Source: a virus
Strand: one strand, 5' to 3'
DNA: 64,000 nt
Virus record (IMG/VR): IMGVR_UViG_3300021962_000027
In this document: in pieces, positions 1 to 64,000 of the stretch
Numbering within the stretch: the stretch's first letter is position 1
Layout: the number at the start of each line of letters is the position of its first letter
Translations under genes and position numbers: made by a program
Notes under the pieces: generated by a model
The model's input: only the letters and a program-made list of their open reading frames with translations
What the model was told of the DNA's origin: nothing
Databases searched by the model: none

Positions 1-3000
1 TCATCTGGTTCAACGGGTACGAATGGTACCGCAGGTAATAGTGGTTTATCTAGATTAAGTGGTTCATCCGCTACTTCTGGTTCAAGTGGTACAGATGGTT
101 CAACTGGTGCTTCAGCATTAAGTAAAACATCAGGTACGTCTGGTTCATCAGGATCTACGGGTACGGCTGGTGTTGATGGTGCATCAAATAGTTCAAAAAC
201 TTCAGGTACAAGTGGTTCATCAGGATCAAATGGTATCGCTGGTAATAGCGGTTTATCCGCATTAAGTGGGTCAAGCGGTTCAACTGGTACAAATGGTACT
301 TCAGGTAATAATGGTGTTAATGGTAACTCTGGTTTATCTGCGTTATCTGGTTCAACAGGAACCTCTGGTTCTAACGGTACTGCTGGTGTTGCTGGTAACA
401 GCGGATTAAGTGCGTTAAGCGGTTCGAGTGGATCTACAGGTACAAACGGTACAGCTGGTATCGCTGGTAATAGCGGTTTATCTGCATTAAGTGGTTCATC
501 TGCAACATCAGGAACGAATGGTTCAAATGGTATCGCTGGTAATAGTGGTTTAAGTGCATTAAGTGGGTCTTCTGGATCAACGGGTACAAACGGTACCGCA
601 GGTGTTGCGGGTACATCGGGTGCTTCAGCTAATTCGGGTTCATCAGGAACGGGTGGTTCTAACGGTACGCAGGGTATAAACGGTGGATCAGGGTTAAGTG
701 GTTCTTCTGGTAGTTCAGCAACATCTGGTTCTACAGGTACTGCTGGTAATAGTGGTTTAAGTGCATTAAGTGGATCTTCAGCAACAAGTGGTAGTTCAGC
801 TACTTCAGGAACGAATGGTAGTGCTGGTATCGCAGGTAATAGTGGTTTATCTGCATTAAGTGGATCTTCTGGTTCTACAGGTACAAATGGTACAAACGGT
901 AACAATGGTATTAATGGTAATTCTGGGTTATCCGCATTGAGTGGTTCTACGGGAACCTCTGGTTCTAATGGTACTGCTGGTGTTGCTGGTAACAGCGGAT
1001 TAAGTGCGTTAAGTGGTTCATCTGGTTCTACAGGTACAAACGGTACGACAGGGGCTTCTGGTTTATCTAGATTAAGTGGATCTTCTGCAACTTCAGGATC
1101 AAGTGGTACGGATGGTACGGCTGGTGCTTCAGCGTTAAGTAAAACTTCAGGTACATCAGGTTCATCAGGATCTACGGGTACAGCTGGTGTTGATGGTGCT
1201 TCAGCGTTAAGTAAAACTTCAGGTACAAGTGGTTCATCTGGTTCTAATGGTGTAGCTGGTAATAACGGTCTAAGTGCTAATTCTGGTTCTTCTGGATCAA
1301 CGGGTACAAATGGTACAAACGGTAATAACGGTATTAATGGTAACAGTGGGTTATCTGCTCTAAGTGGATCTACAGGAACCTCTGGTTCTAATGGTACAGC
1401 TGGTATCGCTGGTAACTCTGGTTTATCTGCGTTAAGTGGTTCATCTGGTTCTACAGGTACAAATGGTACTGCTGGTAATAGTGGTTTAAGTGCGTTAAGT
1501 GGGTCTTCTGCATCTTCAGGTAGTTCAGCTACTTCAGGGACAGCTGGTTCTAACGGTTTATCTGCATTAAGTGGTAGCGCTGGATCATCAGCTACTTCAG
1601 GAACATCTGGTTCTGCTGGTATCGCTGGTAATAGCGGTTTAAGTGCGTTGAGTGGGTCTTCTGCAACCTCTGGTACAAGTGGTTCTAATGGTATTGTTGG
1701 CGGTAATGGGTTAAGCGCATTAAGTGGATCTTCTGGATCAACTGGTACGAATGGTACTTCTGGTAATAACGGTATTAATGGTAACAGTGGGTTATCTGCT
1801 CTAAGTGGATCTACAGGAACCTCTGGTTCTAACGGTACTGCTGGTGTTGCTGGTAACAGCGGATTAAGTGCGTTAAGTGGATCTTCTGGTTCAACGGGTA
1901 CGAATGGTACCGCAGGTAATAGTGGTTTATCTAGATTAAGTGGTTCATCCGCTACTTCTGGTTCAAGTGGTACAGATGGTTCAACTGGTGCTTCTGGATT
2001 GAGTAAAACATCAGGTACAAGTGGTTCTTCTGGATCTACAGGAACAGCTGGTGTTGATGGTGCTTCAAATAGTTCAAAAACTTCAGGTACAAGTGGTTCT
2101 TCTGGATCAACGGGTACTGCTGGCGTTGCTGGTAACAGTGGTTTAAGCGCATTATCTGGTTCAAGTGGTTCTACAGGTACAAATGGTACTGGGGGTATCG
2201 CTGGTTTAAATGGTGTTAGCGCTGTTTCGGGTTCAAGTGGTACATCTGGTACGGCTGGTAATAGTGGTTTAAATGGTTTATCTGGTAACTCTGGATCGAC
2301 TGGTACAAATGGTACAAATGGTATTAATGGTAATAGTGGTTTAAGTGCATTAAGTGGTTCTACGGGAACCTCTGGTTCTAATGGTACTGCTGGTGTTAAC
2401 GGTAATAACGGTTTATCTGCATTATCAGGTTCTACGGGAACCTCTGGTTCTAACGGTACGGCTGGTATCGCTGGTAATAGCGGATTAAGCGCATTAAGTG
2501 GATCTTCTGGTACTTCAGGTACAAGTGGTTCTAATGGTATTATTGGTGGTAATGGATTAAGTGCGTTGAGTGGATCAAGCGGTTCAACAGGTACGAATGG
2601 TACTTCTGGTAACAACGGTATTAATGGTAACAGCGGTTTATCTGCGTTATCAGGTTCTACGGGAACCTCTGGTTCTAACGGTACTGCTGGTGTTGCTGGT
2701 AATAATGGTCTAAGCGCTAATTCAGGTTCTTCTGGTTCTACGGGTACAAATGGTACGAATGGTATCGCTGGTAACTCTGGCTTATCTGCATTAAGTGGTT
2801 CGAGTGCTAGTTCGGGTACAAATGGTACAAATGGTATTAACGGTGGTAATGGTAACTCTGGATTATCTGGTTCTACAGGTACAAACGGTACAAATGGTGT
2901 TAACGGTGTGGCTGGTAATTCTGGATTATCCGCATTGAGTGGATCTTCTGGTACTTCAGGTTCTAATGGTACAACTGGTGCTTCTGGTTTATCTGCTCTA

Positions 3001-5130
3001 AGTGGTTCATCAGCATCTTCTGGTTCAAGTGGTACGAATGGTACGACAGGAACTTCTGGTTTATCTAGATTAAGCGGTTCATCTGCAACTTCAGGATCAA
3101 GTGGTACAGATGGTTCAACTGGTGCTTCAGCATTAAGTAAAACTTCAGGTACAAGTGGTTCAAGTGGTTCAACAGGTACATCGGGGGTTGATGGTGCATC
3201 AAATACTTCAAAAACTTCAGGAACATCGGGGTCTTCTGGTTCTAACGGTATCGCTGGTAATAATGGTCTAAGTGCTAATTCAGGTTCTTCAGGTTCAACT
3301 GGTACAAATGGTACCTCAGGTAACAATGGTGCGAACGGTAACTCTGGATTAAGCGGATTGTCTGGTTCTAACGGATCGAATGGTACAAATGGCGTTGCTG
3401 GTAATAATGGTAACAGTGGGTTAAGTGGATTATCTGGTTCTAACGGATCAAACGGTACGAATGGTAACAATGGTATTGCTGGTAATAATGGTTTATCTTC
3501 TATTAGCGGTACATCGGGTTCTTCTGGAACTGGTGGTACAAACGGTTTACCTGTTCCTTCTGGTTCTTCTACATTATCTGGTTCTTCTGGATCAAGTGGT
3601 ACTAATGGTACAAATGGTGTTGCTGGTAATAATGGTAACTCTGGTTTAAGCGGATTGTCTGGTTCTAACGGATCAAATGGTACAAATGGTATCAATGGTA
3701 TTGCTGGTAATAACGGTTTATCCGCATTATCTGGTTCTAACGGTACAAACGGTACAAACGGTATCAATGGTATTGCTGGTAACAGCGGGTTAAGCACATT
3801 AAGTGGGTCTTCTGGTACTTCAGGTACATCTGGTTCTAATGGTATTGCTGGTAATAATGGTGCTTCAGCATTAAGTGCGTCTTCAGGTACAAGTGGTACA
3901 AATGGTTCAAGTGGTAAAGCTGGTACAGCTGGTACATCTGGTATTAATGCATCTTCAGGTACTAGTGGTGTTGATGGATCAAGTGGTAGAACAGGTACGA
4001 ATGGTACTTCTGGTGCAAATGGTATCGCTGGTACTAGTGGTAACTCTGCGTTATCAGGTTCTACGGGTACGAATGGTACAAATGGTATCAATGGTATTGC
4101 TGGTAATAGTGGCTTAAGCGCATTAAGTGGATCTAATGGTACAAACGGTACGAATGGTAACAATGGTATTGCTGGTAATAGTGGTGTAAGCGGTGCCTCT
4201 GGATCCTCAGGCTCTAATGGTACAAACGGTACAACTGGTTTGATGGCTAATTCAGGCGCTTCAGGGTCTTCAGGGTCTTCAGGGTCTACGGGTACAAATG
4301 GTACAACTGGTGCAAACGGGCTGAGCGCTGGATTTGGTGCGACATTTGGTTCTGGTACATCGGGGTCTTCTGGTTCAACAGGTTCTAACGGTACGACTGG
4401 TAATAATGGTATTGCTGGTAACAGTGGGTTATCTGCTCTAAGTGGTTCAAGTGGTACGAATGGTACAAATGGTGTTGCTGGTAATAATGGTAACAGTGGT
4501 GTATCTGGTGTTAATGGGACAAATGGTACTTCTGGTAACAATGGTGCGAATGGTAACTCTGGATTAAGCGGGTTATCTGGTTCTAACGGATCAAATGGTA
4601 CAAATGGTGTTGCAGGTATTGCTGGTAACTCTGGATTAAGCGGGTTATCTGGTTCTAACGGATCAAATGGTACAAATGGTGCGAATGGTAACTCTGGTGT
4701 GAGTGGTTTATCTGGTAGTTCAGCAACAGCTGGTACAACAGGTACTGGTGGTGTATCAGGCGCTTCTCGTACAGCTGGTACATCAGGTGTGTCCGCAACT
4801 TCTGGTACGAATGGTACTTCAGGTGCTGGTACATCGGGTGTTGGTCAAAACGGTACCTCTGGTGCAAATGGTTCTTCTGGTACTACAGGTACAGCAGGTA
4901 CTTCTGGTGCTGGTGGTACAGCGGGTACTGGTAGGTTATCAGCTTCTTCAGGAACATCTGGTACAAACGGTACTTCTGGTGCTAATGGTACAAACGGTAC
5001 TTCAGGTAATGCTGGTAATTCTGGTTTAACTGGTGCTGGTGGTACTTCAGGTGCAAATGGTTCTAACGGTACCTCAGGCGCTGCTGGTACAAGTGGTCAA
5101 TCAATTAGCGGTACATCGGGTATCAGTGGT
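1..5130 (+). repeat. Low-complexity tripeptide repeat region with ~0.9-1.1 kb super-repeats
   Basis: Recurring GNSGLSALSGS/TGTNGT units. The SRL..SKTSGTSG..VDGAS block recurs near 49, 1066, 1930 and 3064. Bases 4-113 are identical to 1885-1994. Confidence 0.9.
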
Positions 5131-5583
5131 GGTTCATTTACAAACCAACCTGACTATTTGGTTAGAACAACAAGTACAACACAAGTACAGAGTGTTGGTT
5201 TCTTAAAAGCTGATATGACAAACTCTAGATTGGGTGTTAATAACGCTTCGCCAGCATATACCTTGGATGTTACGGGTGATATCTACGCATCTGGTGATGT
5301 TACAGCGTATTCAGATGAAAGAGTTAAGGAAAATATCGTAACGATTAGTGATGCCTTGAATAAAGTAAAAAGTATTAGAGGTGTTAACTATACAAGAAAA
5401 GATACTGAAGATAAATCATTAAAAATGGGTGTGGTTGCACAAGAAATCCAAAGAGTTGTCCCAGAAGTAATCTCAATTAGAGAAGATAACGGGCACTTAA
5501 GTGTGGCATACGCAAACTTGGTTGGTCTACTTATCGAAGCGATAAAAGATCTTGACAAAGAGATCCAAGAATTAAAGAAATAA
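1..5583 (+). CDS. Very large Gly-X-Y (Ser/Thr/Asn/Ala-rich) tail fibre with C-terminal peptidase S74 intramolecular chaperone; 5'-truncated by the window edge
   Basis: Frame 1 is open from base 1 (SSGSTGTNGTAGNSGL...), so the 937 start in the track is internal. The C-terminus, GDVTAYSDERVKENI...GVVAQE...VAYANLVGLLIEAIKDL plus a coiled coil, is the S74 chaperone signature. Confidence 0.9.
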   Translation, partial: SSGSTGTNGTAGNSGLSRLSGSSATSGSSGTDGSTGASALSKTSGTSGSSGSTGTAGVDGASNSSKTSGTSGSSGSNGIAGNSGLSALSGSSGSTGTNGTSGNNGVNGNSGLSALSGSTGTSGSNGTAGVAGNSGLSALSGSSGSTGTNGTAGIAGNSGLSALSGSSATSGTNGSNGIAGNSGLSALSGSSGSTGTNGTAGVAGTSGASANSGSSGTGGSNGTQGINGGSGLSGSSGSSATSGSTGTAGNSGLSALSGSSATSGSSATSGTNGSAGIAGNSGLSALSGSSGSTGTNGTNGNNGINGNSGLSALSGSTGTSGSNGTAGVAGNSGLSALSGSSGSTGTNGTTGASGLSRLSGSSATSGSSGTDGTAGASALSKTSGTSGSSGSTGTAGVDGASALSKTSGTSGSSGSNGVAGNNGLSANSGSSGSTGTNGTNGNNGINGNSGLSALSGSTGTSGSNGTAGIAGNSGLSALSGSSGSTGTNGTAGNSGLSALSGSSASSGSSATSGTAGSNGLSALSGSAGSSATSGTSGSAGIAGNSGLSALSGSSATSGTSGSNGIVGGNGLSALSGSSGSTGTNGTSGNNGINGNSGLSALSGSTGTSGSNGTAGVAGNSGLSALSGSSGSTGTNGTAGNSGLSRLSGSSATSGSSGTDGSTGASGLSKTSGTSGSSGSTGTAGVDGASNSSKTSGTSGSSGSTGTAGVAGNSGLSALSGSSGSTGTNGTGGIAGLNGVSAVSGSSGTSGTAGNSGLNGLSGNSGSTGTNGTNGINGNSGLSALSGSTGTSGSNGTAGVNGNNGLSALSGSTGTSGSNGTAGIAGNSGLSALSGSSGTSGTSGSNGIIGGNGLSALSGSSGSTGTNGTSGNNGINGNSGLSALSGSTGTSGSNGTAGVAGNNGLSANSGSSGSTGTNGTNGIAGNSGLSALSGSSASSGTNGTNGINGGNGNSGLSGSTGTNGTNGVNGVAGNSGLSALSGSSGTSGSNGTTGASGLSALSGSSASSGSSGTNGTTGTSGLSRLSGSSATSGSSGTDGSTGASALSKTSGTSGSSGSTGTSGVDGASNTSKTSGTSGSSGSNGIAGNNGLSANSGSSGSTGTNGTSGNNGANGNSGLSGLSGSNGSNGTNGVAGNNGNSGLSGLSGSNGSNGTNGNNGIAGNNGLSSISGTSGSSGTGGTNGLPVPSGSSTLSGSSGSSGTNGTNGVAGNNGNSGLSGLSGSNGSNGTNGINGIAGNNGLSALSGSNGTNGTNGINGIAGNSGLSTLSGSSGTSGTSGSNGIAGNNGASALSASSGTSGTNGSSGKAGTAGTSGINASSGTSGVDGSSGRTGTNGTSGANGIAGTSGNSALSGSTGTNGTNGINGIAGNSGLSALSGSNGTNGTNGNNGIAGNSGVSGASGSSGSNGTNGTTGLMANSGASGSSGSSGSTGTNGTTGANGLSAGFGATFGSGTSGSSGSTGSNGTTGNNGIAGNSGLSALSGSSGTNGTNGVAGNNGNSGVSGVNGTNGTSGNNGANGNSGLSGLSGSNGSNGTNGVAGIAGNSGLSGLSGSNGSNGTNGANGNSGVSGLSGSSATAGTTGTGGVSGASRTAGTSGVSATSGTNGTSGAGTSGVGQNGTSGANGSSGTTGTAGTSGAGGTAGTGRLSASSGTSGTNGTSGANGTNGTSGNAGNSGLTGAGGTSGANGSNGTSGAAGTSGQSISGTSGISGGSFTNQPDYLVRTTSTTQVQSVGFLKADMTNSRLGVNNASPAYTLDVTGDIYASGDVTAYSDERVKENIVTISDALNKVKSIRGVNYTRKDTEDKSLKMGVVAQEIQRVVPEVISIREDNGHLSVAYANLVGLLIEAIKDLDKEIQELKK

Positions 5584-5584
5584 T

Positions 5585-5620
5585 AAATAAGAAAGGGGCC
5601 TAAAACCCCTTTTTTTATTT
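5585..5620. terminator. Bidirectional intrinsic terminator between convergent genes
   Basis: AAAGGGG-cctaaaa-CCCCTTT stem flanked by A and T tracts. Confidence 0.8.
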
Positions 5621-6448
5621 CCTTAAACTATTAAGTGACTTTAAAGCCCTTTCTCTAGCCCTTTCCTTGTCGATTCTGACATTTTCATCAACAAATGGAT
5701 ACTTTATATTACCCAGGGATGAAATGATCTCTAAAGCGATGTTTTTGGCCTGTTGCGCATAACCAATACTAACATATTCTTTAGATGAATGCATGTTATA
5801 GTAACCAACCGAATAGTTTATGCACGAAAAATCATAAAATGAACCTAAAACACTAACATCGGTATATGGGTGCCTACCTAATACGTAATCACCCATATAA
5901 TCCTCTAGTATTGGTTCTATTGTTTTGTAGAAATCACCGTTTTCATCAAATAATTTAACACCGTTACAATAATGTGTTACCCAATCATTTTCAGGGGCAT
6001 CAAATTGTAGTGCATACCCAACATTTTCAAAAAATGTCTCATCCGCTAGTGTTGAACCGAAGCAACCATATTCTTCAGAAACGAAAAAAGCTGCTTTTAA
6101 GACCTCTACACGCTCAAGTAATTCCAAACACACATAAACACCCGCTTTATTGTCTCCACCGCACCCAGTGGGCTTATTTGTACCTTTTTCAACCGCATAT
6201 ATAATGTCTTCCTCATCAGGATGATGTAATATGTCCATGTCAACGATTCTATGTACAGAATCTGTATGTGCAACAACACATGGGTAATGTTCAGCAAAAC
6301 CTTTTATCACAAAGATATTACCGTGTTCATCTATCGTATAATCTAAATTATATTCATTAAGATATTTAGTTATTTTTGCTATGAGATATTGTTCTTGACC
6401 ACAATAAGTTGGGGTTGATAAAATATCTTTTAATTTTTCTTTACTCAT
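5615..6448 (-). CDS. M20/M28/M42-type zinc metallopeptidase
   Basis: Metal-ligand motifs in the expected order: AHTD, GGDNKAG, SEEYG, QFD, YNMHS. Confidence 0.8.
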   Translation of the reverse strand: MSKEKLKDILSTPTYCGQEQYLIAKITKYLNEYNLDYTIDEHGNIFVIKGFAEHYPCVVAHTDSVHRIVDMDILHHPDEEDIIYAVEKGTNKPTGCGGDNKAGVYVCLELLERVEVLKAAFFVSEEYGCFGSTLADETFFENVGYALQFDAPENDWVTHYCNGVKLFDENGDFYKTIEPILEDYMGDYVLGRHPYTDVSVLGSFYDFSCINYSVGYYNMHSSKEYVSIGYAQQAKNIALEIISSLGNIKYPFVDENVRIDKERARERALKSLNSLRK

Positions 6449-7010
6449 TAAAATATGATTTTAAATTTTGTTTTTGGATAATACCTTTTAATGTTGTTAC
6501 ATATATTGGGGCTTCAGCATAACTACTGGACAAGTATAAAAAGTATTTATCTTCGGTATTTAAGTCGTTTAGATACGCACATTGGAAAAAAGCCATATCT
6601 AAAACACCATCCTGCCATTTCTTATAAAAAGCGAAATTATTCTTTGACCCAGAGGCTGTTGTCATTCTATTTCTAGCCTCTCGCATACCGAATAAATTAT
6701 TATTTGTTTTAAATAACCCGCTTCTACCCATACCGCTCTCAACAATAGCTTGTGCCATCACAATATAGGGGAATTTTATTTTTTTATTTTTTAATTCGTC
6801 AATGAATTTCTCTTTTGAGAATTTGTCCCTCTCTTTTTGTAGGTTAATTATTCGCACTCCCTTTTCAATGGTATCTAAAGTATCTGATTGGAAGTATCTA
6901 CCAATAAAAAAGGAACCTACCATCAATAAAATGGTGGTTCCTAATGCTATTTTTACACCAAGTTTGTTCTTGACAAACTTTAGTTGTTGATCATCGTATT
7001 TATAAAACAT
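6441..7010 (-). CDS. GH73 glucosaminidase/muramidase with N-terminal membrane anchor
   Basis: AQAIVESGMG...NNNLFGM and C-terminal YAEAPIY motifs; hydrophobic helix IALGTTILLMVGSFFIG. Confidence 0.8.
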   Translation of the reverse strand: MFYKYDDQQLKFVKNKLGVKIALGTTILLMVGSFFIGRYFQSDTLDTIEKGVRIINLQKERDKFSKEKFIDELKNKKIKFPYIVMAQAIVESGMGRSGLFKTNNNLFGMREARNRMTTASGSKNNFAFYKKWQDGVLDMAFFQCAYLNDLNTEDKYFLYLSSSYAEAPIYVTTLKGIIQKQNLKSYFNE

Positions 7011-7036
7011 AACTATTGCTACATAGGGTATAGCAA

Positions 7037-7044
7037 CAAATATA
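7037..7044 (-). promoter_or_regulatory. Bacteroidota primary-sigma -7 element (TATATTTG) upstream of GH73
   Basis: Matches the TAnnTTTG consensus, 27 nt before the start. Confidence 0.55.
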
Positions 7045-7045
7045 C

Positions 7046-8323
7046 CTAAAAAAACTTACCAAAAAAACTTTTCTTATCTTTTTTTTCTAAATCTTCTTCA
7101 ATAACACCTGCTTCGGGTCCGTCTTTTTTGGTTAAAAGCCTATCAACAGCATCTATAACGGTTTGGGTACTAATAGTTTTAGAACATTCGAAATGTCTTG
7201 GGGTATCTTTATGATCTGGGCACCATTCCCAATCCCCTGGGTTTAACCAATGTCTATTAAAGCACCCATTACAAACATTTTGATCTGGGTTAAAAATTCT
7301 TTCACAATCAGCGAACTCGGATAACGGGTAGCTAAATCCAGAGATGAGCGCTGTTGGTGTACCAATTGCCCATGATAACCAACTTAAACCACTACCAAGT
7401 CCAATAAAGGCGGATGCGTGTTTAATATCAATCATTCTATCAACAAGACCGATATGACCACCTGTTTTATCAATAACATTTTTTAGAGTACCCCCGAGTT
7501 TGGAATCATGCCAGGTATCACCTAATTTTTCTGATGTGATCATAACAACCTTATAACCATTATCATTTAAGTGATCGATAACACCTTGCCAACCACCTGG
7601 ATGATTCCAATATTTAGCGTGCGCAGAGGCGTGTGGTGCAATAATCACGTATTTACCATCAATTCTACTTGGTTCCTCAGGTACAAAAACTTTGGGTTTA
7701 ACTTCCGTGTAATCGAGCCCTAAAATACATGAACTAGTTTCTTGTAAGGGGTGTTGTTTAAAATCGATTGGGATTTTTGTTTTAACAACCTCTTTGTTAT
7801 CATAAAACCAACCAATTTTATACATCGCATATAAATCAACAACAGGTGTGCCTGGTTTAACAAATTCAATATCAGGGTACATAGATTCAAACCATTCATT
7901 ATGGAAAGTTGAGCATAATACTTTACACCCATGTTTTTTTCTAAATTCATCCGCATACGGGAACCAAGCCATTGTATCACCAACAGCTGAACTATCTAAA
8001 TGAATGTAAACTCTTTTGCCGTTACAATCATATGTGTGTTCAAAAACCAATTCATCGGTATCTAATTCATATACCTTAATATTCCACTCAATGAAATATT
8101 CAATAGAGCTTTTCGTCCACATATTATTCGTAATTTCTGATACGTGGTGAATATCCCCAGTTTTGTTATCAGAAAAAACAACCTTATATTTTTTAGATAT
8201 AGGTCCTTTGATTTCACATAAAGCTCCATTCACAAAATGCACTATAAATGAATTTGATGGTTCTTTATAATCTCTTCTTAAGATTTCTGTGTTATTGTAT
8301 TCGTTAATTAAGATGTCCTTCAT
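7046..8323 (-). CDS. Aah/TibC-family (BAHT) protein O-heptosyltransferase-like glycosyltransferase
   Basis: N-terminal beta domain, GDTMAWFPYADEF, FIGLGSGLSWLSWA, SGFS..EF and the four-Cys iron site CNGC...WCP.HK.T...FEC, as in TibC/Aah. Confidence 0.85.
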   Translation of the reverse strand: MKDILINEYNNTEILRRDYKEPSNSFIVHFVNGALCEIKGPISKKYKVVFSDNKTGDIHHVSEITNNMWTKSSIEYFIEWNIKVYELDTDELVFEHTYDCNGKRVYIHLDSSAVGDTMAWFPYADEFRKKHGCKVLCSTFHNEWFESMYPDIEFVKPGTPVVDLYAMYKIGWFYDNKEVVKTKIPIDFKQHPLQETSSCILGLDYTEVKPKVFVPEEPSRIDGKYVIIAPHASAHAKYWNHPGGWQGVIDHLNDNGYKVVMITSEKLGDTWHDSKLGGTLKNVIDKTGGHIGLVDRMIDIKHASAFIGLGSGLSWLSWAIGTPTALISGFSYPLSEFADCERIFNPDQNVCNGCFNRHWLNPGDWEWCPDHKDTPRHFECSKTISTQTVIDAVDRLLTKKDGPEAGVIEEDLEKKDKKSFFGKFF

Positions 8324-9929
8324 ATTTTTTGTAGATAAAATTATTTATTATTAATAAGTCAACGATATTATTTTCCAGATGGTTAAACGCTTCGTTAGGG
8401 TGGCATACAATTGGTTCTTCGTGTACATTAAATGATGTGTTTAAAAGAATTGGTACACCAGTTATTTTATTATACTCATCCAAAATTCTATAGAAGGTTG
8501 GATTACTTTTTTTGGTAACTATTTGTATTCTAGCTGTTTTATCTTTAGGGTGGACAACCGTTGGTATTCTATCCGCCCATTCGGGTCTTGTGTCATATAA
8601 CATTGTCATAAACTCAGCCGTATACCTTGATTTAGAGACATTAAAAATCGTATTAGCGTGTTCTTCCATAACAGCTGGTGCAAATGGCATGAAATCATTT
8701 CTTTGGAGCTTATTATTGATCTTGTCATAGGTATCTGGGTTAGTCACCTCACCAATAATACTACGATTACCTAATGCTCTTGGCCCATGTTCATACCTAC
8801 CATTAAAAACACCTATAATTTTACCCTCGGAAAGATATTTAGCAGCCAATTCTGGTGTAAAAATTTCTCTAGAGAAATTGTTTTGATCCCAATAGTTTTC
8901 ACCAACCTCAGCATCGGTATATTCAGTACCCATAAACATGTTCTCTAATCTAAATGGTTTGAAATCTGGTGTAAACATCTTGTGCACTAATAACGCACAA
9001 CCCAGTGGGCAACCTTCATCACCCATTGGTGGGGCTACAAACATCTCGTCAACCCAATATAACTCATTAATACGTTTATTTAATTTAACATTGGCAAAAA
9101 CACCACCAGCAACTGCAACTTTTTTAATATTTGGGAACATATTATGTAGGTTATTAAAAACCTCTAATATTTTTTCCTCAAAAACCATTTGACCAGTATA
9201 AGCCAGATCAGCTTTTTTACCAAAAAATACCTTAGACCCCATCGATGTATAATATTTAGTATAGAAATCAACGTACAATTGTCCAAATAATACCTCGGAT
9301 TGATCTTTATCGGTATGAATACCCTCTATCTTAATACATTCATTAAAAGCTTGATATGAGAAGCTATCGTGTTCACCATGCCCAGCCATACCAACAACTT
9401 TACCTTCATCCTTAAGTCTTTTAAAACCTAAAAATTCTGTTAACATAGCGTAATAATGACCAAAAGATTTTCTTGTTAAATCTAACCCATCAATGTATTG
9501 TAAATTACCGTTGGTACCTATAAAATATTTAGCACTATATTGTCCACCACTAGCATCCATTGTAACGACAAGTGTATCATCGGTAAAACTACTCATATAA
9601 TATGCTGTTCCAGCGTGTGAATCATGGTGATCTATAAATATAAATTTTTGTTCTGGGAATAAACCCAAACCTAAACCTTCCCAAAATATTTTAACCTCAT
9701 TTTTGGGGTAATAACTAGTAATATAATCAATAGAATTACAATCTAAATTAAACCTATTGATGGCCTCATGCATTGATGATTGTGGGTACCTAAAAGTATC
9801 ACTATAAAAATCTTTATACACCTTTACCCTGGTATGTCTTTCTTCTTCTAAAGAAAAAATTATCTTACCGTTATCGATTAAACTAATACCACATGAATGC
9901 GACCCCGCTGAAATCCCTAATATCTTCAT
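8304..9929 (-). CDS. O-carbamoyltransferase (NodU/CmcH/TobZ family)
   Basis: EEERHTR, HHDSHA, EGKVVGMA, AGGVFANVKLN, EHGPRALGNRS, MPFAP, TARIQ and LNTSFNVHEEPIV motifs. Confidence 0.93.
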   Translation of the reverse strand: MKILGISAGSHSCGISLIDNGKIIFSLEEERHTRVKVYKDFYSDTFRYPQSSMHEAINRFNLDCNSIDYITSYYPKNEVKIFWEGLGLGLFPEQKFIFIDHHDSHAGTAYYMSSFTDDTLVVTMDASGGQYSAKYFIGTNGNLQYIDGLDLTRKSFGHYYAMLTEFLGFKRLKDEGKVVGMAGHGEHDSFSYQAFNECIKIEGIHTDKDQSEVLFGQLYVDFYTKYYTSMGSKVFFGKKADLAYTGQMVFEEKILEVFNNLHNMFPNIKKVAVAGGVFANVKLNKRINELYWVDEMFVAPPMGDEGCPLGCALLVHKMFTPDFKPFRLENMFMGTEYTDAEVGENYWDQNNFSREIFTPELAAKYLSEGKIIGVFNGRYEHGPRALGNRSIIGEVTNPDTYDKINNKLQRNDFMPFAPAVMEEHANTIFNVSKSRYTAEFMTMLYDTRPEWADRIPTVVHPKDKTARIQIVTKKSNPTFYRILDEYNKITGVPILLNTSFNVHEEPIVCHPNEAFNHLENNIVDLLIINNFIYKKYEGHLN

Positions 9930-10876
9930 TACTTTACGTATTCTTTATAAACCTCTAATAATTCTTTTGACCTATTATACCATGATAATGATTCGGCATG
10001 TTGGATAGCTCTTTCACGGTATGAATCATAATTAGCAATAATATCGTCTAAACCACGAACAATGTCAGTAACTTTTCTTGGTGCTCTCCACATCCCGTCA
10101 AAATCAGTTTCCATCTCAATCCAACCGTCAATAGGTAAACCACATGCAGCTGCTTCTAATATCGTTAAATTTGGGTGCCCTGCCTCTAACTCAGATGGGT
10201 GCATAAAGATTGTATGTCTATGATACAAATCAACTAATTCATCTTGGTTAGGTTCCCATTCAATTGATAATTTAGGGTAGCCATTAACCCATGGGTTTTC
10301 ATTAAAGAAGTTTTGATTATTTCTTGGACCAGCGATTGTAATAGGTAGGTTTCTAGCCATAGCCGCTTGAATAGCAAAACCAAAACCCTTTCTATCGTAA
10401 CCATCCATACCAGCTAACCCGTTATTAGCTAAACACAATAGCTTATGCTCTTTTGGTTTAATTTTCGATGGGTGGTAAAAATCGGTGTTAACCCCATGTG
10501 AAAAGTATATAGCTTTTTCCGTATCAAAATATGGTACTAAAAATTTACCTGGCATTAAAGAAACTTCTGATTCTAGAATAGCCCTATTATTTTCATTAAA
10601 TACGAATGAATTTTTACCGTAATAATACGCATGATGATCATGTAATTGATAAATGTAAGGTATACCCCTATCATGTAGAAAATGAGCTAAGTTGGCCATG
10701 TGTACGTGAACAATATCATACTCACCTGGTTTAATCTCATTGGCGTATTTAATGTCAACCTCGTGACCTAATAATCTTAAATTCTGAGTGAACTCCCATA
10801 CTATTTTTTCCACAGCACCCCAATTAGGTGGTGGTACTGGGATTCCACATCCAGGGTGTACTTGACATATTCTCAT
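9929..10876 (-). CDS. GT4-like (GT-B) glycosyltransferase
   Basis: PVPPPNWGAVEKIV N-terminus; HGVNTDFY; RKGF; PSELEAGHPNLTILEAAACGLP. Confidence 0.85.
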   Translation of the reverse strand: MRICQVHPGCGIPVPPPNWGAVEKIVWEFTQNLRLLGHEVDIKYANEIKPGEYDIVHVHMANLAHFLHDRGIPYIYQLHDHHAYYYGKNSFVFNENNRAILESEVSLMPGKFLVPYFDTEKAIYFSHGVNTDFYHPSKIKPKEHKLLCLANNGLAGMDGYDRKGFGFAIQAAMARNLPITIAGPRNNQNFFNENPWVNGYPKLSIEWEPNQDELVDLYHRHTIFMHPSELEAGHPNLTILEAAACGLPIDGWIEMETDFDGMWRAPRKVTDIVRGLDDIIANYDSYRERAIQHAESLSWYNRSKELLEVYKEYVK

Positions 10877-10882
10877 ATTATA

Positions 10883-13627
10883 TTAATTTGTAAAAATTTC
10901 TGCGTAATCGTTATCTTTATTTTTATCTTTTCTATCCACTATGGAGTAACCAGGTAAATGTTTCGTATATATTTTGTTAGCCATAGCGCCATGTAAACCA
11001 GCAACTTTAGTCATCCATAAATCAAACGCATCCCATTTACATGTTTCAAACTTCTCCACAAAATTAGGTAATTTTTCTCTATTAATCAAGTAAGATTGTG
11101 CAGGTGCGAAAATACTCAAATTAAGCATTAAATCTTCTCGTTCACCATCATATCTTTCCGCACAGTAATTACCAAAACCTACCATGTCTACGTTTTCTTC
11201 TTTAGCTAATTGTGACCATCTAACTAAATTATCATATAACTCCTGATAAGGTGCATCGATAATAACATCACCCTCAAAAACTAGGATAAAATCATATTGA
11301 TTATTATCAGTTAAAGTGATACCATTTTTGTGTGCTAAGAAACAACCATAATGTCCTGGTGATAACTTGAAATACCCTGGTTCAGATGCGACATCATGCG
11401 GTCTATTACAACTATCAACTGGTGGTAAATCTTTATAAATTTCGTTAATTTTTTCATAATATTCAATATTATCGAAATTATTGGCAAAATCTTTTAAAGA
11501 ATGTGCGGATCTTATTTCTTTACCATTTACGGTTGGTTCAGTAACTAAATGAACAATCCTAATTTTAGGTTTATCACTATTATTTAGTAAACCAACATTA
11601 CCCTGATCACCTTTATATTCAAACATACCATTATTAGGTAAAGTATTTATAATGTAGTCATTATCGATTCTAATGAATTTACTTTCAATAAATTGTTGGG
11701 TATCTTTATCAAACGATTGGTAATCAACGGTATATTCAGCGTTATCATCAAAATTATACCCAACCATACTATACCAAGAACCCCTACCCGTGACAGTAAT
11801 TTGGTCCTCTTTTAATAAAGACCCGTTTTTATTAATTTTTATATTAATAATTCTACTATCTATTGAATTTGATCCCTGGAAATAAACTGTAAATGAATTA
11901 GGTACATTAGTTGGTAACACAGTAAAATATTCCACTCTAGAATAATCTCTATGATGGAAATTATTAGAAACTTCGGTTTTAAACTGTTCTTCACCCACTA
12001 ATTCAATCTGATTTATTTTATCCTTAAAAGCAAAATACATCAAATTTTCATAACCATTACTAAATGAACCCCATTTAGCTCTTAAATTTTCGTAATCTTG
12101 TGCACAAAATATCGGTTCAACGGAATCTAAGTAAAAAGAAGGTTTAATACCCATAAAAAATGTTGTAACTGAATGACCTTCTGGGTTATTAGGCATATCA
12201 CCGAAATAAGCTGATTTAGTGTTTAATACGTTTGAGATATTATCTAAATAAGCGTCATTTTTTAGAATATAATCATAGTTAAGGAAATAAATTTTCTCCA
12301 TACCTAATTTTAAAGCTAATGCAGCACCGTTATAATAATTGGTGTAGCAAGTTGGGCCATGATAAACATCATTATCCTCACCCCTTAAATTAACAAATGC
12401 GAAAAAATCGTCTTCACCGTATCTACTTTGTGAATAAAAAGTATGTTTAGTTAATATATTGTTTTTATCGTAAATACAATAATCAACTAAGTTTTGTAAA
12501 TCCTGTGAAATTGGTAGATGTGATGTTAAAATAACCTTTCTACCAGTTTTTTTAGCGGCTAAAATACATTCAACTGTTGTATCAAACGCACTTTTTGTTG
12601 TTGGGTAGGTTGATATGATTACAGCTTCATTTCCTCTGTTAATCGCTAAAGCCTGATTTGTTTGATGACCATTTTCAAGAACTTCTTTAATTAAAGAACA
12701 GTTTTTATTAAAATCAGTAAAATCTAAATACTTGATATTGTCAAATTTATCAAAATAGTTAAGATAAACACCTAGATTATAAATTAAAATTGGTAAATTC
12801 CATGAAATCGCTTCACGAATAACTAATGGCATTGTTTCTTTATCATTATCAGTACCTCTAGATGTGAATAAAAATAAATCCATTGCTTGGTAAAATCTAT
12901 CAACATCTTTTCTCTCACCATGCCAAACAACATTATGGGGTTTATTAATCATTAAGGGTTCCCAATAATGTGCGAAATTACCCGCTTGGTTCCCAACTGA
13001 GTGGAAAACGTATTCTGGTAAAGATTTAGCGTATTCAAAAAATTCTTTTTGATTTTTTCTTGGTGTGAATAGGCCAACGTGTAAAACATGTTTTTTACTC
13101 GGATCTAACCCAAGATCTTTTAACGCATCTTCTCTATTTGGTCTTTGTTTATATTCAATTGGGTATTCAACTAAAACTTTGGGGATATCAATCGATTCGA
13201 ATAATTTAATTTGCCAATCAGACACGAACATAAACTTGTCTGGGAAAAATTTCTTTTGTGTAGCATCATATGATGAATCATGTGATGTTTCCACGATAAT
13301 ATAGTTACGATCTTTTTTGTAGATTTCTTTAGCAACGCCAAAATCCATAAAATATTCGGGGATTTCTTCTAAATGAATAATATCTGGCGATATTTGATTA
13401 ATAATCTCAACTAATTGCATTTTATCATCACCCAGGGTAAAGAATTTATCTGGGGCGACCATTGAAGTTATTTTATCTCTTTGTACAACTAATACACCAC
13501 CAGTATGGTTAGACCATTCAATAACATAAATATCAAATGACTCTTTTAATAATTCAATTTTTTTAGTTAGGTACTGTGGTAAACCACCCGTGGATAAATG
13601 TGGGGCGATATATAATAATTTTTTCAT
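10883..13627 (-). CDS. Multi-domain glycosyltransferase (GT4 + central GT-A-like + GT25-like)
   Basis: N-terminal HLSTGG...VGLFTPRKNQ...ETMPLVIREA (GT4); central YHGP...FLNYDYIL domain; C-terminal SPGHYGCFLAH...VFEGD...AQSYLI (GT25-like). Confidence 0.75.
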   Translation of the reverse strand: MKKLLYIAPHLSTGGLPQYLTKKIELLKESFDIYVIEWSNHTGGVLVVQRDKITSMVAPDKFFTLGDDKMQLVEIINQISPDIIHLEEIPEYFMDFGVAKEIYKKDRNYIIVETSHDSSYDATQKKFFPDKFMFVSDWQIKLFESIDIPKVLVEYPIEYKQRPNREDALKDLGLDPSKKHVLHVGLFTPRKNQKEFFEYAKSLPEYVFHSVGNQAGNFAHYWEPLMINKPHNVVWHGERKDVDRFYQAMDLFLFTSRGTDNDKETMPLVIREAISWNLPILIYNLGVYLNYFDKFDNIKYLDFTDFNKNCSLIKEVLENGHQTNQALAINRGNEAVIISTYPTTKSAFDTTVECILAAKKTGRKVILTSHLPISQDLQNLVDYCIYDKNNILTKHTFYSQSRYGEDDFFAFVNLRGEDNDVYHGPTCYTNYYNGAALALKLGMEKIYFLNYDYILKNDAYLDNISNVLNTKSAYFGDMPNNPEGHSVTTFFMGIKPSFYLDSVEPIFCAQDYENLRAKWGSFSNGYENLMYFAFKDKINQIELVGEEQFKTEVSNNFHHRDYSRVEYFTVLPTNVPNSFTVYFQGSNSIDSRIINIKINKNGSLLKEDQITVTGRGSWYSMVGYNFDDNAEYTVDYQSFDKDTQQFIESKFIRIDNDYIINTLPNNGMFEYKGDQGNVGLLNNSDKPKIRIVHLVTEPTVNGKEIRSAHSLKDFANNFDNIEYYEKINEIYKDLPPVDSCNRPHDVASEPGYFKLSPGHYGCFLAHKNGITLTDNNQYDFILVFEGDVIIDAPYQELYDNLVRWSQLAKEENVDMVGFGNYCAERYDGEREDLMLNLSIFAPAQSYLINREKLPNFVEKFETCKWDAFDLWMTKVAGLHGAMANKIYTKHLPGYSIVDRKDKNKDNDYAEIFTN

Positions 13628-13648
13628 AAATGTTTCTAATTAACAATA

Positions 13649-13677
13649 CAAATATAGTAAAAATATAAACAAATATA
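13649..13677 (-). promoter_or_regulatory. Tandem TATATTTG host-type promoter elements for glycosylation operon A
   Basis: CAAATATA on + at 13649-13656 and 13670-13677, just after the MCP terminator. Confidence 0.6.
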
Positions 13678-13680
13678 AAC

Positions 13681-13710
13681 AAAAAAAGGGTGGAAAAAAT
13701 CCACCCTTTT
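13681..13710 (-). terminator. Intrinsic terminator after the major capsid gene
   Basis: AAAAGGGTGGA-loop-TCCACCCTTTT stem followed by a U tract on the minus strand. Confidence 0.85.
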
Positions 13711-13733
13711 CATTATTAATGTAAACCTTAAGA

Positions 13734-15314
13734 TTATCTCAAACCTGCGATACCGAAGCTAACGATATTTTTACACTTGATTACACCATAGAAACGGTTA
13801 TTAACCATTTTCTTAGCGTAACGAGTCATAATACCTTTAACTGGTGCGAAAGTGAACGGGTTGTACATTGTAGGAGTTAATTGCATTGGCACGTATGGTG
13901 CGTAGATGTAACCTGTATCCAACAAAGATGTACCTTTGTGACCCATCAAGATTGTATCAGCTGGGAAGTAAGGATCACGGTAAACTTGGTATCTTCCACC
14001 CAATGAACCGATTCTTTCAATACCCATGTTATATTTGTCTTGCTCTGGAGCAGCGTTAGATACGTGGAAGTATTCTAAGTCGTCCAAGATAGCTGAAACC
14101 TCAGCAGAAACTACGATCCAGTTAGCACCACCTCTTAAAGTAGCTTTGTGGATTTGTGCAGAAACTTGGTTGATCGCAGTGATCAAAGTTTGGTTCCAAT
14201 CTTTTTGAGTATAGAAACCGTTTGATGCAGATAAACCACCAGTGTTAACTCTTGAACCAGAGTAATCCCAAGTCATTCTCCATGCAGCGCCTCTACGTAA
14301 GTCACGTAAAATTTCACGGTCAATCTCAGCAGCAACTTGCTCAGACAATAAAGCTGTCAATTCAGCTTCTGCATCAATGTTATGGAACGCTGATACGTCT
14401 TGAGCTAATTCTGGAGACCATTGAGCTCTTAACTTTCTTTCGATAACAGAAACTGTTACAGACTTAAGTTCGAAGCTAACTTCACCCATTTGATCATTGT
14501 ACTCTAAAGATTCGTATTCTTTAGCTGTTACTGTTAAACCAGTTAATGGTAAAGCTACAGAAGCACTATTGTTAACAACAGCGATATAGATATCACCATT
14601 AGCTTCCATAATTGAGTTACCATATTTTTGAGCTGGCAAGTAGAAATCGAAATCAGCGCTAGCTGTAGCTGAAGTGATTGCCAATGTTGACATTACTTCC
14701 TCAGCGTTTTCCCAGTTAGTGATAGCTGAACCAAAGTTAACTTTGATGATTTCAGTTGAGTTAACTGGAACTGAAGTACCAGCTTTAGTAGCGTAACCGT
14801 TACCAGCAGCAGAAGTAAACTGATACAAGTTAGCAGTTGTTTTAGTACCTGTTAAAGTAGTTGCAGCACCTTTAGAGTTGTCATAAAGACCATTCTCTCC
14901 GTAGAAAGAGTCATAAAGGTTAGCGCTAACTGAAGTTCCAGTTGGGTTGATACCAGCAGCAGCTGCATCAAACGCTGAATTTTCCAATTTAGGTACGAAG
15001 TAGAACAATTTACCGATAGGTAAGTTCAATGCTTGTACAGAAACGATTTCGTTAGCTAATAATTTAGAGAATACTCTTCTCACGATTGGGAATACCACTG
15101 TTTCGAAAGAACCTTCGTTACCTAAAGCAACTGATTCATTAAGCATATAAGATGCTTGGTTTTCAAATAATTGTGCGATATTCTCTTTTCTGTGACCACC
15201 TAAGCCTTCTAAAAGACCTAAGCTGTCCCATCTGTTAATTACGTCAGTACGTACAGCTTTCAAGTGATTTAAGCTTACGTTACCAACTTTTCCTGATTCT
15301 AATAATGCTCCCAT
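13734..15314 (-). CDS. Major capsid protein, T4 gp23-like
   Basis: LFENQ, PIVRRVF, VSVQ, RKLRAQWSPELAQD..AFHNIDAEAEL...EIDREI and GYIYAPYVP...TRYA motifs. Confidence 0.96.
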   Translation of the reverse strand: MGALLESGKVGNVSLNHLKAVRTDVINRWDSLGLLEGLGGHRKENIAQLFENQASYMLNESVALGNEGSFETVVFPIVRRVFSKLLANEIVSVQALNLPIGKLFYFVPKLENSAFDAAAAGINPTGTSVSANLYDSFYGENGLYDNSKGAATTLTGTKTTANLYQFTSAAGNGYATKAGTSVPVNSTEIIKVNFGSAITNWENAEEVMSTLAITSATASADFDFYLPAQKYGNSIMEANGDIYIAVVNNSASVALPLTGLTVTAKEYESLEYNDQMGEVSFELKSVTVSVIERKLRAQWSPELAQDVSAFHNIDAEAELTALLSEQVAAEIDREILRDLRRGAAWRMTWDYSGSRVNTGGLSASNGFYTQKDWNQTLITAINQVSAQIHKATLRGGANWIVVSAEVSAILDDLEYFHVSNAAPEQDKYNMGIERIGSLGGRYQVYRDPYFPADTILMGHKGTSLLDTGYIYAPYVPMQLTPTMYNPFTFAPVKGIMTRYAKKMVNNRFYGVIKCKNIVSFGIAGLR

Positions 15315-15357
15315 TTTAGTATTTTTTTAAGTTTGTTTTATTAATTATTATTTAATT

Positions 15358-16584
15358 TTAGATTTTACCGATGATTTCACGAATTCTATCCAATTGTGGA
15401 TTTGTATAAGCTGTTGATTCATTTAATTTTGATGAACCGCTAGCTTTTGGTGTTTCCATAATTTTTTCTTCAACCATCTGTTTTGTCGCAGTTTTGTTCG
15501 AGCTAAATTGTGTCTGCATTGTATTAAAGATCTCTCTTGATTCGTTTAGGTTTTTAGCACTATCGAATCTCTTAAGGATATCTAATTTCTCATCCTTAGT
15601 TGTAGAGTTTTCAGTAATCAATTTAATTGCGTATGTCAAATTAGATGAGAACAAAGCAACTTCTTGTAATTGCGACTTAAGATTTTTGATAGCAGATTTG
15701 TAATCTGACTCAGAACCTTTAAATTCCTCGGTCAAAGTTTTGAAATCTTCTAACTCTTTAGTCTTTTTATTGTTTTCAGCCACTACTTCTTGGTATTTTT
15801 TTCTCATAACTACCAAACTCTCGTGTAACTCTTTTTCTTTGTTTGTTTTTTCAACCTTAGCGCTTTCTTCAGTTTCTTCTTTAGCTTCGTCAACCTTAGC
15901 TTCTTCAGCAACTTCTTTAAGATCTTCTTCTGAGATCTCAATTTCAAACACTGGTTCTTCTTCTTTGATCATTTCATCGCCAGCCTCTTCAAGATTGTCT
16001 ACAGCATCTTTAGTTGCCATATGGTGCTCGTCACCATATTCATCAACTTCACCTTCCCCAAGGTTGCTTACAGCGTCTTTAGTTGCCATAGGGTGTTCAT
16101 CACCGTATTCATCTAATTCAGTTGGTAATTCCTCAGTAGGTGTGTTTTCGGTAGAATCTTTTTCAAGATCTTCCTCTTCACCAGTAGAAGGGTTAATGTT
16201 AATCTGTAAACCACCTTCAGGTGTTTGTACGATTTCGATTTCATCAGCAGGTTCCATGAGTTCGAAATGTTTAATAACTTCCTCATCTGGTTTTCCAGTT
16301 AAGTCGATAACTTCTTCACCTTCTTCACCAGAAAGATCAGTTGAGTCATCACCCATACCTTCACCATTATCATCTGCTTGATTTAAATCACCAGGTAAAT
16401 CACCACCTGGCATGTCATCTGTTGACTCCTCATCATCAATACCCTCATTAAGGTTATTTTTGACAATTTCCTCTAATTCTCCTTTAAGAGTGCTCGTTAA
16501 AGCGTGATTAGCGTTTTTTGAAACCGCTTCTCTTAATTCCTGGATTTCAGCAAGAGTCTCTGCTAAAATATTTGTTTTGCTCAT
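15358..16584 (-). CDS. Prohead core/scaffolding protein (gp22-like)
   Basis: Very acidic with a coiled-coil C-terminal half and many L/I-x-E sites; directly upstream of the MCP. Confidence 0.75.
   Translation of the reverse strand: MSKTNILAETLAEIQELREAVSKNANHALTSTLKGELEEIVKNNLNEGIDDEESTDDMPGGDLPGDLNQADDNGEGMGDDSTDLSGEEGEEVIDLTGKPDEEVIKHFELMEPADEIEIVQTPEGGLQININPSTGEEEDLEKDSTENTPTEELPTELDEYGDEHPMATKDAVSNLGEGEVDEYGDEHHMATKDAVDNLEEAGDEMIKEEEPVFEIEISEEDLKEVAEEAKVDEAKEETEESAKVEKTNKEKELHESLVVMRKKYQEVVAENNKKTKELEDFKTLTEEFKGSESDYKSAIKNLKSQLQEVALFSSNLTYAIKLITENSTTKDEKLDILKRFDSAKNLNESREIFNTMQTQFSSNKTATKQMVEEKIMETPKASGSSKLNESTAYTNPQLDRIREIIGKI
15991..16113 (-). repeat. 69-nt (23-aa) tandem duplication in the scaffold
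   Basis: DEYGDEHPMATKDAVSNL / DEYGDEHHMATKDAVDNL. Confidence 0.85.
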
Positions 16585-16627
16585 GTTTTAATTTATTAAA
16601 AAATTATTATGATATATTATCTTAGTA

Positions 16628-16634
16628 ATAAATA
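16628..16634 (-). promoter_or_regulatory. Putative late promoter TATTTAT (scaffold-MCP)
   Basis: Motif shared by the leaders of many structural genes. Confidence 0.6.
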
Positions 16635-16693
16635 CTATCAAAAAAGCAAAAAGACAAAAAAAATTAAAAAAGCTTAATCAGAAGTGTTTAGGT

Positions 16694-16727
16694 AAAAAAA
16701 AAACCACTCTGTTATAGAGTGGTTTTT
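16694..16727 (-). terminator. Intrinsic terminator
   Basis: AAAAACCACTCT-gttat-AGAGTGGTTTTT. Confidence 0.8.
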
Positions 16728-16746
16728 AATATCATTTTAAGTGATT

Positions 16747-16986
16747 TTATTGGGCGTTAACATCAACACCCTCTGGAATGATTACTCTAACAATTTTAGA
16801 TTCGTCAATCTTTAAGATTCTGAACTCACCCATTATACCTTCTAAATCCTTAATTACAGAGGCTTCAGCGTCAGTAACCGAAATAGCTTTGGTCATGTAG
16901 TTTTCTTTAATCTTTTTAATTTTACCCGTTTGTTCATCTTCAACAACAAACTGAATTGTAACTGTGTACCAATAATATGTTTTCAT
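16747..16986 (-). CDS. DUF4494-like protein
   Basis: W..V.I......G..KK.KE.Y...A.S.T.AEA.......GEF pattern of the Bacteroidota DUF4494 family. Confidence 0.7.
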   Translation of the reverse strand: MKTYYWYTVTIQFVVEDEQTGKIKKIKENYMTKAISVTDAEASVIKDLEGIMGEFRILKIDESKIVRVIIPEGVDVNAQ

Positions 16987-17006
16987 AAAAAATTTTTTAA
17001 TTGATA

Positions 17007-17037
17007 CAAATCTAGTAAACTTTTTTTAAAAAATCAA
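17007..17037 (-). promoter_or_regulatory. Bacteroidota-type promoter TTG-N20-TAGATTTG
   Basis: Both -33 and -7 elements present with a 20-nt spacer. Confidence 0.65.
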
Positions 17038-17038
17038 C

Positions 17039-17785
17039 TTAAAACTTAAGGAATTTATTTAGTTTAGCCACTAAATCTTCTTTAGATTCACCACCAGTAT
17101 ATGTTTCACCAGTCGCTCTGTTCACACCTTTAGTCTCTTCGATTTCATTATTATTGGTTAGAACTTCATCGTATTTGTTGAAGTCATTTGCGTCTTTATA
17201 TAGATATGAACCTGGAGTTGATGGTGAAGATACAATATCCCAACAGATTAATTCAAAATCATTCTGTACAACATTTTTACCATTTATCTTTTTTAGACTA
17301 CCAACACCTCTAGATGAAATACCTAAAGTCATACCGTAGCCTAAGTAATGTGCGACTAAGTCACCATTACAAGAAATAATACCACTTCTTCTAAAACCTT
17401 CTGAAACCAATATTTCCAATTTACCGATAAGAACATTATCTTTCCAGAACATATCAACTATTCTATGTGGCGAACCACCTTTTAATGATATAACAGATTC
17501 TTGTGGGTGATCCAATTCATGGAAACTAGAGTTACGTTCGATAACTTCTCTATATCTTTCAACCTCTCTTCTTAATATATCTTCTGGATATACCCTACCA
17601 TTCCTATTTTCAACACCAAATTTTTGTAAGGTTGCGTAGTAATATATTGGCCCTGATAAATCAATAGGTCCAGTAACCTCTTCTTTTATAATCTGGTTTT
17701 GTAATACCTCAGATACTGAGCCAGCATCACCTTCAACTAAAATACCAAAACCTTCCTCGTTTTCTTTTAAAATTTTTAATCCCAT
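17039..17785 (-). CDS. Prohead protease, T4 gp21-like
   Basis: NRNGRVYP, ELDHP, GISSRGVGS and DIVSSPSTPG motifs. Confidence 0.93.
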   Translation of the reverse strand: MGLKILKENEEGFGILVEGDAGSVSEVLQNQIIKEEVTGPIDLSGPIYYYATLQKFGVENRNGRVYPEDILRREVERYREVIERNSSFHELDHPQESVISLKGGSPHRIVDMFWKDNVLIGKLEILVSEGFRRSGIISCNGDLVAHYLGYGMTLGISSRGVGSLKKINGKNVVQNDFELICWDIVSSPSTPGSYLYKDANDFNKYDEVLTNNNEIEETKGVNRATGETYTGGESKEDLVAKLNKFLKF

Positions 17786-17836
17786 TGCTATATGATTATA
17801 TCTAATAAATATAGCGAAAACCCATTAAGTGCCGAT

Positions 17837-18766
17837 TTAATCCTCAGAAAACTGAAATCCGATTTTCTCATCAGCTATTTTGGAGTTTTTAAGTCTTTTA
17901 ATTGTTTCAGCATAATCATTTTTAAGAATATATAATGAGATAAAAGCTTCTTTAAGATGTGCCATCGTGTATTTTTCGGTATCTTTAACAAGTTTATCCA
18001 AGTCATATAAAGTCTTATCTTCCTCAGTTAGAATAGATTCAAAATATAATTTCCTATCACTGGTAGTTGGTTTTTCTATTTTATATTTTTTATCAAATCT
18101 AGATGGTCTATCTTTAATTCTTTCGGGTATCTTTTCTAAATTATTTGTTGTCGCAACATACACAACATTTTCAATAGAATTTAAACCGTCTAAAAAATTT
18201 AAAAAGACTTCTTCACCAAATTTATCTATAACTAAATCAAGATCCTCGATTATACATAACATCGGTCTTGTTTTCTCAACTTTTCTAACTAGCTTAGCTA
18301 ATTCAACCCAATTATATGGGTTATCGAAATAAATTGATATTCCATCATATTTTTTTAACTCGTCAACTAATAAATGTATCAATGATGTCTTACCGCAACC
18401 AGGATCACCATATAATATAATACCTCTTTTAGGTGTTAGGTTATAAGTTTTAAATCTATCAATATTATCCCAAAATTTCTTAAGGTCTTCAATAATTTGA
18501 TTGTGTGGTAATGATGGTAAATGAAAGAACTCATCACTTTTATAGTTTAATTTTGAAATACCGAATCCATTACCCTCGTTATATATCATGCTATATAAAC
18601 CAGAATCAACAGTGGCCACGGTTTTAAAATTAAAATAAAAATCATTATTATTAATTGTATACCATGATTCGATTGACGGAAGTATTCGTTCCAAATGATC
18701 GTTCATCATACTAATACCCTCTTCTAATGGTATTTCTTCGTACTCAAAGTCTTCTTGTTCTAGCAT
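17837..18766 (-). CDS. Single-domain AAA+ ATPase
   Basis: Walker A GDPGCGKT, Walker B IIEDLD, LNFLDG, and SRH ATTN...RPSRFD. Confidence 0.9.
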   Translation of the reverse strand: MLEQEDFEYEEIPLEEGISMMNDHLERILPSIESWYTINNNDFYFNFKTVATVDSGLYSMIYNEGNGFGISKLNYKSDEFFHLPSLPHNQIIEDLKKFWDNIDRFKTYNLTPKRGIILYGDPGCGKTSLIHLLVDELKKYDGISIYFDNPYNWVELAKLVRKVEKTRPMLCIIEDLDLVIDKFGEEVFLNFLDGLNSIENVVYVATTNNLEKIPERIKDRPSRFDKKYKIEKPTTSDRKLYFESILTEEDKTLYDLDKLVKDTEKYTMAHLKEAFISLYILKNDYAETIKRLKNSKIADEKIGFQFSED

Positions 18767-19190
18767 TTGATTTTTTTGAAAAGTAATTTAATTTATTTTG
18801 TTCCAAGGATTCGATTATAAGATTAGATAATTCCCTCATTTTTTTAAACATTAAAGTTGAATTAAATTTAATCTTTTCTTTAGGGTATACAGTTAGTTCA
18901 ATAAACATAAAACTTTTTTTATCTGACGACATACCTGACGCTCTTAGATCTAAATCAACAATAAAATTTTCATTAAATGAAATTTTGTCAATATTTTGTT
19001 TAACATTCATTATTATTTGTTTACGCATCATTCTTATGTAAGAATCGTAATTTTCGATATCTCTGGGTTGTACCCAAGATTCAACGTTTAAGTAAACAGC
19101 ATTTAATTTTACGGCATCAATTGTACCATATTTAACTCGAAATCTCTCGTCTGTGAAGAGTTTCTTTTCTTTTCCAAATTTGCACTGCAT
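18744..19190 (-). CDS. Hypothetical protein
   Basis: 148-aa ORF overlapping the AAA ATPase start. Confidence 0.7.
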   Translation of the reverse strand: MQCKFGKEKKLFTDERFRVKYGTIDAVKLNAVYLNVESWVQPRDIENYDSYIRMMRKQIIMNVKQNIDKISFNENFIVDLDLRASGMSSDKKSFMFIELTVYPKEKIKFNSTLMFKKMRELSNLIIESLEQNKLNYFSKKSNARTRRL

Positions 19191-19294
19191 TTTGTTTTTT
19201 CATATTTTAACACATTTTATTATTTACTATTATAATAATAAGAAATAAAGTTCGTTAAACCAAATTTAGAGTATTTATATTAAACAAATTAATT

Positions 19295-19597
19295 ATGAGC
19301 ATAGGTAATATTAAAAAATGGTCATTTGGTGAAATGACTTCGAATACAGACGGAAAAACATCCGTAACATCAACATCTGGTTTTATAATCGTAATGATTG
19401 GTTGTTTATCATTCTTATTAGGCGTGATTGACAAAATGTTTATCGATAAAAGTATGGATGTAATTAACCAAGCCGTAGCTTTTACAATGATTGGAGCCGC
19501 ATTAATTGGGTATAAGAACTATACTGGTCATAAGGTATCAATAGCAAAATCCAAGACTACTGAGGAGACCCCTACAACCGAAGAAGAGGTTAAATAA
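19295..19597 (+). CDS. Small two-TM membrane protein, possible holin
   Basis: Two hydrophobic helices, charged C-terminal tail, TATTTAT at 19272-19278. Confidence 0.5.
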   Translation: MSIGNIKKWSFGEMTSNTDGKTSVTSTSGFIIVMIGCLSFLLGVIDKMFIDKSMDVINQAVAFTMIGAALIGYKNYTGHKVSIAKSKTTEETPTTEEEVK

Positions 19598-19603
19598 GAT
19601 ATT

Positions 19604-19686
19604 CCGCTATAAGCGGTGTTTTAGGACCGTTCCAGTTATGGGACAAAAAAAAGCCAGGATTCGCTACCCTGGCTTTACTTTTTTTA
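19604..19686. other. Three-hairpin structured element ending in a bidirectional terminator
   Basis: CCGCT-ata-AGCGG; GTTCCA-gtta-TGGGAC; AAAGCCAGG-attcgctac-CCTGGCTTT with T tracts. Confidence 0.55.
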
Positions 19687-19700
19687 TAAAGATTTTTTTT

Positions 19701-20414
19701 TTATTCGAAACTTTTCTTAAGATCGATAATATTATCGATTGTTTCTAGAGATGGTTTTTCATTTTTCATCTCATTTAATTTTGTTCTAACTTCTAATAAT
19801 TTTTTAACAACAATTATATCATCACTTTTATTTATGGTTTCTTCAACCATACCCTGAGTGCTTTCAATTAAAGTTGTATAATAGTTATTTATAGAAGATT
19901 CATCATTTTCAGCAAATAAATTTAAAACTTTAACCTGTTCCTCATTTAATTTTGAGATTTTATCAGCTAAACTATTGTTAATCTTATCAATAGATTCTTT
20001 TAAAGATTCAGTTGATTTTTCTTCCCTAACTAAATGTTTAACTAAGTTAGTTTTATGTGAAACTTTTTCAACTAAAGATAATTTTTTGTTAAACACTAGT
20101 TGATCAATACTTTCATTAACAGTACCTTTGATTGACACTGTATTCTCAGTTAATGTTTTAAGTTTATCAACCACAGATAAATCGAAAGATTTTAAATGAG
20201 TGATTGATTCTTCCACAAATTCTTTAGCGATGGACTCATCTTTAAATTTCATTGTGTTTAATAAATCATAAACCTCATTAAATTCTCTTAATGTGTTATT
20301 TTCTCTTAAAACTTTAACGTATTTAGCAAAAGATTGTTTAAAATCCTTTTCACCGTTATTTTTATAGGTTTCCTCTAAATTAGAGAGAATGCTTTCTTTT
20401 AATTGTCCAAACAT
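19701..20414 (-). CDS. Hypothetical head-associated protein rich in L/I-x-E sites
   Basis: Follows the portal; TATTTAT at 20431-20437; helical, with many LxE motifs. Confidence 0.6.
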   Translation of the reverse strand: MFGQLKESILSNLEETYKNNGEKDFKQSFAKYVKVLRENNTLREFNEVYDLLNTMKFKDESIAKEFVEESITHLKSFDLSVVDKLKTLTENTVSIKGTVNESIDQLVFNKKLSLVEKVSHKTNLVKHLVREEKSTESLKESIDKINNSLADKISKLNEEQVKVLNLFAENDESSINNYYTTLIESTQGMVEETINKSDDIIVVKKLLEVRTKLNEMKNEKPSLETIDNIIDLKKSFE

Positions 20415-20441
20415 TTTTTTAGTTTTAATTATAAATATCTC

Positions 20442-22268
20442 TTATTCTAATAAATTATCAATATCCTTGATTGTTTTTTTAATCGTTTCATTTATTAACC
20501 TGTTTTTAGCATCTAGTTTTTTTCTAGTTGTCTCAGCTAACGGTTCTTCTGGTGTTGTTGGTTCAGTAGCTGGTTCAGCCTCAACCCCACCTTCAACTCC
20601 TGGTACTTCTAATGGTGTTGTAAAGTCGGTACCACCAGCGGTTTCACCACCACCCATGTCGCCACCACCCATGTCGCCACCACCGCCACCGCCCATGCTT
20701 GCCGCAGGTGCGCTACCGTCAGCCCCTAAAGTCATGTTATTAGGGTCGATTTTATATAGCTTGTAGATATCTCTGAATATACCAGTTTGCTTAATAGTTT
20801 CACCTAAAGATTTAAGTTCTTCACCACCAGCTCTTTCAACAGCTTGTCTTTGGATGTCAAGTTTAATCTCGTCATCACTCATATTTAAGATTTCTTTCTT
20901 AGCGTATGTCATAGACACAGCGCCAAAACCATTACCAGCATCAGAAACAGCATCACGATATAACTGAATTTTCTCTTTCCAGTTTTGTATCTTAAGCATT
21001 TCGGCTTGAGTAGATGGGCTAGTTAATGTTATAGTAAAGTTTTCTAAATCATCTTCAAAGCCTTTTGTGTAAAGGTGGATGATCGCCATTTTATTTAACT
21101 CCTGAATAAGAGCTTTTTGTACTCTATGCACCGCTCTAGCAAAACGAACATCAAGAATAGCTAAGTTTTTACCATCACCAGTAGCTTCCTCAAAACCGAT
21201 AAAGGCTTTAGGGACTCTCAGAGCGGCTAACATTTTCTTTTGGATGTATTCGATATCTGCGATCTCAGAAAGGTTTTGTGCGCCAGGTAATGTCTCAATA
21301 GGCATCGCTAATTGTGGATCTCTAACTGGAATAAAATAATCTTGGTCGACAGCTAACGCATTATAACGGGTATCTTGTTGACCGTTGTTATTATCGACCA
21401 TATTAACTCTTTTGAAGTTATTAGCGATTTTGTCAACGTAAGCATCAACGTCTTTGTCATCCATATTACCAACAAATACTTTGTAAACACGTCTTTCAGG
21501 TGCTCTTGTAACACGATAAACTAACATCGCATCTTCTGATAACAATAATTGTTTCCAAATTCTTCTCACTTTTTCAAGCATCGATGTACCATATGGTAAT
21601 CTTCTGTCATCACCAAGTAATCTAAAGTGGGATATTTCAAATGAATTAAACTCAACATTTTTATCTTTCCAGAAAAATTTAATGTTCTTCTCTTTTTGTT
21701 GGTCATCTAGACTTGTTACTTTTGAGAAACCTGGTTCAGATCTCGTCATTTCAATATTAGGTAATTGTGTAACACCCACAATACCTTGTCCAGGTATAAC
21801 CTTATTATAAACAAAGTTATCACCGTATTTACAAACGTTTCTAGCCCAAGATGTTAGATTGGCGTTTATATCCAAAATATTTTCAAACAAGTTGGTTAAT
21901 TCATTTTTAATCCTACTACTATCGGAATAGATTGTTAAAACCTTACCGTTTTCATTTGCTGTTGTAGCCTCTTCAGCGAATATATCTAACGCAACAGATA
22001 TTTCTGGTGTATATTCCATAGCTTCGTAATCATAATACGATGCGATCCTTGTTGGTTCGTAATAAACAGCTTTTTGGTATAGCTCATTATCAATTTTTTT
22101 CCACTGATTTTGTAGATATATGGTTTGTTGAGCCTCTAATTTTTTTTGATCCAATTCGCTACCGCTAAGTCCATCGAATGAACTTGGGTCGATAACATAT
22201 TTTGGGCCATCCACTTCATTACCTAAAGTTTTATTAAGTCTTTGATATATTGTTAATCTATTTGCCAT
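20442..22268 (-). CDS. Portal protein, T4 gp20-like
   Basis: LLLSEDAMLVYRVTRAPERRVYKVFVGNM, QDYFIP and IETLPGAQN...DIEY...ALRVP motifs. Confidence 0.95.
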   Translation of the reverse strand: MANRLTIYQRLNKTLGNEVDGPKYVIDPSSFDGLSGSELDQKKLEAQQTIYLQNQWKKIDNELYQKAVYYEPTRIASYYDYEAMEYTPEISVALDIFAEEATTANENGKVLTIYSDSSRIKNELTNLFENILDINANLTSWARNVCKYGDNFVYNKVIPGQGIVGVTQLPNIEMTRSEPGFSKVTSLDDQQKEKNIKFFWKDKNVEFNSFEISHFRLLGDDRRLPYGTSMLEKVRRIWKQLLLSEDAMLVYRVTRAPERRVYKVFVGNMDDKDVDAYVDKIANNFKRVNMVDNNNGQQDTRYNALAVDQDYFIPVRDPQLAMPIETLPGAQNLSEIADIEYIQKKMLAALRVPKAFIGFEEATGDGKNLAILDVRFARAVHRVQKALIQELNKMAIIHLYTKGFEDDLENFTITLTSPSTQAEMLKIQNWKEKIQLYRDAVSDAGNGFGAVSMTYAKKEILNMSDDEIKLDIQRQAVERAGGEELKSLGETIKQTGIFRDIYKLYKIDPNNMTLGADGSAPAASMGGGGGGDMGGGDMGGGETAGGTDFTTPLEVPGVEGGVEAEPATEPTTPEEPLAETTRKKLDAKNRLINETIKKTIKDIDNLLE

Positions 22269-22276
22269 ATTTTTTT

Positions 22277-22516
22277 TTAACTTACGTATTCACAATCAAC
22301 ATATGGTGGGAATTTGTAGTTTTCTACATCTTCATTCCACTCTTTTTTTTGTACATATGTTGTGGTACCATCTGATTCTGGTGAACATTTTATCGCTTCG
22401 ATATTTCTATCTAAAGCTCTACCATCTAATTTACCACTAGATTTTTCTTTTGATCTGGTTATTGATGTGGACCCTGGTCCACTGCTTCTTGCTTGTTTAA
22501 TTATGATATTTGCCAT
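22277..22516 (-). CDS. Small hypothetical protein (likely start MANIIIK)
   Basis: ATG at 22516 after an A-rich leader; lies between terminase and portal. Confidence 0.55.
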   Translation of the reverse strand: MANIIIKQARSSGPGSTSITRSKEKSSGKLDGRALDRNIEAIKCSPESDGTTTYVQKKEWNEDVENYKFPPYVDCEYVS

Positions 22517-22545
22517 TTTAATTGTGATTAAATTAATTATTATTA

Positions 22546-24354
22546 TTATTTTTTTGGTTTTGGTTTCATGGCACCAAATAACCACCCATATTCCCTTGTA
22601 TTCATCATATTATTGTTTGTAGAAAATTCATCAGAGTTATAATAAGATTTATTAGGATCTGGTGAACTAGTTACATCTTTTAATAAATAGTCCGCATCTG
22701 TGTTTACATTATTAGTTGTTATTTTCCAACTATCCAACATGGCTTTGGTCATATTTTCAGATTCTTGTAATCTTTTAAATGATGTATTAGCTACGAATAA
22801 ACACATACCTAAAGCCATGATGAGGTCATCATGTGATCCTTTCATATGATCTGGTTTACCGTTTTTATAAACAAATTTCTTTAACTCAGCTGTTAACCTT
22901 TCACTACGTATTTTAAAACCACCTCTAGCAACAGCTTCTTCTAAAGCCGCAACAATTTGACTTCTTCTGTTTTTTGACGCAAAATTTATACCTGGTGTTG
23001 AATTATCATCTGGAATAAAATACATGCTATTAATATCACCTTCTTTGTCATAATGGAATAACTTTTTAGGGTAATTTAATTCTTTAAGTTTTTGTGTTGA
23101 TGCAATACCCATACCACCTGTAATATCAAATGTTGATAAAGCATCGTACATCCTACCGTATTGGTCAACAATTAATGCGGCAACATCTGGTGGGACTTTA
23201 CCGTGATATTCTAAAACTTGTTCAAATGTATCATAATCAATAATACACATACCAGTGGCGTCCTCAGAATCACCACGAGAAACATCTAGTGCCAAAATAT
23301 ACCTATGACCCTTTTCTGGTAATTTCCAAACCCATAAATTACTATCCCAAGCTTTATCTTTTATTATCGGTTCAATAACATTCTCTTGTTCTTGTTTTCT
23401 AATAACCTCACCCTCAATAACGTTATCACCAGACCCAATAAAAGCGCATTCCAACTCCTGGTTGATCATACGCTTGTTAAAGTTCATATCCCTACACATA
23501 TTCTCATACCATGTGGAATGTGGCTTATAACCATCGGTGATGAATTTAGCAATCACATCTGGGTGTAAATCAATAGCTGATTCAATAATTTCCTCATCTT
23601 TTTCAGCTGCTGGTTTTTGGAACCAATCGACAATATCTTTTGCCTTAACTAATCTTAAATCTTTATTGAATCGTGGATCTTGCCACCATTTTAAGTGTGT
23701 TACACAGAAACTATTATCACCTTTAATCGCACCCTCATACGAAGCATAATAGATTGGATCTAGTCCATTAGGTGTTGATATTAATACAGCTTTACCACCA
23801 GTACCAATTGAGGCTAAACACGCTGTCCATAGTTCTTGTCCACCTTCAACGAAGGCAGCCTCGTCAATTAATAATACTGTTGGTGTATAACCACGCAAGG
23901 CATCTTGAGATGTTGCAACGGCTTTAATTTCAGAACCATTAGATAACCTAACATGTTTTTGTGAAGATTTATCAAATGTAACATTTACCCAATCAGGTAA
24001 TTGTTTAATAAAGTTAATAATTTTATTCTGGAACTCAATAGCTGTTTCCTGTTTGTTAGCGAGGATCAGAACCTTCTCAGGTCTATCTGGACTAGCGAAG
24101 GCTGTTAAAACAGCTGAATACGCTGCTGTAACGGTTGATATACCAGCTTGTCGGTATTTTAAAACTAAGTTAAACCTATGTTTTCTATAATTAGCAACGA
24201 GTTTTCTTTGCCCATCAAAAAGTTCAAATGGTACATAACCCTCTCTAGTTTTATCGAAAGTCTCAAAATAACTTTCAATAACATAACAAGGGTCTTGAGA
24301 ACATTTCGTGAACTCTAAAAGTAATTCTCTTTTATTTGTAATTTGTTTCGGCAA
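22546..24354 (-). CDS. Terminase large subunit, T4 gp17-like
   Basis: KYRQAGIST, Walker B LLIDEAAF, STPNG; nuclease motifs LALDVSRG and HDDLIMA; TTG start. Confidence 0.95.
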   Translation of the reverse strand: MPKQITNKRELLLEFTKCSQDPCYVIESYFETFDKTREGYVPFELFDGQRKLVANYRKHRFNLVLKYRQAGISTVTAAYSAVLTAFASPDRPEKVLILANKQETAIEFQNKIINFIKQLPDWVNVTFDKSSQKHVRLSNGSEIKAVATSQDALRGYTPTVLLIDEAAFVEGGQELWTACLASIGTGGKAVLISTPNGLDPIYYASYEGAIKGDNSFCVTHLKWWQDPRFNKDLRLVKAKDIVDWFQKPAAEKDEEIIESAIDLHPDVIAKFITDGYKPHSTWYENMCRDMNFNKRMINQELECAFIGSGDNVIEGEVIRKQEQENVIEPIIKDKAWDSNLWVWKLPEKGHRYILALDVSRGDSEDATGMCIIDYDTFEQVLEYHGKVPPDVAALIVDQYGRMYDALSTFDITGGMGIASTQKLKELNYPKKLFHYDKEGDINSMYFIPDDNSTPGINFASKNRRSQIVAALEEAVARGGFKIRSERLTAELKKFVYKNGKPDHMKGSHDDLIMALGMCLFVANTSFKRLQESENMTKAMLDSWKITTNNVNTDADYLLKDVTSSPDPNKSYYNSDEFSTNNNMMNTREYGWLFGAMKPKPKK

Positions 24355-24382
24355 AGTCTATTCTTTCCATATAAATAGTTTA

Positions 24383-25525
24383 TTATAGTCCTAAATCACT
24401 TAAATTGATGCTGTCAAGATCATCATTACTGAAATTATATTCCATAATTTCCATTCTTTTTTTCTTAACGATAGCCTCAATTTCTTTTTTAGCGTAATCA
24501 GGTCGGTGTTCAACTAATGACATAAAATCAATAAAATCTTCAGCATCTTTTTTAAAGAGATCGATTAAAATCAATTTTTTAATGTCGTAATCATCCACGT
24601 TAATTAAACCATGTAAATTACCCCACATATTTGGAAATAATCTAATATCCCATAATTCAGCGATAATCGTATCAGTATAATCAATTATTTTTTCAGCGTT
24701 TTCTTTTGGTAAACCAGCTACTGAAAATAAAGAAATAATACCTTTAGTCATCTCATGAATTAAAATAGGGAAATTCATGGCCTTTGCTATAATTTTAGGT
24801 ATTTCTCCACTAAAGTCAAGCTCAACGTAACCAGCATTATTAGAATTATCGGATTCGATTTGTTGTTGGAACATATCATCACCAATTAGGTAATAAAATA
24901 GGTCATTTGCGATTAAGGATTTTTGATAATAAGGTGTGATACCAGAAACAATTTTTTCGATATCATCACGATATAGGTGAAAAATATAATGGGCTCTTAA
25001 TGAGGCACCTTGGGCAAAGGCATTTATTGTTCTTCTTTTAACAATCTCAGCAACCAATTCTTCGTCATTTTCAATCTCTTCTTTTTCTTCTGGTGTCAAT
25101 GGTGTTTCCATATTCATCTCTTCTGGCAATTCAATGGTACCTGGTTCCATTATCTCTAGATCAAAAATAACCTCATCATAACCCAAATTCCATTCTTCAC
25201 GGATGATTTTTTCAGCCAATTCACAAAGAACAACTCTTTTACCGCTTTCCATATTGGTAGCACTAAACATCGCTGAACCAGCTGACATCATAACTTCCAT
25301 CGGACTGATAAACTCTTTGGGTACTTGAAAAGTTATTGAGTATGAATCAATGAGCTCTTTATACCTTTCTGATGCAATATTTTCCTCACGCCATGATTCT
25401 GGGTGTGTGCTTTGATCATAATAAGGTAATTTACCTAAAGGGTGGTTCCTGGTTGATAGTTTTTCGATTATTGATCTATCGATCAAATTAGGGTAGTCAC
25501 CCAGCTGTAGTCCTGATTTTCTCAT
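24383..25525 (-). CDS. Hypothetical protein
   Basis: 380-aa ORF with its own host-type promoter. Confidence 0.75.
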   Translation of the reverse strand: MRKSGLQLGDYPNLIDRSIIEKLSTRNHPLGKLPYYDQSTHPESWREENIASERYKELIDSYSITFQVPKEFISPMEVMMSAGSAMFSATNMESGKRVVLCELAEKIIREEWNLGYDEVIFDLEIMEPGTIELPEEMNMETPLTPEEKEEIENDEELVAEIVKRRTINAFAQGASLRAHYIFHLYRDDIEKIVSGITPYYQKSLIANDLFYYLIGDDMFQQQIESDNSNNAGYVELDFSGEIPKIIAKAMNFPILIHEMTKGIISLFSVAGLPKENAEKIIDYTDTIIAELWDIRLFPNMWGNLHGLINVDDYDIKKLILIDLFKKDAEDFIDFMSLVEHRPDYAKKEIEAIVKKKRMEIMEYNFSNDDLDSINLSDLGL

Positions 25526-25556
25526 AAAAAAAATGCCTTGTTTATTATTAACAAGG

Positions 25557-25588
25557 CAAATGTAGGTAAAATTTTTTAAATAACCAAA
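25557..25588 (-). promoter_or_regulatory. Bacteroidota promoter TTTG-N20-TACATTTG, overlapping a GCCTTGTT/AACAAGGC hairpin
   Basis: Full consensus match for -33 and -7 elements. Confidence 0.7.
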
Positions 25589-25591
25589 TTT

Positions 25592-25729
25592 TTAAGCTTT
25601 TGGTTTCCCCTTTTCTTTTTCATTCGGTTTGGGAATGTCAATTTTTGATGGGTTCTTACTTGGTGATGGGGTTTTTACTGGTGTTTCAACAGGCGCTTTT
25701 GTTGGTAACGGCATTTGGTTATTTTTCAT
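25592..25729 (-). CDS. 45-aa Pro/Lys-rich peptide (not in the ORF track)
   Basis: MKNNQMPLPTKAPVETPVKTPSPSKNPSKIDIPKPNEKEKGKPKA*; its ATG is 1 nt after the upstream stop. Confidence 0.55.
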   Translation of the reverse strand: MKNNQMPLPTKAPVETPVKTPSPSKNPSKIDIPKPNEKEKGKPKA

Positions 25730-25730
25730 A

Positions 25731-26564
25731 TTATGATTTTTTTTGTTTTTCGATGTATGCTAAAATATCAGCTTTATTTAGTTTTGGTCTTTCAGACTCT
25801 GCAATAATACGAAAGATTTCTGAATTGGCCAAATTTTCTTCAATTTTTATTTCTTCTTCCTTTAAAACATCTAACATTTTTCTTAATTCACGGTAAGCTT
25901 CTTTTTCTTTACCATCTTTTAGTAAAGTAGTTACTTTTTTAATAATCCAACCTCGATTACCTAATTTTTCTACCACGCTTTCAAATTCAATTGGGTCCAT
26001 TTTACTTATAACCATATTGTTATTAGTTTCAACTGGTTCTGATTTTTTATCAGGAAATAGTGTTAGTTGGTTAGGGTCTGGGCCCACAGAATTAGTGACT
26101 TTAAAATTACCATCTTGTTCCAGCGCATTTTTAGCGTCATCAAACGTTTTAATTTGTTCTGAATCATTATCAGCCATATCGTAATGATAAACAGTGTTAG
26201 CATAATCTATCACACCTTCTTTATCCGTGGTTTCAATCTTATCCCCATTTTCATCAAAGATATCATATTTAGTATCATCATACTTTGGTTTATTTCTCTC
26301 ATTCCAAGGTTGGTTGTAATATGTATACCCACCAGTTAATCTTGAGATTAACTCATCGATAGTATCCTCTTCAGTCCAGCTATTAGTGTTTTCACCATTA
26401 GATTCATTTTGAACAGCGTTTTGTATGGAAGTTTCAACATCATTTTTAGTTTGCATTAATTGTGTTATCGCTTCTTTTGCTTTATCTAAAGACTGAATAG
26501 TGGCATCTGGGTTTGTGATAGCCGCATTTATTATTTCATCCGAATTTTTTGTATTATCTTCCAT
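25731..26564 (-). CDS. Hypothetical protein
   Basis: 277-aa acidic ORF, TAATG-coupled to the upstream gene. Confidence 0.75.
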   Translation of the reverse strand: MEDNTKNSDEIINAAITNPDATIQSLDKAKEAITQLMQTKNDVETSIQNAVQNESNGENTNSWTEEDTIDELISRLTGGYTYYNQPWNERNKPKYDDTKYDIFDENGDKIETTDKEGVIDYANTVYHYDMADNDSEQIKTFDDAKNALEQDGNFKVTNSVGPDPNQLTLFPDKKSEPVETNNNMVISKMDPIEFESVVEKLGNRGWIIKKVTTLLKDGKEKEAYRELRKMLDVLKEEEIKIEENLANSEIFRIIAESERPKLNKADILAYIEKQKKS

Positions 26565-26968
26565 TACATTTTTTCTATTTCTTCTTTATTTATTATGGTA
26601 AGTAGTTTATCTCTACTATAAATTTTTTCTTTAACAGATTCCATTGTTTCAGCGTATCTAAAAACTAATCTCTCATCAATCTCTGGTGATTCAGTTTCCC
26701 AACCTAGTGCGATGATACCTTCAACACAATCATACATTGAGAATGTGTCAGAATGTATTGCCAAAGATAATTCAATATCTTCAGATTTTAACACACCAAC
26801 AGTTTCCACTTGATCGATATTTGGTGGTGTTGGTGATCCACTTGATGCTGGTTGGACATCCCAATCCTCACCATATTCAATATTATCAATTCTTTTTGCA
26901 AATATGAATTCGTAGGTATTTTGGCCTTTGAAATCTTTATTTAGCGGGTTTATATAAATTAAATACAT
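26564..26968 (-). CDS. Hypothetical protein
   Basis: 134-aa ORF in a late operon. Confidence 0.75.
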   Translation of the reverse strand: MYLIYINPLNKDFKGQNTYEFIFAKRIDNIEYGEDWDVQPASSGSPTPPNIDQVETVGVLKSEDIELSLAIHSDTFSMYDCVEGIIALGWETESPEIDERLVFRYAETMESVKEKIYSRDKLLTIINKEEIEKM

Positions 26969-26970
26969 AA

Positions 26971-28431
26971 TTATTTTACTTTATTCACTATATTAAAACT
27001 AAGTTCATTATCAAATATTAATGTTTCACCACCTGTTTCAATTTTTATATCAACAAAATATTCTTGTGGTACTAACCAGGTTGTATCCAGCGTAAAATAA
27101 TTGTTATTAAATGATTTATTGGCTATCTGCCAGTCCATTATTGTTATAATAGCTGGACCTTGTCTAACATATATTCTATAATAAACGGTATTACTAACAT
27201 AATATTCGGAAACGGTATAAGGTTTTCTTAAAAGAATATTAACTTTTCTTTTTTCACCTTGGGATAACCTCTCTTCTCTTCTAATACCACTAATACTTAA
27301 ACCATATCTAGTATCATCTAATACATCAATATCAAAATTAAAATATTTATCAGCATCTATAGGTACAAATCTTAATTTAACGTTTGGTCTTTGTGCACCA
27401 TTGTAGAAAATATTAGACCAAATGTCATTATATTCTGTATAACTTGTATAAGTATTTTCATCACCATAAATATCAACATAATAAACACCTTTAGTTTTTT
27501 GGTTTACAATAAAGTTAACCCCGTTTATCGTACAATTTGGTAATTTATCCAGATTAGTTAATTTACCATCTATCACAGAGTAGAAGAATAACCTGTTTTT
27601 CTTACCTAAATAAAATGTAACCCTATCGTCTTCAATATGGTCATCATATTGTGTTTCAATAAATGGTTCGAAGAATGTCTGAGTATGTCTAGTAAATAAC
27701 CCTAAGGCGAATGTTTTTTGTTCAGTGCTATAATCTAACGCCTCTATCGCATTGCTATACTTTAAACAAAAACCGAAATATGTCGTAGAACCTGTCGTAG
27801 ATCCTGTTGTAGAACCTGTTGTAGAACCTGTCGTAGATCCTGTTGTAGAACCTGTCGTGGATCCTGTTGTATTAGCATTTGTGACATAACTATTAACAAA
27901 ATCTGTAATATCCATTTCAATATCCTCATTACCCCAATCTAAATGTTGTGTCGCTATTGGTACACTACCATTTGAGATAGCACCAGGTAATGTGAAATTA
28001 CTAGTATTTGTCGCTTTAACCCAATTTGAGGGTTCTAACGCATAATCTTTATTTTCTGGTATACTTGTTAAAGATGGTGTGAAATCATAACCAGAACCCT
28101 CATCCCATCGTTTATCAACAACATGTAATTCAAGATCAAAAGATGTTGGTCTATAGTTATCATTAAATAACAAATTGTTGCTGTTACTCAAAAAATCTTT
28201 AATATCGAAACTAGATGTATTTTTAATTTTAAGTATATGTCTAGTACCACCATCAACATTAATCACTTTATCCGCAATTAAATTCTTAATCTCATCAAAA
28301 GAGCAATAAAATAAAAATCTACTATGATTAGCCCCGAAATATAATTCAGATATCTGATTTCTACCAGTATTTACCTCACTATCTTTTACGATGGTGTTAT
28401 TTTTATCAAAATATGTTCTGTATATGCCCAT
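26971..28431 (-). CDS. Probable virion structural protein with a (TTGS)n insert
   Basis: Beta-rich with WDEGSGYD; late motif immediately upstream; TTGS x7 tract. Confidence 0.6.
   Translation of the reverse strand: MGIYRTYFDKNNTIVKDSEVNTGRNQISELYFGANHSRFLFYCSFDEIKNLIADKVINVDGGTRHILKIKNTSSFDIKDFLSNSNNLLFNDNYRPTSFDLELHVVDKRWDEGSGYDFTPSLTSIPENKDYALEPSNWVKATNTSNFTLPGAISNGSVPIATQHLDWGNEDIEMDITDFVNSYVTNANTTGSTTGSTTGSTTGSTTGSTTGSTTGSTTYFGFCLKYSNAIEALDYSTEQKTFALGLFTRHTQTFFEPFIETQYDDHIEDDRVTFYLGKKNRLFFYSVIDGKLTNLDKLPNCTINGVNFIVNQKTKGVYYVDIYGDENTYTSYTEYNDIWSNIFYNGAQRPNVKLRFVPIDADKYFNFDIDVLDDTRYGLSISGIRREERLSQGEKRKVNILLRKPYTVSEYYVSNTVYYRIYVRQGPAIITIMDWQIANKSFNNNYFTLDTTWLVPQEYFVDIKIETGGETLIFDNELSFNIVNKVK
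27781..27870 (-). repeat. 12-bp tandem repeat encoding (TTGS)7TT
   Basis: Read directly from the sequence; synonymous variation between units. Confidence 0.95.
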
Positions 28432-28444
28432 GGTAATAAATATT

Positions 28445-30091
28445 TTAATTAATGCGTAAGTTATGATTTATTATGTTTGTTGGTTGATTTAAATTATTAC
28501 CATTTATCTCTTGGGTTAATTCACCTTGTAAATCAGTTAATAATTTTCTAGCGTCATTACTTATAGAATCTTGAACTTGACCTATTGAATGACCGTGTGT
28601 TAGAATAATATTAATTAATTTATTAATCATTTCTAACATTTTTTCACCCCTAATCCAACCATATGTTTGATAATCTCTTTTACCGTCATTCGCTAAAGCT
28701 GATAAGAACTTAGAGACGGTTTCTATCGACATACCTTCCGCAGGATTATCTAAATAGTTTGGGGAGTTTATACTACTTAAAAATAAAAATTTATCAGCGT
28801 ACATTACTTGCGCTGTGACATCTTTATTTTCGGTTTTTTCTTCAAATGTGGTTTTTGTTTCCGTAACCTGAGCCTGTAATTCTTGGTTACCAATAAAACG
28901 ATCCTCAGAATATTTCCTAACCTTACCAATAAATTTATTAAACTCATCGAATCGGATATAATCTAAAGAGGTTGTGTCAACAGGTTGTGTTTTAGGTATA
29001 CCTAATTCATTTTGAAGTTGTGGTGTTGGTGTCATGTATTTATCCCTATTTGAAGGAACAATTCTAACAACAAAATTATTTAAATTAGGTACAATATCAG
29101 TCACCTCATTATTTGCACCACCAGAATTTGGTTTGGCTTGTATTCGGTTAACTAATGATATTAAACTATTATCACTATCAATTTTTTGTGTCCCTACTAA
29201 TTCTGGGTTATAATATTTTATCTTTTTTTCCCTGTATGATGAAATAATATCTTCTATAGCCTTATCCATCAAATCCATACTATTAAATTCTAAGGAGTGT
29301 CTAATTGTATACTGATTTCTAATCGTACCAGATGTATAATCTTTTAATTTATTGTATAGTTTTCTTGTTAAACCCTTTTTACCTTTATTATCTTGTATAG
29401 TTTCTAAAGTATCATAAAGACTAACAGTGCATTTTATATTTTTATCAGATAAAGTATTTTTTCTGTTATACTCAAAAATTAATTCAACAAAGAAATCTAA
29501 AAAAACATCTTTTTTTGTTGTTTTAGTTTCTTTTTTTTCTTTATAAGTTAATGCTTTTTTGAATTTACTTATTTGAAATAGAGGGTATTGTGTCTTTCTA
29601 GTTTTGTTCGTTATATGATCCAATCTAATTAATACACGATTATTACCTAAGTTAATCTGTTCATTATTTAAACCAGAAAAAACGGAATCATTTAAACTAT
29701 TAGCGATTTCGTTTGGGGTGAGGGATTTTTCTCTGGTGTTTTCCTCTTTATATGTGCTGTAAAGAAAAACAGGGTCATTTGTTATTGGACCAACATATAA
29801 TTGACCACTTTTTGTTTTGATTAATCTAACTAATTGGCCAGGTTTTGGTGTTATATTTAAATTACTTGGTAAAAATGGTTGTGCTAGAAATTCATCAAAG
29901 AATTTACCGTTTGTTACAGTATATGACCATTCGGTATATTGGGCTCCGTTAATATTTTTATTTTTGATAGCGTTTTGTATATCCGTGACGGTAACGTAAC
30001 CCTTATATGCGTCATATGGGGCAACACGTATTCTCCCGTGATTTAACGGATCCTGGTTATCAAAACAAATACCTAAAATAAATTCTTCCAT
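28445..30091 (-). CDS. Baseplate hub/spike protein (gp5/gpV-like OB-fold N-terminus)
   Basis: GICFDNQDPLNHGRIRV...P.PGQLV OB-fold motif; C-terminal RGE...THGH (HxH). Confidence 0.6.
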   Translation of the reverse strand: MEEFILGICFDNQDPLNHGRIRVAPYDAYKGYVTVTDIQNAIKNKNINGAQYTEWSYTVTNGKFFDEFLAQPFLPSNLNITPKPGQLVRLIKTKSGQLYVGPITNDPVFLYSTYKEENTREKSLTPNEIANSLNDSVFSGLNNEQINLGNNRVLIRLDHITNKTRKTQYPLFQISKFKKALTYKEKKETKTTKKDVFLDFFVELIFEYNRKNTLSDKNIKCTVSLYDTLETIQDNKGKKGLTRKLYNKLKDYTSGTIRNQYTIRHSLEFNSMDLMDKAIEDIISSYREKKIKYYNPELVGTQKIDSDNSLISLVNRIQAKPNSGGANNEVTDIVPNLNNFVVRIVPSNRDKYMTPTPQLQNELGIPKTQPVDTTSLDYIRFDEFNKFIGKVRKYSEDRFIGNQELQAQVTETKTTFEEKTENKDVTAQVMYADKFLFLSSINSPNYLDNPAEGMSIETVSKFLSALANDGKRDYQTYGWIRGEKMLEMINKLINIILTHGHSIGQVQDSISNDARKLLTDLQGELTQEINGNNLNQPTNIINHNLRIN

Positions 30092-30297
30092 TAATCTTTA
30101 AACTTTAATCTATCTTTTAATTCATTATACACCTTGTCATAGGTTACCTCAACTTCTTCGAGCGTGGTTGTTAATTTTAAAACGTTATTTTTTAACGCAT
30201 CAAAATCATTTTTTAACCCAAGTAAAATTTTTGCCAAATCCTTATTGGATTTTTTATCAACGTTTTCGTAAATTTCTTTTAATCTCGTGTTATTCAT
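30091..30297 (-). CDS. Small coiled-coil hypothetical protein
   Basis: 68-aa ORF coupled to its neighbours. Confidence 0.65.
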   Translation of the reverse strand: MNNTRLKEIYENVDKKSNKDLAKILLGLKNDFDALKNNVLKLTTTLEEVEVTYDKVYNELKDRLKFKD

Positions 30298-30299
30298 AA

Positions 30300-32207
30300 T
30301 TATTGTATTTGTCCAAATCCTGTTGTAAAACCAGCGCCAGTTGTTGTTACCTCAACTTTAGCATTTGTCTTTATATTTGAAACCATTAGTTTAACAGTTT
30401 CTTCTAGTGCTATCATAAGATGGTTTGGTGTACCATCTGGGAAAGTCGCAGCTGTTTCAATACCCTTTTCACTTAAATTGGATTTAAGATCATTGATCAT
30501 AGCGATGTGATTTAATCCTGGTTTTAATGCACCACCTAATAAAACCAATGGTGGTGGTATTGGTGGCATTGGTGTGAAATTGAGTAGCTTTAATAATCTC
30601 AATATTTGTTCGATTATTGATTCACACCCTTTGATTTTAAAACCCTTAAGTGCTTTAAGCAACGCTAATAAACTTTTCAAAGATGAGATGTAATCTAACC
30701 CTCTTTGTTTTAAAAAGTCAGCTGATATCTTCTTCGCTAGATTTACCAAATCTTTTTTAATTAGGTTAAAAATATTCTTAACTAATAAATCCGTAATATA
30801 GTTACCTATTTTAACTATTAATGGTTTTATAAAGCTAATCATGTTTTCAGGTGTTTTTTTACTAGTATCACCTTTTAAAACCAAATATAGTTTTGGAACC
30901 ACCATTAATTTTGGTGTGATAATCATTTGCATTAACGCATATGGTATAGCCTTTAAAATATTTAATTGAACTTCAGCGTTAATATTTGGTAAATTAAGTA
31001 CCGCATTTGTCTCACCATCATTAATAACTTTATTTAAACCATTATTTAAACCCTTTTCTAATAAATTAGCTGCTTGATCTAAGTTAGGTATTTTGGTTGC
31101 GTTATCAATGATCTGATTATTGGGTTGGTCAACAACTTGGTTAGGGTTTTCCCCTGGGAATAGTAATTTAGTTCCTTGACTATTATTGAATAAATCCTCT
31201 AAAGAATTAATTATATCATCTGGATCTATCGCAACATCTAAATTACCGCAAGATGAAAATCTTAAAAAACTGTTAGCCCTTAAATTACCAACATTTTCAA
31301 TATCATCCAGCTCTTTGTTATTAAAATTAAATACGTTATCATAATCTGAATCAGTATTTAATAAACCAGTACCTTCCCCGTTTTTTTGAGCTTGGTTTGG
31401 CCCGTATTGGTCGTTTAAGAACTTTTTATTGGTTGAGTCTGGTTTTGTTGTATCATCTTCCTCACCACAAAAACCAAACATTTTTTTAAGACCTTTTATT
31501 AAAAAACTTTGTTTAACAATAATTGTTTTATTTAAATTACCTTTTACTGATAAAGATCCTGTTAAGATATCCATCAATATTGCCATAAAATTAGGGAAAT
31601 TAAATACTGGTGTTACGATTTCTAAATAATCTTTCAAAAACTCACCAAATTGTTTTTTTGAATAAAACTCACCGAATTTAAATAGGAATGTTGAGTTATC
31701 TATAGCACTTAATGTGAATAGGACTCTATCACCTTTTTTTAATATTAAAGGTGTGTCTGTTGTTGTATTTTGGGCTTTGCTAAAGAAATAATTAACATGT
31801 TTAGTAATATCATTACCATCATATTGTAATTTACCAATACGACTATCAGGTGCGATATTCAATAACCCGAATGAATCGATTTCTTGTTTACTTATTTCGA
31901 TACCAGTTACAGACAATGTTGTATACTTTTCTGGTATCACTAAATTTGGGTCGCAACCAAACATTTGAAAAAATGCATCAGTTATAACTTTATTAATAGA
32001 ATCGAATTTTTTTAATTGGGATAAACTACCTTTTAATATTAAGGATTTAAACTCTTTTTGCCCCCTGGTTGATTTAACTAGTTCTACTAAAAAGTCAATA
32101 AATTCAAGTTTATTTATTTTTTTTTGCGCATCACTGACATATGGTTTCTGTGTATTAGAAACCACTAATGACCTATATCTTGAAAATATTTCGCTTTGTG
32201 AACTCAT
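30300..32207 (-). CDS. Hypothetical (probably structural) protein
   Basis: 635-aa ORF in a late operon with the baseplate gene. Confidence 0.7.
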   Translation of the reverse strand: MSSQSEIFSRYRSLVVSNTQKPYVSDAQKKINKLEFIDFLVELVKSTRGQKEFKSLILKGSLSQLKKFDSINKVITDAFFQMFGCDPNLVIPEKYTTLSVTGIEISKQEIDSFGLLNIAPDSRIGKLQYDGNDITKHVNYFFSKAQNTTTDTPLILKKGDRVLFTLSAIDNSTFLFKFGEFYSKKQFGEFLKDYLEIVTPVFNFPNFMAILMDILTGSLSVKGNLNKTIIVKQSFLIKGLKKMFGFCGEEDDTTKPDSTNKKFLNDQYGPNQAQKNGEGTGLLNTDSDYDNVFNFNNKELDDIENVGNLRANSFLRFSSCGNLDVAIDPDDIINSLEDLFNNSQGTKLLFPGENPNQVVDQPNNQIIDNATKIPNLDQAANLLEKGLNNGLNKVINDGETNAVLNLPNINAEVQLNILKAIPYALMQMIITPKLMVVPKLYLVLKGDTSKKTPENMISFIKPLIVKIGNYITDLLVKNIFNLIKKDLVNLAKKISADFLKQRGLDYISSLKSLLALLKALKGFKIKGCESIIEQILRLLKLLNFTPMPPIPPPLVLLGGALKPGLNHIAMINDLKSNLSEKGIETAATFPDGTPNHLMIALEETVKLMVSNIKTNAKVEVTTTGAGFTTGFGQIQ

Positions 32208-32584
32208 TATTCATATTCTTTTTCGTTCTTATCTGATGAATCACCCTGTTTTTTAATGTAGTCTTCAGCCCATTTTCTGTCCTCATCAGTAATTGTCATA
32301 CTAACACCAGAACCTTCTGTTGGTTTACCAGATTTATAAAGAATATCACCTTGTATTTTGATTAATCTAAGTTTTTTCTCAATAGACGAATCAATGATTT
32401 TAAGTAAATCATTTGTTATTTTACCAACTAAGGCTATATCTGAATTTTCATTAATGTCTCTAGAGAATTTTTTATAAGCCGTTAAAGCCCTATTTCTCTC
32501 ATCAACAATCTCATTGTATGTTTCTTGCATAAGCTCTTTCATGCTTTCTTCCGAAACGTCAACTTTTTTCTTTTTAGGTACCAT
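32207..32584 (-). CDS. Hypothetical protein
   Basis: 125-aa ORF; TATTTAT at 32602-32608. Confidence 0.7.
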   Translation of the reverse strand: MVPKKKKVDVSEESMKELMQETYNEIVDERNRALTAYKKFSRDINENSDIALVGKITNDLLKIIDSSIEKKLRLIKIQGDILYKSGKPTEGSGVSMTITDEDRKWAEDYIKKQGDSSDKNEKEYE

Positions 32585-32608
32585 AATAATGTTATTTATT
32601 AATAAATA

Positions 32609-33322
32609 TCAGGTATCCAAATAATCGTCCTTAAAAATCTTATATAAAGACTTAAATCTCTTCATACTATTCCTAATTTCCTTAGTATTTAAACCTGTCA
32701 TGTTTCTAATATATAGTAATATTAGGTTTTTATTAAATTTAGGTGAATTCTTACCGTCATTAACTTGTGAGAATAATTCTCGCCATTCTTCAAGTATTTT
32801 AACCAATGAGTGCCCAACTTTAAATTCGTTTTCGGATAAATTATCGGCATCAAGATCTTTTCTTATATTAGACGCTAGTGATTCAATAAAAATATTTAAA
32901 TCTAATTCATCATTATCAATCCTATATAATAGTTCATCCCTTTTTAGGATATCACCCTCACTTTGATCAATGTCAACAAGTGACATATTTTTTTTATATT
33001 CTTTAACCATCTCACCAAAGAGATAGTTTTTACAGATGGTACCAAAATATGAAAATGATCTTTTACCCTTTTCGGGTTTAAATTTATCAAATTTAGTCAT
33101 TAAGAATGATAGTGTATCCGCATGCAGGTCGTTGAATTCGTATGATTGTCTGTATAATTTATACGTTCGTATTATACTTTCTATCATAGTATTGATAGGT
33201 TCTTGTAAATATTCTCGATAAATTTTTTCTCTTTCTCCGACAGTTTTAGCATCCAGAAACATGATCACCGCTTTCTCCTGGTCCACACCATAGTAGTTGC
33301 GATCTTTTTTCTGTCTTGCCAT
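32609..33322 (-). CDS. Phage sigma factor, T4 gp55-like (late transcription)
   Basis: Region-2-like KFDKFKPEKGKRSFSYFGTICKNYL. Confidence 0.7.
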   Translation of the reverse strand: MARQKKDRNYYGVDQEKAVIMFLDAKTVGEREKIYREYLQEPINTMIESIIRTYKLYRQSYEFNDLHADTLSFLMTKFDKFKPEKGKRSFSYFGTICKNYLFGEMVKEYKKNMSLVDIDQSEGDILKRDELLYRIDNDELDLNIFIESLASNIRKDLDADNLSENEFKVGHSLVKILEEWRELFSQVNDGKNSPKFNKNLILLYIRNMTGLNTKEIRNSMKRFKSLYKIFKDDYLDT

Positions 33323-34152
33323 TATTCAGTAACTTCATTTTCCTCATAAATTATATGTCTGTCTTCGTTAAACATGTACTCTTTTTTAGCCGTTTCCATC
33401 CAGAAAATAGCTTCTTTTGGTTCGATTTTGTATTCGATAGCCTCGCTATTTTTATATAACCAGAATAACGAACCATCTCTCATGTTAATGTGTTTATACC
33501 CAATTTTAGGGATAACCATTGATTTGTAACCATTTTTATGGAAACGCAATAAGAACTCATAATTAAATGTTAATTTTATTTGCTTAAGACCGTTGATTTC
33601 ATTGTAAACAGATGTTTTAATAACCATACCACACGGACTGATATTTGGGTATTCCAATAAAGTTTCCAAATCAATTGACCCTAGATTTTCTGTAAAATTA
33701 TACGCCCATACAGCTTCGTTTGATAAACCGATAAATTTATTATCTTCAGCAACATCATTAATAATTGGTAAAAACATGTCAACATCCGAATAAGCTTGGA
33801 TATGCTCTTCAACATTTTTATACCAAGTTTTTGAAACCTCATCATCAAATTCGAGCACACTCATAAATTCGGTTGTAACTTCTTTGGCAGCGAAATTTAA
33901 TTGATTTTGGTAATCGCTATCACCGTCATTGGTGATAACCTCAATGTTTAAGTCATATTTTTTGAAATCGAATGTTTCCATTTTAGCGATCACATCAATG
34001 CAATTACATGTAACGATTAAAACCTTTTCTGGTTTAGTATCATTTCTATCGATTGATGATAATGCGATGTCAAATAAAACATCAAATTTTTGCGTACCGA
34101 TATCCTCTACTGAATGTACTGGTACTATAACGGTTAAATTAGTTTTCTTCAT
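33322..34152 (-). CDS. GT2-family glycosyltransferase
   Basis: LTVIVPVH N-terminus; N.AAKEV.TEFMSVLEFDD (DxD-like). Confidence 0.8.
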   Translation of the reverse strand: MKKTNLTVIVPVHSVEDIGTQKFDVLFDIALSSIDRNDTKPEKVLIVTCNCIDVIAKMETFDFKKYDLNIEVITNDGDSDYQNQLNFAAKEVTTEFMSVLEFDDEVSKTWYKNVEEHIQAYSDVDMFLPIINDVAEDNKFIGLSNEAVWAYNFTENLGSIDLETLLEYPNISPCGMVIKTSVYNEINGLKQIKLTFNYEFLLRFHKNGYKSMVIPKIGYKHINMRDGSLFWLYKNSEAIEYKIEPKEAIFWMETAKKEYMFNEDRHIIYEENEVTE

Positions 34153-35221
34153 TTTCTTCTACTGTTTGTTGGTTAAAATTTTCTTTTATTTTTTCTAATT
34201 TAGAAATCTTCTTATTGAATAAGTGTTGGAAAACTTCTGTTGTATTCTTTTCAAAAATTTCGTGTGTATATCTATCGATGATGGTTTCGGAAACATTAAG
34301 TAAATTTTCTGGTAATGTATCATCTAACCAATTTTTAATATAACTAGATAAGATCTCTGGGATCTGATTTTCATCATAAACCCAAATTCCATTATCATCC
34401 GTCATCCATTCTGGGATGATATTAGGTACTTTACCGATAACAGGTACATTACATCTAATTGATTCAGCTGGGAATCTACCGAAAGATGAATCATCATCAA
34501 CCCAAATAGAAACAGCACATTCTTTTAAATTTTCCGCAAAATCATTATGATTCATAGCGTGCATATCTTTAAAAGAGATAAATCTGTAAATAGGATATTT
34601 AAGGTAAAACGCTTTAATAATCTTAGCAGCTTTTCTCGCTTCACGGCAATGAATTGCGATGATAGGTTTTTTTGGTTTTTCGCTAGTTGTAAAAACTTCT
34701 GATAAACTTGGTTCGATGAACTGTACGTCTTCCACGGGAACCGTATCTTCGATCATAGCCTTTAATGTATTAGAAGTAGTGATGCACTCTTCAGCACCAA
34801 GATCAACCCATGATTTACCAGGTGAAAAAGCTTCTAACATGTAGTCAAAAGACTGTACATAAATGATTTTTTCCAAAGGCATTGTATTGATTTGTTCAAA
34901 CACACTACCATAAACTTCTGGTACAACGATAAAATCAGATGGTCCAACAACTAAATTGTTGTCTTCAATAGACATGTGTTCTAATTCATCACATTCTGGT
35001 GTTAACCAAGAACCAACTTTAATGAAGTCATTTTTTTCGTGTAAAATAGCCACATTATAACCATTATTTTTAAGCGCTAATGCTTGGTTGTACAAGTGAA
35101 TCACACTTGATTTACCGTTACCCTTTGTATCAGGTACTAGGAAAATAATTTTATGCTCTTTGTTTTTAATCTTATCGATCGCAGAGTCAAGATTTTTAAC
35201 TATTTCTTTACTTTTTTCCAT
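34139..35221 (-). CDS. GT-B glycosyltransferase-like protein
   Basis: DFIVVPEVY; SSFGRFPAESIRCNVPVIG (GT4-like E-x7-E region). Confidence 0.65.
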   Translation of the reverse strand: MEKSKEIVKNLDSAIDKIKNKEHKIIFLVPDTKGNGKSSVIHLYNQALALKNNGYNVAILHEKNDFIKVGSWLTPECDELEHMSIEDNNLVVGPSDFIVVPEVYGSVFEQINTMPLEKIIYVQSFDYMLEAFSPGKSWVDLGAEECITTSNTLKAMIEDTVPVEDVQFIEPSLSEVFTTSEKPKKPIIAIHCREARKAAKIIKAFYLKYPIYRFISFKDMHAMNHNDFAENLKECAVSIWVDDDSSFGRFPAESIRCNVPVIGKVPNIIPEWMTDDNGIWVYDENQIPEILSSYIKNWLDDTLPENLLNVSETIIDRYTHEIFEKNTTEVFQHLFNKKISKLEKIKENFNQQTVEENEEN

Positions 35222-35843
35222 TTTTTTCTTTATTTAGTTTTTTTAGTAGTTTGAATAATTCTTCAGTATTAATTATAGTATAATCGGATTTAATGTCAAT
35301 ATTAAATTCATTTTGATATTTTATCGATACCTTATCTTTGGGTTTTGTTTTAAGTAATTTGGGGTTATCTGTCACTAGTACATCACAGTTAGACCAAAAA
35401 TCCTTCCACTTTTTGGGGAAGACTATCTGATCTAGGTTATAGTAATTCTTACTTAAGAAAAATAATGTAGCCGACTTTGATCTTTGGCTTTCATTATTCA
35501 ATAAAATTATATTGATCTTATTTTTATTGGAGAAATCAGATATTTGTTTAATTATACCTGGTATTGTCTCATCTGTTCTCCCAAAAACCTCAAAACAAGC
35601 GTCCTCATACATAAATCTATCCAGATTAAAAGATGTATCTTTTTTGTTTTCAGTAAATTCAATCTCTTGGTCGTCTTTGAACTCAGGTTCGTCAACATCA
35701 CCTTCAATATCTGGGAAGGACTTGGATAAATCAAAAGGATTTATAGGTTCGATAGCTTCTTTTTCGAATTCGAACTCATATAAATCCTTAAGTTTTGAAA
35801 TGTGGTCTCTTAGTATGTTGTTTATAGTTATACCTACTATCAT
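35208..35843 (-). CDS. Degenerate 5'(3')-nucleotidase-like HAD protein
   Basis: MIVGITINNILRD replaces the DxDG motif I; CDVLVTDNP replaces IDD. Confidence 0.5.
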   Translation of the reverse strand: MIVGITINNILRDHISKLKDLYEFEFEKEAIEPINPFDLSKSFPDIEGDVDEPEFKDDQEIEFTENKKDTSFNLDRFMYEDACFEVFGRTDETIPGIIKQISDFSNKNKINIILLNNESQRSKSATLFFLSKNYYNLDQIVFPKKWKDFWSNCDVLVTDNPKLLKTKPKDKVSIKYQNEFNIDIKSDYTIINTEELFKLLKKLNKEKNGKK

Positions 35844-35891
35844 ATCATTATTTTTAGATAAAAATAATAATGAAGTGGTGTAAAATAAACC

Positions 35892-36656
35892 CTACATTTT
35901 ATTTTCGTTAAATATTTTTTCGATTTTTTTGATTAGAGGGTTTCTTACAACATCGTCTTCACCCAAAACAATCGTACCAACTTCATCAAAATCGCTAAAC
36001 TTTTGGATGATGAAGTTTAATGAACTCTCACCTCTTTTTTTCATATCAATTTGATTTTCATCACCAAGAAAAATCATTTTAGAGTTTTCACCTAATCTGG
36101 TCATGATTGTTCTGATATTATCTATTGAGATATTTTGAGCCTCATCGATAATAGTGATCGAATTATCAATATTGATACCTCTCATATACGCAATCGGCAT
36201 CTCTTCGATCATATTATTAGCTCGTAGAATTTCAACATTATGTTTACCAACCACTTTTTCAAAATTATGCATAAATGAGAACATAAATGGTTCCATCTTT
36301 TCTTTCATCGTACCTTTTAAAAAACCAATCTCTTCATCTTTTAAAGTCGTTACCGATTTAACTATAACAATTTTTCTATATCTAGAGTCATTCTTAAGTA
36401 ATTCCAAAGCCATGGCGCATGATAAAAAGGTTTTACCAGTACCTGGTAAACCAGAACAAATAACAATCTCTTTATTCCTTATTTCAGTAATGAGCTTTTT
36501 TTGGTTTTGAGTTTTGCATTTAATGTCCACCTTCATTTTATCTAAAACATTACCACTGTGCGCACGGGTAATACTTTCAAGAGCTTCATACTCTTCTTCA
36601 GGTGTTAATTTTTTTCTCGTTCTTCTTGTTGTTGGTTTTGTTTGTCTGTTACCCAT
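35892..36656 (-). CDS. phoH: PhoH-family ATPase
   Basis: GLPGTGKT, IGFLKG, PIAYMRG, IIDEAQN, TRLG, GDENQID and DVVRN motifs. Confidence 0.95.
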   Translation of the reverse strand: MGNRQTKPTTRRTRKKLTPEEEYEALESITRAHSGNVLDKMKVDIKCKTQNQKKLITEIRNKEIVICSGLPGTGKTFLSCAMALELLKNDSRYRKIVIVKSVTTLKDEEIGFLKGTMKEKMEPFMFSFMHNFEKVVGKHNVEILRANNMIEEMPIAYMRGINIDNSITIIDEAQNISIDNIRTIMTRLGENSKMIFLGDENQIDMKKRGESSLNFIIQKFSDFDEVGTIVLGEDDVVRNPLIKKIEKIFNENKM

Positions 36657-36657
36657 A

Positions 36658-36948
36658 TTAAAAGTAATTTTCGCTGTTTATATTTTTATCATCAATAAAT
36701 AAATCATAAGGTGGTTTACCAAACTTTAACTCGTGGTATTTAACACCCCATTCTTTAAATTGTTTCTTTGTTAACTCTGAATGGTCAATACCTGTAACAG
36801 AACCTCTTGCTGTCCAGTATACAATTGTATTACCTTCATCGTATAATTTATTTATTTTTTCAATCCTTTCGGGCATCGGTGTTACTTCATTATAATCGGT
36901 ACCCTCTGTAACACATATTGTATTATCAATATCAACGTATATTAACAT
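36658..36948 (-). CDS. Capless HAD phosphatase (capsule-biosynthesis type); candidate nonulosonate-9-phosphate phosphatase
   Basis: VDIDNTI, WTARG and GKP..DLFIDDK motifs; adjacent to NeuB. Confidence 0.75.
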   Translation of the reverse strand: MLIYVDIDNTICVTEGTDYNEVTPMPERIEKINKLYDEGNTIVYWTARGSVTGIDHSELTKKQFKEWGVKYHELKFGKPPYDLFIDDKNINSENYF

Positions 36949-36983
36949 AGTTTAACTAATTTGATGTCGTCTTTATTTTTTAA

Positions 36984-37817
36984 TTATTTTCTTAAACTTT
37001 TTTGTTTACTCAGTTCACCACCAAATAGTTCTCTAGCCATCATTGGTATTGATAGGGCTGCTTCGATATCACGAACACCTTTAACTAGTTTAAATAACCC
37101 AGATGGTTCAATTGATGCCGAATGATCTGAACCCCACATATCTCTATCCAGTGTGATATGTCGTTCAATCCAAGTTGCACCCATTGGGATGGTTGCAAAC
37201 GTTGTAACTAAACCATATTCATGACCACTATAACCAATCTCTTTATCAGGGTACCAGTTTTTAAGCCAATGGATATAATTGAGATTTAATTCATCAACAG
37301 GGCATGGGTATGTTGAATTGGTATGCATGATAACATCAGGATCACACTCTGAGATACAAGCCCTAACTTCTTTTTCAGTACTCATACCAGTTGAAATCAT
37401 CAGATAATCTGCTTTCCCCCTGGCGTACTGACATAACTCAGAATCGGTTATTAGAGCTGATGGTATTTTCATAACAACACCCAAATCGGTTTTATATTTC
37501 ATCATAAAATCAACCGATGATTTATCCCAAACAGAGGCAAACCAATTAATACCGATTTCTTTACAGAATCTATCAATTTCGTCATATTCTTCATAACCAA
37601 ATTCTGTTCTCCATTTATATTCTAAATAAGTTATTTCACCCCAAGGTGTCTGACGCATTTTACTTTTTTGCTCCTCTGGTACGCAAACGTCTGGGTTTCT
37701 TTTTTGAAACTTTACGTAGTCACATCCAGCGGCTTTTGCAACAAGGATTAAATCCTTTGCTATTTTAAGGTCACCGTTATGGTTGATACCTATTTCAGCG
37801 ATAATTTTTGTACTCAT
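36984..37817 (-). CDS. neuB: NeuB-family nonulosonic acid synthase lacking the C-terminal SAF domain
   Basis: IIAEIGINHNGD, VKFQKR, KIPS, STGMS, STYP, GYSGHE and IERHITLD...GSDH motifs. Confidence 0.93.
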   Translation of the reverse strand: MSTKIIAEIGINHNGDLKIAKDLILVAKAAGCDYVKFQKRNPDVCVPEEQKSKMRQTPWGEITYLEYKWRTEFGYEEYDEIDRFCKEIGINWFASVWDKSSVDFMMKYKTDLGVVMKIPSALITDSELCQYARGKADYLMISTGMSTEKEVRACISECDPDVIMHTNSTYPCPVDELNLNYIHWLKNWYPDKEIGYSGHEYGLVTTFATIPMGATWIERHITLDRDMWGSDHSASIEPSGLFKLVKGVRDIEAALSIPMMARELFGGELSKQKSLRK

Positions 37818-37821
37818 TTTG

Positions 37822-38463
37822 TTAATTAATTAAATCGGTGTAAAATATTTTATTTAGCATAATGTAGTCGTTTTGTTTGACATTAATTGATGATGATTTA
37901 AATATAGGGAAAAATCCCATTTTTTCAACATATTCTAGAACTTCTGGTTCAAGTGTTTGTCCGTTAAAATACTCAAGTTCCTCAGTCTCAATCTGTAGAA
38001 CCCTAATTTTATTTAATAAATTACCAAAACTTTCTAAAGCCTCTAAGGTTGCACCCTCAACATCGATTTTTACAAGATCGGGTATTAACAGATTATTTTT
38101 TGTGATAAAAGTATCCATTCTAGAACATTCTAGTTCAACTAATATATCTTTAGTTTTTGAAAGGTTTTGTTCAAAAATACTATGTATACCATTTTGTTCT
38201 TTCTGATAAAATTGTGTTTTGCCGTCATAATTACGAATAATTATTTGGTGGAAACTAACTTTATCGGTGTTTTTGTCTCGTAAAAATTTTTCATAATTAT
38301 CGGGTAATCCTTCAAAACCAACAACATCGCAATTAAATAATTCTGATAATAAAAAACTATCAGCGCCATTAAGGCATCCTATGTCGTAAACTGTTTTTAT
38401 TTCTGAGATGTCAATTTTTTTAACTAAAACATCTTTCATTGTTTGCATGTCTAATCTAGCCAT
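37822..38463 (-). CDS. FkbM-family SAM methyltransferase
   Basis: VYDIGCLNG, GFEG and DLVKIDVEGA..EAL motifs. Confidence 0.85.
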   Translation of the reverse strand: MARLDMQTMKDVLVKKIDISEIKTVYDIGCLNGADSFLLSELFNCDVVGFEGLPDNYEKFLRDKNTDKVSFHQIIIRNYDGKTQFYQKEQNGIHSIFEQNLSKTKDILVELECSRMDTFITKNNLLIPDLVKIDVEGATLEALESFGNLLNKIRVLQIETEELEYFNGQTLEPEVLEYVEKMGFFPIFKSSSINVKQNDYIMLNKIFYTDLIN

Positions 38464-39302
38464 TTTTCGTAAATTTTAATGTATTCATTTGCAATTGTTT
38501 TCGGGTCCCAATATTTTTCCATCCAAAGCCTGCTTTCATAACCAAGCTCTAAAACATTATTTAAACCAGATTCAATTAACTCAATTAATTTATTTTTTAA
38601 TTCATCACAATTAACATTGATGAATGGATTTCTATCTGCACCAGAAGCTTCTAATAAAACTTTATTAACACTACTACCAATAGAACATATTGTTGCTGAC
38701 CCCATGGCCATAGCCTCTAACCCAGATCTATGATATGATGTTGTTTTAACCTCATCTATGAATATGTTACATAAAGCTTTTCTTTCTAAACATTCTTTTA
38801 AGGGTACACCAATTATTATATCAATTTCAATTTTATCTTTATAAATCTCTTTTAATTCGTTTAAAATAGGTACTGTCTCAACATACCCTTTATCAGCCCA
38901 ATCGGAACCTGGTTTAAGTGTTGATGGTGAGTAACCAATACGAATGATATCTTGTTGATATTGCGGGAAGAACATTTCGTCATATAAATCAATCGGATTC
39001 CTAACAATTTTACAGTTACTGTATTCTTGTAAAGTTGCGTGGTATTGCGCTATAACTAATTTAGGGCATGTGGCATCTAACGCAACCCTAAAAGGTTCAC
39101 TATGAAATTGAATTATATTTTTTTTATCCGTATCAATTAGTTTATTGTGCTGGTGTACGATATCGGTTTCAGGTATAATACCTTTTTGGGGGTATGAATA
39201 CCCAATAACATATGAATTATGATTTGTATATTTGTTAATAACATCACTAATAGCTTCAGGTGCTTTAGCTATTGCTGTTGGTTTATATTGTGCTATTATC
39301 AT
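38451..39302 (-). CDS. Glycosyltransferase-like protein (GT-B)
   Basis: YSPS...DKG, NIFIDE and SGLEAMAMG motifs. Confidence 0.65.
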   Translation of the reverse strand: MIIAQYKPTAIAKAPEAISDVINKYTNHNSYVIGYSYPQKGIIPETDIVHQHNKLIDTDKKNIIQFHSEPFRVALDATCPKLVIAQYHATLQEYSNCKIVRNPIDLYDEMFFPQYQQDIIRIGYSPSTLKPGSDWADKGYVETVPILNELKEIYKDKIEIDIIIGVPLKECLERKALCNIFIDEVKTTSYHRSGLEAMAMGSATICSIGSSVNKVLLEASGADRNPFINVNCDELKNKLIELIESGLNNVLELGYESRLWMEKYWDPKTIANEYIKIYEKWLD

Positions 39303-40293
39303 AAAAAGTTATAATATTATTTTCCTTATCGTAACTATTAGCATTTTCCATTATACTATTTTTTTCAAAATTATAATCATGTACGCTTGATATATTTAAA
39401 CTAACACCTTCATCGGTTCTTAAAATACTTTCGAGCCCGTTTTCGTAAAAATTAAAACCAATTAAATCTATTTTTTCGTAACCACCTAATTTTAATAATA
39501 ATGTTAACATAACAAAACCAGTTGTTGGTGGTTTATTTGTTATTTTTTGTCCATTTATTTCATTATGGTGATTATATTTTAATATAAGACTCTGTTTGAA
39601 TTTATCTAACGATTCAATTTTTTTAATCCAGTTTTTTAATGAAATTGAAACTACAAATCTAATTGGTACAAATTGATCTAGGTTTATATCTTGTAAATAA
39701 ACACTAGCGTGTATCGTGGTTTTTTTACCAGTATACTCTTCATCTAATTTAAAAGAATTAAACCTAATAACTATATCGTATGAATCAATTAGTCGGCCAT
39801 TTTTATTTTTTAATAAATCAGATGAATTAGCGACAAGTATTATATTTTTACCACTAATAAAATTTTTAAGATTTGTTAAATCAATAAAAGACCTGTTAAC
39901 ATTTTTAATCTTTAATTCACGATCTATAGTTTTTGATAATTTATCAATACTTTCTGAGTTTAGATTTTTTTTATCACTAATTAATTTATATAATTCAGTT
40001 AAATTCCTACCAGATTGTTGACCTTTTTTTTCAAATACCTTTTTGATAACCGTTTCAACAACATTACCTTTTTTTAATGTCGAATCTGGTACAACGCTAC
40101 ACCCTTTTTTCATAATAGTGGGTTCTGGTGTTGAGCTAATACCCCTTTTAAGGTGTGTTTTTTCTGGGACAACAACTTTTTCCTCAATAATAGCGCTCTG
40201 TTTGTCAGTATCAACTGTGACAACCTGCTCATCAGATTTTTTAACCACCTTGCCTTGCGTAAGGCCTTTATTTTTCTTTATGAAATAACCCAT
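39283..40293 (-). CDS. GT29-type sialyltransferase with a Lys-rich N-terminal extension
   Basis: Sialylmotif L (VANSSDL....G..IDSYDIVIRFN), S (PTTG...IGFNFY) and VS (HDYNFE). Confidence 0.78.
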   Translation of the reverse strand: MGYFIKKNKGLTQGKVVKKSDEQVVTVDTDKQSAIIEEKVVVPEKTHLKRGISSTPEPTIMKKGCSVVPDSTLKKGNVVETVIKKVFEKKGQQSGRNLTELYKLISDKKNLNSESIDKLSKTIDRELKIKNVNRSFIDLTNLKNFISGKNIILVANSSDLLKNKNGRLIDSYDIVIRFNSFKLDEEYTGKKTTIHASVYLQDINLDQFVPIRFVVSISLKNWIKKIESLDKFKQSLILKYNHHNEINGQKITNKPPTTGFVMLTLLLKLGGYEKIDLIGFNFYENGLESILRTDEGVSLNISSVHDYNFEKNSIMENANSYDKENNIITFYDNSTI

Positions 40294-40918
40294 CTAGATC
40301 TATTTTTGTGTCAACATCAATAACATCGTCAATTTTAAAGAAAAATGTGTCATCGTTATATAAATTATTATTAAGTTTTGTAAGTTCATTAACATTAAAT
40401 ATACAAACATAATGTGAAATCTCAAATACCGCTGGGTAATCTTGTCTTCTATATAAATTATGTTTAACCAATTGGGCACCTTTATTACCAATAATATCAA
40501 ACATGTATAAACAAGGGTGTGTTGATTTTATGTCTTTCTTACAAAGAAGGCTTTTCGCACCTTGTTCGATAAAGAATGTATATGCGTTTTTAATATCAGA
40601 CCAAGTTCTTTCTGGGTATGTTAAATAAAGCATAATAACGGTGTCACCAAAATTAATATCATTATTATCGATATGGTATTGGATGACATCTTTTGTACTT
40701 GTCTCATCCAGAGATAGATTATCTGGTCTAACACTAACATTTAAACCAATACTTTTACATTTTTCAATTAAAACCTCATCATCGGTTGAGATAAGTAAGT
40801 CTTTAAAATATTCAGTTGGAATAGTGTTGATCGTGTGTTCAAATAATAACCTATTTTTAAAAGGTAACCCTTTTGAATTACGTCTAGCTGGTATTAATAG
40901 TTTAACTTTATCGGTCAT
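40268..40918 (-). CDS. neuA: CMP-nonulosonic acid synthetase (cytidylyltransferase)
   Basis: LIPARRNSKGLPFKN, ISTDD, RP..LS.D, RRQD and IDVDT motifs. Confidence 0.9.
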   Translation of the reverse strand: MTDKVKLLIPARRNSKGLPFKNRLLFEHTINTIPTEYFKDLLISTDDEVLIEKCKSIGLNVSVRPDNLSLDETSTKDVIQYHIDNNDINFGDTVIMLYLTYPERTWSDIKNAYTFFIEQGAKSLLCKKDIKSTHPCLYMFDIIGNKGAQLVKHNLYRRQDYPAVFEISHYVCIFNVNELTKLNNNLYNDDTFFFKIDDVIDVDTKIDLDGLFHKEK

Positions 40919-41577
40919 CTATATGTTCTGTTTTCTAGATTTAGTGAAACAAAGGGTATAACTGATACAACATTAGCGTCATAATGTTTTTTAACCTGTT
41001 TTTTTACCAAAATAGTTTGACCCTCTATCATTTTCAACCAAGTCTTATATTGATTCCAAGTAGACCAAGGTGTATCTTTTATTGTATTATAATACCCCTT
41101 AAAAGTCATTTCTCCATCAATTGTACCACAATCATGTCCAATCAAAATTATGTTCTTAGCGCCCATGTAAGCTGCTATATGAATAGCTGAGGTTATTGTT
41201 GAGAAGCTCACAACAATTTTATCACCACCGAAAACAGAGATGTCTACTTTATCGTGCAGATTATCGTTATGTTCGAAATAGTAAAGATTATCATGGTCCA
41301 CCTTGTTCGTGTTTAATTTATCCTCACCAGTGTTTAGGTTACCACTATCGTATTCGGAAACGATTACAATTGACTCTGTCGCTAAACTTTCTTTTATGAA
41401 TTTAACTTCTTTTCTAACTAAGTAATCACACCATATTTTTTTATAAGCTTGATTAACTCCGATAACAATTTTGTTATCAAAAAAATCTTCGTTGAAGAAA
41501 TCAACAGATTTACCTGAGGCTAATACGTATATGTCTTCACCTTGATGTTTATTCTTTAGTTCGATAATACCTTTCAT
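40915..41577 (-). CDS. Maf/DUF115-like putative nonulosonate transferase
   Basis: KNKHQGEDIYVLASGKS, IGVN and SAIHIAAYMGAKNIILIGHD motifs. Confidence 0.65.
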   Translation of the reverse strand: MKGIIELKNKHQGEDIYVLASGKSVDFFNEDFFDNKIVIGVNQAYKKIWCDYLVRKEVKFIKESLATESIVIVSEYDSGNLNTGEDKLNTNKVDHDNLYYFEHNDNLHDKVDISVFGGDKIVVSFSTITSAIHIAAYMGAKNIILIGHDCGTIDGEMTFKGYYNTIKDTPWSTWNQYKTWLKMIEGQTILVKKQVKKHYDANVVSVIPFVSLNLENRTYR

Positions 41578-42242
41578 ATTTTAATGGGTAATTTTTCCCC
41601 GTATTTATATTCGAATAATTTTTTATTAATCTCCCATTGATCATTTGTTTTACCAACTGAAAGGTGTGTAACCGATATATTTGTTACAACACCAATTTTA
41701 ACACCATCTAGGTGGTTAGGTAAACAGAATGATAAATCATAAAAATGAAAACCATGGAAATTATTATCAAAATTATGTTTAATTTTAGTTCGATTAATAG
41801 CTAAAAATAAACCGTCAAGAACAACCATTTGTTTTATGTTGTCACCTTGTTGTTGAGAAAACATGCTAGTCCATTTTTTTTTACCGTCACTATGATTAAC
41901 AATACCATGCATGGATTCTCTAATTGACCACCATCTACCGTCAACTAATCTATTGGTACCAGCTATGCCGATTATACCATAATCCATGTTTTTTTTAAAA
42001 TGTTCGATAATCTTTTTACCCCAATGTCTAGTTTCAAAAATAAGATCATCATGGCAAAAAACTATAATATCATTTTTAGCGTCAATTAAACCTTTATTAT
42101 ATATTTCGGTTAAAGAATGCTCACCATTATTTTCATACGGTAAGATCTCTATACCATCACATAAACAAGTTTTTTGAATATGTTCTATATAATCTTGGTT
42201 AATCTCCCTAGTTGAGAAAACCACACTTATATTATTAATCAT
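41574..42242 (-). CDS. GT2-like glycosyltransferase (Glyco_tranf_2_5 type)
   Basis: YNKG..AKNDIIVFCHDD, GIIGIAG, VLDGLF and GFHFYD motifs; start MINNISVV preferred over 42281. Confidence 0.8.
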   Translation of the reverse strand: MINNISVVFSTREINQDYIEHIQKTCLCDGIEILPYENNGEHSLTEIYNKGLIDAKNDIIVFCHDDLIFETRHWGKKIIEHFKKNMDYGIIGIAGTNRLVDGRWWSIRESMHGIVNHSDGKKKWTSMFSQQQGDNIKQMVVLDGLFLAINRTKIKHNFDNNFHGFHFYDLSFCLPNHLDGVKIGVVTNISVTHLSVGKTNDQWEINKKLFEYKYGEKLPIKI

Positions 42243-42540
42243 AATCCTCTTCAATAATAAGCGGTCTTTCCAGATTATCATTTTTATATTTCAAAACTGG
42301 TATGATACCTTTTATTTTCTGTATAAAAGCAAACTGATTTGTAACCTCGTTAAGTTCACGCTCAAGAAATGTTGTTAATTTATAATCTTCAGAATTTAGT
42401 GGATACACAAAGGCGTATAAAACTTTGTCACCCACTTGTATTCTCTTACCAGACCATACGGTTTTATATTCAATACGATCGAGTACATCTGGTGTAATCG
42501 ATTTGTACGCTCTTATTTGATCTTTAAATTCACTTACCAT
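42235..42540 (-). CDS. Hypothetical protein
   Basis: 101-aa ORF coupled to dut. Confidence 0.65.
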   Translation of the reverse strand: MVSEFKDQIRAYKSITPDVLDRIEYKTVWSGKRIQVGDKVLYAFVYPLNSEDYKLTTFLERELNEVTNQFAFIQKIKGIIPVLKYKNDNLERPLIIEEDYD

Positions 42541-43121
42541 TATTTAACCCCTGTTGATCCGAATCCACCAGAGCCCCTTTCTGAGCTTGATAATGAATCG
42601 GTTTTTATAAATTTAGTTTTATTAATCGTTTGCACGGCAGCGATAACACCCTGAGCAATTCTATCACCTTTGTGGATATAAAAGGGTGTTGACTTATCAG
42701 TATTATATAAAATAACACATACCTCACCTCTGTACCCAGAATCAACTGTACCTGGGCTATTTAATACCATAATACCGTTTTTTAAAGCTAATCCGCTTCT
42801 AGATCTAACCTGTAGTTCATATCCACCTGGTATTTCGAAATGTAGTCCAGTTGGTATTAAAGCTCTATGACCTGGTTCAATTTCAATTGGTAGCTCATTA
42901 TTAGCTCTAATATCAAATCCACTATCCCCATCTTTTTCATACGCTGGGTCTTGGTTTTCAGAATTATTAATGAAACTAACTTTTAACTTAACGGTCATTG
43001 TTTCATTATCATACTCCCATCCACCCATTAAATCATTAGTTTGTGCTAAAAAATTGTCTAGCTCACTTTTTGTTTCATCATCAAAAAGTTCATTAAGGTC
43101 TAAATCTTGTAAGTTATCCAT
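42540..43121 (-). CDS. dut: Trimeric dUTPase with an acidic N-terminal extension
   Basis: SGFDI, RSRSGLA, GTVDSGYRGE, GDRIAQ and RGSGGFGSTG motifs. Confidence 0.96.
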   Translation of the reverse strand: MDNLQDLDLNELFDDETKSELDNFLAQTNDLMGGWEYDNETMTVKLKVSFINNSENQDPAYEKDGDSGFDIRANNELPIEIEPGHRALIPTGLHFEIPGGYELQVRSRSGLALKNGIMVLNSPGTVDSGYRGEVCVILYNTDKSTPFYIHKGDRIAQGVIAAVQTINKTKFIKTDSLSSSERGSGGFGSTGVK

Positions 43122-43122
43122 A

Positions 43123-44346
43123 TTATAATAATGTTTTGTAAATTTCAGATCTTTCTTTTGTCACCGTATTTAAATTATATCTATCCTTAACGGTTTCATA
43201 TAATTTTTCACCTAAATCTTCCACTAAGTTTGGGTTATCAACTAACCTCTTAACATGTTGACTCCATTGTTTATGGTTTTTACTTGATTCAACTAACAAC
43301 GAGTTACCGTTATTATTAAAACCACCACCTTTTTCAATCGCTGAAATTAAATCTATTGTATAAGGTCCATAATTTTGTGCAATAATAGCTTTTTTATGGA
43401 AACCAGCTTCAATAATCTTTAACTGTGATTTATATTTATTAAAAGATGTTTCTACCAAAGGTGCCAAAGCAACGTCAAATTCATTATAACCTTTGGCATA
43501 TGTTTCAATACTTTTAGTCCATATTCTTCTATATGGCATATCCTTATCGTTATATGGTAATTGTGAATCAAATTTTAATAAATGTTTTAAATAATCCGAA
43601 TGTTTCTCTAATAACCTAAAATTATCAGTAATAAAAATCTCATACATAAACCATGTTGTTTCAATTGGTTGCATGTCTCTTTCCATCCACTGATTTGTTT
43701 CTTTATTAAACATTTTGACCTTACCTCTTGTGTCATAACCACAAAGAACAAACTGAATTTTATCAGAATATTCCTTAACTCTTTGTGGAACACCTTTAAG
43801 CAATTCAATATCTTTAATGTGTGATGACCCACCTAACCATCCGAATCTAAGTTTTTCGGATTTAGTTGGGTTCGGTTTAAATTGTGGTTCATTAGGGTTT
43901 ACCGCATTTGGTAAAACTACACAATTTTTATTGTGCTTAAGAACATCTTTTTGTAAAATACTTGTTGTTACAGTGACTAAATCAGCTTCTTTAATAACCG
44001 ACACAATTGTGGCTGGAAAATTTAAGGCTTTAGATTGTTGATACATCCCGTGAGATGGGTCTAAATTCCAGTGATCATCTAAATCGATAATAACTTTACC
44101 ACCGAATGATTTAATCTTTTTAATTATTTTAAGAGCATCAGCAAAATTATTTCCAGGTACCCTGTGAAAAAAGAATAGTTGGAATTTTTTTAAATAACTA
44201 TCATCATCAAAATTAACGTCATAGTTTATTTCAACGAAATAATCATCACCATGGTTATTTTGAAGCGATATATGCGGGTCTAGGCATCTATATTTACCAG
44301 AACCAGCACGATCACTAGGGTTTACAAGAATATTTATCTTACTCAT
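43123..44346 (-). CDS. GT4-like glycosyltransferase
   Basis: GSGKYR..P, IDLDDHW, VLPNA, GWLGGSSH..D and DVALAPL...FN.YKSQLK.IEAG motifs. Confidence 0.85.
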   Translation of the reverse strand: MSKINILVNPSDRAGSGKYRCLDPHISLQNNHGDDYFVEINYDVNFDDDSYLKKFQLFFFHRVPGNNFADALKIIKKIKSFGGKVIIDLDDHWNLDPSHGMYQQSKALNFPATIVSVIKEADLVTVTTSILQKDVLKHNKNCVVLPNAVNPNEPQFKPNPTKSEKLRFGWLGGSSHIKDIELLKGVPQRVKEYSDKIQFVLCGYDTRGKVKMFNKETNQWMERDMQPIETTWFMYEIFITDNFRLLEKHSDYLKHLLKFDSQLPYNDKDMPYRRIWTKSIETYAKGYNEFDVALAPLVETSFNKYKSQLKIIEAGFHKKAIIAQNYGPYTIDLISAIEKGGGFNNNGNSLLVESSKNHKQWSQHVKRLVDNPNLVEDLGEKLYETVKDRYNLNTVTKERSEIYKTLL

Positions 44347-44401
44347 TAAATTATGTTTCTATAATAATAAGAAAAATAAAGCAAAAATCAAAATATATTG
44401 T

Positions 44402-44433
44402 AAAAAAAAAATGGGGAGTATCAAACTCCCCAT
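44402..44433 (-). terminator. Intrinsic terminator
   Basis: ATGGGGAGT-atcaa-ACTCCCCAT with a U tract on the minus strand. Confidence 0.8.
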
Positions 44434-44460
44434 CATTAATCTTGTTAAGTTCTTTAACAA

Positions 44461-44655
44461 TTAGTTTTTAGATTCATTAACAATATTGTCGAATTTACCT
44501 TCTTTTGCGGCCTCTACAAAATCAGCAAATTGGTTTTTAGTCCAAGTTGTTATACCTTCTGGACCTTCTTTATCACCTAATACAATAGCGTTTTCTTGAA
44601 CCTCGATAACTGGACAACATTTGTTTTTACAAAATTTAATTACGTTACTTTCCAT
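44461..44655 (-). CDS. Small DUF397-like protein
   Basis: C..IEV...IVLGD...P.G...WT..QFADFVEAAKEGKFD resembles the DUF397 pattern. Confidence 0.45.
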   Translation of the reverse strand: MESNVIKFCKNKCCPVIEVQENAIVLGDKEGPEGITTWTKNQFADFVEAAKEGKFDNIVNESKN

Positions 44656-44659
44656 TTTT

Positions 44660-45277
44660 TTACTTTTTACTTGTTTTATTGTTATTTTCTTTCAAAACGT
44701 TTAATTTACCGCCAAACACTTTATCTCCAATTTTAATTTGGAAGTTTTCATCGATACTAGTTTTTTTAGCTTGTTCTTCAAGAACAGTCTCAACAGTTTT
44801 TTTAATGATGTATTCTATTAACTGTACATCCATTACAGGTGCGGCCGATTTTGGTGCACTTGGTTGTTCATTAATAACAGGTCTTTCATATTCAGTAACT
44901 TCTTGAATCTGTTTCATTTTAGGTTGCGCTTGCGCAACTTTCTCCATTAAAGCATCCATCCCAACTGGGACTGTTGGATCAACTATTGGGTTTTCGAGGA
45001 ATGATTGTAAAATCTCCTTTGGCATTTTAGATGTACTTAAATTTTTCATTGTGTTTTTAGGGGTTGGTCCACCAGCTGTTCTTGTTCTAGCCGCAACTTC
45101 AGCTTCACTAAGATAAACTGGTTCACGATCTTCGGCATCATCAGCATACATGGCTCTGTTTATTTCTGGTTGTTGAGTCATTTTGGTACCACCAGTATTA
45201 ATCTCAACTTTTTCCATGATTTTTCTAGCATTAGCAATCCCTTGTGCTAATATTGATGCTTTATCTTGAGTTTCCAT
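44660..45277 (-). CDS. Hypothetical protein
   Basis: 205-aa ORF. Confidence 0.7.
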   Translation of the reverse strand: METQDKASILAQGIANARKIMEKVEINTGGTKMTQQPEINRAMYADDAEDREPVYLSEAEVAARTRTAGGPTPKNTMKNLSTSKMPKEILQSFLENPIVDPTVPVGMDALMEKVAQAQPKMKQIQEVTEYERPVINEQPSAPKSAAPVMDVQLIEYIIKKTVETVLEEQAKKTSIDENFQIKIGDKVFGGKLNVLKENNNKTSKK

Positions 45278-45827
45278 ATGTGTTATATATCCATTTTAAA
45301 AATCCAGAGCTATGGTTTTCATTTATTTCAGTATTTTCAACATCCTCTGGTTTATTTTCTATTGCTGGTGCATTATAATTGGGGTCTTTAAAGTTAGGGT
45401 CTGTTGGCCCAGCTGGTTTACTAGTATTTACAAATGATACAGCTTTTTCACCATCCATTTTTTTATCAGAACCATCTGTTCTATAACCTGATTGTGGGTT
45501 AAACGTTTTAAGTTGTTTACCACTTGAATCAAATAATATATCTACAGTACCATCTTTAATTTCATCCACAAGGTATGTTTTCCACTTTTGATTTGTCGTA
45601 TTTGTAACACCTGCTGTTTGGTATGCTCTAAGCATCCATTTACCAGTGGCTTTACTTTTACCTAAAGCAACGGGTTGTACACGTCTATAGTTTTGTTTTG
45701 TGTACTTTTTTTCAGCTGGATCACTAACTTTGACACCTCTATACCAAAATACAATCTCGTATTTATTTTCGATCGCATATTTGATCATATTCAGTTTATC
45801 ATCACCTGCATTTTCAATTATAAGCAT
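45261..45827 (-). CDS. Standalone WYL-domain-like protein
   Basis: AI.....IVFWY...RRVQPVALG...MLRAYQ...WKTYLVDEI pattern. Confidence 0.65.
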   Translation of the reverse strand: MLIIENAGDDKLNMIKYAIENKYEIVFWYRGVKVSDPAEKKYTKQNYRRVQPVALGKSKATGKWMLRAYQTAGVTNTTNQKWKTYLVDEIKDGTVDILFDSSGKQLKTFNPQSGYRTDGSDKKMDGEKAVSFVNTSKPAGPTDPNFKDPNYNAPAIENKPEDVENTEINENHSSGFLKWIYNTYGNSR

Positions 45828-45839
45828 AATTTTTTAAAA

Positions 45840-46103
45840 TTAAACAACAGATGAGTCTGGATATGTATTACTATCTTTATAATTATTAACAGCGATTAAT
45901 TTTGATCTTTCCTCAACGTCAGTTGTATTACCGATATCACCTTTACCTTTAGCGTCACCACTAAGTGCGTTAGGGTTTGTTGCGCTATATTCAAATGAAT
46001 TTGGTTTATATTCATTGATCGGAACTAATTTGCCTTCTCTTTCTTCAACAGCAACTTGTCTTAATTGTTCTGATGCTGGTACTTTTAAAATATTGTTAGC
46101 CAT
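45840..46103 (-). CDS. Hypothetical protein
   Basis: 87-aa ORF with an internal R..L...N.YK....Y repeat. Confidence 0.65.
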   Translation of the reverse strand: MANNILKVPASEQLRQVAVEEREGKLVPINEYKPNSFEYSATNPNALSGDAKGKGDIGNTTDVEERSKLIAVNNYKDSNTYPDSSVV

Positions 46104-46105
46104 GG

Positions 46106-46603
46106 TTAAATTTTATTTATTAATTTTTTTATTTTATTAACACTCTCTAATAATGCGCTATTTGTCATTAAATCGGGTGTGTCCATTATTCTATCATCTA
46201 AACTAGTATCAAAATCATTTCCTTCCGAATCTTTTCTGAATTGATTGTCCATACCAGCGTTAGTTCTCGCTACTTTATTACCGTTAACACGTTCTCTTTC
46301 GTTTTTAATTAGATCTTGTACCCATTTATTCATCACCTCACCACCGTTTAGTTCATATTCAACTGGATTAACATTATCACGATCAACATTATCAAAATAT
46401 GATTTAATCATAACTAGATTAACAAACGGTTGATTTGGGTTATTTATTAAATGGTTGGCTCTTTTATAACCCTTTGCTGTTTTTTGATCTGAAAATTTAT
46501 TTAAGACGTTTTTAATATGCGTCAAAACTTCTTCTGGTAAATCATATCGATTACCAATTAGTTTAGAATTCTCCTCATATAAAAAACCTGGTTCGTTAAT
46601 CAT
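46106..46603 (-). CDS. Hypothetical protein
   Basis: 165-aa ORF in a late operon. Confidence 0.7.
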   Translation of the reverse strand: MINEPGFLYEENSKLIGNRYDLPEEVLTHIKNVLNKFSDQKTAKGYKRANHLINNPNQPFVNLVMIKSYFDNVDRDNVNPVEYELNGGEVMNKWVQDLIKNERERVNGNKVARTNAGMDNQFRKDSEGNDFDTSLDDRIMDTPDLMTNSALLESVNKIKKLINKI

Positions 46604-47165
46604 TAGTGAGTGATTTTTTAAAATAATCTAATAAAACTTTTTTCTCATCTTCATTCATGTTTTGATTGAAGAATTCGATTAATTGATCGAATTTACCTAA
46701 TATTAAGTTTTCTTTATCTTTAATTTCCTCGATTGTGGGTAATTTTTTTGTTATCAAATTATCACTCTCATTTCTTTTGGCTAACAAAGTTTCTAGCATT
46801 TTAAACGCCTTTTCTTTTGCGATTTCTTTTAATCTATCTTTTGGATTGGCTGGTTTAACATCCTTCATCTTGGGTTTAACCTCAATAAAATAATCTTCAA
46901 AGGTATGTTCCATACCCTTTTCATATAAATATTTGTGAAATTTTTCTGGATTATCTTTACACTTATCCGCCTCATTATTAAAAGGTAATGTGGATTCACC
47001 GTAATATCTTCTATAATTCTGAAAAACAAATGGTTGTCTTGTTTTTAGAATAGTAGCATCGGTTGTGTCATGGGTTGTTGCGGTATAATCAATGTATTTT
47101 TTATCCCCACTAATCATAGTACCATCTGCGTCAATAAACTCCTTAATGTCTTTATTATTTTCCAT
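46596..47165 (-). CDS. Hypothetical protein
   Basis: 189-aa ORF; TATTTAT at 47179-47185. Confidence 0.7.
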   Translation of the reverse strand: MENNKDIKEFIDADGTMISGDKKYIDYTATTHDTTDATILKTRQPFVFQNYRRYYGESTLPFNNEADKCKDNPEKFHKYLYEKGMEHTFEDYFIEVKPKMKDVKPANPKDRLKEIAKEKAFKMLETLLAKRNESDNLITKKLPTIEEIKDKENLILGKFDQLIEFFNQNMNEDEKKVLLDYFKKSLTND

Positions 47166-47209
47166 TCGATATTTTTCTATAAATATCGGTGATTTAAGTA
47201 ATATTTCAA

Positions 47210-50200
47210 TTAAACTGGAATTTCTTCATCAAATCCAGGTAATTTAAATATAATATCATCATTAAACCAATAATCTGGTTCATAATCCATTTTAACCCAG
47301 AATTCTTTTTCCATTTGAGATGGTGTGTAGAATTCATATAAGGTATCTTGATCACCAATATCATTTGGTTCGTCATTAACCAAATCTAGTTCTGACCTAA
47401 GGAACATTTTTTTATCCTCTGGTTTTGTTATCAATATTTCATTTCTATGGGATAATGGGAATGCAACTAGAAGTGGTTCAACCTTTTTGTTAAAAGCGTC
47501 TAAATATTTTGGTACGTTATATTCACCAATAAAATCTGGTTGGTTTTCTATTATATCATTTGGGACTAAAGAGGCGTACATATTGCCATGTTTATCCGTA
47601 GTTGAATCACCATGTGATTTAACTTTACCATTATTTACATAATATATGGTGTCACCTAAATTAACATTTAAGTTATTTATAATAGCTAATTCCATATGAG
47701 CTTGTTTCGGTAATTCCCTACCGTTTTTATCTACACCACGATTTTTATAACCTTGTATTGATTTTTTAACCCTAGCTTTTGTGGCGATTTTAGCCAATGG
47801 TATCTCTTTGTTATGGATTTTTTCAGCGTATTCATGGTAATATTGTACAAACTCATAACCTTGGCCGCTCAATAACATCTTCATACCTTTACCTAGAAAC
47901 TCCTCAATATAAACAGGCATTGCTTTTGATTTAATACTGTTTCCAGTTAAGCTGACAGAGCCATCATCTTCTAACAAAGCGTAGTTCTTTCTTGAAAGAT
48001 TAATCGTTGCTGGCCAAATACCATCCAAACCAAGACCCATCTCCCCACGCATATAGGTGTCATTAAATTCAGCTACAACGGCTTTAACACCAGTATACTC
48101 TTTACCAGCTTCAACCTCATCATTTAAACCCTTACCGATGTAAAAGAATGATTCACCGTTCTTTGGTGCCATGAAGTTAACACCATCCGTATCAAGTACT
48201 AAAGGTGTATAACCTTTCTTGATAAAGAATTTAACCATTAGTCTAAGATACTGTCTAGCTGTACACGTAATTCGTTCACTAACATCTATTTCCGCCCATT
48301 GAAATGCCATAGGTGCACCAAGGGCACCGAACATCGAGTTAATAAAGATCTTAAGCGGTAACTGTTTACGTTTATATTTATCTGCTAATTGGTAATTACC
48401 CTCTTTTTTATATTTATCCGATAATCTCTTAGCGTTAAAACGTTCAGTATGGAAATATTTCAACATCGATTTCATCGCACCGTTAATATCAACACTAGGA
48501 AATACATCATGCGCTAATTGAATAGCTGGATAAAGTGAGTTGTAGTCCATCTTTCTTAAAGTGGTTGAATAACCAACTTTGAATAGTCTGGACAAACCAC
48601 CAGTGTAATCTCTTTTTGTATCCGATACAGGTATGGCCAAATCATTCTCGAATGAATATGCCATCATAAGCAATTTCCATAAACCAGCTGTACCCATTGT
48701 TGAAACCCTTTGGTATGTTGTTGGTACCAACTTAGCTAATAAGAATGATGACTGGTTGTAAACAGCATCAACTTCCATTGTTTCCCATAAGTCATCAATC
48801 AAGTAACGCTCAACGATATATTTACCGTCAACTTCCTCAAATGTATTGATATACTGACGAAGAGCACTTAAAAGGTTCTTAAGATAAGAGAAAGTTTTGG
48901 GCGCTTTGTAATCTAATTGAGCTAAACCAGTACCGATCCCCATTTTAGGGAATACGATAGTTTTACCCTCTCTAATCTTTTGGATTATCTTATTTACATC
49001 GGCATCGATCAGTTTTTTATTTTTATCATAATCAACGTCACTAAAATAAGATTCTGGTGTTGTATCTGGTGAATTTTTAGTTACAATACCAATTACGTTT
49101 GGTTCACCACGCATATCTTTTGCTTGTCCACCAAAACCTTCTCTTTCCACGTTGTCACCAAATACAAATATTTTATCGGGGTTTGATTGGATATGATCTC
49201 TTGTGATATAATCCATAAACTCTAAAGCTGGTTTTGTTTTACAGTATGAACCAGTTCTATCATCAAAATAGAATTTATCCTCTGAATACCAGGTGTTACC
49301 GATTTTGTCACCAACGACATAAACACGGTTCTTCTTAGCGATTTTATTGTATTTACACACATATTTTAAACCAACTGATTTCATACTCGAATCAATCGCT
49401 TGTGCACGCCTAGCTGAGTGAATAATGTCAATAATTGAATAACCAAACATATTTGTCTGTGTATATTCTTCTACCTCATTACCTAGTTTAAGGATACTTT
49501 TTTCTTTTCTCTGGATTAATTCACCTGGTTTAAGTGTTATTGCGATATCCTTAATATCAACACCAAGTTTTTGACAGCGGACAAAAAAGAAATCCCAATC
49601 AAAGTTCGCACTATTATAACCAGCTATAATCGTTGGTTTAATCTCATTAATTTTTTCAAAGAATTTTATAATACCCTGTCTTTCGGATTCATCATTATCT
49701 TCAATAGGTATAATCTCTTCAACACCTTTATTAGTGTAAATCCCGATTAAAAATATCCTATTAATCTCTGGGTCCAAACCAGTGGTCTCTAAGTCGAATA
49801 TAAACTTATGGATATCATCATATTCCTCAAACCCTTTAAACAATCTTTTACCAGTGTGTATAAAATATTGCTCAACTGGTGGTATTATCAAAAAGTGTGA
49901 ATTAATGTCATTTCTTTTATCATAAATATAAATCCCACCTTCTCTAAAGAAATCTTTCATTCTTTTATCACCCTGTGTACAGGTAACTAAGTATTTATAA
50001 CCATCAACTAGTTTTGGGTGATCACCGTGTTCGAGTACTTTAATGTCAATACCGTATCTCTGTCTTGCTGCTTTGATTTTTGAGTCACTATTACCGTAGA
50101 AATTAGTTAGTTCTTTAACCTTATTAAGGTTTTTTATCCACATAAAAGCTAATAAAGGTTCAGTTTCTATATAGTTACCCCTTTCTGGGTCTTGCTTAAC

Positions 50201-50314
50201 CTTGTGTATTAAATTAGTTTCAGCATCGTATTCAACATTAACGATGTATTTCTCATCGTCATGCCCACTAAGGAACTTTTCTATATCTTCGAGTGAAATC
50301 TTATACTCAGCCAT
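47210..50314 (-). CDS. Family B DNA polymerase with an inserted macrodomain-like region
   Basis: ExoI FDLETTG, ExoII GYNSANFD, ExoIII YLIDD; polymerase motifs DYNSLYP, KIFINSMFG and DTDG. Confidence 0.95.
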   Translation of the reverse strand: MAEYKISLEDIEKFLSGHDDEKYIVNVEYDAETNLIHKVKQDPERGNYIETEPLLAFMWIKNLNKVKELTNFYGNSDSKIKAARQRYGIDIKVLEHGDHPKLVDGYKYLVTCTQGDKRMKDFFREGGIYIYDKRNDINSHFLIIPPVEQYFIHTGKRLFKGFEEYDDIHKFIFDLETTGLDPEINRIFLIGIYTNKGVEEIIPIEDNDESERQGIIKFFEKINEIKPTIIAGYNSANFDWDFFFVRCQKLGVDIKDIAITLKPGELIQRKEKSILKLGNEVEEYTQTNMFGYSIIDIIHSARRAQAIDSSMKSVGLKYVCKYNKIAKKNRVYVVGDKIGNTWYSEDKFYFDDRTGSYCKTKPALEFMDYITRDHIQSNPDKIFVFGDNVEREGFGGQAKDMRGEPNVIGIVTKNSPDTTPESYFSDVDYDKNKKLIDADVNKIIQKIREGKTIVFPKMGIGTGLAQLDYKAPKTFSYLKNLLSALRQYINTFEEVDGKYIVERYLIDDLWETMEVDAVYNQSSFLLAKLVPTTYQRVSTMGTAGLWKLLMMAYSFENDLAIPVSDTKRDYTGGLSRLFKVGYSTTLRKMDYNSLYPAIQLAHDVFPSVDINGAMKSMLKYFHTERFNAKRLSDKYKKEGNYQLADKYKRKQLPLKIFINSMFGALGAPMAFQWAEIDVSERITCTARQYLRLMVKFFIKKGYTPLVLDTDGVNFMAPKNGESFFYIGKGLNDEVEAGKEYTGVKAVVAEFNDTYMRGEMGLGLDGIWPATINLSRKNYALLEDDGSVSLTGNSIKSKAMPVYIEEFLGKGMKMLLSGQGYEFVQYYHEYAEKIHNKEIPLAKIATKARVKKSIQGYKNRGVDKNGRELPKQAHMELAIINNLNVNLGDTIYYVNNGKVKSHGDSTTDKHGNMYASLVPNDIIENQPDFIGEYNVPKYLDAFNKKVEPLLVAFPLSHRNEILITKPEDKKMFLRSELDLVNDEPNDIGDQDTLYEFYTPSQMEKEFWVKMDYEPDYWFNDDIIFKLPGFDEEIPV
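48850..49225 (-). other. ~125-aa macrodomain-like insertion between ExoII and ExoIII
   Basis: FVFGDN....GFGGQA...R..PN..GI.TK and VFP..GIGTGLA.L motifs; boundaries approximate. Confidence 0.7.
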
Positions 50315-50331
50315 AATTTATTATTTTGGCA

Positions 50332-50339
50332 CAAATATA
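50332..50339 (-). promoter_or_regulatory. TATATTTG host-type -7 element for the DNA polymerase
   Basis: TAnnTTTG 18 nt before the ATG. Confidence 0.6.
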
Positions 50340-50474
50340 GTAATAAATGGTTCAATAAAGAAATTTTTTATAAAAAAAAAATAATTAACCAGTTTTTAGA
50401 TCAGTTAAAACTGTTTACAGTGTTGGGTTACAGCATATTTTTTACAGTTTTTACGTAAAATAGAGTATAGTTTA

Positions 50475-50876
50475 TTAAACAATGTCAGTTTTAATAAACG
50501 AATCCACAATATGAATATATAAATCTTCTTGTATTGGTGCGATTAACTCACCATAAACTTTAAAGGGGTCTGCTAAATCAAATAATGTTAATTTAAACTC
50601 ACCTAAAAACACACCTGGTTTATCGGTATCATCTTTAGTGAATTGGTAAACCACTATATAATGTTTGTCACCATTTTCATCACATGGGTTTTCAAGAACT
50701 ATCTTAGCTTCTTTATTGGCAACTTTATAGACACCAGTTTTTTCATCTTTCATTGCGAAAGTTGCAACACAGTTTTCAATTAATTCTTCGAAACGTCTGA
50801 AATCATTACGACCATCTCTAAAAACTTTCATTTTTAAAATAGGTAATGTTGAGTTTTGTCTTATACTGAATATCAT
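50475..50876 (-). CDS. BppU-like baseplate/virion protein
   Basis: IRQNSTLP.L...VYQF...DTDKPG.F.GEF pattern. Confidence 0.55.
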   Translation of the reverse strand: MIFSIRQNSTLPILKMKVFRDGRNDFRRFEELIENCVATFAMKDEKTGVYKVANKEAKIVLENPCDENGDKHYIVVYQFTKDDTDKPGVFLGEFKLTLFDLADPFKVYGELIAPIQEDLYIHIVDSFIKTDIV

Positions 50877-52384
50877 TAGAATAATTTATTAATAAATATC
50901 TTTCTACCACCGTTTATTGTCCTTAGGTTATAAATATTAGTCATATTACTAACTATTTTTTTAACCTCTACACTATACAAAGGTACACAATACATCTGAA
51001 AATCCTTTACACCACCTAAAAATGTTCCAGCGAAGAATTTCTCAAGTACGGTGTTTATTTTCTTAGTCTCATCTAAATATAACGCATCTAAAAGATTTTG
51101 CGTACCACCACCAAATGAGATATTAAAAGGGACACCTTCTTGGTATTTACTATCAACATCTAATTCATGCGGTGTTACCTCAACAAAATCATAGTTTCTC
51201 AAAACCATTTTACCGTTTAAGTAAATTGATAACGTACCTCGTCTGTACTTACCATATAATAGTTCACAAGAATCCTTGTAGGCGAAATCCCTTTCAAACA
51301 CACTACTTACATGTAAAAACTTTTTCTCATTAACATCTATTACTGGTTTTTTTGTGTAACCCTCTTCTATTGTAAAATATTTTGTAACTATTAAAGAAAT
51401 TGTGTGATTAGAACAAGCGTCATCTGGTTGTTGGATGAATGAGTTTGTTGTGATACCACTAACTTCTTGTGTTTGACCAGTGTAACATATATCCGTTGGA
51501 TATATGGTTCTGTAACCAATTCTACCATCGTTGGTTATTCTTAAACCAAACGCATTGTAATATAAATCGGAATACTCCTGGTGGTATTGTAAAACTTGAG
51601 ACTGTGGTGTATATTTTCTACCAGTATACATTAATCCGTTATAATAGTTAAAATAACCTATATATTTTGAACTACCATTTAGGGTAAGCATACCATTATA
51701 TGTGTATATATTTTGTAATTCTTTTGGTATTATGGAATAACTATCATTTAATTTTTTAACCTCAACAACTGTTTTATCAGCATATTTGTTTTCAGATCTA
51801 GTACCCATATAAAAAATAAAACCAGTATTACCTGTAAACATCTCGTTCAGTGTAATACCTGTAGTGGAACCTGTGGTGGAACCTGTGGTGGAACCTGTGG
51901 TGGAACCTGTAGTGTTCATTGGGAAGTGTAGTAACATGTTAACACTAAAACCCTTTCTACCTCTTGTTGGAAACCACTCAACAGGTTGTTTGTGTATTTT
52001 ATAAAACCCTTGATAAAAACCACCTTTCAATTGATTATAATATTGGCCATTATCCGATTTTAAGTGTTCTATCTCATAAGTGAATTGCCCTGTATAACCA
52101 GAAACTTCGTGAAAACAAAAAGTATCACCGCTTTCAACAACATATGTTACATCTGGATCAATTTTACCATTACCATTTGGTATGAAAAAATTATCATAAC
52201 CATTAAGTCCTATATAATCCAATTCAACATTTGTTGCTTGTGTTATACCTGGTCTAGAACATAGCCCTTGAGTAACATCAATTTTAATTAAATGACACTC
52301 ACTATAATCACGATAAAAATCTCTACAATCTTTTGTGACCGTTAAATCAAAATATTCACTATTATCTAGGGCTGTATAAAACAT
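50876..52384 (-). CDS. Virion structural protein with a LamG/ConA-like C-terminus and (TTGS)n insert
   Basis: LSIYLNG...ISFGGG...F.GG...FQMY..PL...EV; TTGS x4. Confidence 0.55.
   Translation of the reverse strand: MFYTALDNSEYFDLTVTKDCRDFYRDYSECHLIKIDVTQGLCSRPGITQATNVELDYIGLNGYDNFFIPNGNGKIDPDVTYVVESGDTFCFHEVSGYTGQFTYEIEHLKSDNGQYYNQLKGGFYQGFYKIHKQPVEWFPTRGRKGFSVNMLLHFPMNTTGSTTGSTTGSTTGSTTGITLNEMFTGNTGFIFYMGTRSENKYADKTVVEVKKLNDSYSIIPKELQNIYTYNGMLTLNGSSKYIGYFNYYNGLMYTGRKYTPQSQVLQYHQEYSDLYYNAFGLRITNDGRIGYRTIYPTDICYTGQTQEVSGITTNSFIQQPDDACSNHTISLIVTKYFTIEEGYTKKPVIDVNEKKFLHVSSVFERDFAYKDSCELLYGKYRRGTLSIYLNGKMVLRNYDFVEVTPHELDVDSKYQEGVPFNISFGGGTQNLLDALYLDETKKINTVLEKFFAGTFLGGVKDFQMYCVPLYSVEVKKIVSNMTNIYNLRTINGGRKIFINKLF
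51857..51913 (-). repeat. 12-bp tandem repeat encoding (TTGS)4TTG
   Basis: Read directly from the sequence. Confidence 0.95.
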
Positions 52385-53475
52385 TATATAATCTTAATTG
52401 GTTTTTGGAACGCTCTGTATTTAAGAGCTTTATTAATTTCTTCAGCCTCAGAAGACATTCTCTTAAGGATTTCTAATGGGTTTAATTTAATCATCCTGTC
52501 CTCTAATTCTTTTTTAAGTGTAACCATTTCATCTTTACCTTCCGATAAAAGTGATTGGTATTCTATTTCCATATTTGCGTCTGGAACTGGTATTTTACCA
52601 CCGAACGTACCTCTTACTCTACCTAAAGTTTCTTTACATAAAGCAATAAAGTATCTTCTAATCCAAATTTTAGCTGGGTCGTTTAGATCATCAAAATCAA
52701 CATTGTCCAAAGGGACATCCATTGGTGATTTGATAATATCTTTGTTTTTAGCCAAACAATCATCTTTAATTAAAGGGTTAATATCATAGTACCAATACCA
52801 ACATTTACCTTGATTAAGCATTGACCCCCTAAAATCAAATTTACCACCAGGTGTGTTCATTAAGTGAAGATATTTCTTACCGTCTGGGGCGTTTGTAATT
52901 TTATAAATTAACTCAGAACGAATCATTCTATTTTTAAGGTTTCTATCTGTTGTTCTCATTAAAATATCGAAAGCTGGTAGAATATAGTAACTACCTAACC
53001 CCATATATTCAGCACCAAACTGGTTATTCCACACACCTAAAAATGGGTCAATTACTGATTGATCTAAGGATGCTGGGGTAAACCATAATACCTCATTTAT
53101 TTCTCTATTTGCTGGTATCTCATACATTTGTTGACCTTTAACTAGTTCAACGTAATCTTTTTTGAGAACGTAACCACCTTCACCAGCACCTAAACCGACT
53201 ATTTTTGAATAGGAGTATGTGTATTGAGTTACCAAATCAAAAGTTCTATAAAGGAATGCTCTGGTTAAGTCCGCTTCAGTAACGTTTAAACCAATTAAAC
53301 TAGGCCATTGATGCTCAATTAACCAGTTATGTATAAACTCAACATAATCTTCAGTTGCGATTTCAAGCAATGAATCCATTTGCTCATTTTCTAACTGTAT
53401 TTTTCTAATCGGTGCCCCAAGCCTATGTTTAGCTTGTTTATAGATTTTTTCTTTTTCAACTGGATTTATTTTCAT
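52384..53475 (-). CDS. Neck protein, T4 gp13-like
   Basis: RLGAP..KIQL..EQ....LE.A N-terminus; A.CKETLG..RG.F.G..P..(D); ATG at 53475 preferred. Confidence 0.8.
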   Translation of the reverse strand: MKINPVEKEKIYKQAKHRLGAPIRKIQLENEQMDSLLEIATEDYVEFIHNWLIEHQWPSLIGLNVTEADLTRAFLYRTFDLVTQYTYSYSKIVGLGAGEGGYVLKKDYVELVKGQQMYEIPANREINEVLWFTPASLDQSVIDPFLGVWNNQFGAEYMGLGSYYILPAFDILMRTTDRNLKNRMIRSELIYKITNAPDGKKYLHLMNTPGGKFDFRGSMLNQGKCWYWYYDINPLIKDDCLAKNKDIIKSPMDVPLDNVDFDDLNDPAKIWIRRYFIALCKETLGRVRGTFGGKIPVPDANMEIEYQSLLSEGKDEMVTLKKELEDRMIKLNPLEILKRMSSEAEEINKALKYRAFQKPIKII

Positions 53476-53483
53476 TTCACTAA

Positions 53484-53498
53484 TATTTATTATAAATA
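53484..53498. promoter_or_regulatory. Palindromic pair of late motifs, TATTTAT-T-ATAAATA, between divergent genes
   Basis: Perfect inverted repeat in the 43-nt divergent gap. Confidence 0.6.
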
Positions 53499-53518
53499 CT
53501 TTCAAATAAACAAACAGT

Positions 53519-54694
53519 ATGATAAATGATAAAATTGAACATTCTTTAATCAGATTTAAAGAATTATTTGGCTATAGACTTAATGAATCAGAGGATATTA
53601 ATGAAGTTGATTGGGATAAAGAATTTAGCGATGTTAAAAAAAGCTGTTTATCACCAGAGTCAGTTGTTAGTATGTTAAACTCTCAATTAAACAGACTAGG
53701 TAAACCCTCAAAAGATAGGGGTAAGATAAGTGCTAATGAACCTATTATTAGTGGTGGAAATATACCTACTGATAATGAAGGTGAGATTGATATTGAACAT
53801 TTTATCAAACAAATAACCGCATTACCAAAACAAATATTTGATAGAAACCCTAAAATGGAAAAAAGTGATAAGGGTGGTTTACAATACACAGTTAATACTG
53901 GGATACCAGCATTAAGGAGTATACTTTATGATAAAGAACAAGGTGAGTTTTATACAATTAATACTTGTCCTGGAGCTGGTTCATGTGCGATTGATTGTTA
54001 CGCTAGAAAAGGCTTTTATATCATGAACGATGGTAAAAATATAAAATACACACAAAGACTTAATCTATTATTAAACGATCCAGAGACATATGAGAATATT
54101 ATAATGGATGAATTAGATCCTTTAGCTTATAGCCTTAAAAGACAATCAAAAAAAGAGGGTGTTGATATTAAACTAATATTAAGATGGAATGATGCTGGTG
54201 ATTTTTTTGCTAAAAAATATTACGATATAGCTATTAGTGTTACAAACCAATTACTTAAAGCTGGTTACAATGTTGATTCATACGCATATACAAAAATGGG
54301 TGATATAGCAAACATAGCTGACCCTAATTTTATTATGAATTTTTCTGATGACGCTAATAAAAGGGAGACTGAAAAGGTTAATACGGATACAGCTAAAATA
54401 TCTAAAATAGTCCCTAAGGAATTATTTAAGGATATCTTTAAAAAAGAAGGGCCTCACTACGTAAAAGACGAAAAAGGTAAGGCTCAATTTATTGATGATA
54501 GTACTAAAGAGATGTTAAAAAATCGTATAAGTGTTAAATATAATATACCTTATGATTCGATTGTTTATACCGATGAATTACCATCAACACAAGCAGAGCC
54601 ATTGGTCTATAATGTGGTTGTATTACCAACTGGAGACAGTGATGTTGGTGCTCAAAGAAAAGATGTTAAAGGTAGTTACCTACTTCAACATTAA
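53519..54694 (+). CDS. GP88-family protein
   Basis: TCPGAGSC...CYARKG.Y, RWNDAGDFF and YAYTK motifs. Confidence 0.7.
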   Translation: MINDKIEHSLIRFKELFGYRLNESEDINEVDWDKEFSDVKKSCLSPESVVSMLNSQLNRLGKPSKDRGKISANEPIISGGNIPTDNEGEIDIEHFIKQITALPKQIFDRNPKMEKSDKGGLQYTVNTGIPALRSILYDKEQGEFYTINTCPGAGSCAIDCYARKGFYIMNDGKNIKYTQRLNLLLNDPETYENIIMDELDPLAYSLKRQSKKEGVDIKLILRWNDAGDFFAKKYYDIAISVTNQLLKAGYNVDSYAYTKMGDIANIADPNFIMNFSDDANKRETEKVNTDTAKISKIVPKELFKDIFKKEGPHYVKDEKGKAQFIDDSTKEMLKNRISVKYNIPYDSIVYTDELPSTQAEPLVYNVVVLPTGDSDVGAQRKDVKGSYLLQH

Positions 54695-56505
54695 CGTCTA
54701 AGGTGCATAATAACTTCTTTACCAACAGAAATTTGTTCTTCTGATGGGTTATCACCCATGATAGTACTAATAATTTTCATTTTACTTTGTAGTGCTTTGT
54801 ACATGATCATGTCTAACGTATCAGCGAATAAAGGGTAAATAATATGAACTTGGTTTTGTTGGCCGATTCTATGCGCCCTATCTTCAGCCTGCATATGATT
54901 GGCGGGTGTCCAATCTAAATCATTAAATATTACCACACTACTTTCAGTCAGTGTCAAACCAACACCAGCGGCAACAATATTACCTAAGAAAACTTTAATC
55001 TTATCATCGTTTTGGAATGATTCAACGGCCTGTTGTCTTTTTTCTTTTGACACCGAACCATCAATTGTGACAGCTTTTTTACCAAAATGGGCTTGTAATT
55101 CTTTAATAGTATTGGTAAAACAACTAAAAATAATAACTTTCTGATCATTTTCCAACATTTCTTCAGCCATTTCAATTGTATGTACAATTTTATCATAGGA
55201 TAATAATTGTCTAACTTTGATAAGTTTTGTTAAATGGTCAGTAATTGTTGGTTTTTCACCAGCGGCTTCCATTTCCTCAATCCAAGCCTCGTATTCAGCT
55301 ATATAAGCGTTGTAACTGGTTGAGAACTCAAGTGGTAAATAAACTGGTTTGATTGTTTTTTGTGGCAGGTCAATTGAATCATTCTTTGTTCTTCTTAAAA
55401 TAACGTCAGATGAAAAATCTTTCAGCTCCTCTAAATTTGATGACCCAGAACAAACCCAATATTTTTGTTTGGTACCCTTACGATTAAACTGTCTACCAGC
55501 GCAATATCTTTTAACATAACCAACCCAGTTAGCCGCAACGGGTGAATCACACAAATACAAAAGATTATAGAAATCGATTGGTTTATTTGTGATCGGAGTA
55601 CCTGTCAATAACCATCTTACAGGTATTTTCATAGCAAAATCGTTAAAGATCTTGGTTCTATTTGAAGAAGCGTTTTTAAGATAGTGAGCCTCGTCAGCAA
55701 TAACTAGATCAAATTTATGGTAATCAATTGGCGATGTTGGTAAATCAGATACTTTAACACCACGTCTGGGTAAATGGTGAAAATTTTTAAGAATATCGTA
55801 ATTTACAATCGTCCATTTCTTTACAGTTAGATTACTACCGTCAACAATACTAATATTGTCAGGTGAATCGTAATTTGATATCTCTATCTTCCAATTTAAT
55901 TTAAGTGACGCTGGGCATACTACAAGTATTTTTTTGAACTGCCCTTCCATCGCAGCGATAATAGCTGAGGTTGTCTTACCTAAACCCATTTCGTCAGCTA
56001 ATATAAATTTATCATTCATTAATAAATTTTTAATAGCCGTTATTTGATGTGGTTTAGGATCTCTTTCATATTTAGATGGATCGATTATGGGTTCTGGCTT
56101 ACTAACTTTAACACATTCTTTTGATATGTAAAACGTGTAATACTCATCACACCCTTCTTCAAAACAACCAAAAACATGTAAAAAATTATCTTTTCTACTA
56201 AGTAATTTGTTTATAAATATTTTTTCTGGTATGAAATCTAGTTTTAATTGTTCAGCAATAAATGGTCTACATGATTTGCTAATCTTAAATAATTTATTAA
56301 CAACAACTGGGTCAACATGTCCATTTTTAATAATATAGTCACTTTGATTTTTTGTTGGTATGAAGCTTTTGCTTGTAAAATATGTTTTTTGTATCCCTAA
56401 AATGTAATCATTAGTCCCTTTATAAACCTTTAATATATCTAGAGCACGTTTTTCTATTGGTAACTGCATTATAATTCTTAATTCATCGAATTTATTATTA
56501 TTCAA
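54691..56505 (-). CDS. SNF2-family (SMARCAL1/HARP-like) helicase/translocase
   Basis: LADEMGLGKT, VCPASL..NW, DEAHYLKN, LTGTPITN, GVGLTLT and QAEDRAHRIGQ motifs. Confidence 0.93.
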   Translation of the reverse strand: MNNNKFDELRIIMQLPIEKRALDILKVYKGTNDYILGIQKTYFTSKSFIPTKNQSDYIIKNGHVDPVVVNKLFKISKSCRPFIAEQLKLDFIPEKIFINKLLSRKDNFLHVFGCFEEGCDEYYTFYISKECVKVSKPEPIIDPSKYERDPKPHQITAIKNLLMNDKFILADEMGLGKTTSAIIAAMEGQFKKILVVCPASLKLNWKIEISNYDSPDNISIVDGSNLTVKKWTIVNYDILKNFHHLPRRGVKVSDLPTSPIDYHKFDLVIADEAHYLKNASSNRTKIFNDFAMKIPVRWLLTGTPITNKPIDFYNLLYLCDSPVAANWVGYVKRYCAGRQFNRKGTKQKYWVCSGSSNLEELKDFSSDVILRRTKNDSIDLPQKTIKPVYLPLEFSTSYNAYIAEYEAWIEEMEAAGEKPTITDHLTKLIKVRQLLSYDKIVHTIEMAEEMLENDQKVIIFSCFTNTIKELQAHFGKKAVTIDGSVSKEKRQQAVESFQNDDKIKVFLGNIVAAGVGLTLTESSVVIFNDLDWTPANHMQAEDRAHRIGQQNQVHIIYPLFADTLDMIMYKALQSKMKIISTIMGDNPSEEQISVGKEVIMHLRR

Positions 56506-56570
56506 TAATAATAAATTTTTAGCACAAAGTCAATTCATAAATAAATTAAACTATTTATCTATAAAGAACA

Positions 56571-57092
56571 ATGGAAAGAAAAACTAGAATACCAAATACT
56601 AGGTTGAATAGGTTTTACGATGAAGAAGATTTTCAACTTGAACTTGATATGGCTACTGAGCTAATCGAGGGTGATATGAACTTTACCGTTGTTTTATTTA
56701 GAATTGATCGTGCTAACACGCAAGTAGATGATGTTTATTGGGAGAGTAATTCTGGTGATATTAGATTTAAAGCACCTGTTGAACTTAAAGTTATACTAAA
56801 CCTAGAAAACGGTGAGAACAAATCGTATTCACCAAATGGTAATTTAAGATATCAGGATTATGGTAATCTAGAATTTACAGTTTTACAAAAACAGTTAGAT
56901 GAGAAGACCGTTGAAATTAATTATGGCGATATTGTTGGTTACGCTGACAAACAAAATAATTTTAAATACTTCACAGTTTTTGATGATGATACAATAAACT
57001 CGGATAATCCTAGTACACAATTTGGTTATTCTGGATATTTCAGAAGAATTAAATGTACTAATGTTGATCCAAATATATTTAACGGCATATAA
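56571..57092 (+). CDS. Putative head-closure/neck protein (gp14-like)
   Basis: Position before the tail completion and sheath genes; D.VYWE...F.APVE; late motif at 56552-56558. Confidence 0.55.
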   Translation: MERKTRIPNTRLNRFYDEEDFQLELDMATELIEGDMNFTVVLFRIDRANTQVDDVYWESNSGDIRFKAPVELKVILNLENGENKSYSPNGNLRYQDYGNLEFTVLQKQLDEKTVEINYGDIVGYADKQNNFKYFTVFDDDTINSDNPSTQFGYSGYFRRIKCTNVDPNIFNGI

Positions 57093-57094
57093 TT

Positions 57095-57862
57095 ATGGCA
57101 TTACCAGGGTCTTTTAAGAAAAACATTAATATCACCAGAGAGCGAGCAAACATTGAGTACCCTTATTCTATGCAGAGCGGTGCGGCTGAAAATATGAAGG
57201 ATATGATTATCGATAAAGATACTTATCTCCCTAAAGGTGTTTTACATATTGATTTAGATAGAGGTTTTAAAGATTTTGTTAATAACAACTTAAAATTATC
57301 TCTTGATGGTGAAGAGGTTCCAGTTTTTATGATGGGTATACAAAAATGGAACGAATTCTCACAAACTTGGAAATTTTCTGATGAATATAAAAACGTTAAG
57401 ATACCATTTATTAATATCGTTAGAAACCCAGATACTAAATACGGTACAAACCCTTCGTTAATTTATAATATACCGATAGGTAAGCACTATACGTATGCTG
57501 AGGTACCAACTTGGGATGGAAATAGAAAGGGGGTTGATGTTTATCAAATACCACAACCAATACCTGTTGATATAATGTATTCTGTTAGGATATTTGCTTA
57601 TAGACAGCAAGAGCTTAATAAGTTTAACACATTAGTTCTTAAAAATTTTCAAAGTAGACAGGCTTATACAGTTGTAAATGGACATTATATCCCAATCGTT
57701 TTAGAAGATACGTCTGATGAAAGCCAAGTAACTGATTTAACGAATAAAAGGTTCTATGTGCAACTTTATACTTTTAATTTACAAGGGTTTATATTAGATC
57801 CAGATGATTTTATAGTAACACCAGCTGTTAGTAGAACGTTTACATTAACTGAAAACGGATAA
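57095..57862 (+). CDS. Putative tail terminator/completion protein (gp15-like)
   Basis: IPFINI.R...PQP.PVDI.YSV.I motifs; directly upstream of the sheath. Confidence 0.6.
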   Translation: MALPGSFKKNINITRERANIEYPYSMQSGAAENMKDMIIDKDTYLPKGVLHIDLDRGFKDFVNNNLKLSLDGEEVPVFMMGIQKWNEFSQTWKFSDEYKNVKIPFINIVRNPDTKYGTNPSLIYNIPIGKHYTYAEVPTWDGNRKGVDVYQIPQPIPVDIMYSVRIFAYRQQELNKFNTLVLKNFQSRQAYTVVNGHYIPIVLEDTSDESQVTDLTNKRFYVQLYTFNLQGFILDPDDFIVTPAVSRTFTLTENG

Positions 57863-57968
57863 AAATAATAAAACTTTTTTTAAAATGAATCGATCTTACG
57901 GTTTTTTGGTAAAAAATGTGATATTTATGAATAAGTAAAATTAAATAATAAATAAAAATTAACTAAAT

Positions 57969-60900
57969 ATGGCAAACAAAGTTTATGCATCTCCAGGTGT
58001 TTACACAACAGAAAAAGATTTAACTTTCACTACTGAAACAGTGGGTGTTACTACTTTAGGTGTTGTTGGTGAAACCGTAAAAGGTCCAGCATTCCAACCA
58101 ATTTTCATCAGAAACTTCGATGAGTTTAAAACGACATTTGGTGGGACAAATCCAGAAAAATTTAAAAATACACAAATTGTTAAGTATGAATTACCATACA
58201 TCGCAAAACAGTATTTAACACAATCAAATCAATTGTACGTAACTAGACTACTAGGTTTATCAGGATATGAAGCTGGTATGGCTTGGACTGTTAAAACTTT
58301 AGGTGCATGCGATGAATCAACATTATCACATACTGGTATTACTCAGACTCAAATTGAGTTTCGTTTTAATACAGCAACAAATTCATTTTATGTTGTTGAT
58401 CCAGGTGGAAACATTGACTTGATTGATTACATTTCAAGTTTAACTGGTGTTAATACAACTGAATTTGATTCAGTTTTTAACACATATTTCACTACAATCG
58501 GTGGATATACAGGTGCTAATTTTTATGATAAAAAACATGCAATGTATTGGGGTCTATTGACTAACGATCTACAAAATGAGATGGATACTGATATCGCACC
58601 TATTAATGTATACGATGCGACTTATGTTGATGCTTATGAATTACCTAATACGGTACCTGCACAAGATAGAGACGCTTATGTGTTAAATAATGAATTGGTT
58701 TATAACCCTATTACTCAAACATATAGCGGGCCTAGTTTTGGTTTATTTTGTCACACATTTAGTTCAGCTGGCGCTAGTACCATTAAAGGTAAATTAGAGT
58801 TATACACAATGACTTTAAATTGTGATCCATATACTGAAGGACATAATAAAACAATTGCTACTATTAGAAGTAGAGGTAATTATGTTTCTGATGTGTTAAA
58901 ATACAAAGTTAATACTTTGGATATGATCGCACCAATAGGTTTAGATAGTAACCCTTATTTAGCTTTTGAGTTAACGGGGACAACAGCTAACCCATCTGGT
59001 GGTACGTTCTCTTATACTGTTTCTTTGAAAGAGGGTAATGCTAACTATATTAAAAATGTAATTGGTACAACACCAGCAAACAAAGATTCTTTAATCTATG
59101 TTGAGGAAGTATATGATAACTCATTAAAAATGGGTTGGTTAGAAGGTAAGATTAAAGGTTTATACACAGAATTAACTTCTGTTAATGAATGGGATCATTA
59201 TAAATTCCAATATCAATCACCTGTTACACCATTTATTGTTTCAGAATTAAGAGGTGGTTTACCACAAAGGTTATTTAGGTTTATATCTATATCTGATGGT
59301 ACAACAGCAAACTTTGAAATTAAAGCATCTATCGCAAATGTTGATTTATCTAAAAAGACATTTGATATTTATGTAAGATCATTCAATGATACTGATAAAA
59401 CACCTGTTTTATTAGAGAGATTCACTGATTGTACAATGAATGAAAGTTTAGATAACTACGTTGGTAGAAAAATCGGTACTATCGATAATAAATACCCATT
59501 GAAGAGTAGTTATATCGTCCTTGATTTAGCTAATAACGCACCGATGGATGGCGTACCTGCTGGTTTCGAAGGTTATGAGTTCAGAACTAATAATGAAGTT
59601 AATTATACAGCAACATTAGTACCTGAAATGCCATACAAATTGAAGTATTATGCCCCAGGTGATACAATTTATAACCCACCTTTCGGTAATGCTGTTATCT
59701 CTAGTGGTGATAGAATCCCTAAAAATTATTTAGGTTTCTCAAGTCAATTTGGATTTGATAAAGATTTATTACTGTTCAAAGGTAAAGTTAGTATCTTAGG
59801 TGATAACGCATATAATATTGGTGATGATTACACAACAAAAACTAAAGGTTTCCACATGGATATCAACGCACAATCAATTGTTGATTCTGTAACTGGTGAA
59901 CAAGTTTTTGCAACTGGTGTAGCTTCATTTAACGATGCAACAACTGTTGACGGTACAGTTTCTCACCCATACAATAACATGAGAACAAGAAAATTCACAG
60001 TATTATTCTCAGGTGGTTTTGATGGTTGGGATGAATACAGAGTTAACAGAACAAACACAGATGAATATAAAATCGGTAGAACTGGTTTCGTAGCTGGACA
60101 ATTTGATACATTCACAAATGTTGAATACGCTGAATTGTTTGGTACTTCTGACTACTATGCAACAATGTATGGTATCAGAACATTCCAAAATCCTGAAGAA
60201 ATCGCTATTAACATCTTAGCAACACCTGGTATTGACATGTTAAACAATACTGACTTGGTTAGAGATGCAATTGAAGTGGTTGAAGAGAAGAGATTGGATG
60301 CAATTTATTTACCAACATTACCTGATATTAAATTATTAAATAATAATAACCCTTCAGATACTGAAAGTTGGTACTATGCTGAGGATATCGTTAGCGAATT
60401 AGAGAATACTGATATTGATTCTAATTACACTGCGGTATATTACCCATGGATCCAAATTACAGATACAGACAATAACGCAAACTTGTATATCCCACCTACT
60501 GCTGAAGTAGTAAGAAATATGGCTTATACTGATAACGTAGCGTTCCCTTGGTTTGCAACTGCTGGTTACAATAGAGGTTTAGTTAAATGTAATAGAGCAC
60601 GTATTGTTCTTGACCAAGAGGCTAGAGATGTATTATATCCAGGTAGAATCAACCCATTGGCTACTTATTCAGATGTTGGAGTTGTTATCTGGGGTAATAG
60701 AAACTTACAAGTTAAATCAAGTGCTCTTGATAGATTGAACATCAGAAGATTGTTGTTACAAGCAAGAAGATTGATTATGAGTGTGTCTAAAAGATTGTTA
60801 TTCGATCCAAACGATACCACAGTTAGAAATCAATTCTTGTCTTTGGTTAACCCAATCTTAGATAACATCAGAAAAGAAAGAGGTTTAACAGACTTTAGAG

Positions 60901-61040
60901 TAAGTGTCGCTATGGACGTTGAAGATAATGATAGAAATACCTTAAGAGGTAAAATATTTATCAAACCAACTCCAACATTAGAGTTCATTGAACTTGAGTT
61001 CACAGTTACACCACAAAACGTTTCTTTCGATAACATTTAA
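57969..61040 (+). CDS. Contractile tail sheath protein (gp18-like)
   Basis: SPGVYTTEKD, YYPWI, PWFATAGYNRG, INP...IWG.R.LQ..SALDRLNIRRL and KPT..LEFI motifs. Confidence 0.96.
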   Translation: MANKVYASPGVYTTEKDLTFTTETVGVTTLGVVGETVKGPAFQPIFIRNFDEFKTTFGGTNPEKFKNTQIVKYELPYIAKQYLTQSNQLYVTRLLGLSGYEAGMAWTVKTLGACDESTLSHTGITQTQIEFRFNTATNSFYVVDPGGNIDLIDYISSLTGVNTTEFDSVFNTYFTTIGGYTGANFYDKKHAMYWGLLTNDLQNEMDTDIAPINVYDATYVDAYELPNTVPAQDRDAYVLNNELVYNPITQTYSGPSFGLFCHTFSSAGASTIKGKLELYTMTLNCDPYTEGHNKTIATIRSRGNYVSDVLKYKVNTLDMIAPIGLDSNPYLAFELTGTTANPSGGTFSYTVSLKEGNANYIKNVIGTTPANKDSLIYVEEVYDNSLKMGWLEGKIKGLYTELTSVNEWDHYKFQYQSPVTPFIVSELRGGLPQRLFRFISISDGTTANFEIKASIANVDLSKKTFDIYVRSFNDTDKTPVLLERFTDCTMNESLDNYVGRKIGTIDNKYPLKSSYIVLDLANNAPMDGVPAGFEGYEFRTNNEVNYTATLVPEMPYKLKYYAPGDTIYNPPFGNAVISSGDRIPKNYLGFSSQFGFDKDLLLFKGKVSILGDNAYNIGDDYTTKTKGFHMDINAQSIVDSVTGEQVFATGVASFNDATTVDGTVSHPYNNMRTRKFTVLFSGGFDGWDEYRVNRTNTDEYKIGRTGFVAGQFDTFTNVEYAELFGTSDYYATMYGIRTFQNPEEIAINILATPGIDMLNNTDLVRDAIEVVEEKRLDAIYLPTLPDIKLLNNNNPSDTESWYYAEDIVSELENTDIDSNYTAVYYPWIQITDTDNNANLYIPPTAEVVRNMAYTDNVAFPWFATAGYNRGLVKCNRARIVLDQEARDVLYPGRINPLATYSDVGVVIWGNRNLQVKSSALDRLNIRRLLLQARRLIMSVSKRLLFDPNDTTVRNQFLSLVNPILDNIRKERGLTDFRVSVAMDVEDNDRNTLRGKIFIKPTPTLEFIELEFTVTPQNVSFDNI

Positions 61041-61047
61041 TAAATCT

Positions 61048-61078
61048 TGGGGGTATTTAATAGTACCCCCATATTTTT
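61048..61078 (+). terminator. Hairpin/terminator after the sheath gene
   Basis: TGGGGGTA...TACCCCCA followed by a T tract. Confidence 0.7.
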
Positions 61079-61119
61079 ATCATAGACGTTTTACCATGTA
61101 TGGTTTATTGACTACGGTA

Positions 61120-61240
61120 AAAAGAAAGTAACAAAGAAAAATATATATAATAGTACCATTTATAAGTACATATATATATAATATAATAATAATAATGTAT
61201 ATATAGTACTATATAATATAATAATAAAATAGTACCTCTC
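61120..61240. other. Extremely AT-rich non-coding tract with repeated AGTAC; possible replication origin
   Basis: (TA)n and TAA runs, about four AGTAC copies, AAAAGAAAGTAACAAAGAAAA purine tract. Confidence 0.35.
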
Positions 61241-61376
61241 GTTAAGACCCTTAACAAAAATAAGTATAAAAAGGCCAAAAGTCAAGTATTTTGAAATATT
61301 TTTTTAAAAAGGTGTACAAAACGAAAAACAAAGATATTTATTAAAAAGAATAAAACAAAACTAAATAAATAACAAT

Positions 61377-61865
61377 ATGGCTAACTTACTAATGAAAATG
61401 CCTGTTCCTTACGAACCAAAGAAAAAGAATAGGTTTATCTTGAGATTCCCAAGTTCACTAGGTATCAACGAATGGTTTGTGATTTCAACATCAAGACCTA
61501 AAGTAACAATAAATGAAGTTGAGATTCCTTTCTTGAATACATCAACGTATGTTGCTGGTAGATTCAACTGGGAGTCAATTGACGTTACGTTCAAAGATCC
61601 TATCGGACCTTCAGCTGCTCAAGCGTTAATGGAATGGGTTCGTCTACACGCTGAATCCGTAACAGGACGTATGGGTTATGCCGCTGGTTATAAAAAAGAT
61701 ATTGAATTGGAAATGTTAGATCCGACAGGTGTTGTTGTTGAGAAATGGATTCTTCAAGGAACCTTCTTAACCAATGTCGACTTTGGATCATTAGAATACA
61801 GTGATGACGAAATCGCAGATATCTCCGCTACATTAAGAATGGACCGTTGTATCTTGGTTTACTAA
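61377..61865 (+). CDS. Tail tube protein (gp19-like)
   Basis: EPK..NRF, YVAGR..WE.I..TF.DPI, GYAAGYKK...L..LDP.G.V.E.W.L.G motifs; follows the sheath. Confidence 0.9.
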   Translation: MANLLMKMPVPYEPKKKNRFILRFPSSLGINEWFVISTSRPKVTINEVEIPFLNTSTYVAGRFNWESIDVTFKDPIGPSAAQALMEWVRLHAESVTGRMGYAAGYKKDIELEMLDPTGVVVEKWILQGTFLTNVDFGSLEYSDDEIADISATLRMDRCILVY

Positions 61866-61885
61866 GAGAGATTGCACAAGATTAC

Positions 61886-61915
61886 AAGAGGGGACGCTAT
61901 GCGACCCCTTTTTTG
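61886..61915. terminator. Terminator between the tail tube and the convergent endonuclease
   Basis: AGGGG-acgctatgcga-CCCCT followed by a T tract. Confidence 0.7.
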
Positions 61916-61918
61916 TTT

Positions 61919-62320
61919 TTACCCGTTTAGTAATTTACTATGTTTCCCGACAAACGTATTAATCTTCTCTGTTAAAACTTTTGTTTCTAACATCTCATGC
62001 TCCCAAATCACTAACAAGGTGTATGAGGGATCGAATTTAACAAGTTTAACCTTGTACTGGTCATTCTTAAGATTTGCTCTCTGGAAGGCGTATTTGGGCT
62101 CTGGGTTATGTTTTTTACAGCAATGATAGAAACACCCATGAGTCTCAACTAAAATACTGTGATCATTTAACAAAAAATCAAACTCCCTTTTCCTAAAAAC
62201 AAAATGTTGTTCAAACTTAATATTCATTTCCCTCAATAATTCAGCGAACATAACCTCAAGGTTTGAGGTACCATTCATTTTTTTTAACATTTTCCTTGTT
62301 TTACCTTTCTTTTTTGCCAT
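61919..62320 (-). CDS. Vsr/DUF559-like PD-(D/E)xK endonuclease
   Basis: FDFLL...VETHGCFYH...ND..K...LLVIWEHE. Confidence 0.8.
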   Translation of the reverse strand: MAKKKGKTRKMLKKMNGTSNLEVMFAELLREMNIKFEQHFVFRKREFDFLLNDHSILVETHGCFYHCCKKHNPEPKYAFQRANLKNDQYKVKLVKFDPSYTLLVIWEHEMLETKVLTEKINTFVGKHSKLLNG

Positions 62321-62438
62321 ACATTCGTATTATTACTTAGATAAGTACCGTCAAATTACGGGTAAACAGTAAATTTTAAAAAAAATACCGTTTACACTAT
62401 TTAATAATATACTATAATTAATTAAAAAAGAAACGAAT

Positions 62439-63197
62439 ATGGATAATTCACAACAAGTTTACTTTGAACCAGCACATGACGTAATTAGTTTACCGTCTGG
62501 TGGAAGATTCTACAAGAATAAAAAAGATTCAGTTAAAGTTGCCTATATGACAGCTTCTGATGAAAACATCTTAACTTCACCAAACCTACTTCAAAGTGGT
62601 AAAGTTCTTGATGTGTTATTAGAAAAGAAAATTTTAGATAAAGATATCAAAGCTGGTCAATTATTACCAGGTGATAGAAACGCTATTATTTTCTTCTTAA
62701 GAGCAACAGGTTATGGCGAAATGTATCCTGTGGAGTTATCAGACCCTAAAACAGGTGAGAGATTTGTCACTGATATCGATATTAGCCAGTTACCAACAAA
62801 AGAAATTTCAATACAACCAGATGAAAACGGTGAGTGTTCTTTTGTTTTACCAAAATGTAAAAAAACCGTTAAATTCAAATACTTAACAGCTGAAGAGGAT
62901 GAGAAGTTAGTTAAAGAAGATTCTGTTAGAACTAAAAAACTCGGTTCAAACGCTATTAGCCAGATCATGACCCTTAGATTACAAAATCAAATTACAGAGG
63001 TTGATGGTATTACCGATAAAAATGCAATTATTCAATTTGTTGAATCAATGTCACCAATGGACTCTGCCGAATTTAGAAAACACTTATTCGACAACGAACC
63101 AGGTCTTGACTTAACGATTAATGTAGAAGCTCCTAGTGGGGAATTTTTTTTTGGTGAACTTCCTATTACAGCCAAATTTCTTTGGCCTTACGTCTGA
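62439..63197 (+). CDS. Baseplate hub/tail assembly protein (gp26-like)
   Basis: LPSGG.FY, YMTA.DENILTS, GDRNAI...LR...YG and PG.DL...F.WP motifs. Confidence 0.75.
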   Translation: MDNSQQVYFEPAHDVISLPSGGRFYKNKKDSVKVAYMTASDENILTSPNLLQSGKVLDVLLEKKILDKDIKAGQLLPGDRNAIIFFLRATGYGEMYPVELSDPKTGERFVTDIDISQLPTKEISIQPDENGECSFVLPKCKKTVKFKYLTAEEDEKLVKEDSVRTKKLGSNAISQIMTLRLQNQITEVDGITDKNAIIQFVESMSPMDSAEFRKHLFDNEPGLDLTINVEAPSGEFFFGELPITAKFLWPYV

Positions 63198-63384
63198 TTA
63201 TAGACAGCAAATGATGTATGAATCATACATCTTAGTAAAACATGCGAATTTTACTTATGCTGATGTAATTGGGATGCCAATCTTTGAAAGAAGAAAGTTT
63301 ATTGAGATATTGATGGAAGAGAATACTAAAATCAAAGAAGCTAGAGATAGAGAGATGCAAAAAGCTAAATCTAAAAGAGGATAA
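63177..63384 (+). CDS. gp51-like small baseplate/tail chaperone ORF in the +1 frame (own ATG at 63211, or frameshift extension)
   Basis: FFGLTSDYR...Y.LVKHANFTYADV..MPIFER..F...L. Confidence 0.6.
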
Positions 63385-63386
63385 AA

Positions 63387-63413
63387 GAAACCCACTATAA
63401 AGGTGGGTTTTTT
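63387..63413 (+). terminator. Intrinsic terminator
   Basis: AAACCCAC-tataaag-GTGGGTTT followed by a T tract. Confidence 0.8.
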
Positions 63414-63445
63414 GTTTTACTAGATATTTATTAATAAAAACATTT

Positions 63446-64000
63446 ATGAAAAAATATGTTATAACAGAAGCGCAACTTAAAACCATTGTTGAGAAGTATG
63501 AACCAATACCTAAAGATGTGGTTAAATCAGCACCAATGACATTTCAAAATTTTATAAAAGCTATTAAAATGGAGAAAGATGGTGGTCAGACGGACAAAAG
63601 TGATTTAAAAAGTTTTGTTAGTGCTAAGATGGCTGGTTCTAGAGCTGAAAAATACTTGGATAAAACCGATGACGCTTTAGCTAAGATAGTTGGTGATCAT
63701 GGTAGTATTAAGGGTTATAGTCTTGTTAATGACGACCCTGTTTTGGGTGATGCTGAGGATTTATCAATAATCGTGATATCGTTAGTTTATTACTTCTATA
63801 AAGAAGGTCAGTTACCTAACTTTAAAATTAAAGATGTTCGAATGGATCTTGATAGAAATTATAACATAATTAAAACTAAAGGTCTTAATGATTTTAAAAC
63901 ATTATTGAGATCTAGATTTGAATCAGACTGGATTGTATCTGAAATGCCTAATAACGAAAATGAAGCTTTGATAAGCACACCAACTGGATCTATTCAAGTA
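63446..64000 (+). CDS. Hypothetical protein, 3'-truncated (not in the ORF track)
   Basis: MKKYVITEAQLKTIVE..., open to the window end; TATTTAT at 63425-63431. Confidence 0.75.
   Translation, partial: MKKYVITEAQLKTIVEKYEPIPKDVVKSAPMTFQNFIKAIKMEKDGGQTDKSDLKSFVSAKMAGSRAEKYLDKTDDALAKIVGDHGSIKGYSLVNDDPVLGDAEDLSIIVISLVYYFYKEGQLPNFKIKDVRMDLDRNYNIIKTKGLNDFKTLLRSRFESDWIVSEMPNNENEALISTPTGSIQV

Follow-up and report, generated by a model that had tools for sequence, protein, structure and literature searches.

The only role established for the bacterial autotransporter heptosyltransferase (BAHT) family is, to our knowledge, the virulence-associated modification of bacterial autotransporters, and the enzymes that have been characterised add single heptoses to beta-helical autotransporter passengers, on serine and not on threonine. 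Among phages, the glycosyltransferases of mycobacteriophages are said, in an account by Freeman et al. from 2023, to decorate capsid and tail-tube proteins. These enzymes are considered, or have been shown, to attach O-glycans to Ser/Thr-rich stretches in structural proteins of the phage itself; they belong to other families, with no BAHT enzyme or carbamoyltransferase among them, the hosts are Actinobacteria, and the sugars go onto short C-terminal extensions of the capsid and tube proteins, unlike the micrometre-scale collagen-like fibre that is the candidate acceptor here. The TibC-TibA and Aah-AIDA-I systems of Escherichia coli (PDB 4rap, 4rb4; PMC4358343) are the nearest to the locus at the level of the enzyme. 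TibC modifies Ser in Gly/Asn/Ser-rich contexts and also accepts peptides; its residues include the catalytic base Asp110, the adenine-binding Arg286, Trp305 at heptose O4 and Lys230 at the phosphate (PMC4358343). On the acceptor side, Thr O-glycans on the triple helices of BclA of the Bacillus anthracis exosporium and of Riftia cuticle collagen replace the stabilising role of hydroxyproline, as cited in PMC11923368, and Gly-Pro-Thr peptides fold only with glycosylated Thr (PMC11923368). Lastly, heptose O-carbamoylation by a NodU-family enzyme has been deduced for Pseudomonas WapO (PA5005), a putative 7-O-carbamoyltransferase of LPS core heptose II (PMC8005017).

The locus described here lies within a window of 64,000 nucleotides, the whole stretch of DNA that was analysed, from an uncultured aquatic T4-like phage (IMG/VR record IMGVR_UViG_3300021962_000027). 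An enzyme unit of six genes on the minus strand (5615-13627) converges on a giant fibre gene on the plus strand (1-5583) and is flanked on both sides by terminator-like hairpins identified by a consensus scan. The features are as follows.

1-5583, plus strand: 3' part of a giant virion fibre gene, 1860 aa (Pfam Collagen and Peptidase_S74; collagen-like adhesin models)
5311-5469, plus strand: Peptidase_S74 intramolecular chaperone domain (PF13884, E 3.5e-14, 53 bits against a cut-off of 22)
5589-5615, readable on both strands: GC-rich terminator-like hairpin between the converging fibre gene and enzyme unit (consensus scan only)
5615-6448, minus strand: M20/PepT-like metallopeptidase-fold protein, 277 aa (weak PepT-like matches; phrog_4191 peptidase, E 2e-37)
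6441-7010, minus strand: glucosaminidase with an endolysin-type muramidase domain, 189 aa (PF01832, E 2.5e-15; endolysin PHROGs)
7046-8323, minus strand: predicted protein O-glycosyltransferase of the BAHT family (TibC/Aah-type), 425 aa (TIGR04414; TibC 4rap)
8304-9929, minus strand: predicted O-carbamoyltransferase, NodU/TobZ-type, 541 aa (Carbam_trans_N, E 3.5e-34; Carbam_trans_C, E 4e-59)
9929-10876, minus strand: GT4-type (GT-B) glycosyltransferase, 315 aa (Glycos_transf_1, 27 bits against a cut-off of 26.4)
10883-13627, minus strand: three-domain glycosyltransferase, 914 aa (Pfam, AlphaFold models, structure comparison)
13683-13711, minus strand: terminator-like hairpin, 12-bp stem and T run, just 3' of the capsid gene and 5' of the enzyme unit
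13734-15314, minus strand: major capsid protein, T4-type, Gp23 family (PF07068, E 4e-74)

The original prediction had placed an operon of four genes between the capsid gene and a fibre of more than 1800 aa, and every element it named is found there: the BAHT-like enzyme with its four-Cys motif, the carbamoyltransferase, identified by both Carbam_trans domains and by matches to solved structures, the GT4 gene, identified by a Glycos_transf_1 match above the cut-off, and the three-domain glycosyltransferase, backed by AlphaFold models (mean pLDDT 77 and 81.5). The count of four falls short, as the unit has six genes, with the glucosaminidase and the M20-like peptidase lying 3' of the BAHT gene. 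The peptidase gene is the last of the unit and its product is 78-93% identical across loci of the window's own lineage (group A); the glucosaminidase is missing from several of these loci and, given that its presence varies among relatives, it is probably outside the glycosylation machinery. The carbamoyltransferase gene shares 20 nt with the start of the BAHT gene and 1 nt with the stop of the GT4 gene, and the capsid gene is the upstream neighbour of the unit in the window's lineage only. A metatranscriptome-labelled run yields contigs that are near-exact matches to parts of the carbamoyltransferase, the 914-aa enzyme, the fibre 3' end and the capsid gene; exact contigs from the RNA library, which may include DNA carry-over and cannot rank the expression of genes, cover the capsid gene at a much greater depth than the enzyme genes, and the hairpin at 13683-13711 fits this difference, a weak hint. 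The T4 late-promoter motif TATAAATA shows no enrichment, with 15 occurrences where 16 would be expected, and a sigma-70-like promoter scan gave sites no commoner than in shuffled sequence. Elsewhere in the window, at ~33-44 kb, there is a separate nonulosonic-acid island; given that the NeuB island occurs in one of five related records and has no consistent link to the cassette, it was left out of the core model.

By sequence, the 425-aa enzyme is a genuine member of the BAHT family. It scores 317.1 bits against TIGR04414 (curated equivalog cut-off 200), matching from residue 36 over model positions 20-373/374, and only 20-34 bits against LPS heptosyltransferase models. The residue-by-residue alignment with TibC (4rap, E 1.3e-56) indicates that the published key residues are kept or conservatively replaced: Asp116, Lys237, Arg296 and Trp315 are identical to TibC Asp110, Lys230, Arg286 and Trp305, respectively, and Thr226 of TibC is Ser233. 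Cys351, Cys354, Cys368 and Cys380 align with Cys339, Cys342, Cys358 and Cys370 of the TibC iron finger, so that all four cysteines of the motif noted in the original prediction have a counterpart in TibC. The window enzyme departs from TibC at the residue for heptose stereoselectivity, which is Pro300 in TibC, Ser294 in AAH and Gly310 here. For the N-terminal beta-barrel domain TibC_1st (PF21129), Pfam gave no match at E <= 0.01 in the window enzyme and a weak one in the homologue of the cultured Microcystis phage Mel-JY01. As with TibC and Aah, the gene adjoins that of a long, repetitive, Ser-rich candidate acceptor, and the same cytoplasmic hyper-glycosylation logic may apply. Nevertheless, there are three differences: first, TibC and Aah are bacterial and the window enzyme is encoded by a lytic phage. 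Second, the neighbour is not a beta-helical autotransporter passenger; no autotransporter substrate lies beside the gene, only a Gly-X-Y fibre with an S74 chaperone and without an autotransporter beta-barrel. Third, the unit holds five glycosyltransferase modules, one of them the BAHT enzyme, and one O-carbamoyltransferase, which suggests an extended, tailored glycan, unlike the single heptoses of TibC and Aah. Homologues of the phage enzyme number in the hundreds among viral contigs and in the thousands among metagenomic proteins. In a sample of 400 Bacteroidia genomes no BAHT gene was found, except on one MAG contig that is itself a phage fragment, and the single locus from the genome-collection scan was a phage fragment binned into a Winogradskyella MAG, which is a faint hint of the host; as judged from these sequences the enzyme looks phage-specific.

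The carbamoyltransferase has the Kae1-like N-terminal and YrdC-like C-terminal domains of its family and, from its sequence, belongs to it, with the solved NovN, GdmN and TobZ structures matching at E 1e-43 to 1e-50. Its 137 bits against the NodU equivalog cut-off of 1000 indicate that it is not NodU itself. WapO, TobZ, NovN, GdmN and NodU all share this two-domain family; the likeness to WapO, which provides the precedent for heptose carbamoylation, is one of family only, and the window's gene is found only in its own phage lineage. The GT4 gene adjoins the BAHT gene in nearly all related loci (54-94% identity, in loci of both gene orders). As a whole-protein sequence search of the 914-aa enzyme against solved structures gave nothing useful, its domains were located by modelling. 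In the AlphaFold models, a GT-B fold spans residues 1-326 (GT4 enzymes at Z 21-24), a GT-A fold residues ~330-590 (Z ~14), a beta-sandwich residues ~566-654 and a second GT-A fold, which is GT25-like, residues ~686-900 (Z 13-14); to this last domain the Pfam GT25 model (PF01755) matches at E 5e-4 with 16-20 bits, below its cut-off of 24. The N-terminal and middle domains are kept in all 25 aligned homologues, some of them 663-aa forms without the third domain. The tandem GT-A part aligns with both domains of COLGALT1/GLT25D1, like LH3 a collagen modification enzyme of animals (Z 14.8 over 374 residues), and the last domain with Mimivirus R655, an enzyme of fibril glycosylation (Z 14.2), both scores being tied with generic GT-A folds. 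A COLGALT1-like architecture is suggestive but subject to this tie; the domain orientation is also unlike (rmsd ~21 A), and the acceptor in animal collagen is hydroxylysine, whereas the fibre has 0.5% Lys and no lysyl hydroxylase was found.

The original prediction described the fibre as made largely of Ser-Gly and Thr-Gly triplets. It is indeed rich in Ser, Thr and Gly, but it is more than such repeats: residues 1-1690 keep a single fixed triplet frame of 563 Gly-X-Y triplets, which together with the Gly-rich composition identifies a collagen-like array. In sequence terms the fibre thus has the long, one-frame Gly-X-Y periodicity by which collagen-like triple-helix proteins are recognised. 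The third triplet position is Gly in 458 of the 563 triplets and Ala in 63, the latter typically in the context Gly-Leu-Ser-Ala-Leu-Ser-Gly; X is chiefly Thr, Ser, Asn or Leu and Y chiefly Ser, Asn, Ala or Thr. Overall the composition is 29% Gly, 26% Ser, 12% Thr and 12% Asn (Ser and Thr together 38%, ~650 residues per chain), with 0.1% Pro and 1.4% Asp, Lys and Arg combined. Bacterial and viral collagens are usually stabilised by proline and charged residues, the viral ones relying on KGD/KGE salt bridges. Following the array are a short non-collagen stalk and the S74 domain (residues ~1771-1823), with the Ser/Lys cleavage motif Ser-Asp-Glu-Arg-Val-Lys, of the SDERxK type, at 1771-1776; endosialidase-type chaperone domains of this kind are expected to nucleate trimerisation and then to cleave themselves off. 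The frame is open at its 5' end, with the start beyond the window, and the full protein is longer than 1860 aa; a full-length relative in another locus has 2721 aa, of which only ~45 N-terminal residues are non-collagen. BclA and Riftia cuticle collagen, by comparison, are cellular proteins of the Pro-containing GPT type modified by other glycosyltransferases, while the window fibre is virtually Pro-free and dominated by Ser.

The association of BAHT genes with Gly-Ser fibres that the original prediction implied was borne out in a set of ~160 other phage contigs. Of the 40 related viral loci with enough flank, 34 have a collagen-like ORF no more than 3 kb from the cassette, against none of 74 control loci from related T4-like phages without the cassette (~1 Mb in all); as the loci are related by descent, these counts exaggerate the number of independent events. 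Where the gene order is that of the window, a Gly-X-Y ORF is present at this distance without exception (12/12). In the alternative order, where the fibre is followed by GT, GT4 and BAHT genes on one strand beside the tail sheath gene, the figure is 22 of 28, with two more at 3.2-4.1 kb, and here the capsid gene lies tens of kb away from the cassette, which still adjoins the fibre. In Mel-JY01 a GT4-BAHT fusion comes after an unannotated frame that has ~1000 aa of Ser/Thr-containing Gly-X-Y sequence, and the 735-kb phage LR756501 has the pairing too, again with GT4 and BAHT as a single polypeptide. Exceptions exist: four to six of the 40 loci have a Ser-poor, Pro/Gln-rich collagen beside the cassette, the 636-kb phage LR756504 has no such fibre ORF within 20 kb, and in a second, more distant set a Gly-X-Y ORF is present in only 21 of 42 two-sided loci, about half having non-collagen Ser/Thr-rich giants instead. 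From one phage genome to another, the cassette keeps company with genes for giant Ser/Thr-rich fibres, which are mostly of the proline-free, collagen-like kind. Accessory tailoring enzymes vary with the chemistry of the adjoining fibre. A P4H-type 2OG oxygenase (prolyl-hydroxylase type) occurs in nine loci of the first set. A fibre is visible in four of these, each time a Pro-rich, Ser-poor collagen, a pairing that adds to the likeness to the collagen modification enzymes of animals and giant viruses. The oxygenase is absent from all ~30 loci with Pro-free Ser/Thr collagen; in two loci (L040 and L053) a sulfotransferase lies beside a beta-roll-type Gly/Ser/Thr/Asn repeat fibre resembling classical BAHT substrates. 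Our literature search found no paper on a phage-encoded BAHT enzyme, on a glycosylated collagen-like phage fibre or on Mel-JY01.

The absence of ADP-heptose genes from the window, as stated in the original prediction, holds as far as it was tested; the doubt it drew from this about a heptose donor is weakened, though not decisively, as the active site keeps the ADP- and heptose-contacting residues. These conserved ligand residues point to an ADP-activated sugar, most likely heptose. A search of five related phage records for SIS_2/GmhA gave no match. Short kinases and a nucleotidyltransferase are present in related phages, with the two domains of HldE, of the ADP-heptose pathway, as their best matches, all below curated cut-offs; homologues of these were not found in the window at E 1e-5, and the syntenic gap at 44347-44659 is empty.

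Taken together, it is probable that the phage attaches O-glycans to its own fibre, and these may be heptose-based and carbamoylated, the donor, the order of steps and the effect being the conjectural parts. The six-gene unit would then be a late-expressed module for post-translational modification of the phage's own fibre. In the infected cell, the BAHT enzyme would transfer a sugar from an ADP-activated donor, most likely heptose, to Ser hydroxyls of the fibre chains and, given that TibC also acts on peptides, this step may precede the zipping of the triple helix, which would start at the C-terminus, nucleated by the S74 domain. Sugars would be added or extended by the GT4 and three-domain enzymes, and the carbamoyltransferase would O-carbamoylate a sugar, as proposed for WapO on LPS heptose. 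The X and Y positions of a triple helix are exposed and, given that the fibre is almost without proline and charge, the usual stabilisers, dense O-glycosylation at these positions would supply the missing stability, in a role like that of glycosyl-threonine in worm cuticle collagen and model peptides. The result would be a hydrated thread, ~0.5-0.8 micrometres long, that resists proteases and may be adhesive. In assuming a collagen-like acceptor and an extended glycan, this scheme extrapolates beyond the characterised BAHT enzymes.

A broader proposal, which we put forward tentatively, is that aquatic phages carry a modular, mobile toolkit for fibre modification that matches the chemistry of the adjoining fibre. 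Its core would be the BAHT enzyme with GT4 and GT-A transferases, to which carbamoyl-, methyl- or sulfo-transferases or prolyl-hydroxylase-type oxygenases could be swapped in; in the window's lineage, O-glycans would replace hydroxyproline and salt bridges in folding and stabilising a proline-free, uncharged collagen, and (TTGS)n tags in other virion proteins may be acceptors for the same enzymes.

Given that both glycosyltransferases and fibre genes accumulate in the hypervariable regions of T4-like phages, the proximity of the two could instead reflect a shared region, the cassette serving to remodel the host surface (LPS core, O-antigen, capsule or a surface protein), for example to block superinfection. 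Pelagimyophage glycosyltransferases in the tail-fibre hypervariable region have been read as host O-chain remodellers in this way (PMC7029224), the GT4, GT25-like and GT9-related folds are common among LPS enzymes, the window holds a second glycan island (a NeuB-type synthase and a GT29-like transferase) and no heptose pathway genes were found. However, this is unlikely for four reasons: the BAHT enzyme scores 317 bits with its own family model against 20-34 for the LPS heptosyltransferase models; the fibre neighbour is retained across two genome positions and gene orders; the co-variation of P4H-type oxygenases and sulfotransferases with fibre chemistry would be left unexplained; and the unit lies within the late structural region of lytic T4-like phages.

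It is also possible, though we think it quite improbable, that the enzymes glycosylate other virion proteins and not, or not mainly, the fibre, the capsid protein or Thr/Ser/Gly-tagged proteins being candidates, as in mycobacteriophages and chloroviruses. The position of the unit directly 3' of the capsid gene in the window's lineage would fit this, yet in the alternative order the cassette is far from that gene and beside the fibre. Two unrelated ORFs of the window do carry inserted tags, N(TTGS)7TT (27781-27870) and N(TTGS)4TTG (51857-51913), but these offer a few tens of Ser/Thr against ~650 per fibre chain, and the resemblance of the third glycosyltransferase domain to the builders of virion glycans PBCV-1 A64R (Z 12.9) and Mimivirus R655 is tied with that to many generic GT-A enzymes. 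Modification of other virion proteins is, moreover, compatible with glycosylation of the fibre. That the transferases instead add sugars to phage DNA bases, like the T4 glucosyltransferases, is scarcely credible: the structures that resemble the N-terminal GT-B domain include T4 alpha-glucosyltransferase (Z ~20), but it scores no higher than dozens of unrelated GT4 enzymes, BAHT is a family of protein-Ser transferases, and the linkage to fibre genes and P4H-type enzymes would have no rationale.

If the phage does glycosylate its own fibre, the BAHT family would extend to a new class of substrate, collagen-like fibres, and to a new biological setting, the phage, and the existence of proline-free, uncharged collagen sequences would be accounted for. 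The many glycosyltransferases that aquatic T4-like phages carry in their fibre regions, at present viewed as remodelling host O-chains, would have to be re-read. Should the toolkit proposal hold as well, it would add a new class to the known kinds of virion glycosylation and reveal a new way in which nature stabilises collagen. Glycan-coated fibres would bear on phage adsorption, on particle stability and on grazing or immune recognition.

The 5' part of the window contains a giant fibre gene that converges on a unit of enzyme genes, the cassette, with a terminator-like hairpin at each boundary of the unit. The features are as follows:

1-5583, plus strand: 3' part of the giant fibre gene (1860 residues), its frame open at the 5' end of the window
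5589-5615: terminator-like hairpin separating the converging fibre and enzyme genes
5615-13627, minus strand: enzyme unit of six close-packed genes, several of them overlapping
13683-13711: terminator-like hairpin directly after the capsid gene

Residues 1-1690 of the fibre keep a single triplet register, with Gly in the same position of 458 of the 563 triplets and Ala instead in 63, mostly within Gly-Leu-Ser-Ala-Leu-Ser-Gly. The X positions are chiefly Thr, Ser, Asn and Leu and the Y positions chiefly Ser, Asn, Ala and Thr; the composition is 29% Gly, 26% Ser, 12% Thr, 12% Asn, 0.1% Pro and 1.4% Asp+Lys+Arg. A stalk of ~80 residues follows and then a Peptidase_S74 domain (E 3.5e-14), which in known fibres and spikes nucleates trimerisation and then self-cleaves. 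At the canonical collagen rise of ~0.29 nm per residue, the part of the fibre within the window alone would be ~0.5 micrometres long. A complete homologue (locus L011) has 2721 residues, of which the N-terminal non-collagen part makes up only ~45, and the long antisense frame across the fibre gene is a by-product of the repeat. In profile searches the fibre matches Pfam Collagen and collagen-adhesin models, and the repeat region is a collagen-like array, albeit an unusual one, in which proline and the Lys-Gly-Asp/Glu salt-bridge triplets reportedly commonest in viral collagen-like proteins (PMC11923368) are both missing.

The phage itself is large and T4-like (G+C of the fragment ~31%), with terminase, portal, prohead protease and Gp23-type major capsid protein coded in one long minus-strand run and the DNA polymerase, helicase and tail sheath genes farther along. 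Its capsid protein has its closest named relatives, at ~40% identity, in Microcystis phage Mel-JY01, Flavobacterium phages and uncultured huge phages, and near-identical DNA is contained in metagenome runs labelled freshwater, riverine, estuary and marine. In the family B DNA polymerase (47210-50314, minus strand), an inserted DUF7831 domain (E 2e-43) separates the exonuclease part from the polymerase part.

Two AlphaFold models of the 914-aa protein of the unit (mean pLDDT 77 and 81.5) resolve four parts, described here from structure comparison of the models:

residues 1-326: GT-B domain, matching GT4 glycosyltransferases at Z 21-24
residues ~330-590: first GT-A domain, Z ~14
after the first GT-A domain: beta-sandwich
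residues ~686-900: second GT-A domain

The second GT-A domain matches Mimivirus R655 (Z 14.2), GnT-I (13.7) and PBCV-1 A64R (12.9), and human collagen galactosyltransferase COLGALT1 aligns over both GT-A domains (Z 14.8). The name GT25 was nevertheless dropped for the second domain, because generic GT-A folds score as well as COLGALT1 and Pfam GT25 is matched only below its cut-off. The 315-aa protein is a GT4 by Pfam, and the 541-aa protein, whose gene overlaps that of the 425-aa bacterial autotransporter heptosyltransferase (BAHT), is an O-carbamoyltransferase with NovN, GdmN and TobZ as homologues. One of the last two genes codes for a glucosaminidase, probably lysis-related, that is present in some relatives and missing in others; the last gene codes for an M20-like peptidase-fold protein.

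The original prediction of a TibC/Aah-type enzyme in this unit is borne out by a score of 317 bits on TIGR04414 (cut-off 200), by matches to TibC structures at E 1e-56 and by retention of most of the key residues; on LPS heptosyltransferase models the same protein reaches only 20-34 bits.

Residues that matter in TibC, their roles (PMC4358343) and the aligned residues of the window BAHT
Asp110, catalytic base: Asp116
Thr226, beta-phosphate: Ser233
Lys230, beta-phosphate: Lys237
Arg286, adenine N1, explaining ADP specificity: Arg296
Pro300 (Ser294 in AAH), D,D- versus L,D-heptose selectivity: Gly310
Trp305, heptose O4: Trp315
Cys339, 342, 358 and 370, iron finger: Cys351, 354, 368 and 380

Conservation of the TibC active-site residues favours, without proving, a donor of the ADP-heptose type.

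Among the viral contigs scanned, 238 loci with a BAHT were found, and the best 80 of these form a first set with two gene orders. Group A, with BAHTs 71-94% identical, shares the order of the window: capsid gene, glycosyltransferases, carbamoyltransferase, BAHT and converging fibre. In group B (61-68% identical) the fibre, a multi-domain glycosyltransferase, a GT4, sometimes an FkbM methyltransferase, and the BAHT lie on one strand, directly upstream of the tail sheath, tube and baseplate genes and tens of kb from the capsid gene. Among the best 80 of 238, the count was restricted to loci whose fibre-side flank extends for at least 3 kb: 12/12 in group A and 22/28 in group B have a Gly-X-Y ORF no farther than 3 kb from the cassette, and two more in group B have one at 3.2-4.1 kb. 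These loci share ancestry, and the counts are not independent trials. As a control, 74 related T4-like phage loci without the cassette were reached via the capsid protein (54-67% identical), and none has a Gly-X-Y ORF within 10 kb. Co-occurrence of BAHT homologues with Gly-Ser fibres, proposed as a check on the original prediction, is upheld in most loci of this set.

The most informative loci are the exceptions, in which the cassette varies with the fibre beside it. In two loci (L040, L053) the upstream fibre is not collagen but a long Gly/Ser/Thr/Asn repeat array of ~15 residues per repeat with an S74 end, by analogy of the beta-roll/beta-helix sort that classical BAHTs modify, and the cassette includes a sulfotransferase. 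In four others (L048, L049, L066, L071) the collagen is rich in Pro and Gln but poor in Ser, and the cassette has gained a GT2-methyltransferase and a PF13640 (prolyl-4-hydroxylase-type) 2OG oxygenase, as well as a DUF6445 protein in the first three. Examples of each are:

L053 6260-7078: sulfotransferase beside the beta-roll-type fibre
L048 4607-7095: GT2-methyltransferase fusion, DUF6445 protein and prolyl-4-hydroxylase-type 2OG oxygenase beside Pro-rich collagen

The PF13640 oxygenase occurs in 9/80 loci (the best 80 of 238); where the fibre is visible it is Pro-rich collagen (4/4), and the oxygenase is absent from all ~30 first-set loci with Pro-free Ser/Thr collagen. That the tailoring enzymes change with the chemistry of the fibre next to them argues for the fibre as substrate of the cassette, and this covariation, seen in only ~3 independent lineages, would be hard to explain otherwise. 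Glycosyltransferases in the fibre regions of pelagimyophages have been read as remodelling the host surface (PMC7029224), which raises the possibility that this cassette does the same. This is unlikely for two reasons: it leaves unexplained, first, the conserved pairing in two gene orders and, second, the covariation of enzymes with fibre chemistry.

Outside this clade, the cultured phage Mel-JY01 (PP395634) has a 1226-aa GT4-BAHT fusion, named 'methyltransferase FkbM' in the record, with the BAHT at its C-terminal end. Directly upstream of the fusion is an unannotated frame of 1788 codons, ~1000 of them Ser/Thr Gly-X-Y, that runs without a stop over the junction of the two ends of the deposited linear record (187,687-190,001 joined to 1-3049; L172 7687-10001 and L001 1-3049). 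The deposited CDSs 1-651 and 739-2298 are short ORFs opposite this frame and look like antisense artefacts of the repeat. In the 735-kb phage LR756501 a GT4-BAHT fusion, a shuffled multi-GT protein and a partly collagen-like ORF adjoin one another; LR756504 has a single BAHT and no Gly-X-Y ORF within 20 kb. A second set of 83 loci, 80 reached via the Mel-JY01 enzyme (46-58% identical to it) and 3 via that of LR756501, has a Gly-X-Y ORF in 21/42 two-sided loci. Six loci without one were inspected: in four a Thr/Ser/Gly-rich ORF of >2000 aa is directly upstream, and in a fifth a 1248-aa upstream ORF is followed by a poly-Thr mucin-like protein. One such protein is:

L248 4236-5600: 455-aa poly-Thr / Thr-Glu-Ala-Pro mucin-like protein adjoining a GT-BAHT

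The general rule seems to be a BAHT and glycosyltransferase beside a giant Ser/Thr-rich structural protein, with proline-free collagen the usual fibre form in the clade of the window. Among the metagenomic proteins scored, 4905 match the BAHT at E <= 1e-10, many already called 'autotransporter strand-loop-strand O-heptosyltransferase' by automated pipelines. The sole match in a collection of species-representative genomes is a phage-like contig in a MAG, and 0/400 sampled Bacteroidia genomes have a BAHT.

With regard to the donor, a search for GmhA in five related phage records found none. For a 153-aa nucleotidyltransferase of the relatives the scores are 65 bits (rfaE domain II) and 67 bits (glycerol-3-phosphate cytidylyltransferase), and their 250-aa PfkB kinases match rfaE domain I best, at 98-126 bits, all below curated cut-offs; one of these kinases adjoins RmlC-like and SDR genes. 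Neither the HldE-like nucleotidyltransferase nor the kinases have a homologue in the window at E 1e-5. At the 313-bp gap 44347-44659 the window has no gene, and in the related record G002 (L169) homologues of both flanking genes enclose the gene of a 248-aa PfkB kinase, which matches the heptose-7-phosphate kinase domain of HldE best. Downstream of an HldE-kinase-like gene in group B record G003 (L168 1036-3247) come an RmlC-like epimerase (138 bits, cut-off 156) and an SDR dehydratase/epimerase, a trio that hints at a pathway to a modified (deoxy-)heptose or hexose donor. For carbamoylation, 7-O-carbamoyl-heptose has a precedent in Pseudomonas LPS, with WapO as the putative NodU-family enzyme (PMC8005017).

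Other virion proteins may be acceptors of the cassette in addition to the fibre, a reading compatible with fibre glycosylation, although they are unlikely to be its main target. Tags inserted in two unrelated ORFs could be further acceptor sites:

27781-27870, minus strand: N(TTGS)7TT tag in the 486-aa ORF 26971-28431
51857-51913, minus strand: N(TTGS)4TTG tag in the 502-aa ORF 50876-52384

DNA modification by the cassette has no specific support and is most improbable.

The window also has a second glycan gene island (33322-44346, minus strand), with all members on that strand:

33322-34152: GT2
36984-37817: NeuB-family synthase without SAF domain (PF03102, E 2e-60)
37822-38463: FkbM methyltransferase
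39283-40293: GT29 sialyltransferase-like protein
40268-40918: CMP-sugar synthetase-like protein (PseF-like, 52 bits, below cut-off)
40915-41577: MptE/Maf(DUF115)-like protein, weak
41574-42281: Glyco_tranf_2_5
43123-44346: GT1-like protein, weak

These genes may enable the phage to synthesise a CMP-nonulosonic acid and transfer it. NeuB was found in only 1/5 related records, so the island does not go together with the BAHT cassette.

Glycosylation of the phage's own fibre is the best explanation given the enzyme families, conserved residues, comparative linkage and covariation, and from it we infer a working scheme. Late in infection, the BAHT would transfer an ADP-activated heptose-type sugar to Ser residues along the fibre chains, the four remaining glycosyltransferase modules would add further sugars or extend the glycan, and the carbamoyltransferase would cap a sugar. 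TibC acts on Ser, not Thr, for example in Gln-Asn-Ser-Gly-Gly, and accepts peptides (PMC4358343); the 39 Gly-Asn-Ser triplets of the window fibre resemble this context only loosely. The glycan coat would hydrate a collagen helix devoid of both proline and salt bridges and would stabilise it, as suggested by two precedents cited in PMC11923368: Ac-(Gly-Pro-Thr)10, which folds only with galactosylated Thr residues, and worm cuticle collagen, which is stabilised by glycosyl-Thr. A literature search found no description of a phage-encoded BAHT or of a glycosylated collagen-like phage fibre. In summary, the BAHT enzyme family and virion glycosylation as an idea are already known; the novelty lies in the class of substrate, the setting in a phage and the modular tailoring.

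What the first reader, a model, noticed from the sequence alone, without database searches (positions are those of the whole stretch)
48850..49225. Macrodomain-like module inserted in the exonuclease domain of the replicative DNA polymerase: possible fork-tethered anti-DarT eraser
Seen: ~125 in-frame residues between ExoII and ExoIII carry FVFGDNxxxxGxGGQA and FPxxGIGTGLA, which match the two Gly-rich ADP-ribose-binding loops of macrodomains. There are no intein motifs, and all polymerase and exonuclease catalytic motifs are intact. Known: DarT toxins ADP-ribosylate phage ssDNA and block replication, DarG macrodomains reverse this, and phage polymerase mutations can escape DarTG. Inferred: a polymerase that detects or removes ADP-ribose from the template as it replicates. 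I do not know of this fusion being described.
Basis: partly seen in the sequence, partly recalled or inferred. Interest (0 to 1): 0.85.

Follow-up and report, generated by a model that had tools for sequence, protein, structure and literature searches.

The report
DarG-like mini-macrodomain inside phage polymerase
An uncultured phage's DNA-copying enzyme carries, inside its proofreading part, a complete small domain (DUF7831) that looks like a stripped-down relative of the enzymes that remove ADP-ribose marks from DNA, so the polymerase may erase a bacterial defence mark itself; this has not been tested.

Summary
The 1034-aa family B polymerase (47210-50314, minus strand) has about 126 extra residues (363-488) between ExoII and ExoIII. 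All Exo and Pol motifs are intact and there is no intein. The extra piece is a full-length Pfam DUF7831 domain (E 2e-43), a family with no known function and no literature.

Relatives about 56% identical in the flanks lack it cleanly. All insert-bearing polymerases form one clade, which points to a single capture.

Elsewhere DUF7831 is fused to NADAR, SLOG, DUF4326, DUF488, AlkB-like, SF1-helicase and MuF modules. The signature eroded independently about 8 times in related polymerases while the insert stayed, so the activity looks accessory.

Anti-DarT action at the fork is plausible (about one in three) but untested. The scan found the same architecture earlier in two other genomes.

The parts
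47210..50314 (-). Family B DNA polymerase gene (1034 aa, P0001)
   Evidence: ORF and translation. Pfam DNA_pol_B_exo1, DNA_pol_B and RNase_H_2. PHROG 262 DNA polymerase, E 8e-45. Matches archaeal PolB structures at E 3e-17.
49778..49798 (-). ExoI motif (residues 173-179, FDLETTG)
   Evidence: Read directly. Invariant in alignment A1.
49589..49618 (-). ExoII motif (residues 233-242)
   Evidence: Aligned to ExoII of Thermococcus-type PolB.
48851..49228 (-). Inserted domain, residues 363-488. The Pfam DUF7831 envelope is residues 365-480 (nt 48875-49222).
   Evidence: PF25176, E 2e-43, full length. Clean insertion relative to relatives. AF2 model with pLDDT 96.3.
49121..49168 (-). Gly-rich loop 1 (residues 383-398), with invariant Asp387, Asn388, Gly393 and Gly396
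   Evidence: Invariant columns in the 48-sequence family alignment. Asn388 aligns with the catalytic Asn of DarG/AdfM, and G.GGQA aligns with MG.GIA.
49067..49093 (-). Strand ending in Thr-Lys (residues 408-416), with invariant Lys413
   Evidence: Invariant. Aligned with the FPTK lysine of DarG/AdfM in three hhalign runs. That lysine is catalytic K80 in T. aquaticus DarG and K78 in AdfM (PMC13309987).
48920..48952 (-). Gly-rich loop 2 (residues 455-465, P..GxGTGLA)
   Evidence: Invariant Pro456 and Gly461, near-invariant Gly459, Thr462 and Gly463. Aligned with the IAIPPLGxGxGG loop of DarG-type macrodomains.
48779..48805 (-). ExoIII motif (residues 504-512, YLIDDLWET)
   Evidence: Aligned to ExoIII of Thermococcus-type PolB.
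48179..48547 (-). Polymerase motifs A (residues 590-598), B (655-663) and C (707-712, DTDG)

Best explanation
The insert is an intact DUF7831 domain. I read it as a minimised, highly divergent macrodomain of the DarG/TARG1 type. It keeps both phosphate-binding Gly loops and the catalytic Asn and Lys (Asn388, Lys413), but has lost about 30 residues (helix end plus hairpin) and the terminal strand. One ancestor of a large clade of uncultured phages captured it into a surface loop of the proofreading domain, about 15 residues before ExoIII, without harming the polymerase. Most likely it binds an ADP-ribose-type adduct and hydrolyses it from single-stranded nucleic acid. Placed on the replicative polymerase, it would do this in cis on the DNA being copied, for example on ADP-ribosyl-thymine or -guanine written by DarT-like host defence enzymes. 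It is an accessory counter-defence module, not part of the polymerase mechanism. Shown here: the domain identity, the clean single insertion, purifying selection on the intact copies, repeated erosion in others, the closest fold and profile match, and the fusion partners. Inferred: homology to macrodomains, the ADP-ribose substrate, action on DNA, and action at the fork.
For: Identity: PF25176 at 147 bits, full length. All 24 family signature residues are present.

Profile: hhalign of the family against 21 DarG/AdfM-type macrodomains gives score 31.0, P 2.3e-4, probability 44%, over 119 collinear columns. Controls were lower: reversed 21.3; 150 column shuffles, maximum 21.5; 150 block shuffles, mean 16.9, and 1 of 150 reached 31. 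In that alignment Asn388 and Lys413 fall on the Asn and Lys whose mutation kills DarG/AdfM (N22/K80 and N23/K78; PMC13309987).

Context: among 70 multidomain DUF7831 proteins the partners are DUF488-N3a (5), SF1/PIF1 helicase (4), cpYpsA SLOG (3), DUF4326 (2), NADAR (2), an AlkB-like dioxygenase (1) and a kinase+UvrB_inter+MuF protein (1). This is the NAD/ADP-ribose and DNA-replication network described for Macro, SLOG, NADAR and DUF4326 in PMC7824862 and PMC9503650.

Selection: between intact copies the insert is 58.5% identical, against 64% for the exonuclease part and 68% for the polymerase part.

Accessory nature: on a tree built without the insert, all 83 insert-bearing polymerases plus two that later lost it form one clade. 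The signature was lost in at least 8 lineages, while the insert itself was lost once.

Precedent: stand-alone phage macro (AdfM) and NADAR (AdfN) enzymes do neutralise DarT, and a polymerase mutation can escape DarTG2 (PMC13309987, PMC11825919).

Against: Pfam Macro, PADLOC and PDB sequence searches do not match the domain. Against DarG alone, hhalign gave only 2-3% probability. The 44% result depends on the template alignment I chose, and one block shuffle equalled it.

The model has only four strands, and I found no equivalent of the adenine-binding Asp of classic macrodomains.

No DarT, host identity or ADP-ribosylation system is known for this phage. I could not determine where the insert sits relative to the template path. 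Fusions to SLOG, DUF4326 and DUF488, and to packaged MuF-type giant proteins, fit small-molecule targets just as well. The repeated erosion shows that the polymerase works without the activity.
Confidence: 0.4

Rival explanations
1. The domain acts on free ADP-ribose-derived small molecules. It could be a hydrolase or sponge for Thoeris-type cyclic ADPR signals, ADP-ribose-1''-phosphate, O-acetyl-ADP-ribose or NAD breakdown products. On this reading the polymerase is merely an abundant early-expressed carrier.
For: The fusion partners cpYpsA SLOG, DUF4326 and DUF488-N3a are predicted to process diffusible ADPr derivatives (PMC9503650). The domain occurs in giant, probably virion-packaged proteins of 2000-6700 aa and in a MuF fusion. 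Poa1p and yeast Ymx7 (ADP-ribose-1''-phosphatases) are among the structural matches.
Against: A small-molecule role does not explain a stable insertion inside a DNA-binding enzyme, nor the fusions to SF1 helicases, NADAR and an AlkB-like dioxygenase, which act on nucleic acids. The aligned catalytic Asn/Lys pair is that of the DarG/TARG1 clade.
Confidence: 0.2
2. The domain is a non-catalytic insert. It could be a structural piece, a docking surface for replisome partners, or a reader that senses a nucleotide or ADP-ribose and tunes the balance between polymerase and exonuclease.
For: At least 18 of 83 insert-bearing polymerase clusters keep the insert while losing the signature, so its bulk is tolerated or needed without the motifs. 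Many macrodomains are binders only (general knowledge).
Against: In the window's copy and 64 other clusters all 21-24 signature residues are kept, and the insert is nearly as conserved as the exonuclease core. The invariant polar residues (Asp, Asn, Arg, Asn, Lys, Asp) look like an active site. The same domain lives as a stand-alone 125-140 aa protein in about 100 cultured phages.
Confidence: 0.15
3. The domain removes ADP-ribose from proteins rather than from DNA. The target would be the polymerase itself or neighbouring replisome proteins after modification by a host ADP-ribosyltransferase, a self-cleaning replisome.
For: TARG1-type macrodomains, the closest structural class, hydrolyse protein Glu/Asp-linked ADP-ribose (general knowledge). 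ART-based anti-phage systems are diverse (PMC11618068, listed).
Against: No known defence ADP-ribosylates phage polymerases. The partners NADAR, AlkB-like and helicases point to nucleic-acid substrates.
Confidence: 0.12
4. The macro resemblance is convergent. On this reading DUF7831 is an unrelated small alpha/beta nucleotide or phosphate-handling domain, for example an end-processing phosphoesterase working with kinases and ligases in nucleic-acid repair.
For: No significant Foldseek, Pfam or PDB-sequence link to macrodomains. The Z margin over other folds is small. There is a fusion to a PNK/Zeta-type kinase.
Confidence: 0.12

Closest known systems
Pfam DUF7831 (PF25176) / PHROG 2072: stand-alone small proteins of phages and giant viruses, and modules of giant phage proteins
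   Same: A full-length, high-scoring member with all 24 signature residues. It is 40-50% identical to stand-alone genes of Caulobacter phiCbK-like, Rhizobium, Ruegeria and Microcystis phages and to Tupanvirus and Hyperionvirus proteins.
   Different: Here the domain is not a separate gene or a terminal module. It is spliced into the exonuclease domain of a family B polymerase. The family has no assigned function and no literature.
DarG antitoxin macrodomain (DarTG toxin-antitoxin; T. aquaticus, M. tuberculosis, EPEC)
   Different: There is no neighbouring DarT gene and no C-terminal DarT-binding domain. About 30 residues and the last strand are missing. Pfam Macro does not match. Sequence identity is about 18%. 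Activity is untested.
AdfM (PhiKZ gp104), the phage macrodomain that removes DarT2 ADP-ribose from DNA (PMC13309987)
   Same: It is a phage-encoded DarG-type fold placed where phage DNA replicates. The N23/K78 equivalents are conserved. AdfM-type sequences were part of the profile that matched.
   Different: AdfM is a canonical stand-alone Pfam Macro protein imported into the phage nucleus. The domain here is a much-reduced relative built into the polymerase itself.
TARG1 / Poa1p minimal macrodomains
   Different: They are eukaryotic enzymes acting on protein-linked ADP-ribose or on ADP-ribose-1''-phosphate. I made no tool-based sequence comparison with them.
Macro/SLOG/NADAR/DUF4326 fusion network of jumbo phages and giant viruses (PMC7824862, PMC9503650)
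   Same: DUF7831 is fused to SLOG, NADAR and DUF4326 on one side, and to replication proteins on the other. This is the pattern those papers describe.
   Different: Those surveys do not name DUF7831 or a polymerase-internal insertion.

Membership tests
Pfam DUF7831 (PF25176) | Match to the family HMM above the gathering score over its full length | tested here: met
   147.2 bits against a cut-off of 27; profile positions 2-117 of 118.
Pfam DUF7831 (PF25176) | Family signature residues (FGDN, G.GGQA, R, N, TK, D, P..G.GTG, L, AP) | tested here: met
   24 of 24 are present in the window's copy.
Macrodomain superfamily (DarG/TARG1/Poa1p clade) | Three-layer alpha/beta/alpha macro fold | tested here: inconclusive
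Macrodomain superfamily (DarG/TARG1/Poa1p clade) | Detectable sequence or profile similarity to macrodomains | tested here: inconclusive
   Pfam Macro gives no hit for any of 48 members. hhalign against a diverse DarG/AdfM profile gives P 2.3e-4, probability 44%, and beats 299 of 300 shuffles. Against DarG alone the probability is 2-3%.
Macrodomain superfamily (DarG/TARG1/Poa1p clade) | Two Gly-rich diphosphate-binding loops in the canonical order and spacing | tested here: met
   Loop 1 (Asn plus G.GG.A) and loop 2 (P..G.G.G) align column for column with those of DarG-type macrodomains.
Macrodomain superfamily (DarG/TARG1/Poa1p clade) | Catalytic Asn and Lys of the DarG/AdfM type | tested here: met
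   The invariant Asn388 and Lys413 align with the VN asparagine and FPTK lysine. Their catalytic roles are taken from PMC13309987. Catalysis itself was not tested.
Macrodomain superfamily (DarG/TARG1/Poa1p clade) | Complete six- or seven-stranded sheet, including the hairpin after helix 1 and the C-terminal strand | tested here: not met
   The model has four strands. The alignment shows a deletion of about 30 residues and no terminal strand.
Macrodomain superfamily (DarG/TARG1/Poa1p clade) | Binding or hydrolysis of ADP-ribose | not testable with these tools
   This needs biochemistry.
DarG antitoxin of DarTG | Adjacent DarT toxin gene and a C-terminal DarT-binding domain | tested here: not met
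   The domain is internal to a polymerase. The neighbouring ORFs have no ART or DarT match. Compare the EPEC DarT-DarG pair in L006.
Family B DNA polymerase with 3'-5' exonuclease | ExoI, ExoII and ExoIII, and Pol motifs A, B and C | tested here: met
   All are present and aligned to solved archaeal PolB.
Intein | Hint splicing blocks or a homing endonuclease domain | tested here: not met
   Pfam finds no intein family in P0001. A relative, P0052, does carry PF14528 and PF14890 elsewhere in the protein.

The most novel reading that the evidence does not exclude
A replicative DNA polymerase that carries its own DarG-like DNA de-ADP-ribosylase in the proofreading domain. It would erase ADP-ribosyl base adducts from the template or primer as it replicates. 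That would be a lesion-erasing replicase evolved as a built-in answer to DarT-type defence, gained once in a large phage clade and allowed to decay wherever the defence is absent.
Probability: 0.3. Interest if true: 0.85.

Novelty: new variant of a known kind. Interest (0 to 1): 0.63.

Why it matters
Known phage answers to DarT are stand-alone enzymes (AdfM, AdfN), inhibitors, or polymerase point mutations. A hydrolase built into the polymerase would be a new design: the eraser sits exactly where the adduct blocks replication.

It would also give a first function to DUF7831. That family has more than 2000 sequence clusters in phages, giant viruses and giant packaged phage proteins. The case would further show how far a macrodomain can be cut down and still work.

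The repeated decay of the active-site signature inside an otherwise conserved polymerase is a natural experiment on the cost and benefit of a counter-defence module. The idea is directly testable with two point mutants and existing DarT assays.

Tried and rejected
- Foldseek against PDB gave no match at E <= 0.001. The top rows (pantothenate synthetase, DUSPs) have TM 0.2-0.3 and are meaningless.
- Foldseek against BFVD found only other DUF7831 proteins.
- phmmer and hmmsearch against PDB sequences found only the analogous phosphate loop of triosephosphate isomerase (E 0.35).
- Pfam scans of all 48 family members at E <= 10 gave no Macro hit. NCBIfam and PADLOC gave nothing.
- hhalign against one DarG gave 1.7% probability, and against 121 near-identical DarGs 3.2%, although the register was the same. 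hhalign in global mode gave a nonsense end-to-end alignment.
- An intein was rejected.
- Recent horizontal patching was rejected, because the insert's GC equals that of the gene.
- No whole genome is held for this window, so I could not look for other ADP-ribose genes or a second polymerase outside the 64 kb.
- The host was not identified. The nearest cultured phages share only about 26-35% identity in polymerase or sheath.
- Pfam found no partner domains in two giant DUF7831 proteins.
- A 10-protein scan aimed at locating the NADAR and AlkB-like fusions missed them.
- Gene neighbourhoods of stand-alone copies are not decisive: rIIA/rIIB and a helicase in phiCbK, dexA and dCMP deaminase in phiM9, a helicase in Mwe-JY26, and an HD protein in a metagenome contig.
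- The domain tree is too poorly resolved to prove a single capture on its own.
- The Rhodanese-phosphatase paper (doi 10.1093/nargab/lqad029) is not held.
- I did not run a complex prediction or a second structure job. No coordinates are returned, so the position of the insert relative to the DNA path could not be read.

Full report
**What is there.** The stretch 48850-49225 lies inside the only long ORF of the region, a 1034-residue protein on the minus strand (47210-50314). It is a family B DNA polymerase. Pfam finds the PolB exonuclease and polymerase domains, PHROG 262 'DNA polymerase' matches at E 8e-45, and the nearest solved relatives are archaeal PolBs at E 3e-17. ExoI (residues 173-179), ExoII (233-242), ExoIII (504-512) and polymerase motifs A, B and C are all intact. 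The window is a low-GC (about 31%) uncultured myovirus, with a tail sheath at 57969-61040 and an SNF2 helicase at 54691-56505. It has no close cultured relative. No whole genome is held for it.

**The insert is a catalogued domain.** Residues 365-480 match Pfam DUF7831 (PF25176) over positions 2-117 of 118, at 147 bits against a cut-off of 27, and also PHROG 2072 of unknown function. No intein family matches. No paper in the library mentions DUF7831.

**The insertion is clean and was captured once.**
- An alignment with relatives shows a clean insertion. Polymerases about 56% identical in the flanks (about 940 aa) run straight from the conserved G.Y segment to the ExoIII helix, while the window's protein has about 120 extra residues ending about 15 residues before ExoIII.
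- The insert's GC equals that of the gene.
- Among the 120 best polymerase relatives, 83 carry an insert at this site.
- On a tree built without the insert columns, those 83, together with two polymerases that later lost the insert, form one clade (support 100) nested among insert-less polymerases. This indicates one capture.
- A tree of the domain itself is compatible with that, but poorly resolved.

**Where else the domain occurs.** A search of 1.84 billion representative proteins found 2153 clusters. Of the best 149 representatives other than the window's own polymerase cluster, 46 are stand-alone proteins of 170 aa or less, and 33 are giant proteins of more than 2000 aa. About 100 cultured phages encode it as a small separate gene, among them Caulobacter phiCbK-like, Rhizobium, Ruegeria and Microcystis phages. 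Giant viruses and crAss-like phages also have it.

**Fold.** With a 48-sequence alignment, AlphaFold2 gives a very confident model (pLDDT 96.3, pTM 0.89) of four strands and five helices.
- Foldseek finds nothing in PDB, and only other DUF7831 proteins in BFVD.
- A second look gives TARG1 6.6 and T. aquaticus DarG 6.0.
- These scores are middling. Unrelated three-layer folds such as CbiL reach 5.5, so the fold evidence alone is suggestive and not decisive.

**Profile comparison.** I fetched a real DarT-DarG pair from E. coli E2348/69. I then collected DarG homologues and 14 diverse phage macro proteins, including the PhiKZ-type AdfM.
- Against DarG alone, or against near-identical DarGs, hhalign gives only 2-3% probability.
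- Against the diverse 21-sequence profile it gives score 31.0, P 2.3e-4, probability 44%, over 119 collinear columns covering the whole domain.
- Controls scored lower. The reversed profile scored 21.3. In 150 column shuffles the maximum was 21.5. In 150 shuffles of 8-column blocks the mean was 16.9 (sd 3.0), and one reached 31.
- The alignment puts the invariant Asn388 on the 'VN' asparagine and G.GGQA on MG.GIA. It then skips about 30 macro residues (helix end plus hairpin). After that it puts the invariant Lys413 on the FPTK lysine and P..GxGTG on PPLGxGxGG.
- That Asn and Lys are the catalytic N22/K80 of T. aquaticus DarG and N23/K78 of AdfM, and the N23A mutant is inactive (PMC13309987).
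- I therefore read DUF7831 as a minimised relative of DarG/TARG1-type macrodomains, at about 75% confidence. It is not a standard member: Pfam Macro does not match and part of the sheet is missing.

**Context.** Among 70 multidomain DUF7831 proteins the recurrent partners are:

| Partner | Count |
|---|---|
| DUF488-N3a | 5 |
| SF1/PIF1-type helicases | 4 |
| cpYpsA SLOG | 3 |
| DUF4326 | 2 |
| NADAR | 2 |
| AlkB-like dioxygenase | 1 |
| PNK/Zeta-type kinase with UvrB_inter and MuF | 1 |
| Sigma-70 regions 3/4 | 1 |

This is the network that Iyer, Burroughs and Aravind describe for Macro, SLOG, NADAR and DUF4326, which links NAD/ADP-ribose chemistry with replication and restriction-modification proteins (PMC7824862, PMC9503650). 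NADAR reverses guanine ADP-ribosylation of DNA, and AlkB-type enzymes remove base adducts from single strands. Together with the helicases and the polymerase, these partners point to adducts on single-stranded nucleic acid. The SLOG and DUF4326 partners, and the packaged giant proteins, fit small-molecule targets equally well.

**Selection.** Between polymerases with an intact signature, the insert is 58.5% identical on average. The exonuclease part is 64% identical and the polymerase part 68%, so the insert is under purifying selection.
- Ten clusters in two clades next to the window's own subclade are 85% identical to it in the exonuclease part, but only 48% identical in the insert. They have lost much of both Gly loops (12-17 of 24 signature residues).
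- Eight further clusters keep a 100-125 residue insert with almost no signature left.
- One lineage lost the insert altogether.
- The tree needs at least 8 independent losses of the signature.
- The activity is therefore dispensable for replication and is repeatedly abandoned. That is the behaviour expected of a conditionally useful counter-defence function. The window's copy has all 24 signature residues.

**Interpretation.** The most likely reading is a DarG-like hydrolase for ADP-ribose-type adducts, working in cis on the DNA handled by the polymerase. I put this at about 0.4 for the whole chain of inference, and at about 0.3 for the specific anti-DarT-at-the-fork version. The rivals are:
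- action on free ADP-ribose derivatives (0.2);
- a non-catalytic structural or reader role (0.15);
- removal of protein ADP-ribosylation (0.12);
- a convergent, unrelated phosphoesterase-type function (0.12).

I could not establish where the insert sits relative to the template path, what the host is, or whether that host has DarT.

**Novelty.** Stand-alone phage macro (AdfM) and NADAR (AdfN) anti-DarT enzymes are published (PMC13309987, PMC11825919). A polymerase-internal version and a function for DUF7831 are not. Databases already show PF25176 inside these polymerases. This scan has noted the same architecture in two other genomes with the same reading.

Noticed in passing
window 1-5583 (+): A giant open-ended ORF (more than 1860 aa) made of collagen-like Gly-X-Y triplets in units of about 24 residues (72-nt period). 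Its GC is 0.43-0.45 against about 0.31 elsewhere. The long antisense ORF at 3-4541 is probably an artefact of the repeat. This is most likely a fibre or decoration protein.
   Followed up: partly
window 35892-44346 (-): A cluster for a sialic-acid-like (nonulosonic) sugar. It holds NeuB synthase (36984-37817), FkbM methyltransferase (37822-38463), a GT29-like sialyltransferase (39283-40293), a CMP-sugar cytidylyltransferase (40268-40918), an MptE-like protein (40915-41577), a GT2 (41574-42281) and a further glycosyltransferase (43123-44346). A dUTPase/dCTP-deaminase-like gene (42540-43121) and PhoH (35892-36656) lie alongside it.
   Followed up: partly
relatives P0007-P0016, P0052, P0064-P0066, P0080, P0082, P0084, P0093: These polymerases keep the insert but have partly or fully lost the DUF7831 signature, in at least 8 independent lineages. 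Two of those lineages are the nearest sister clades of the window's phage.
   Followed up: yes
relative P0052 (1392 aa): A polymerase of the same clade that carries an intein (PF14528, PF14890) in addition to a degenerate DUF7831 insert.
   Followed up: no
relatives P0088 and P0096 (1067 aa): These sit inside the insert-bearing clade but lack the insert at this site, and yet are about 125 residues longer than insert-less polymerases. They must hold extra sequence elsewhere.
   Followed up: no
proteins P0122, P0163, P0174: Unusual DUF7831 architectures: a tandem double DUF7831 (P0122), sigma-70 regions 3/4 plus DUF7831 (P0163), and DUF7831 plus DUF4326 (P0174).
   Followed up: partly
L001 (Caulobacter phage phiCbK) 3995-4444: The stand-alone DUF7831 gene (gp282) lies directly downstream of rIIA and rIIB. 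The phiCbK genome has no canonical Pfam Macro match.
   Followed up: partly
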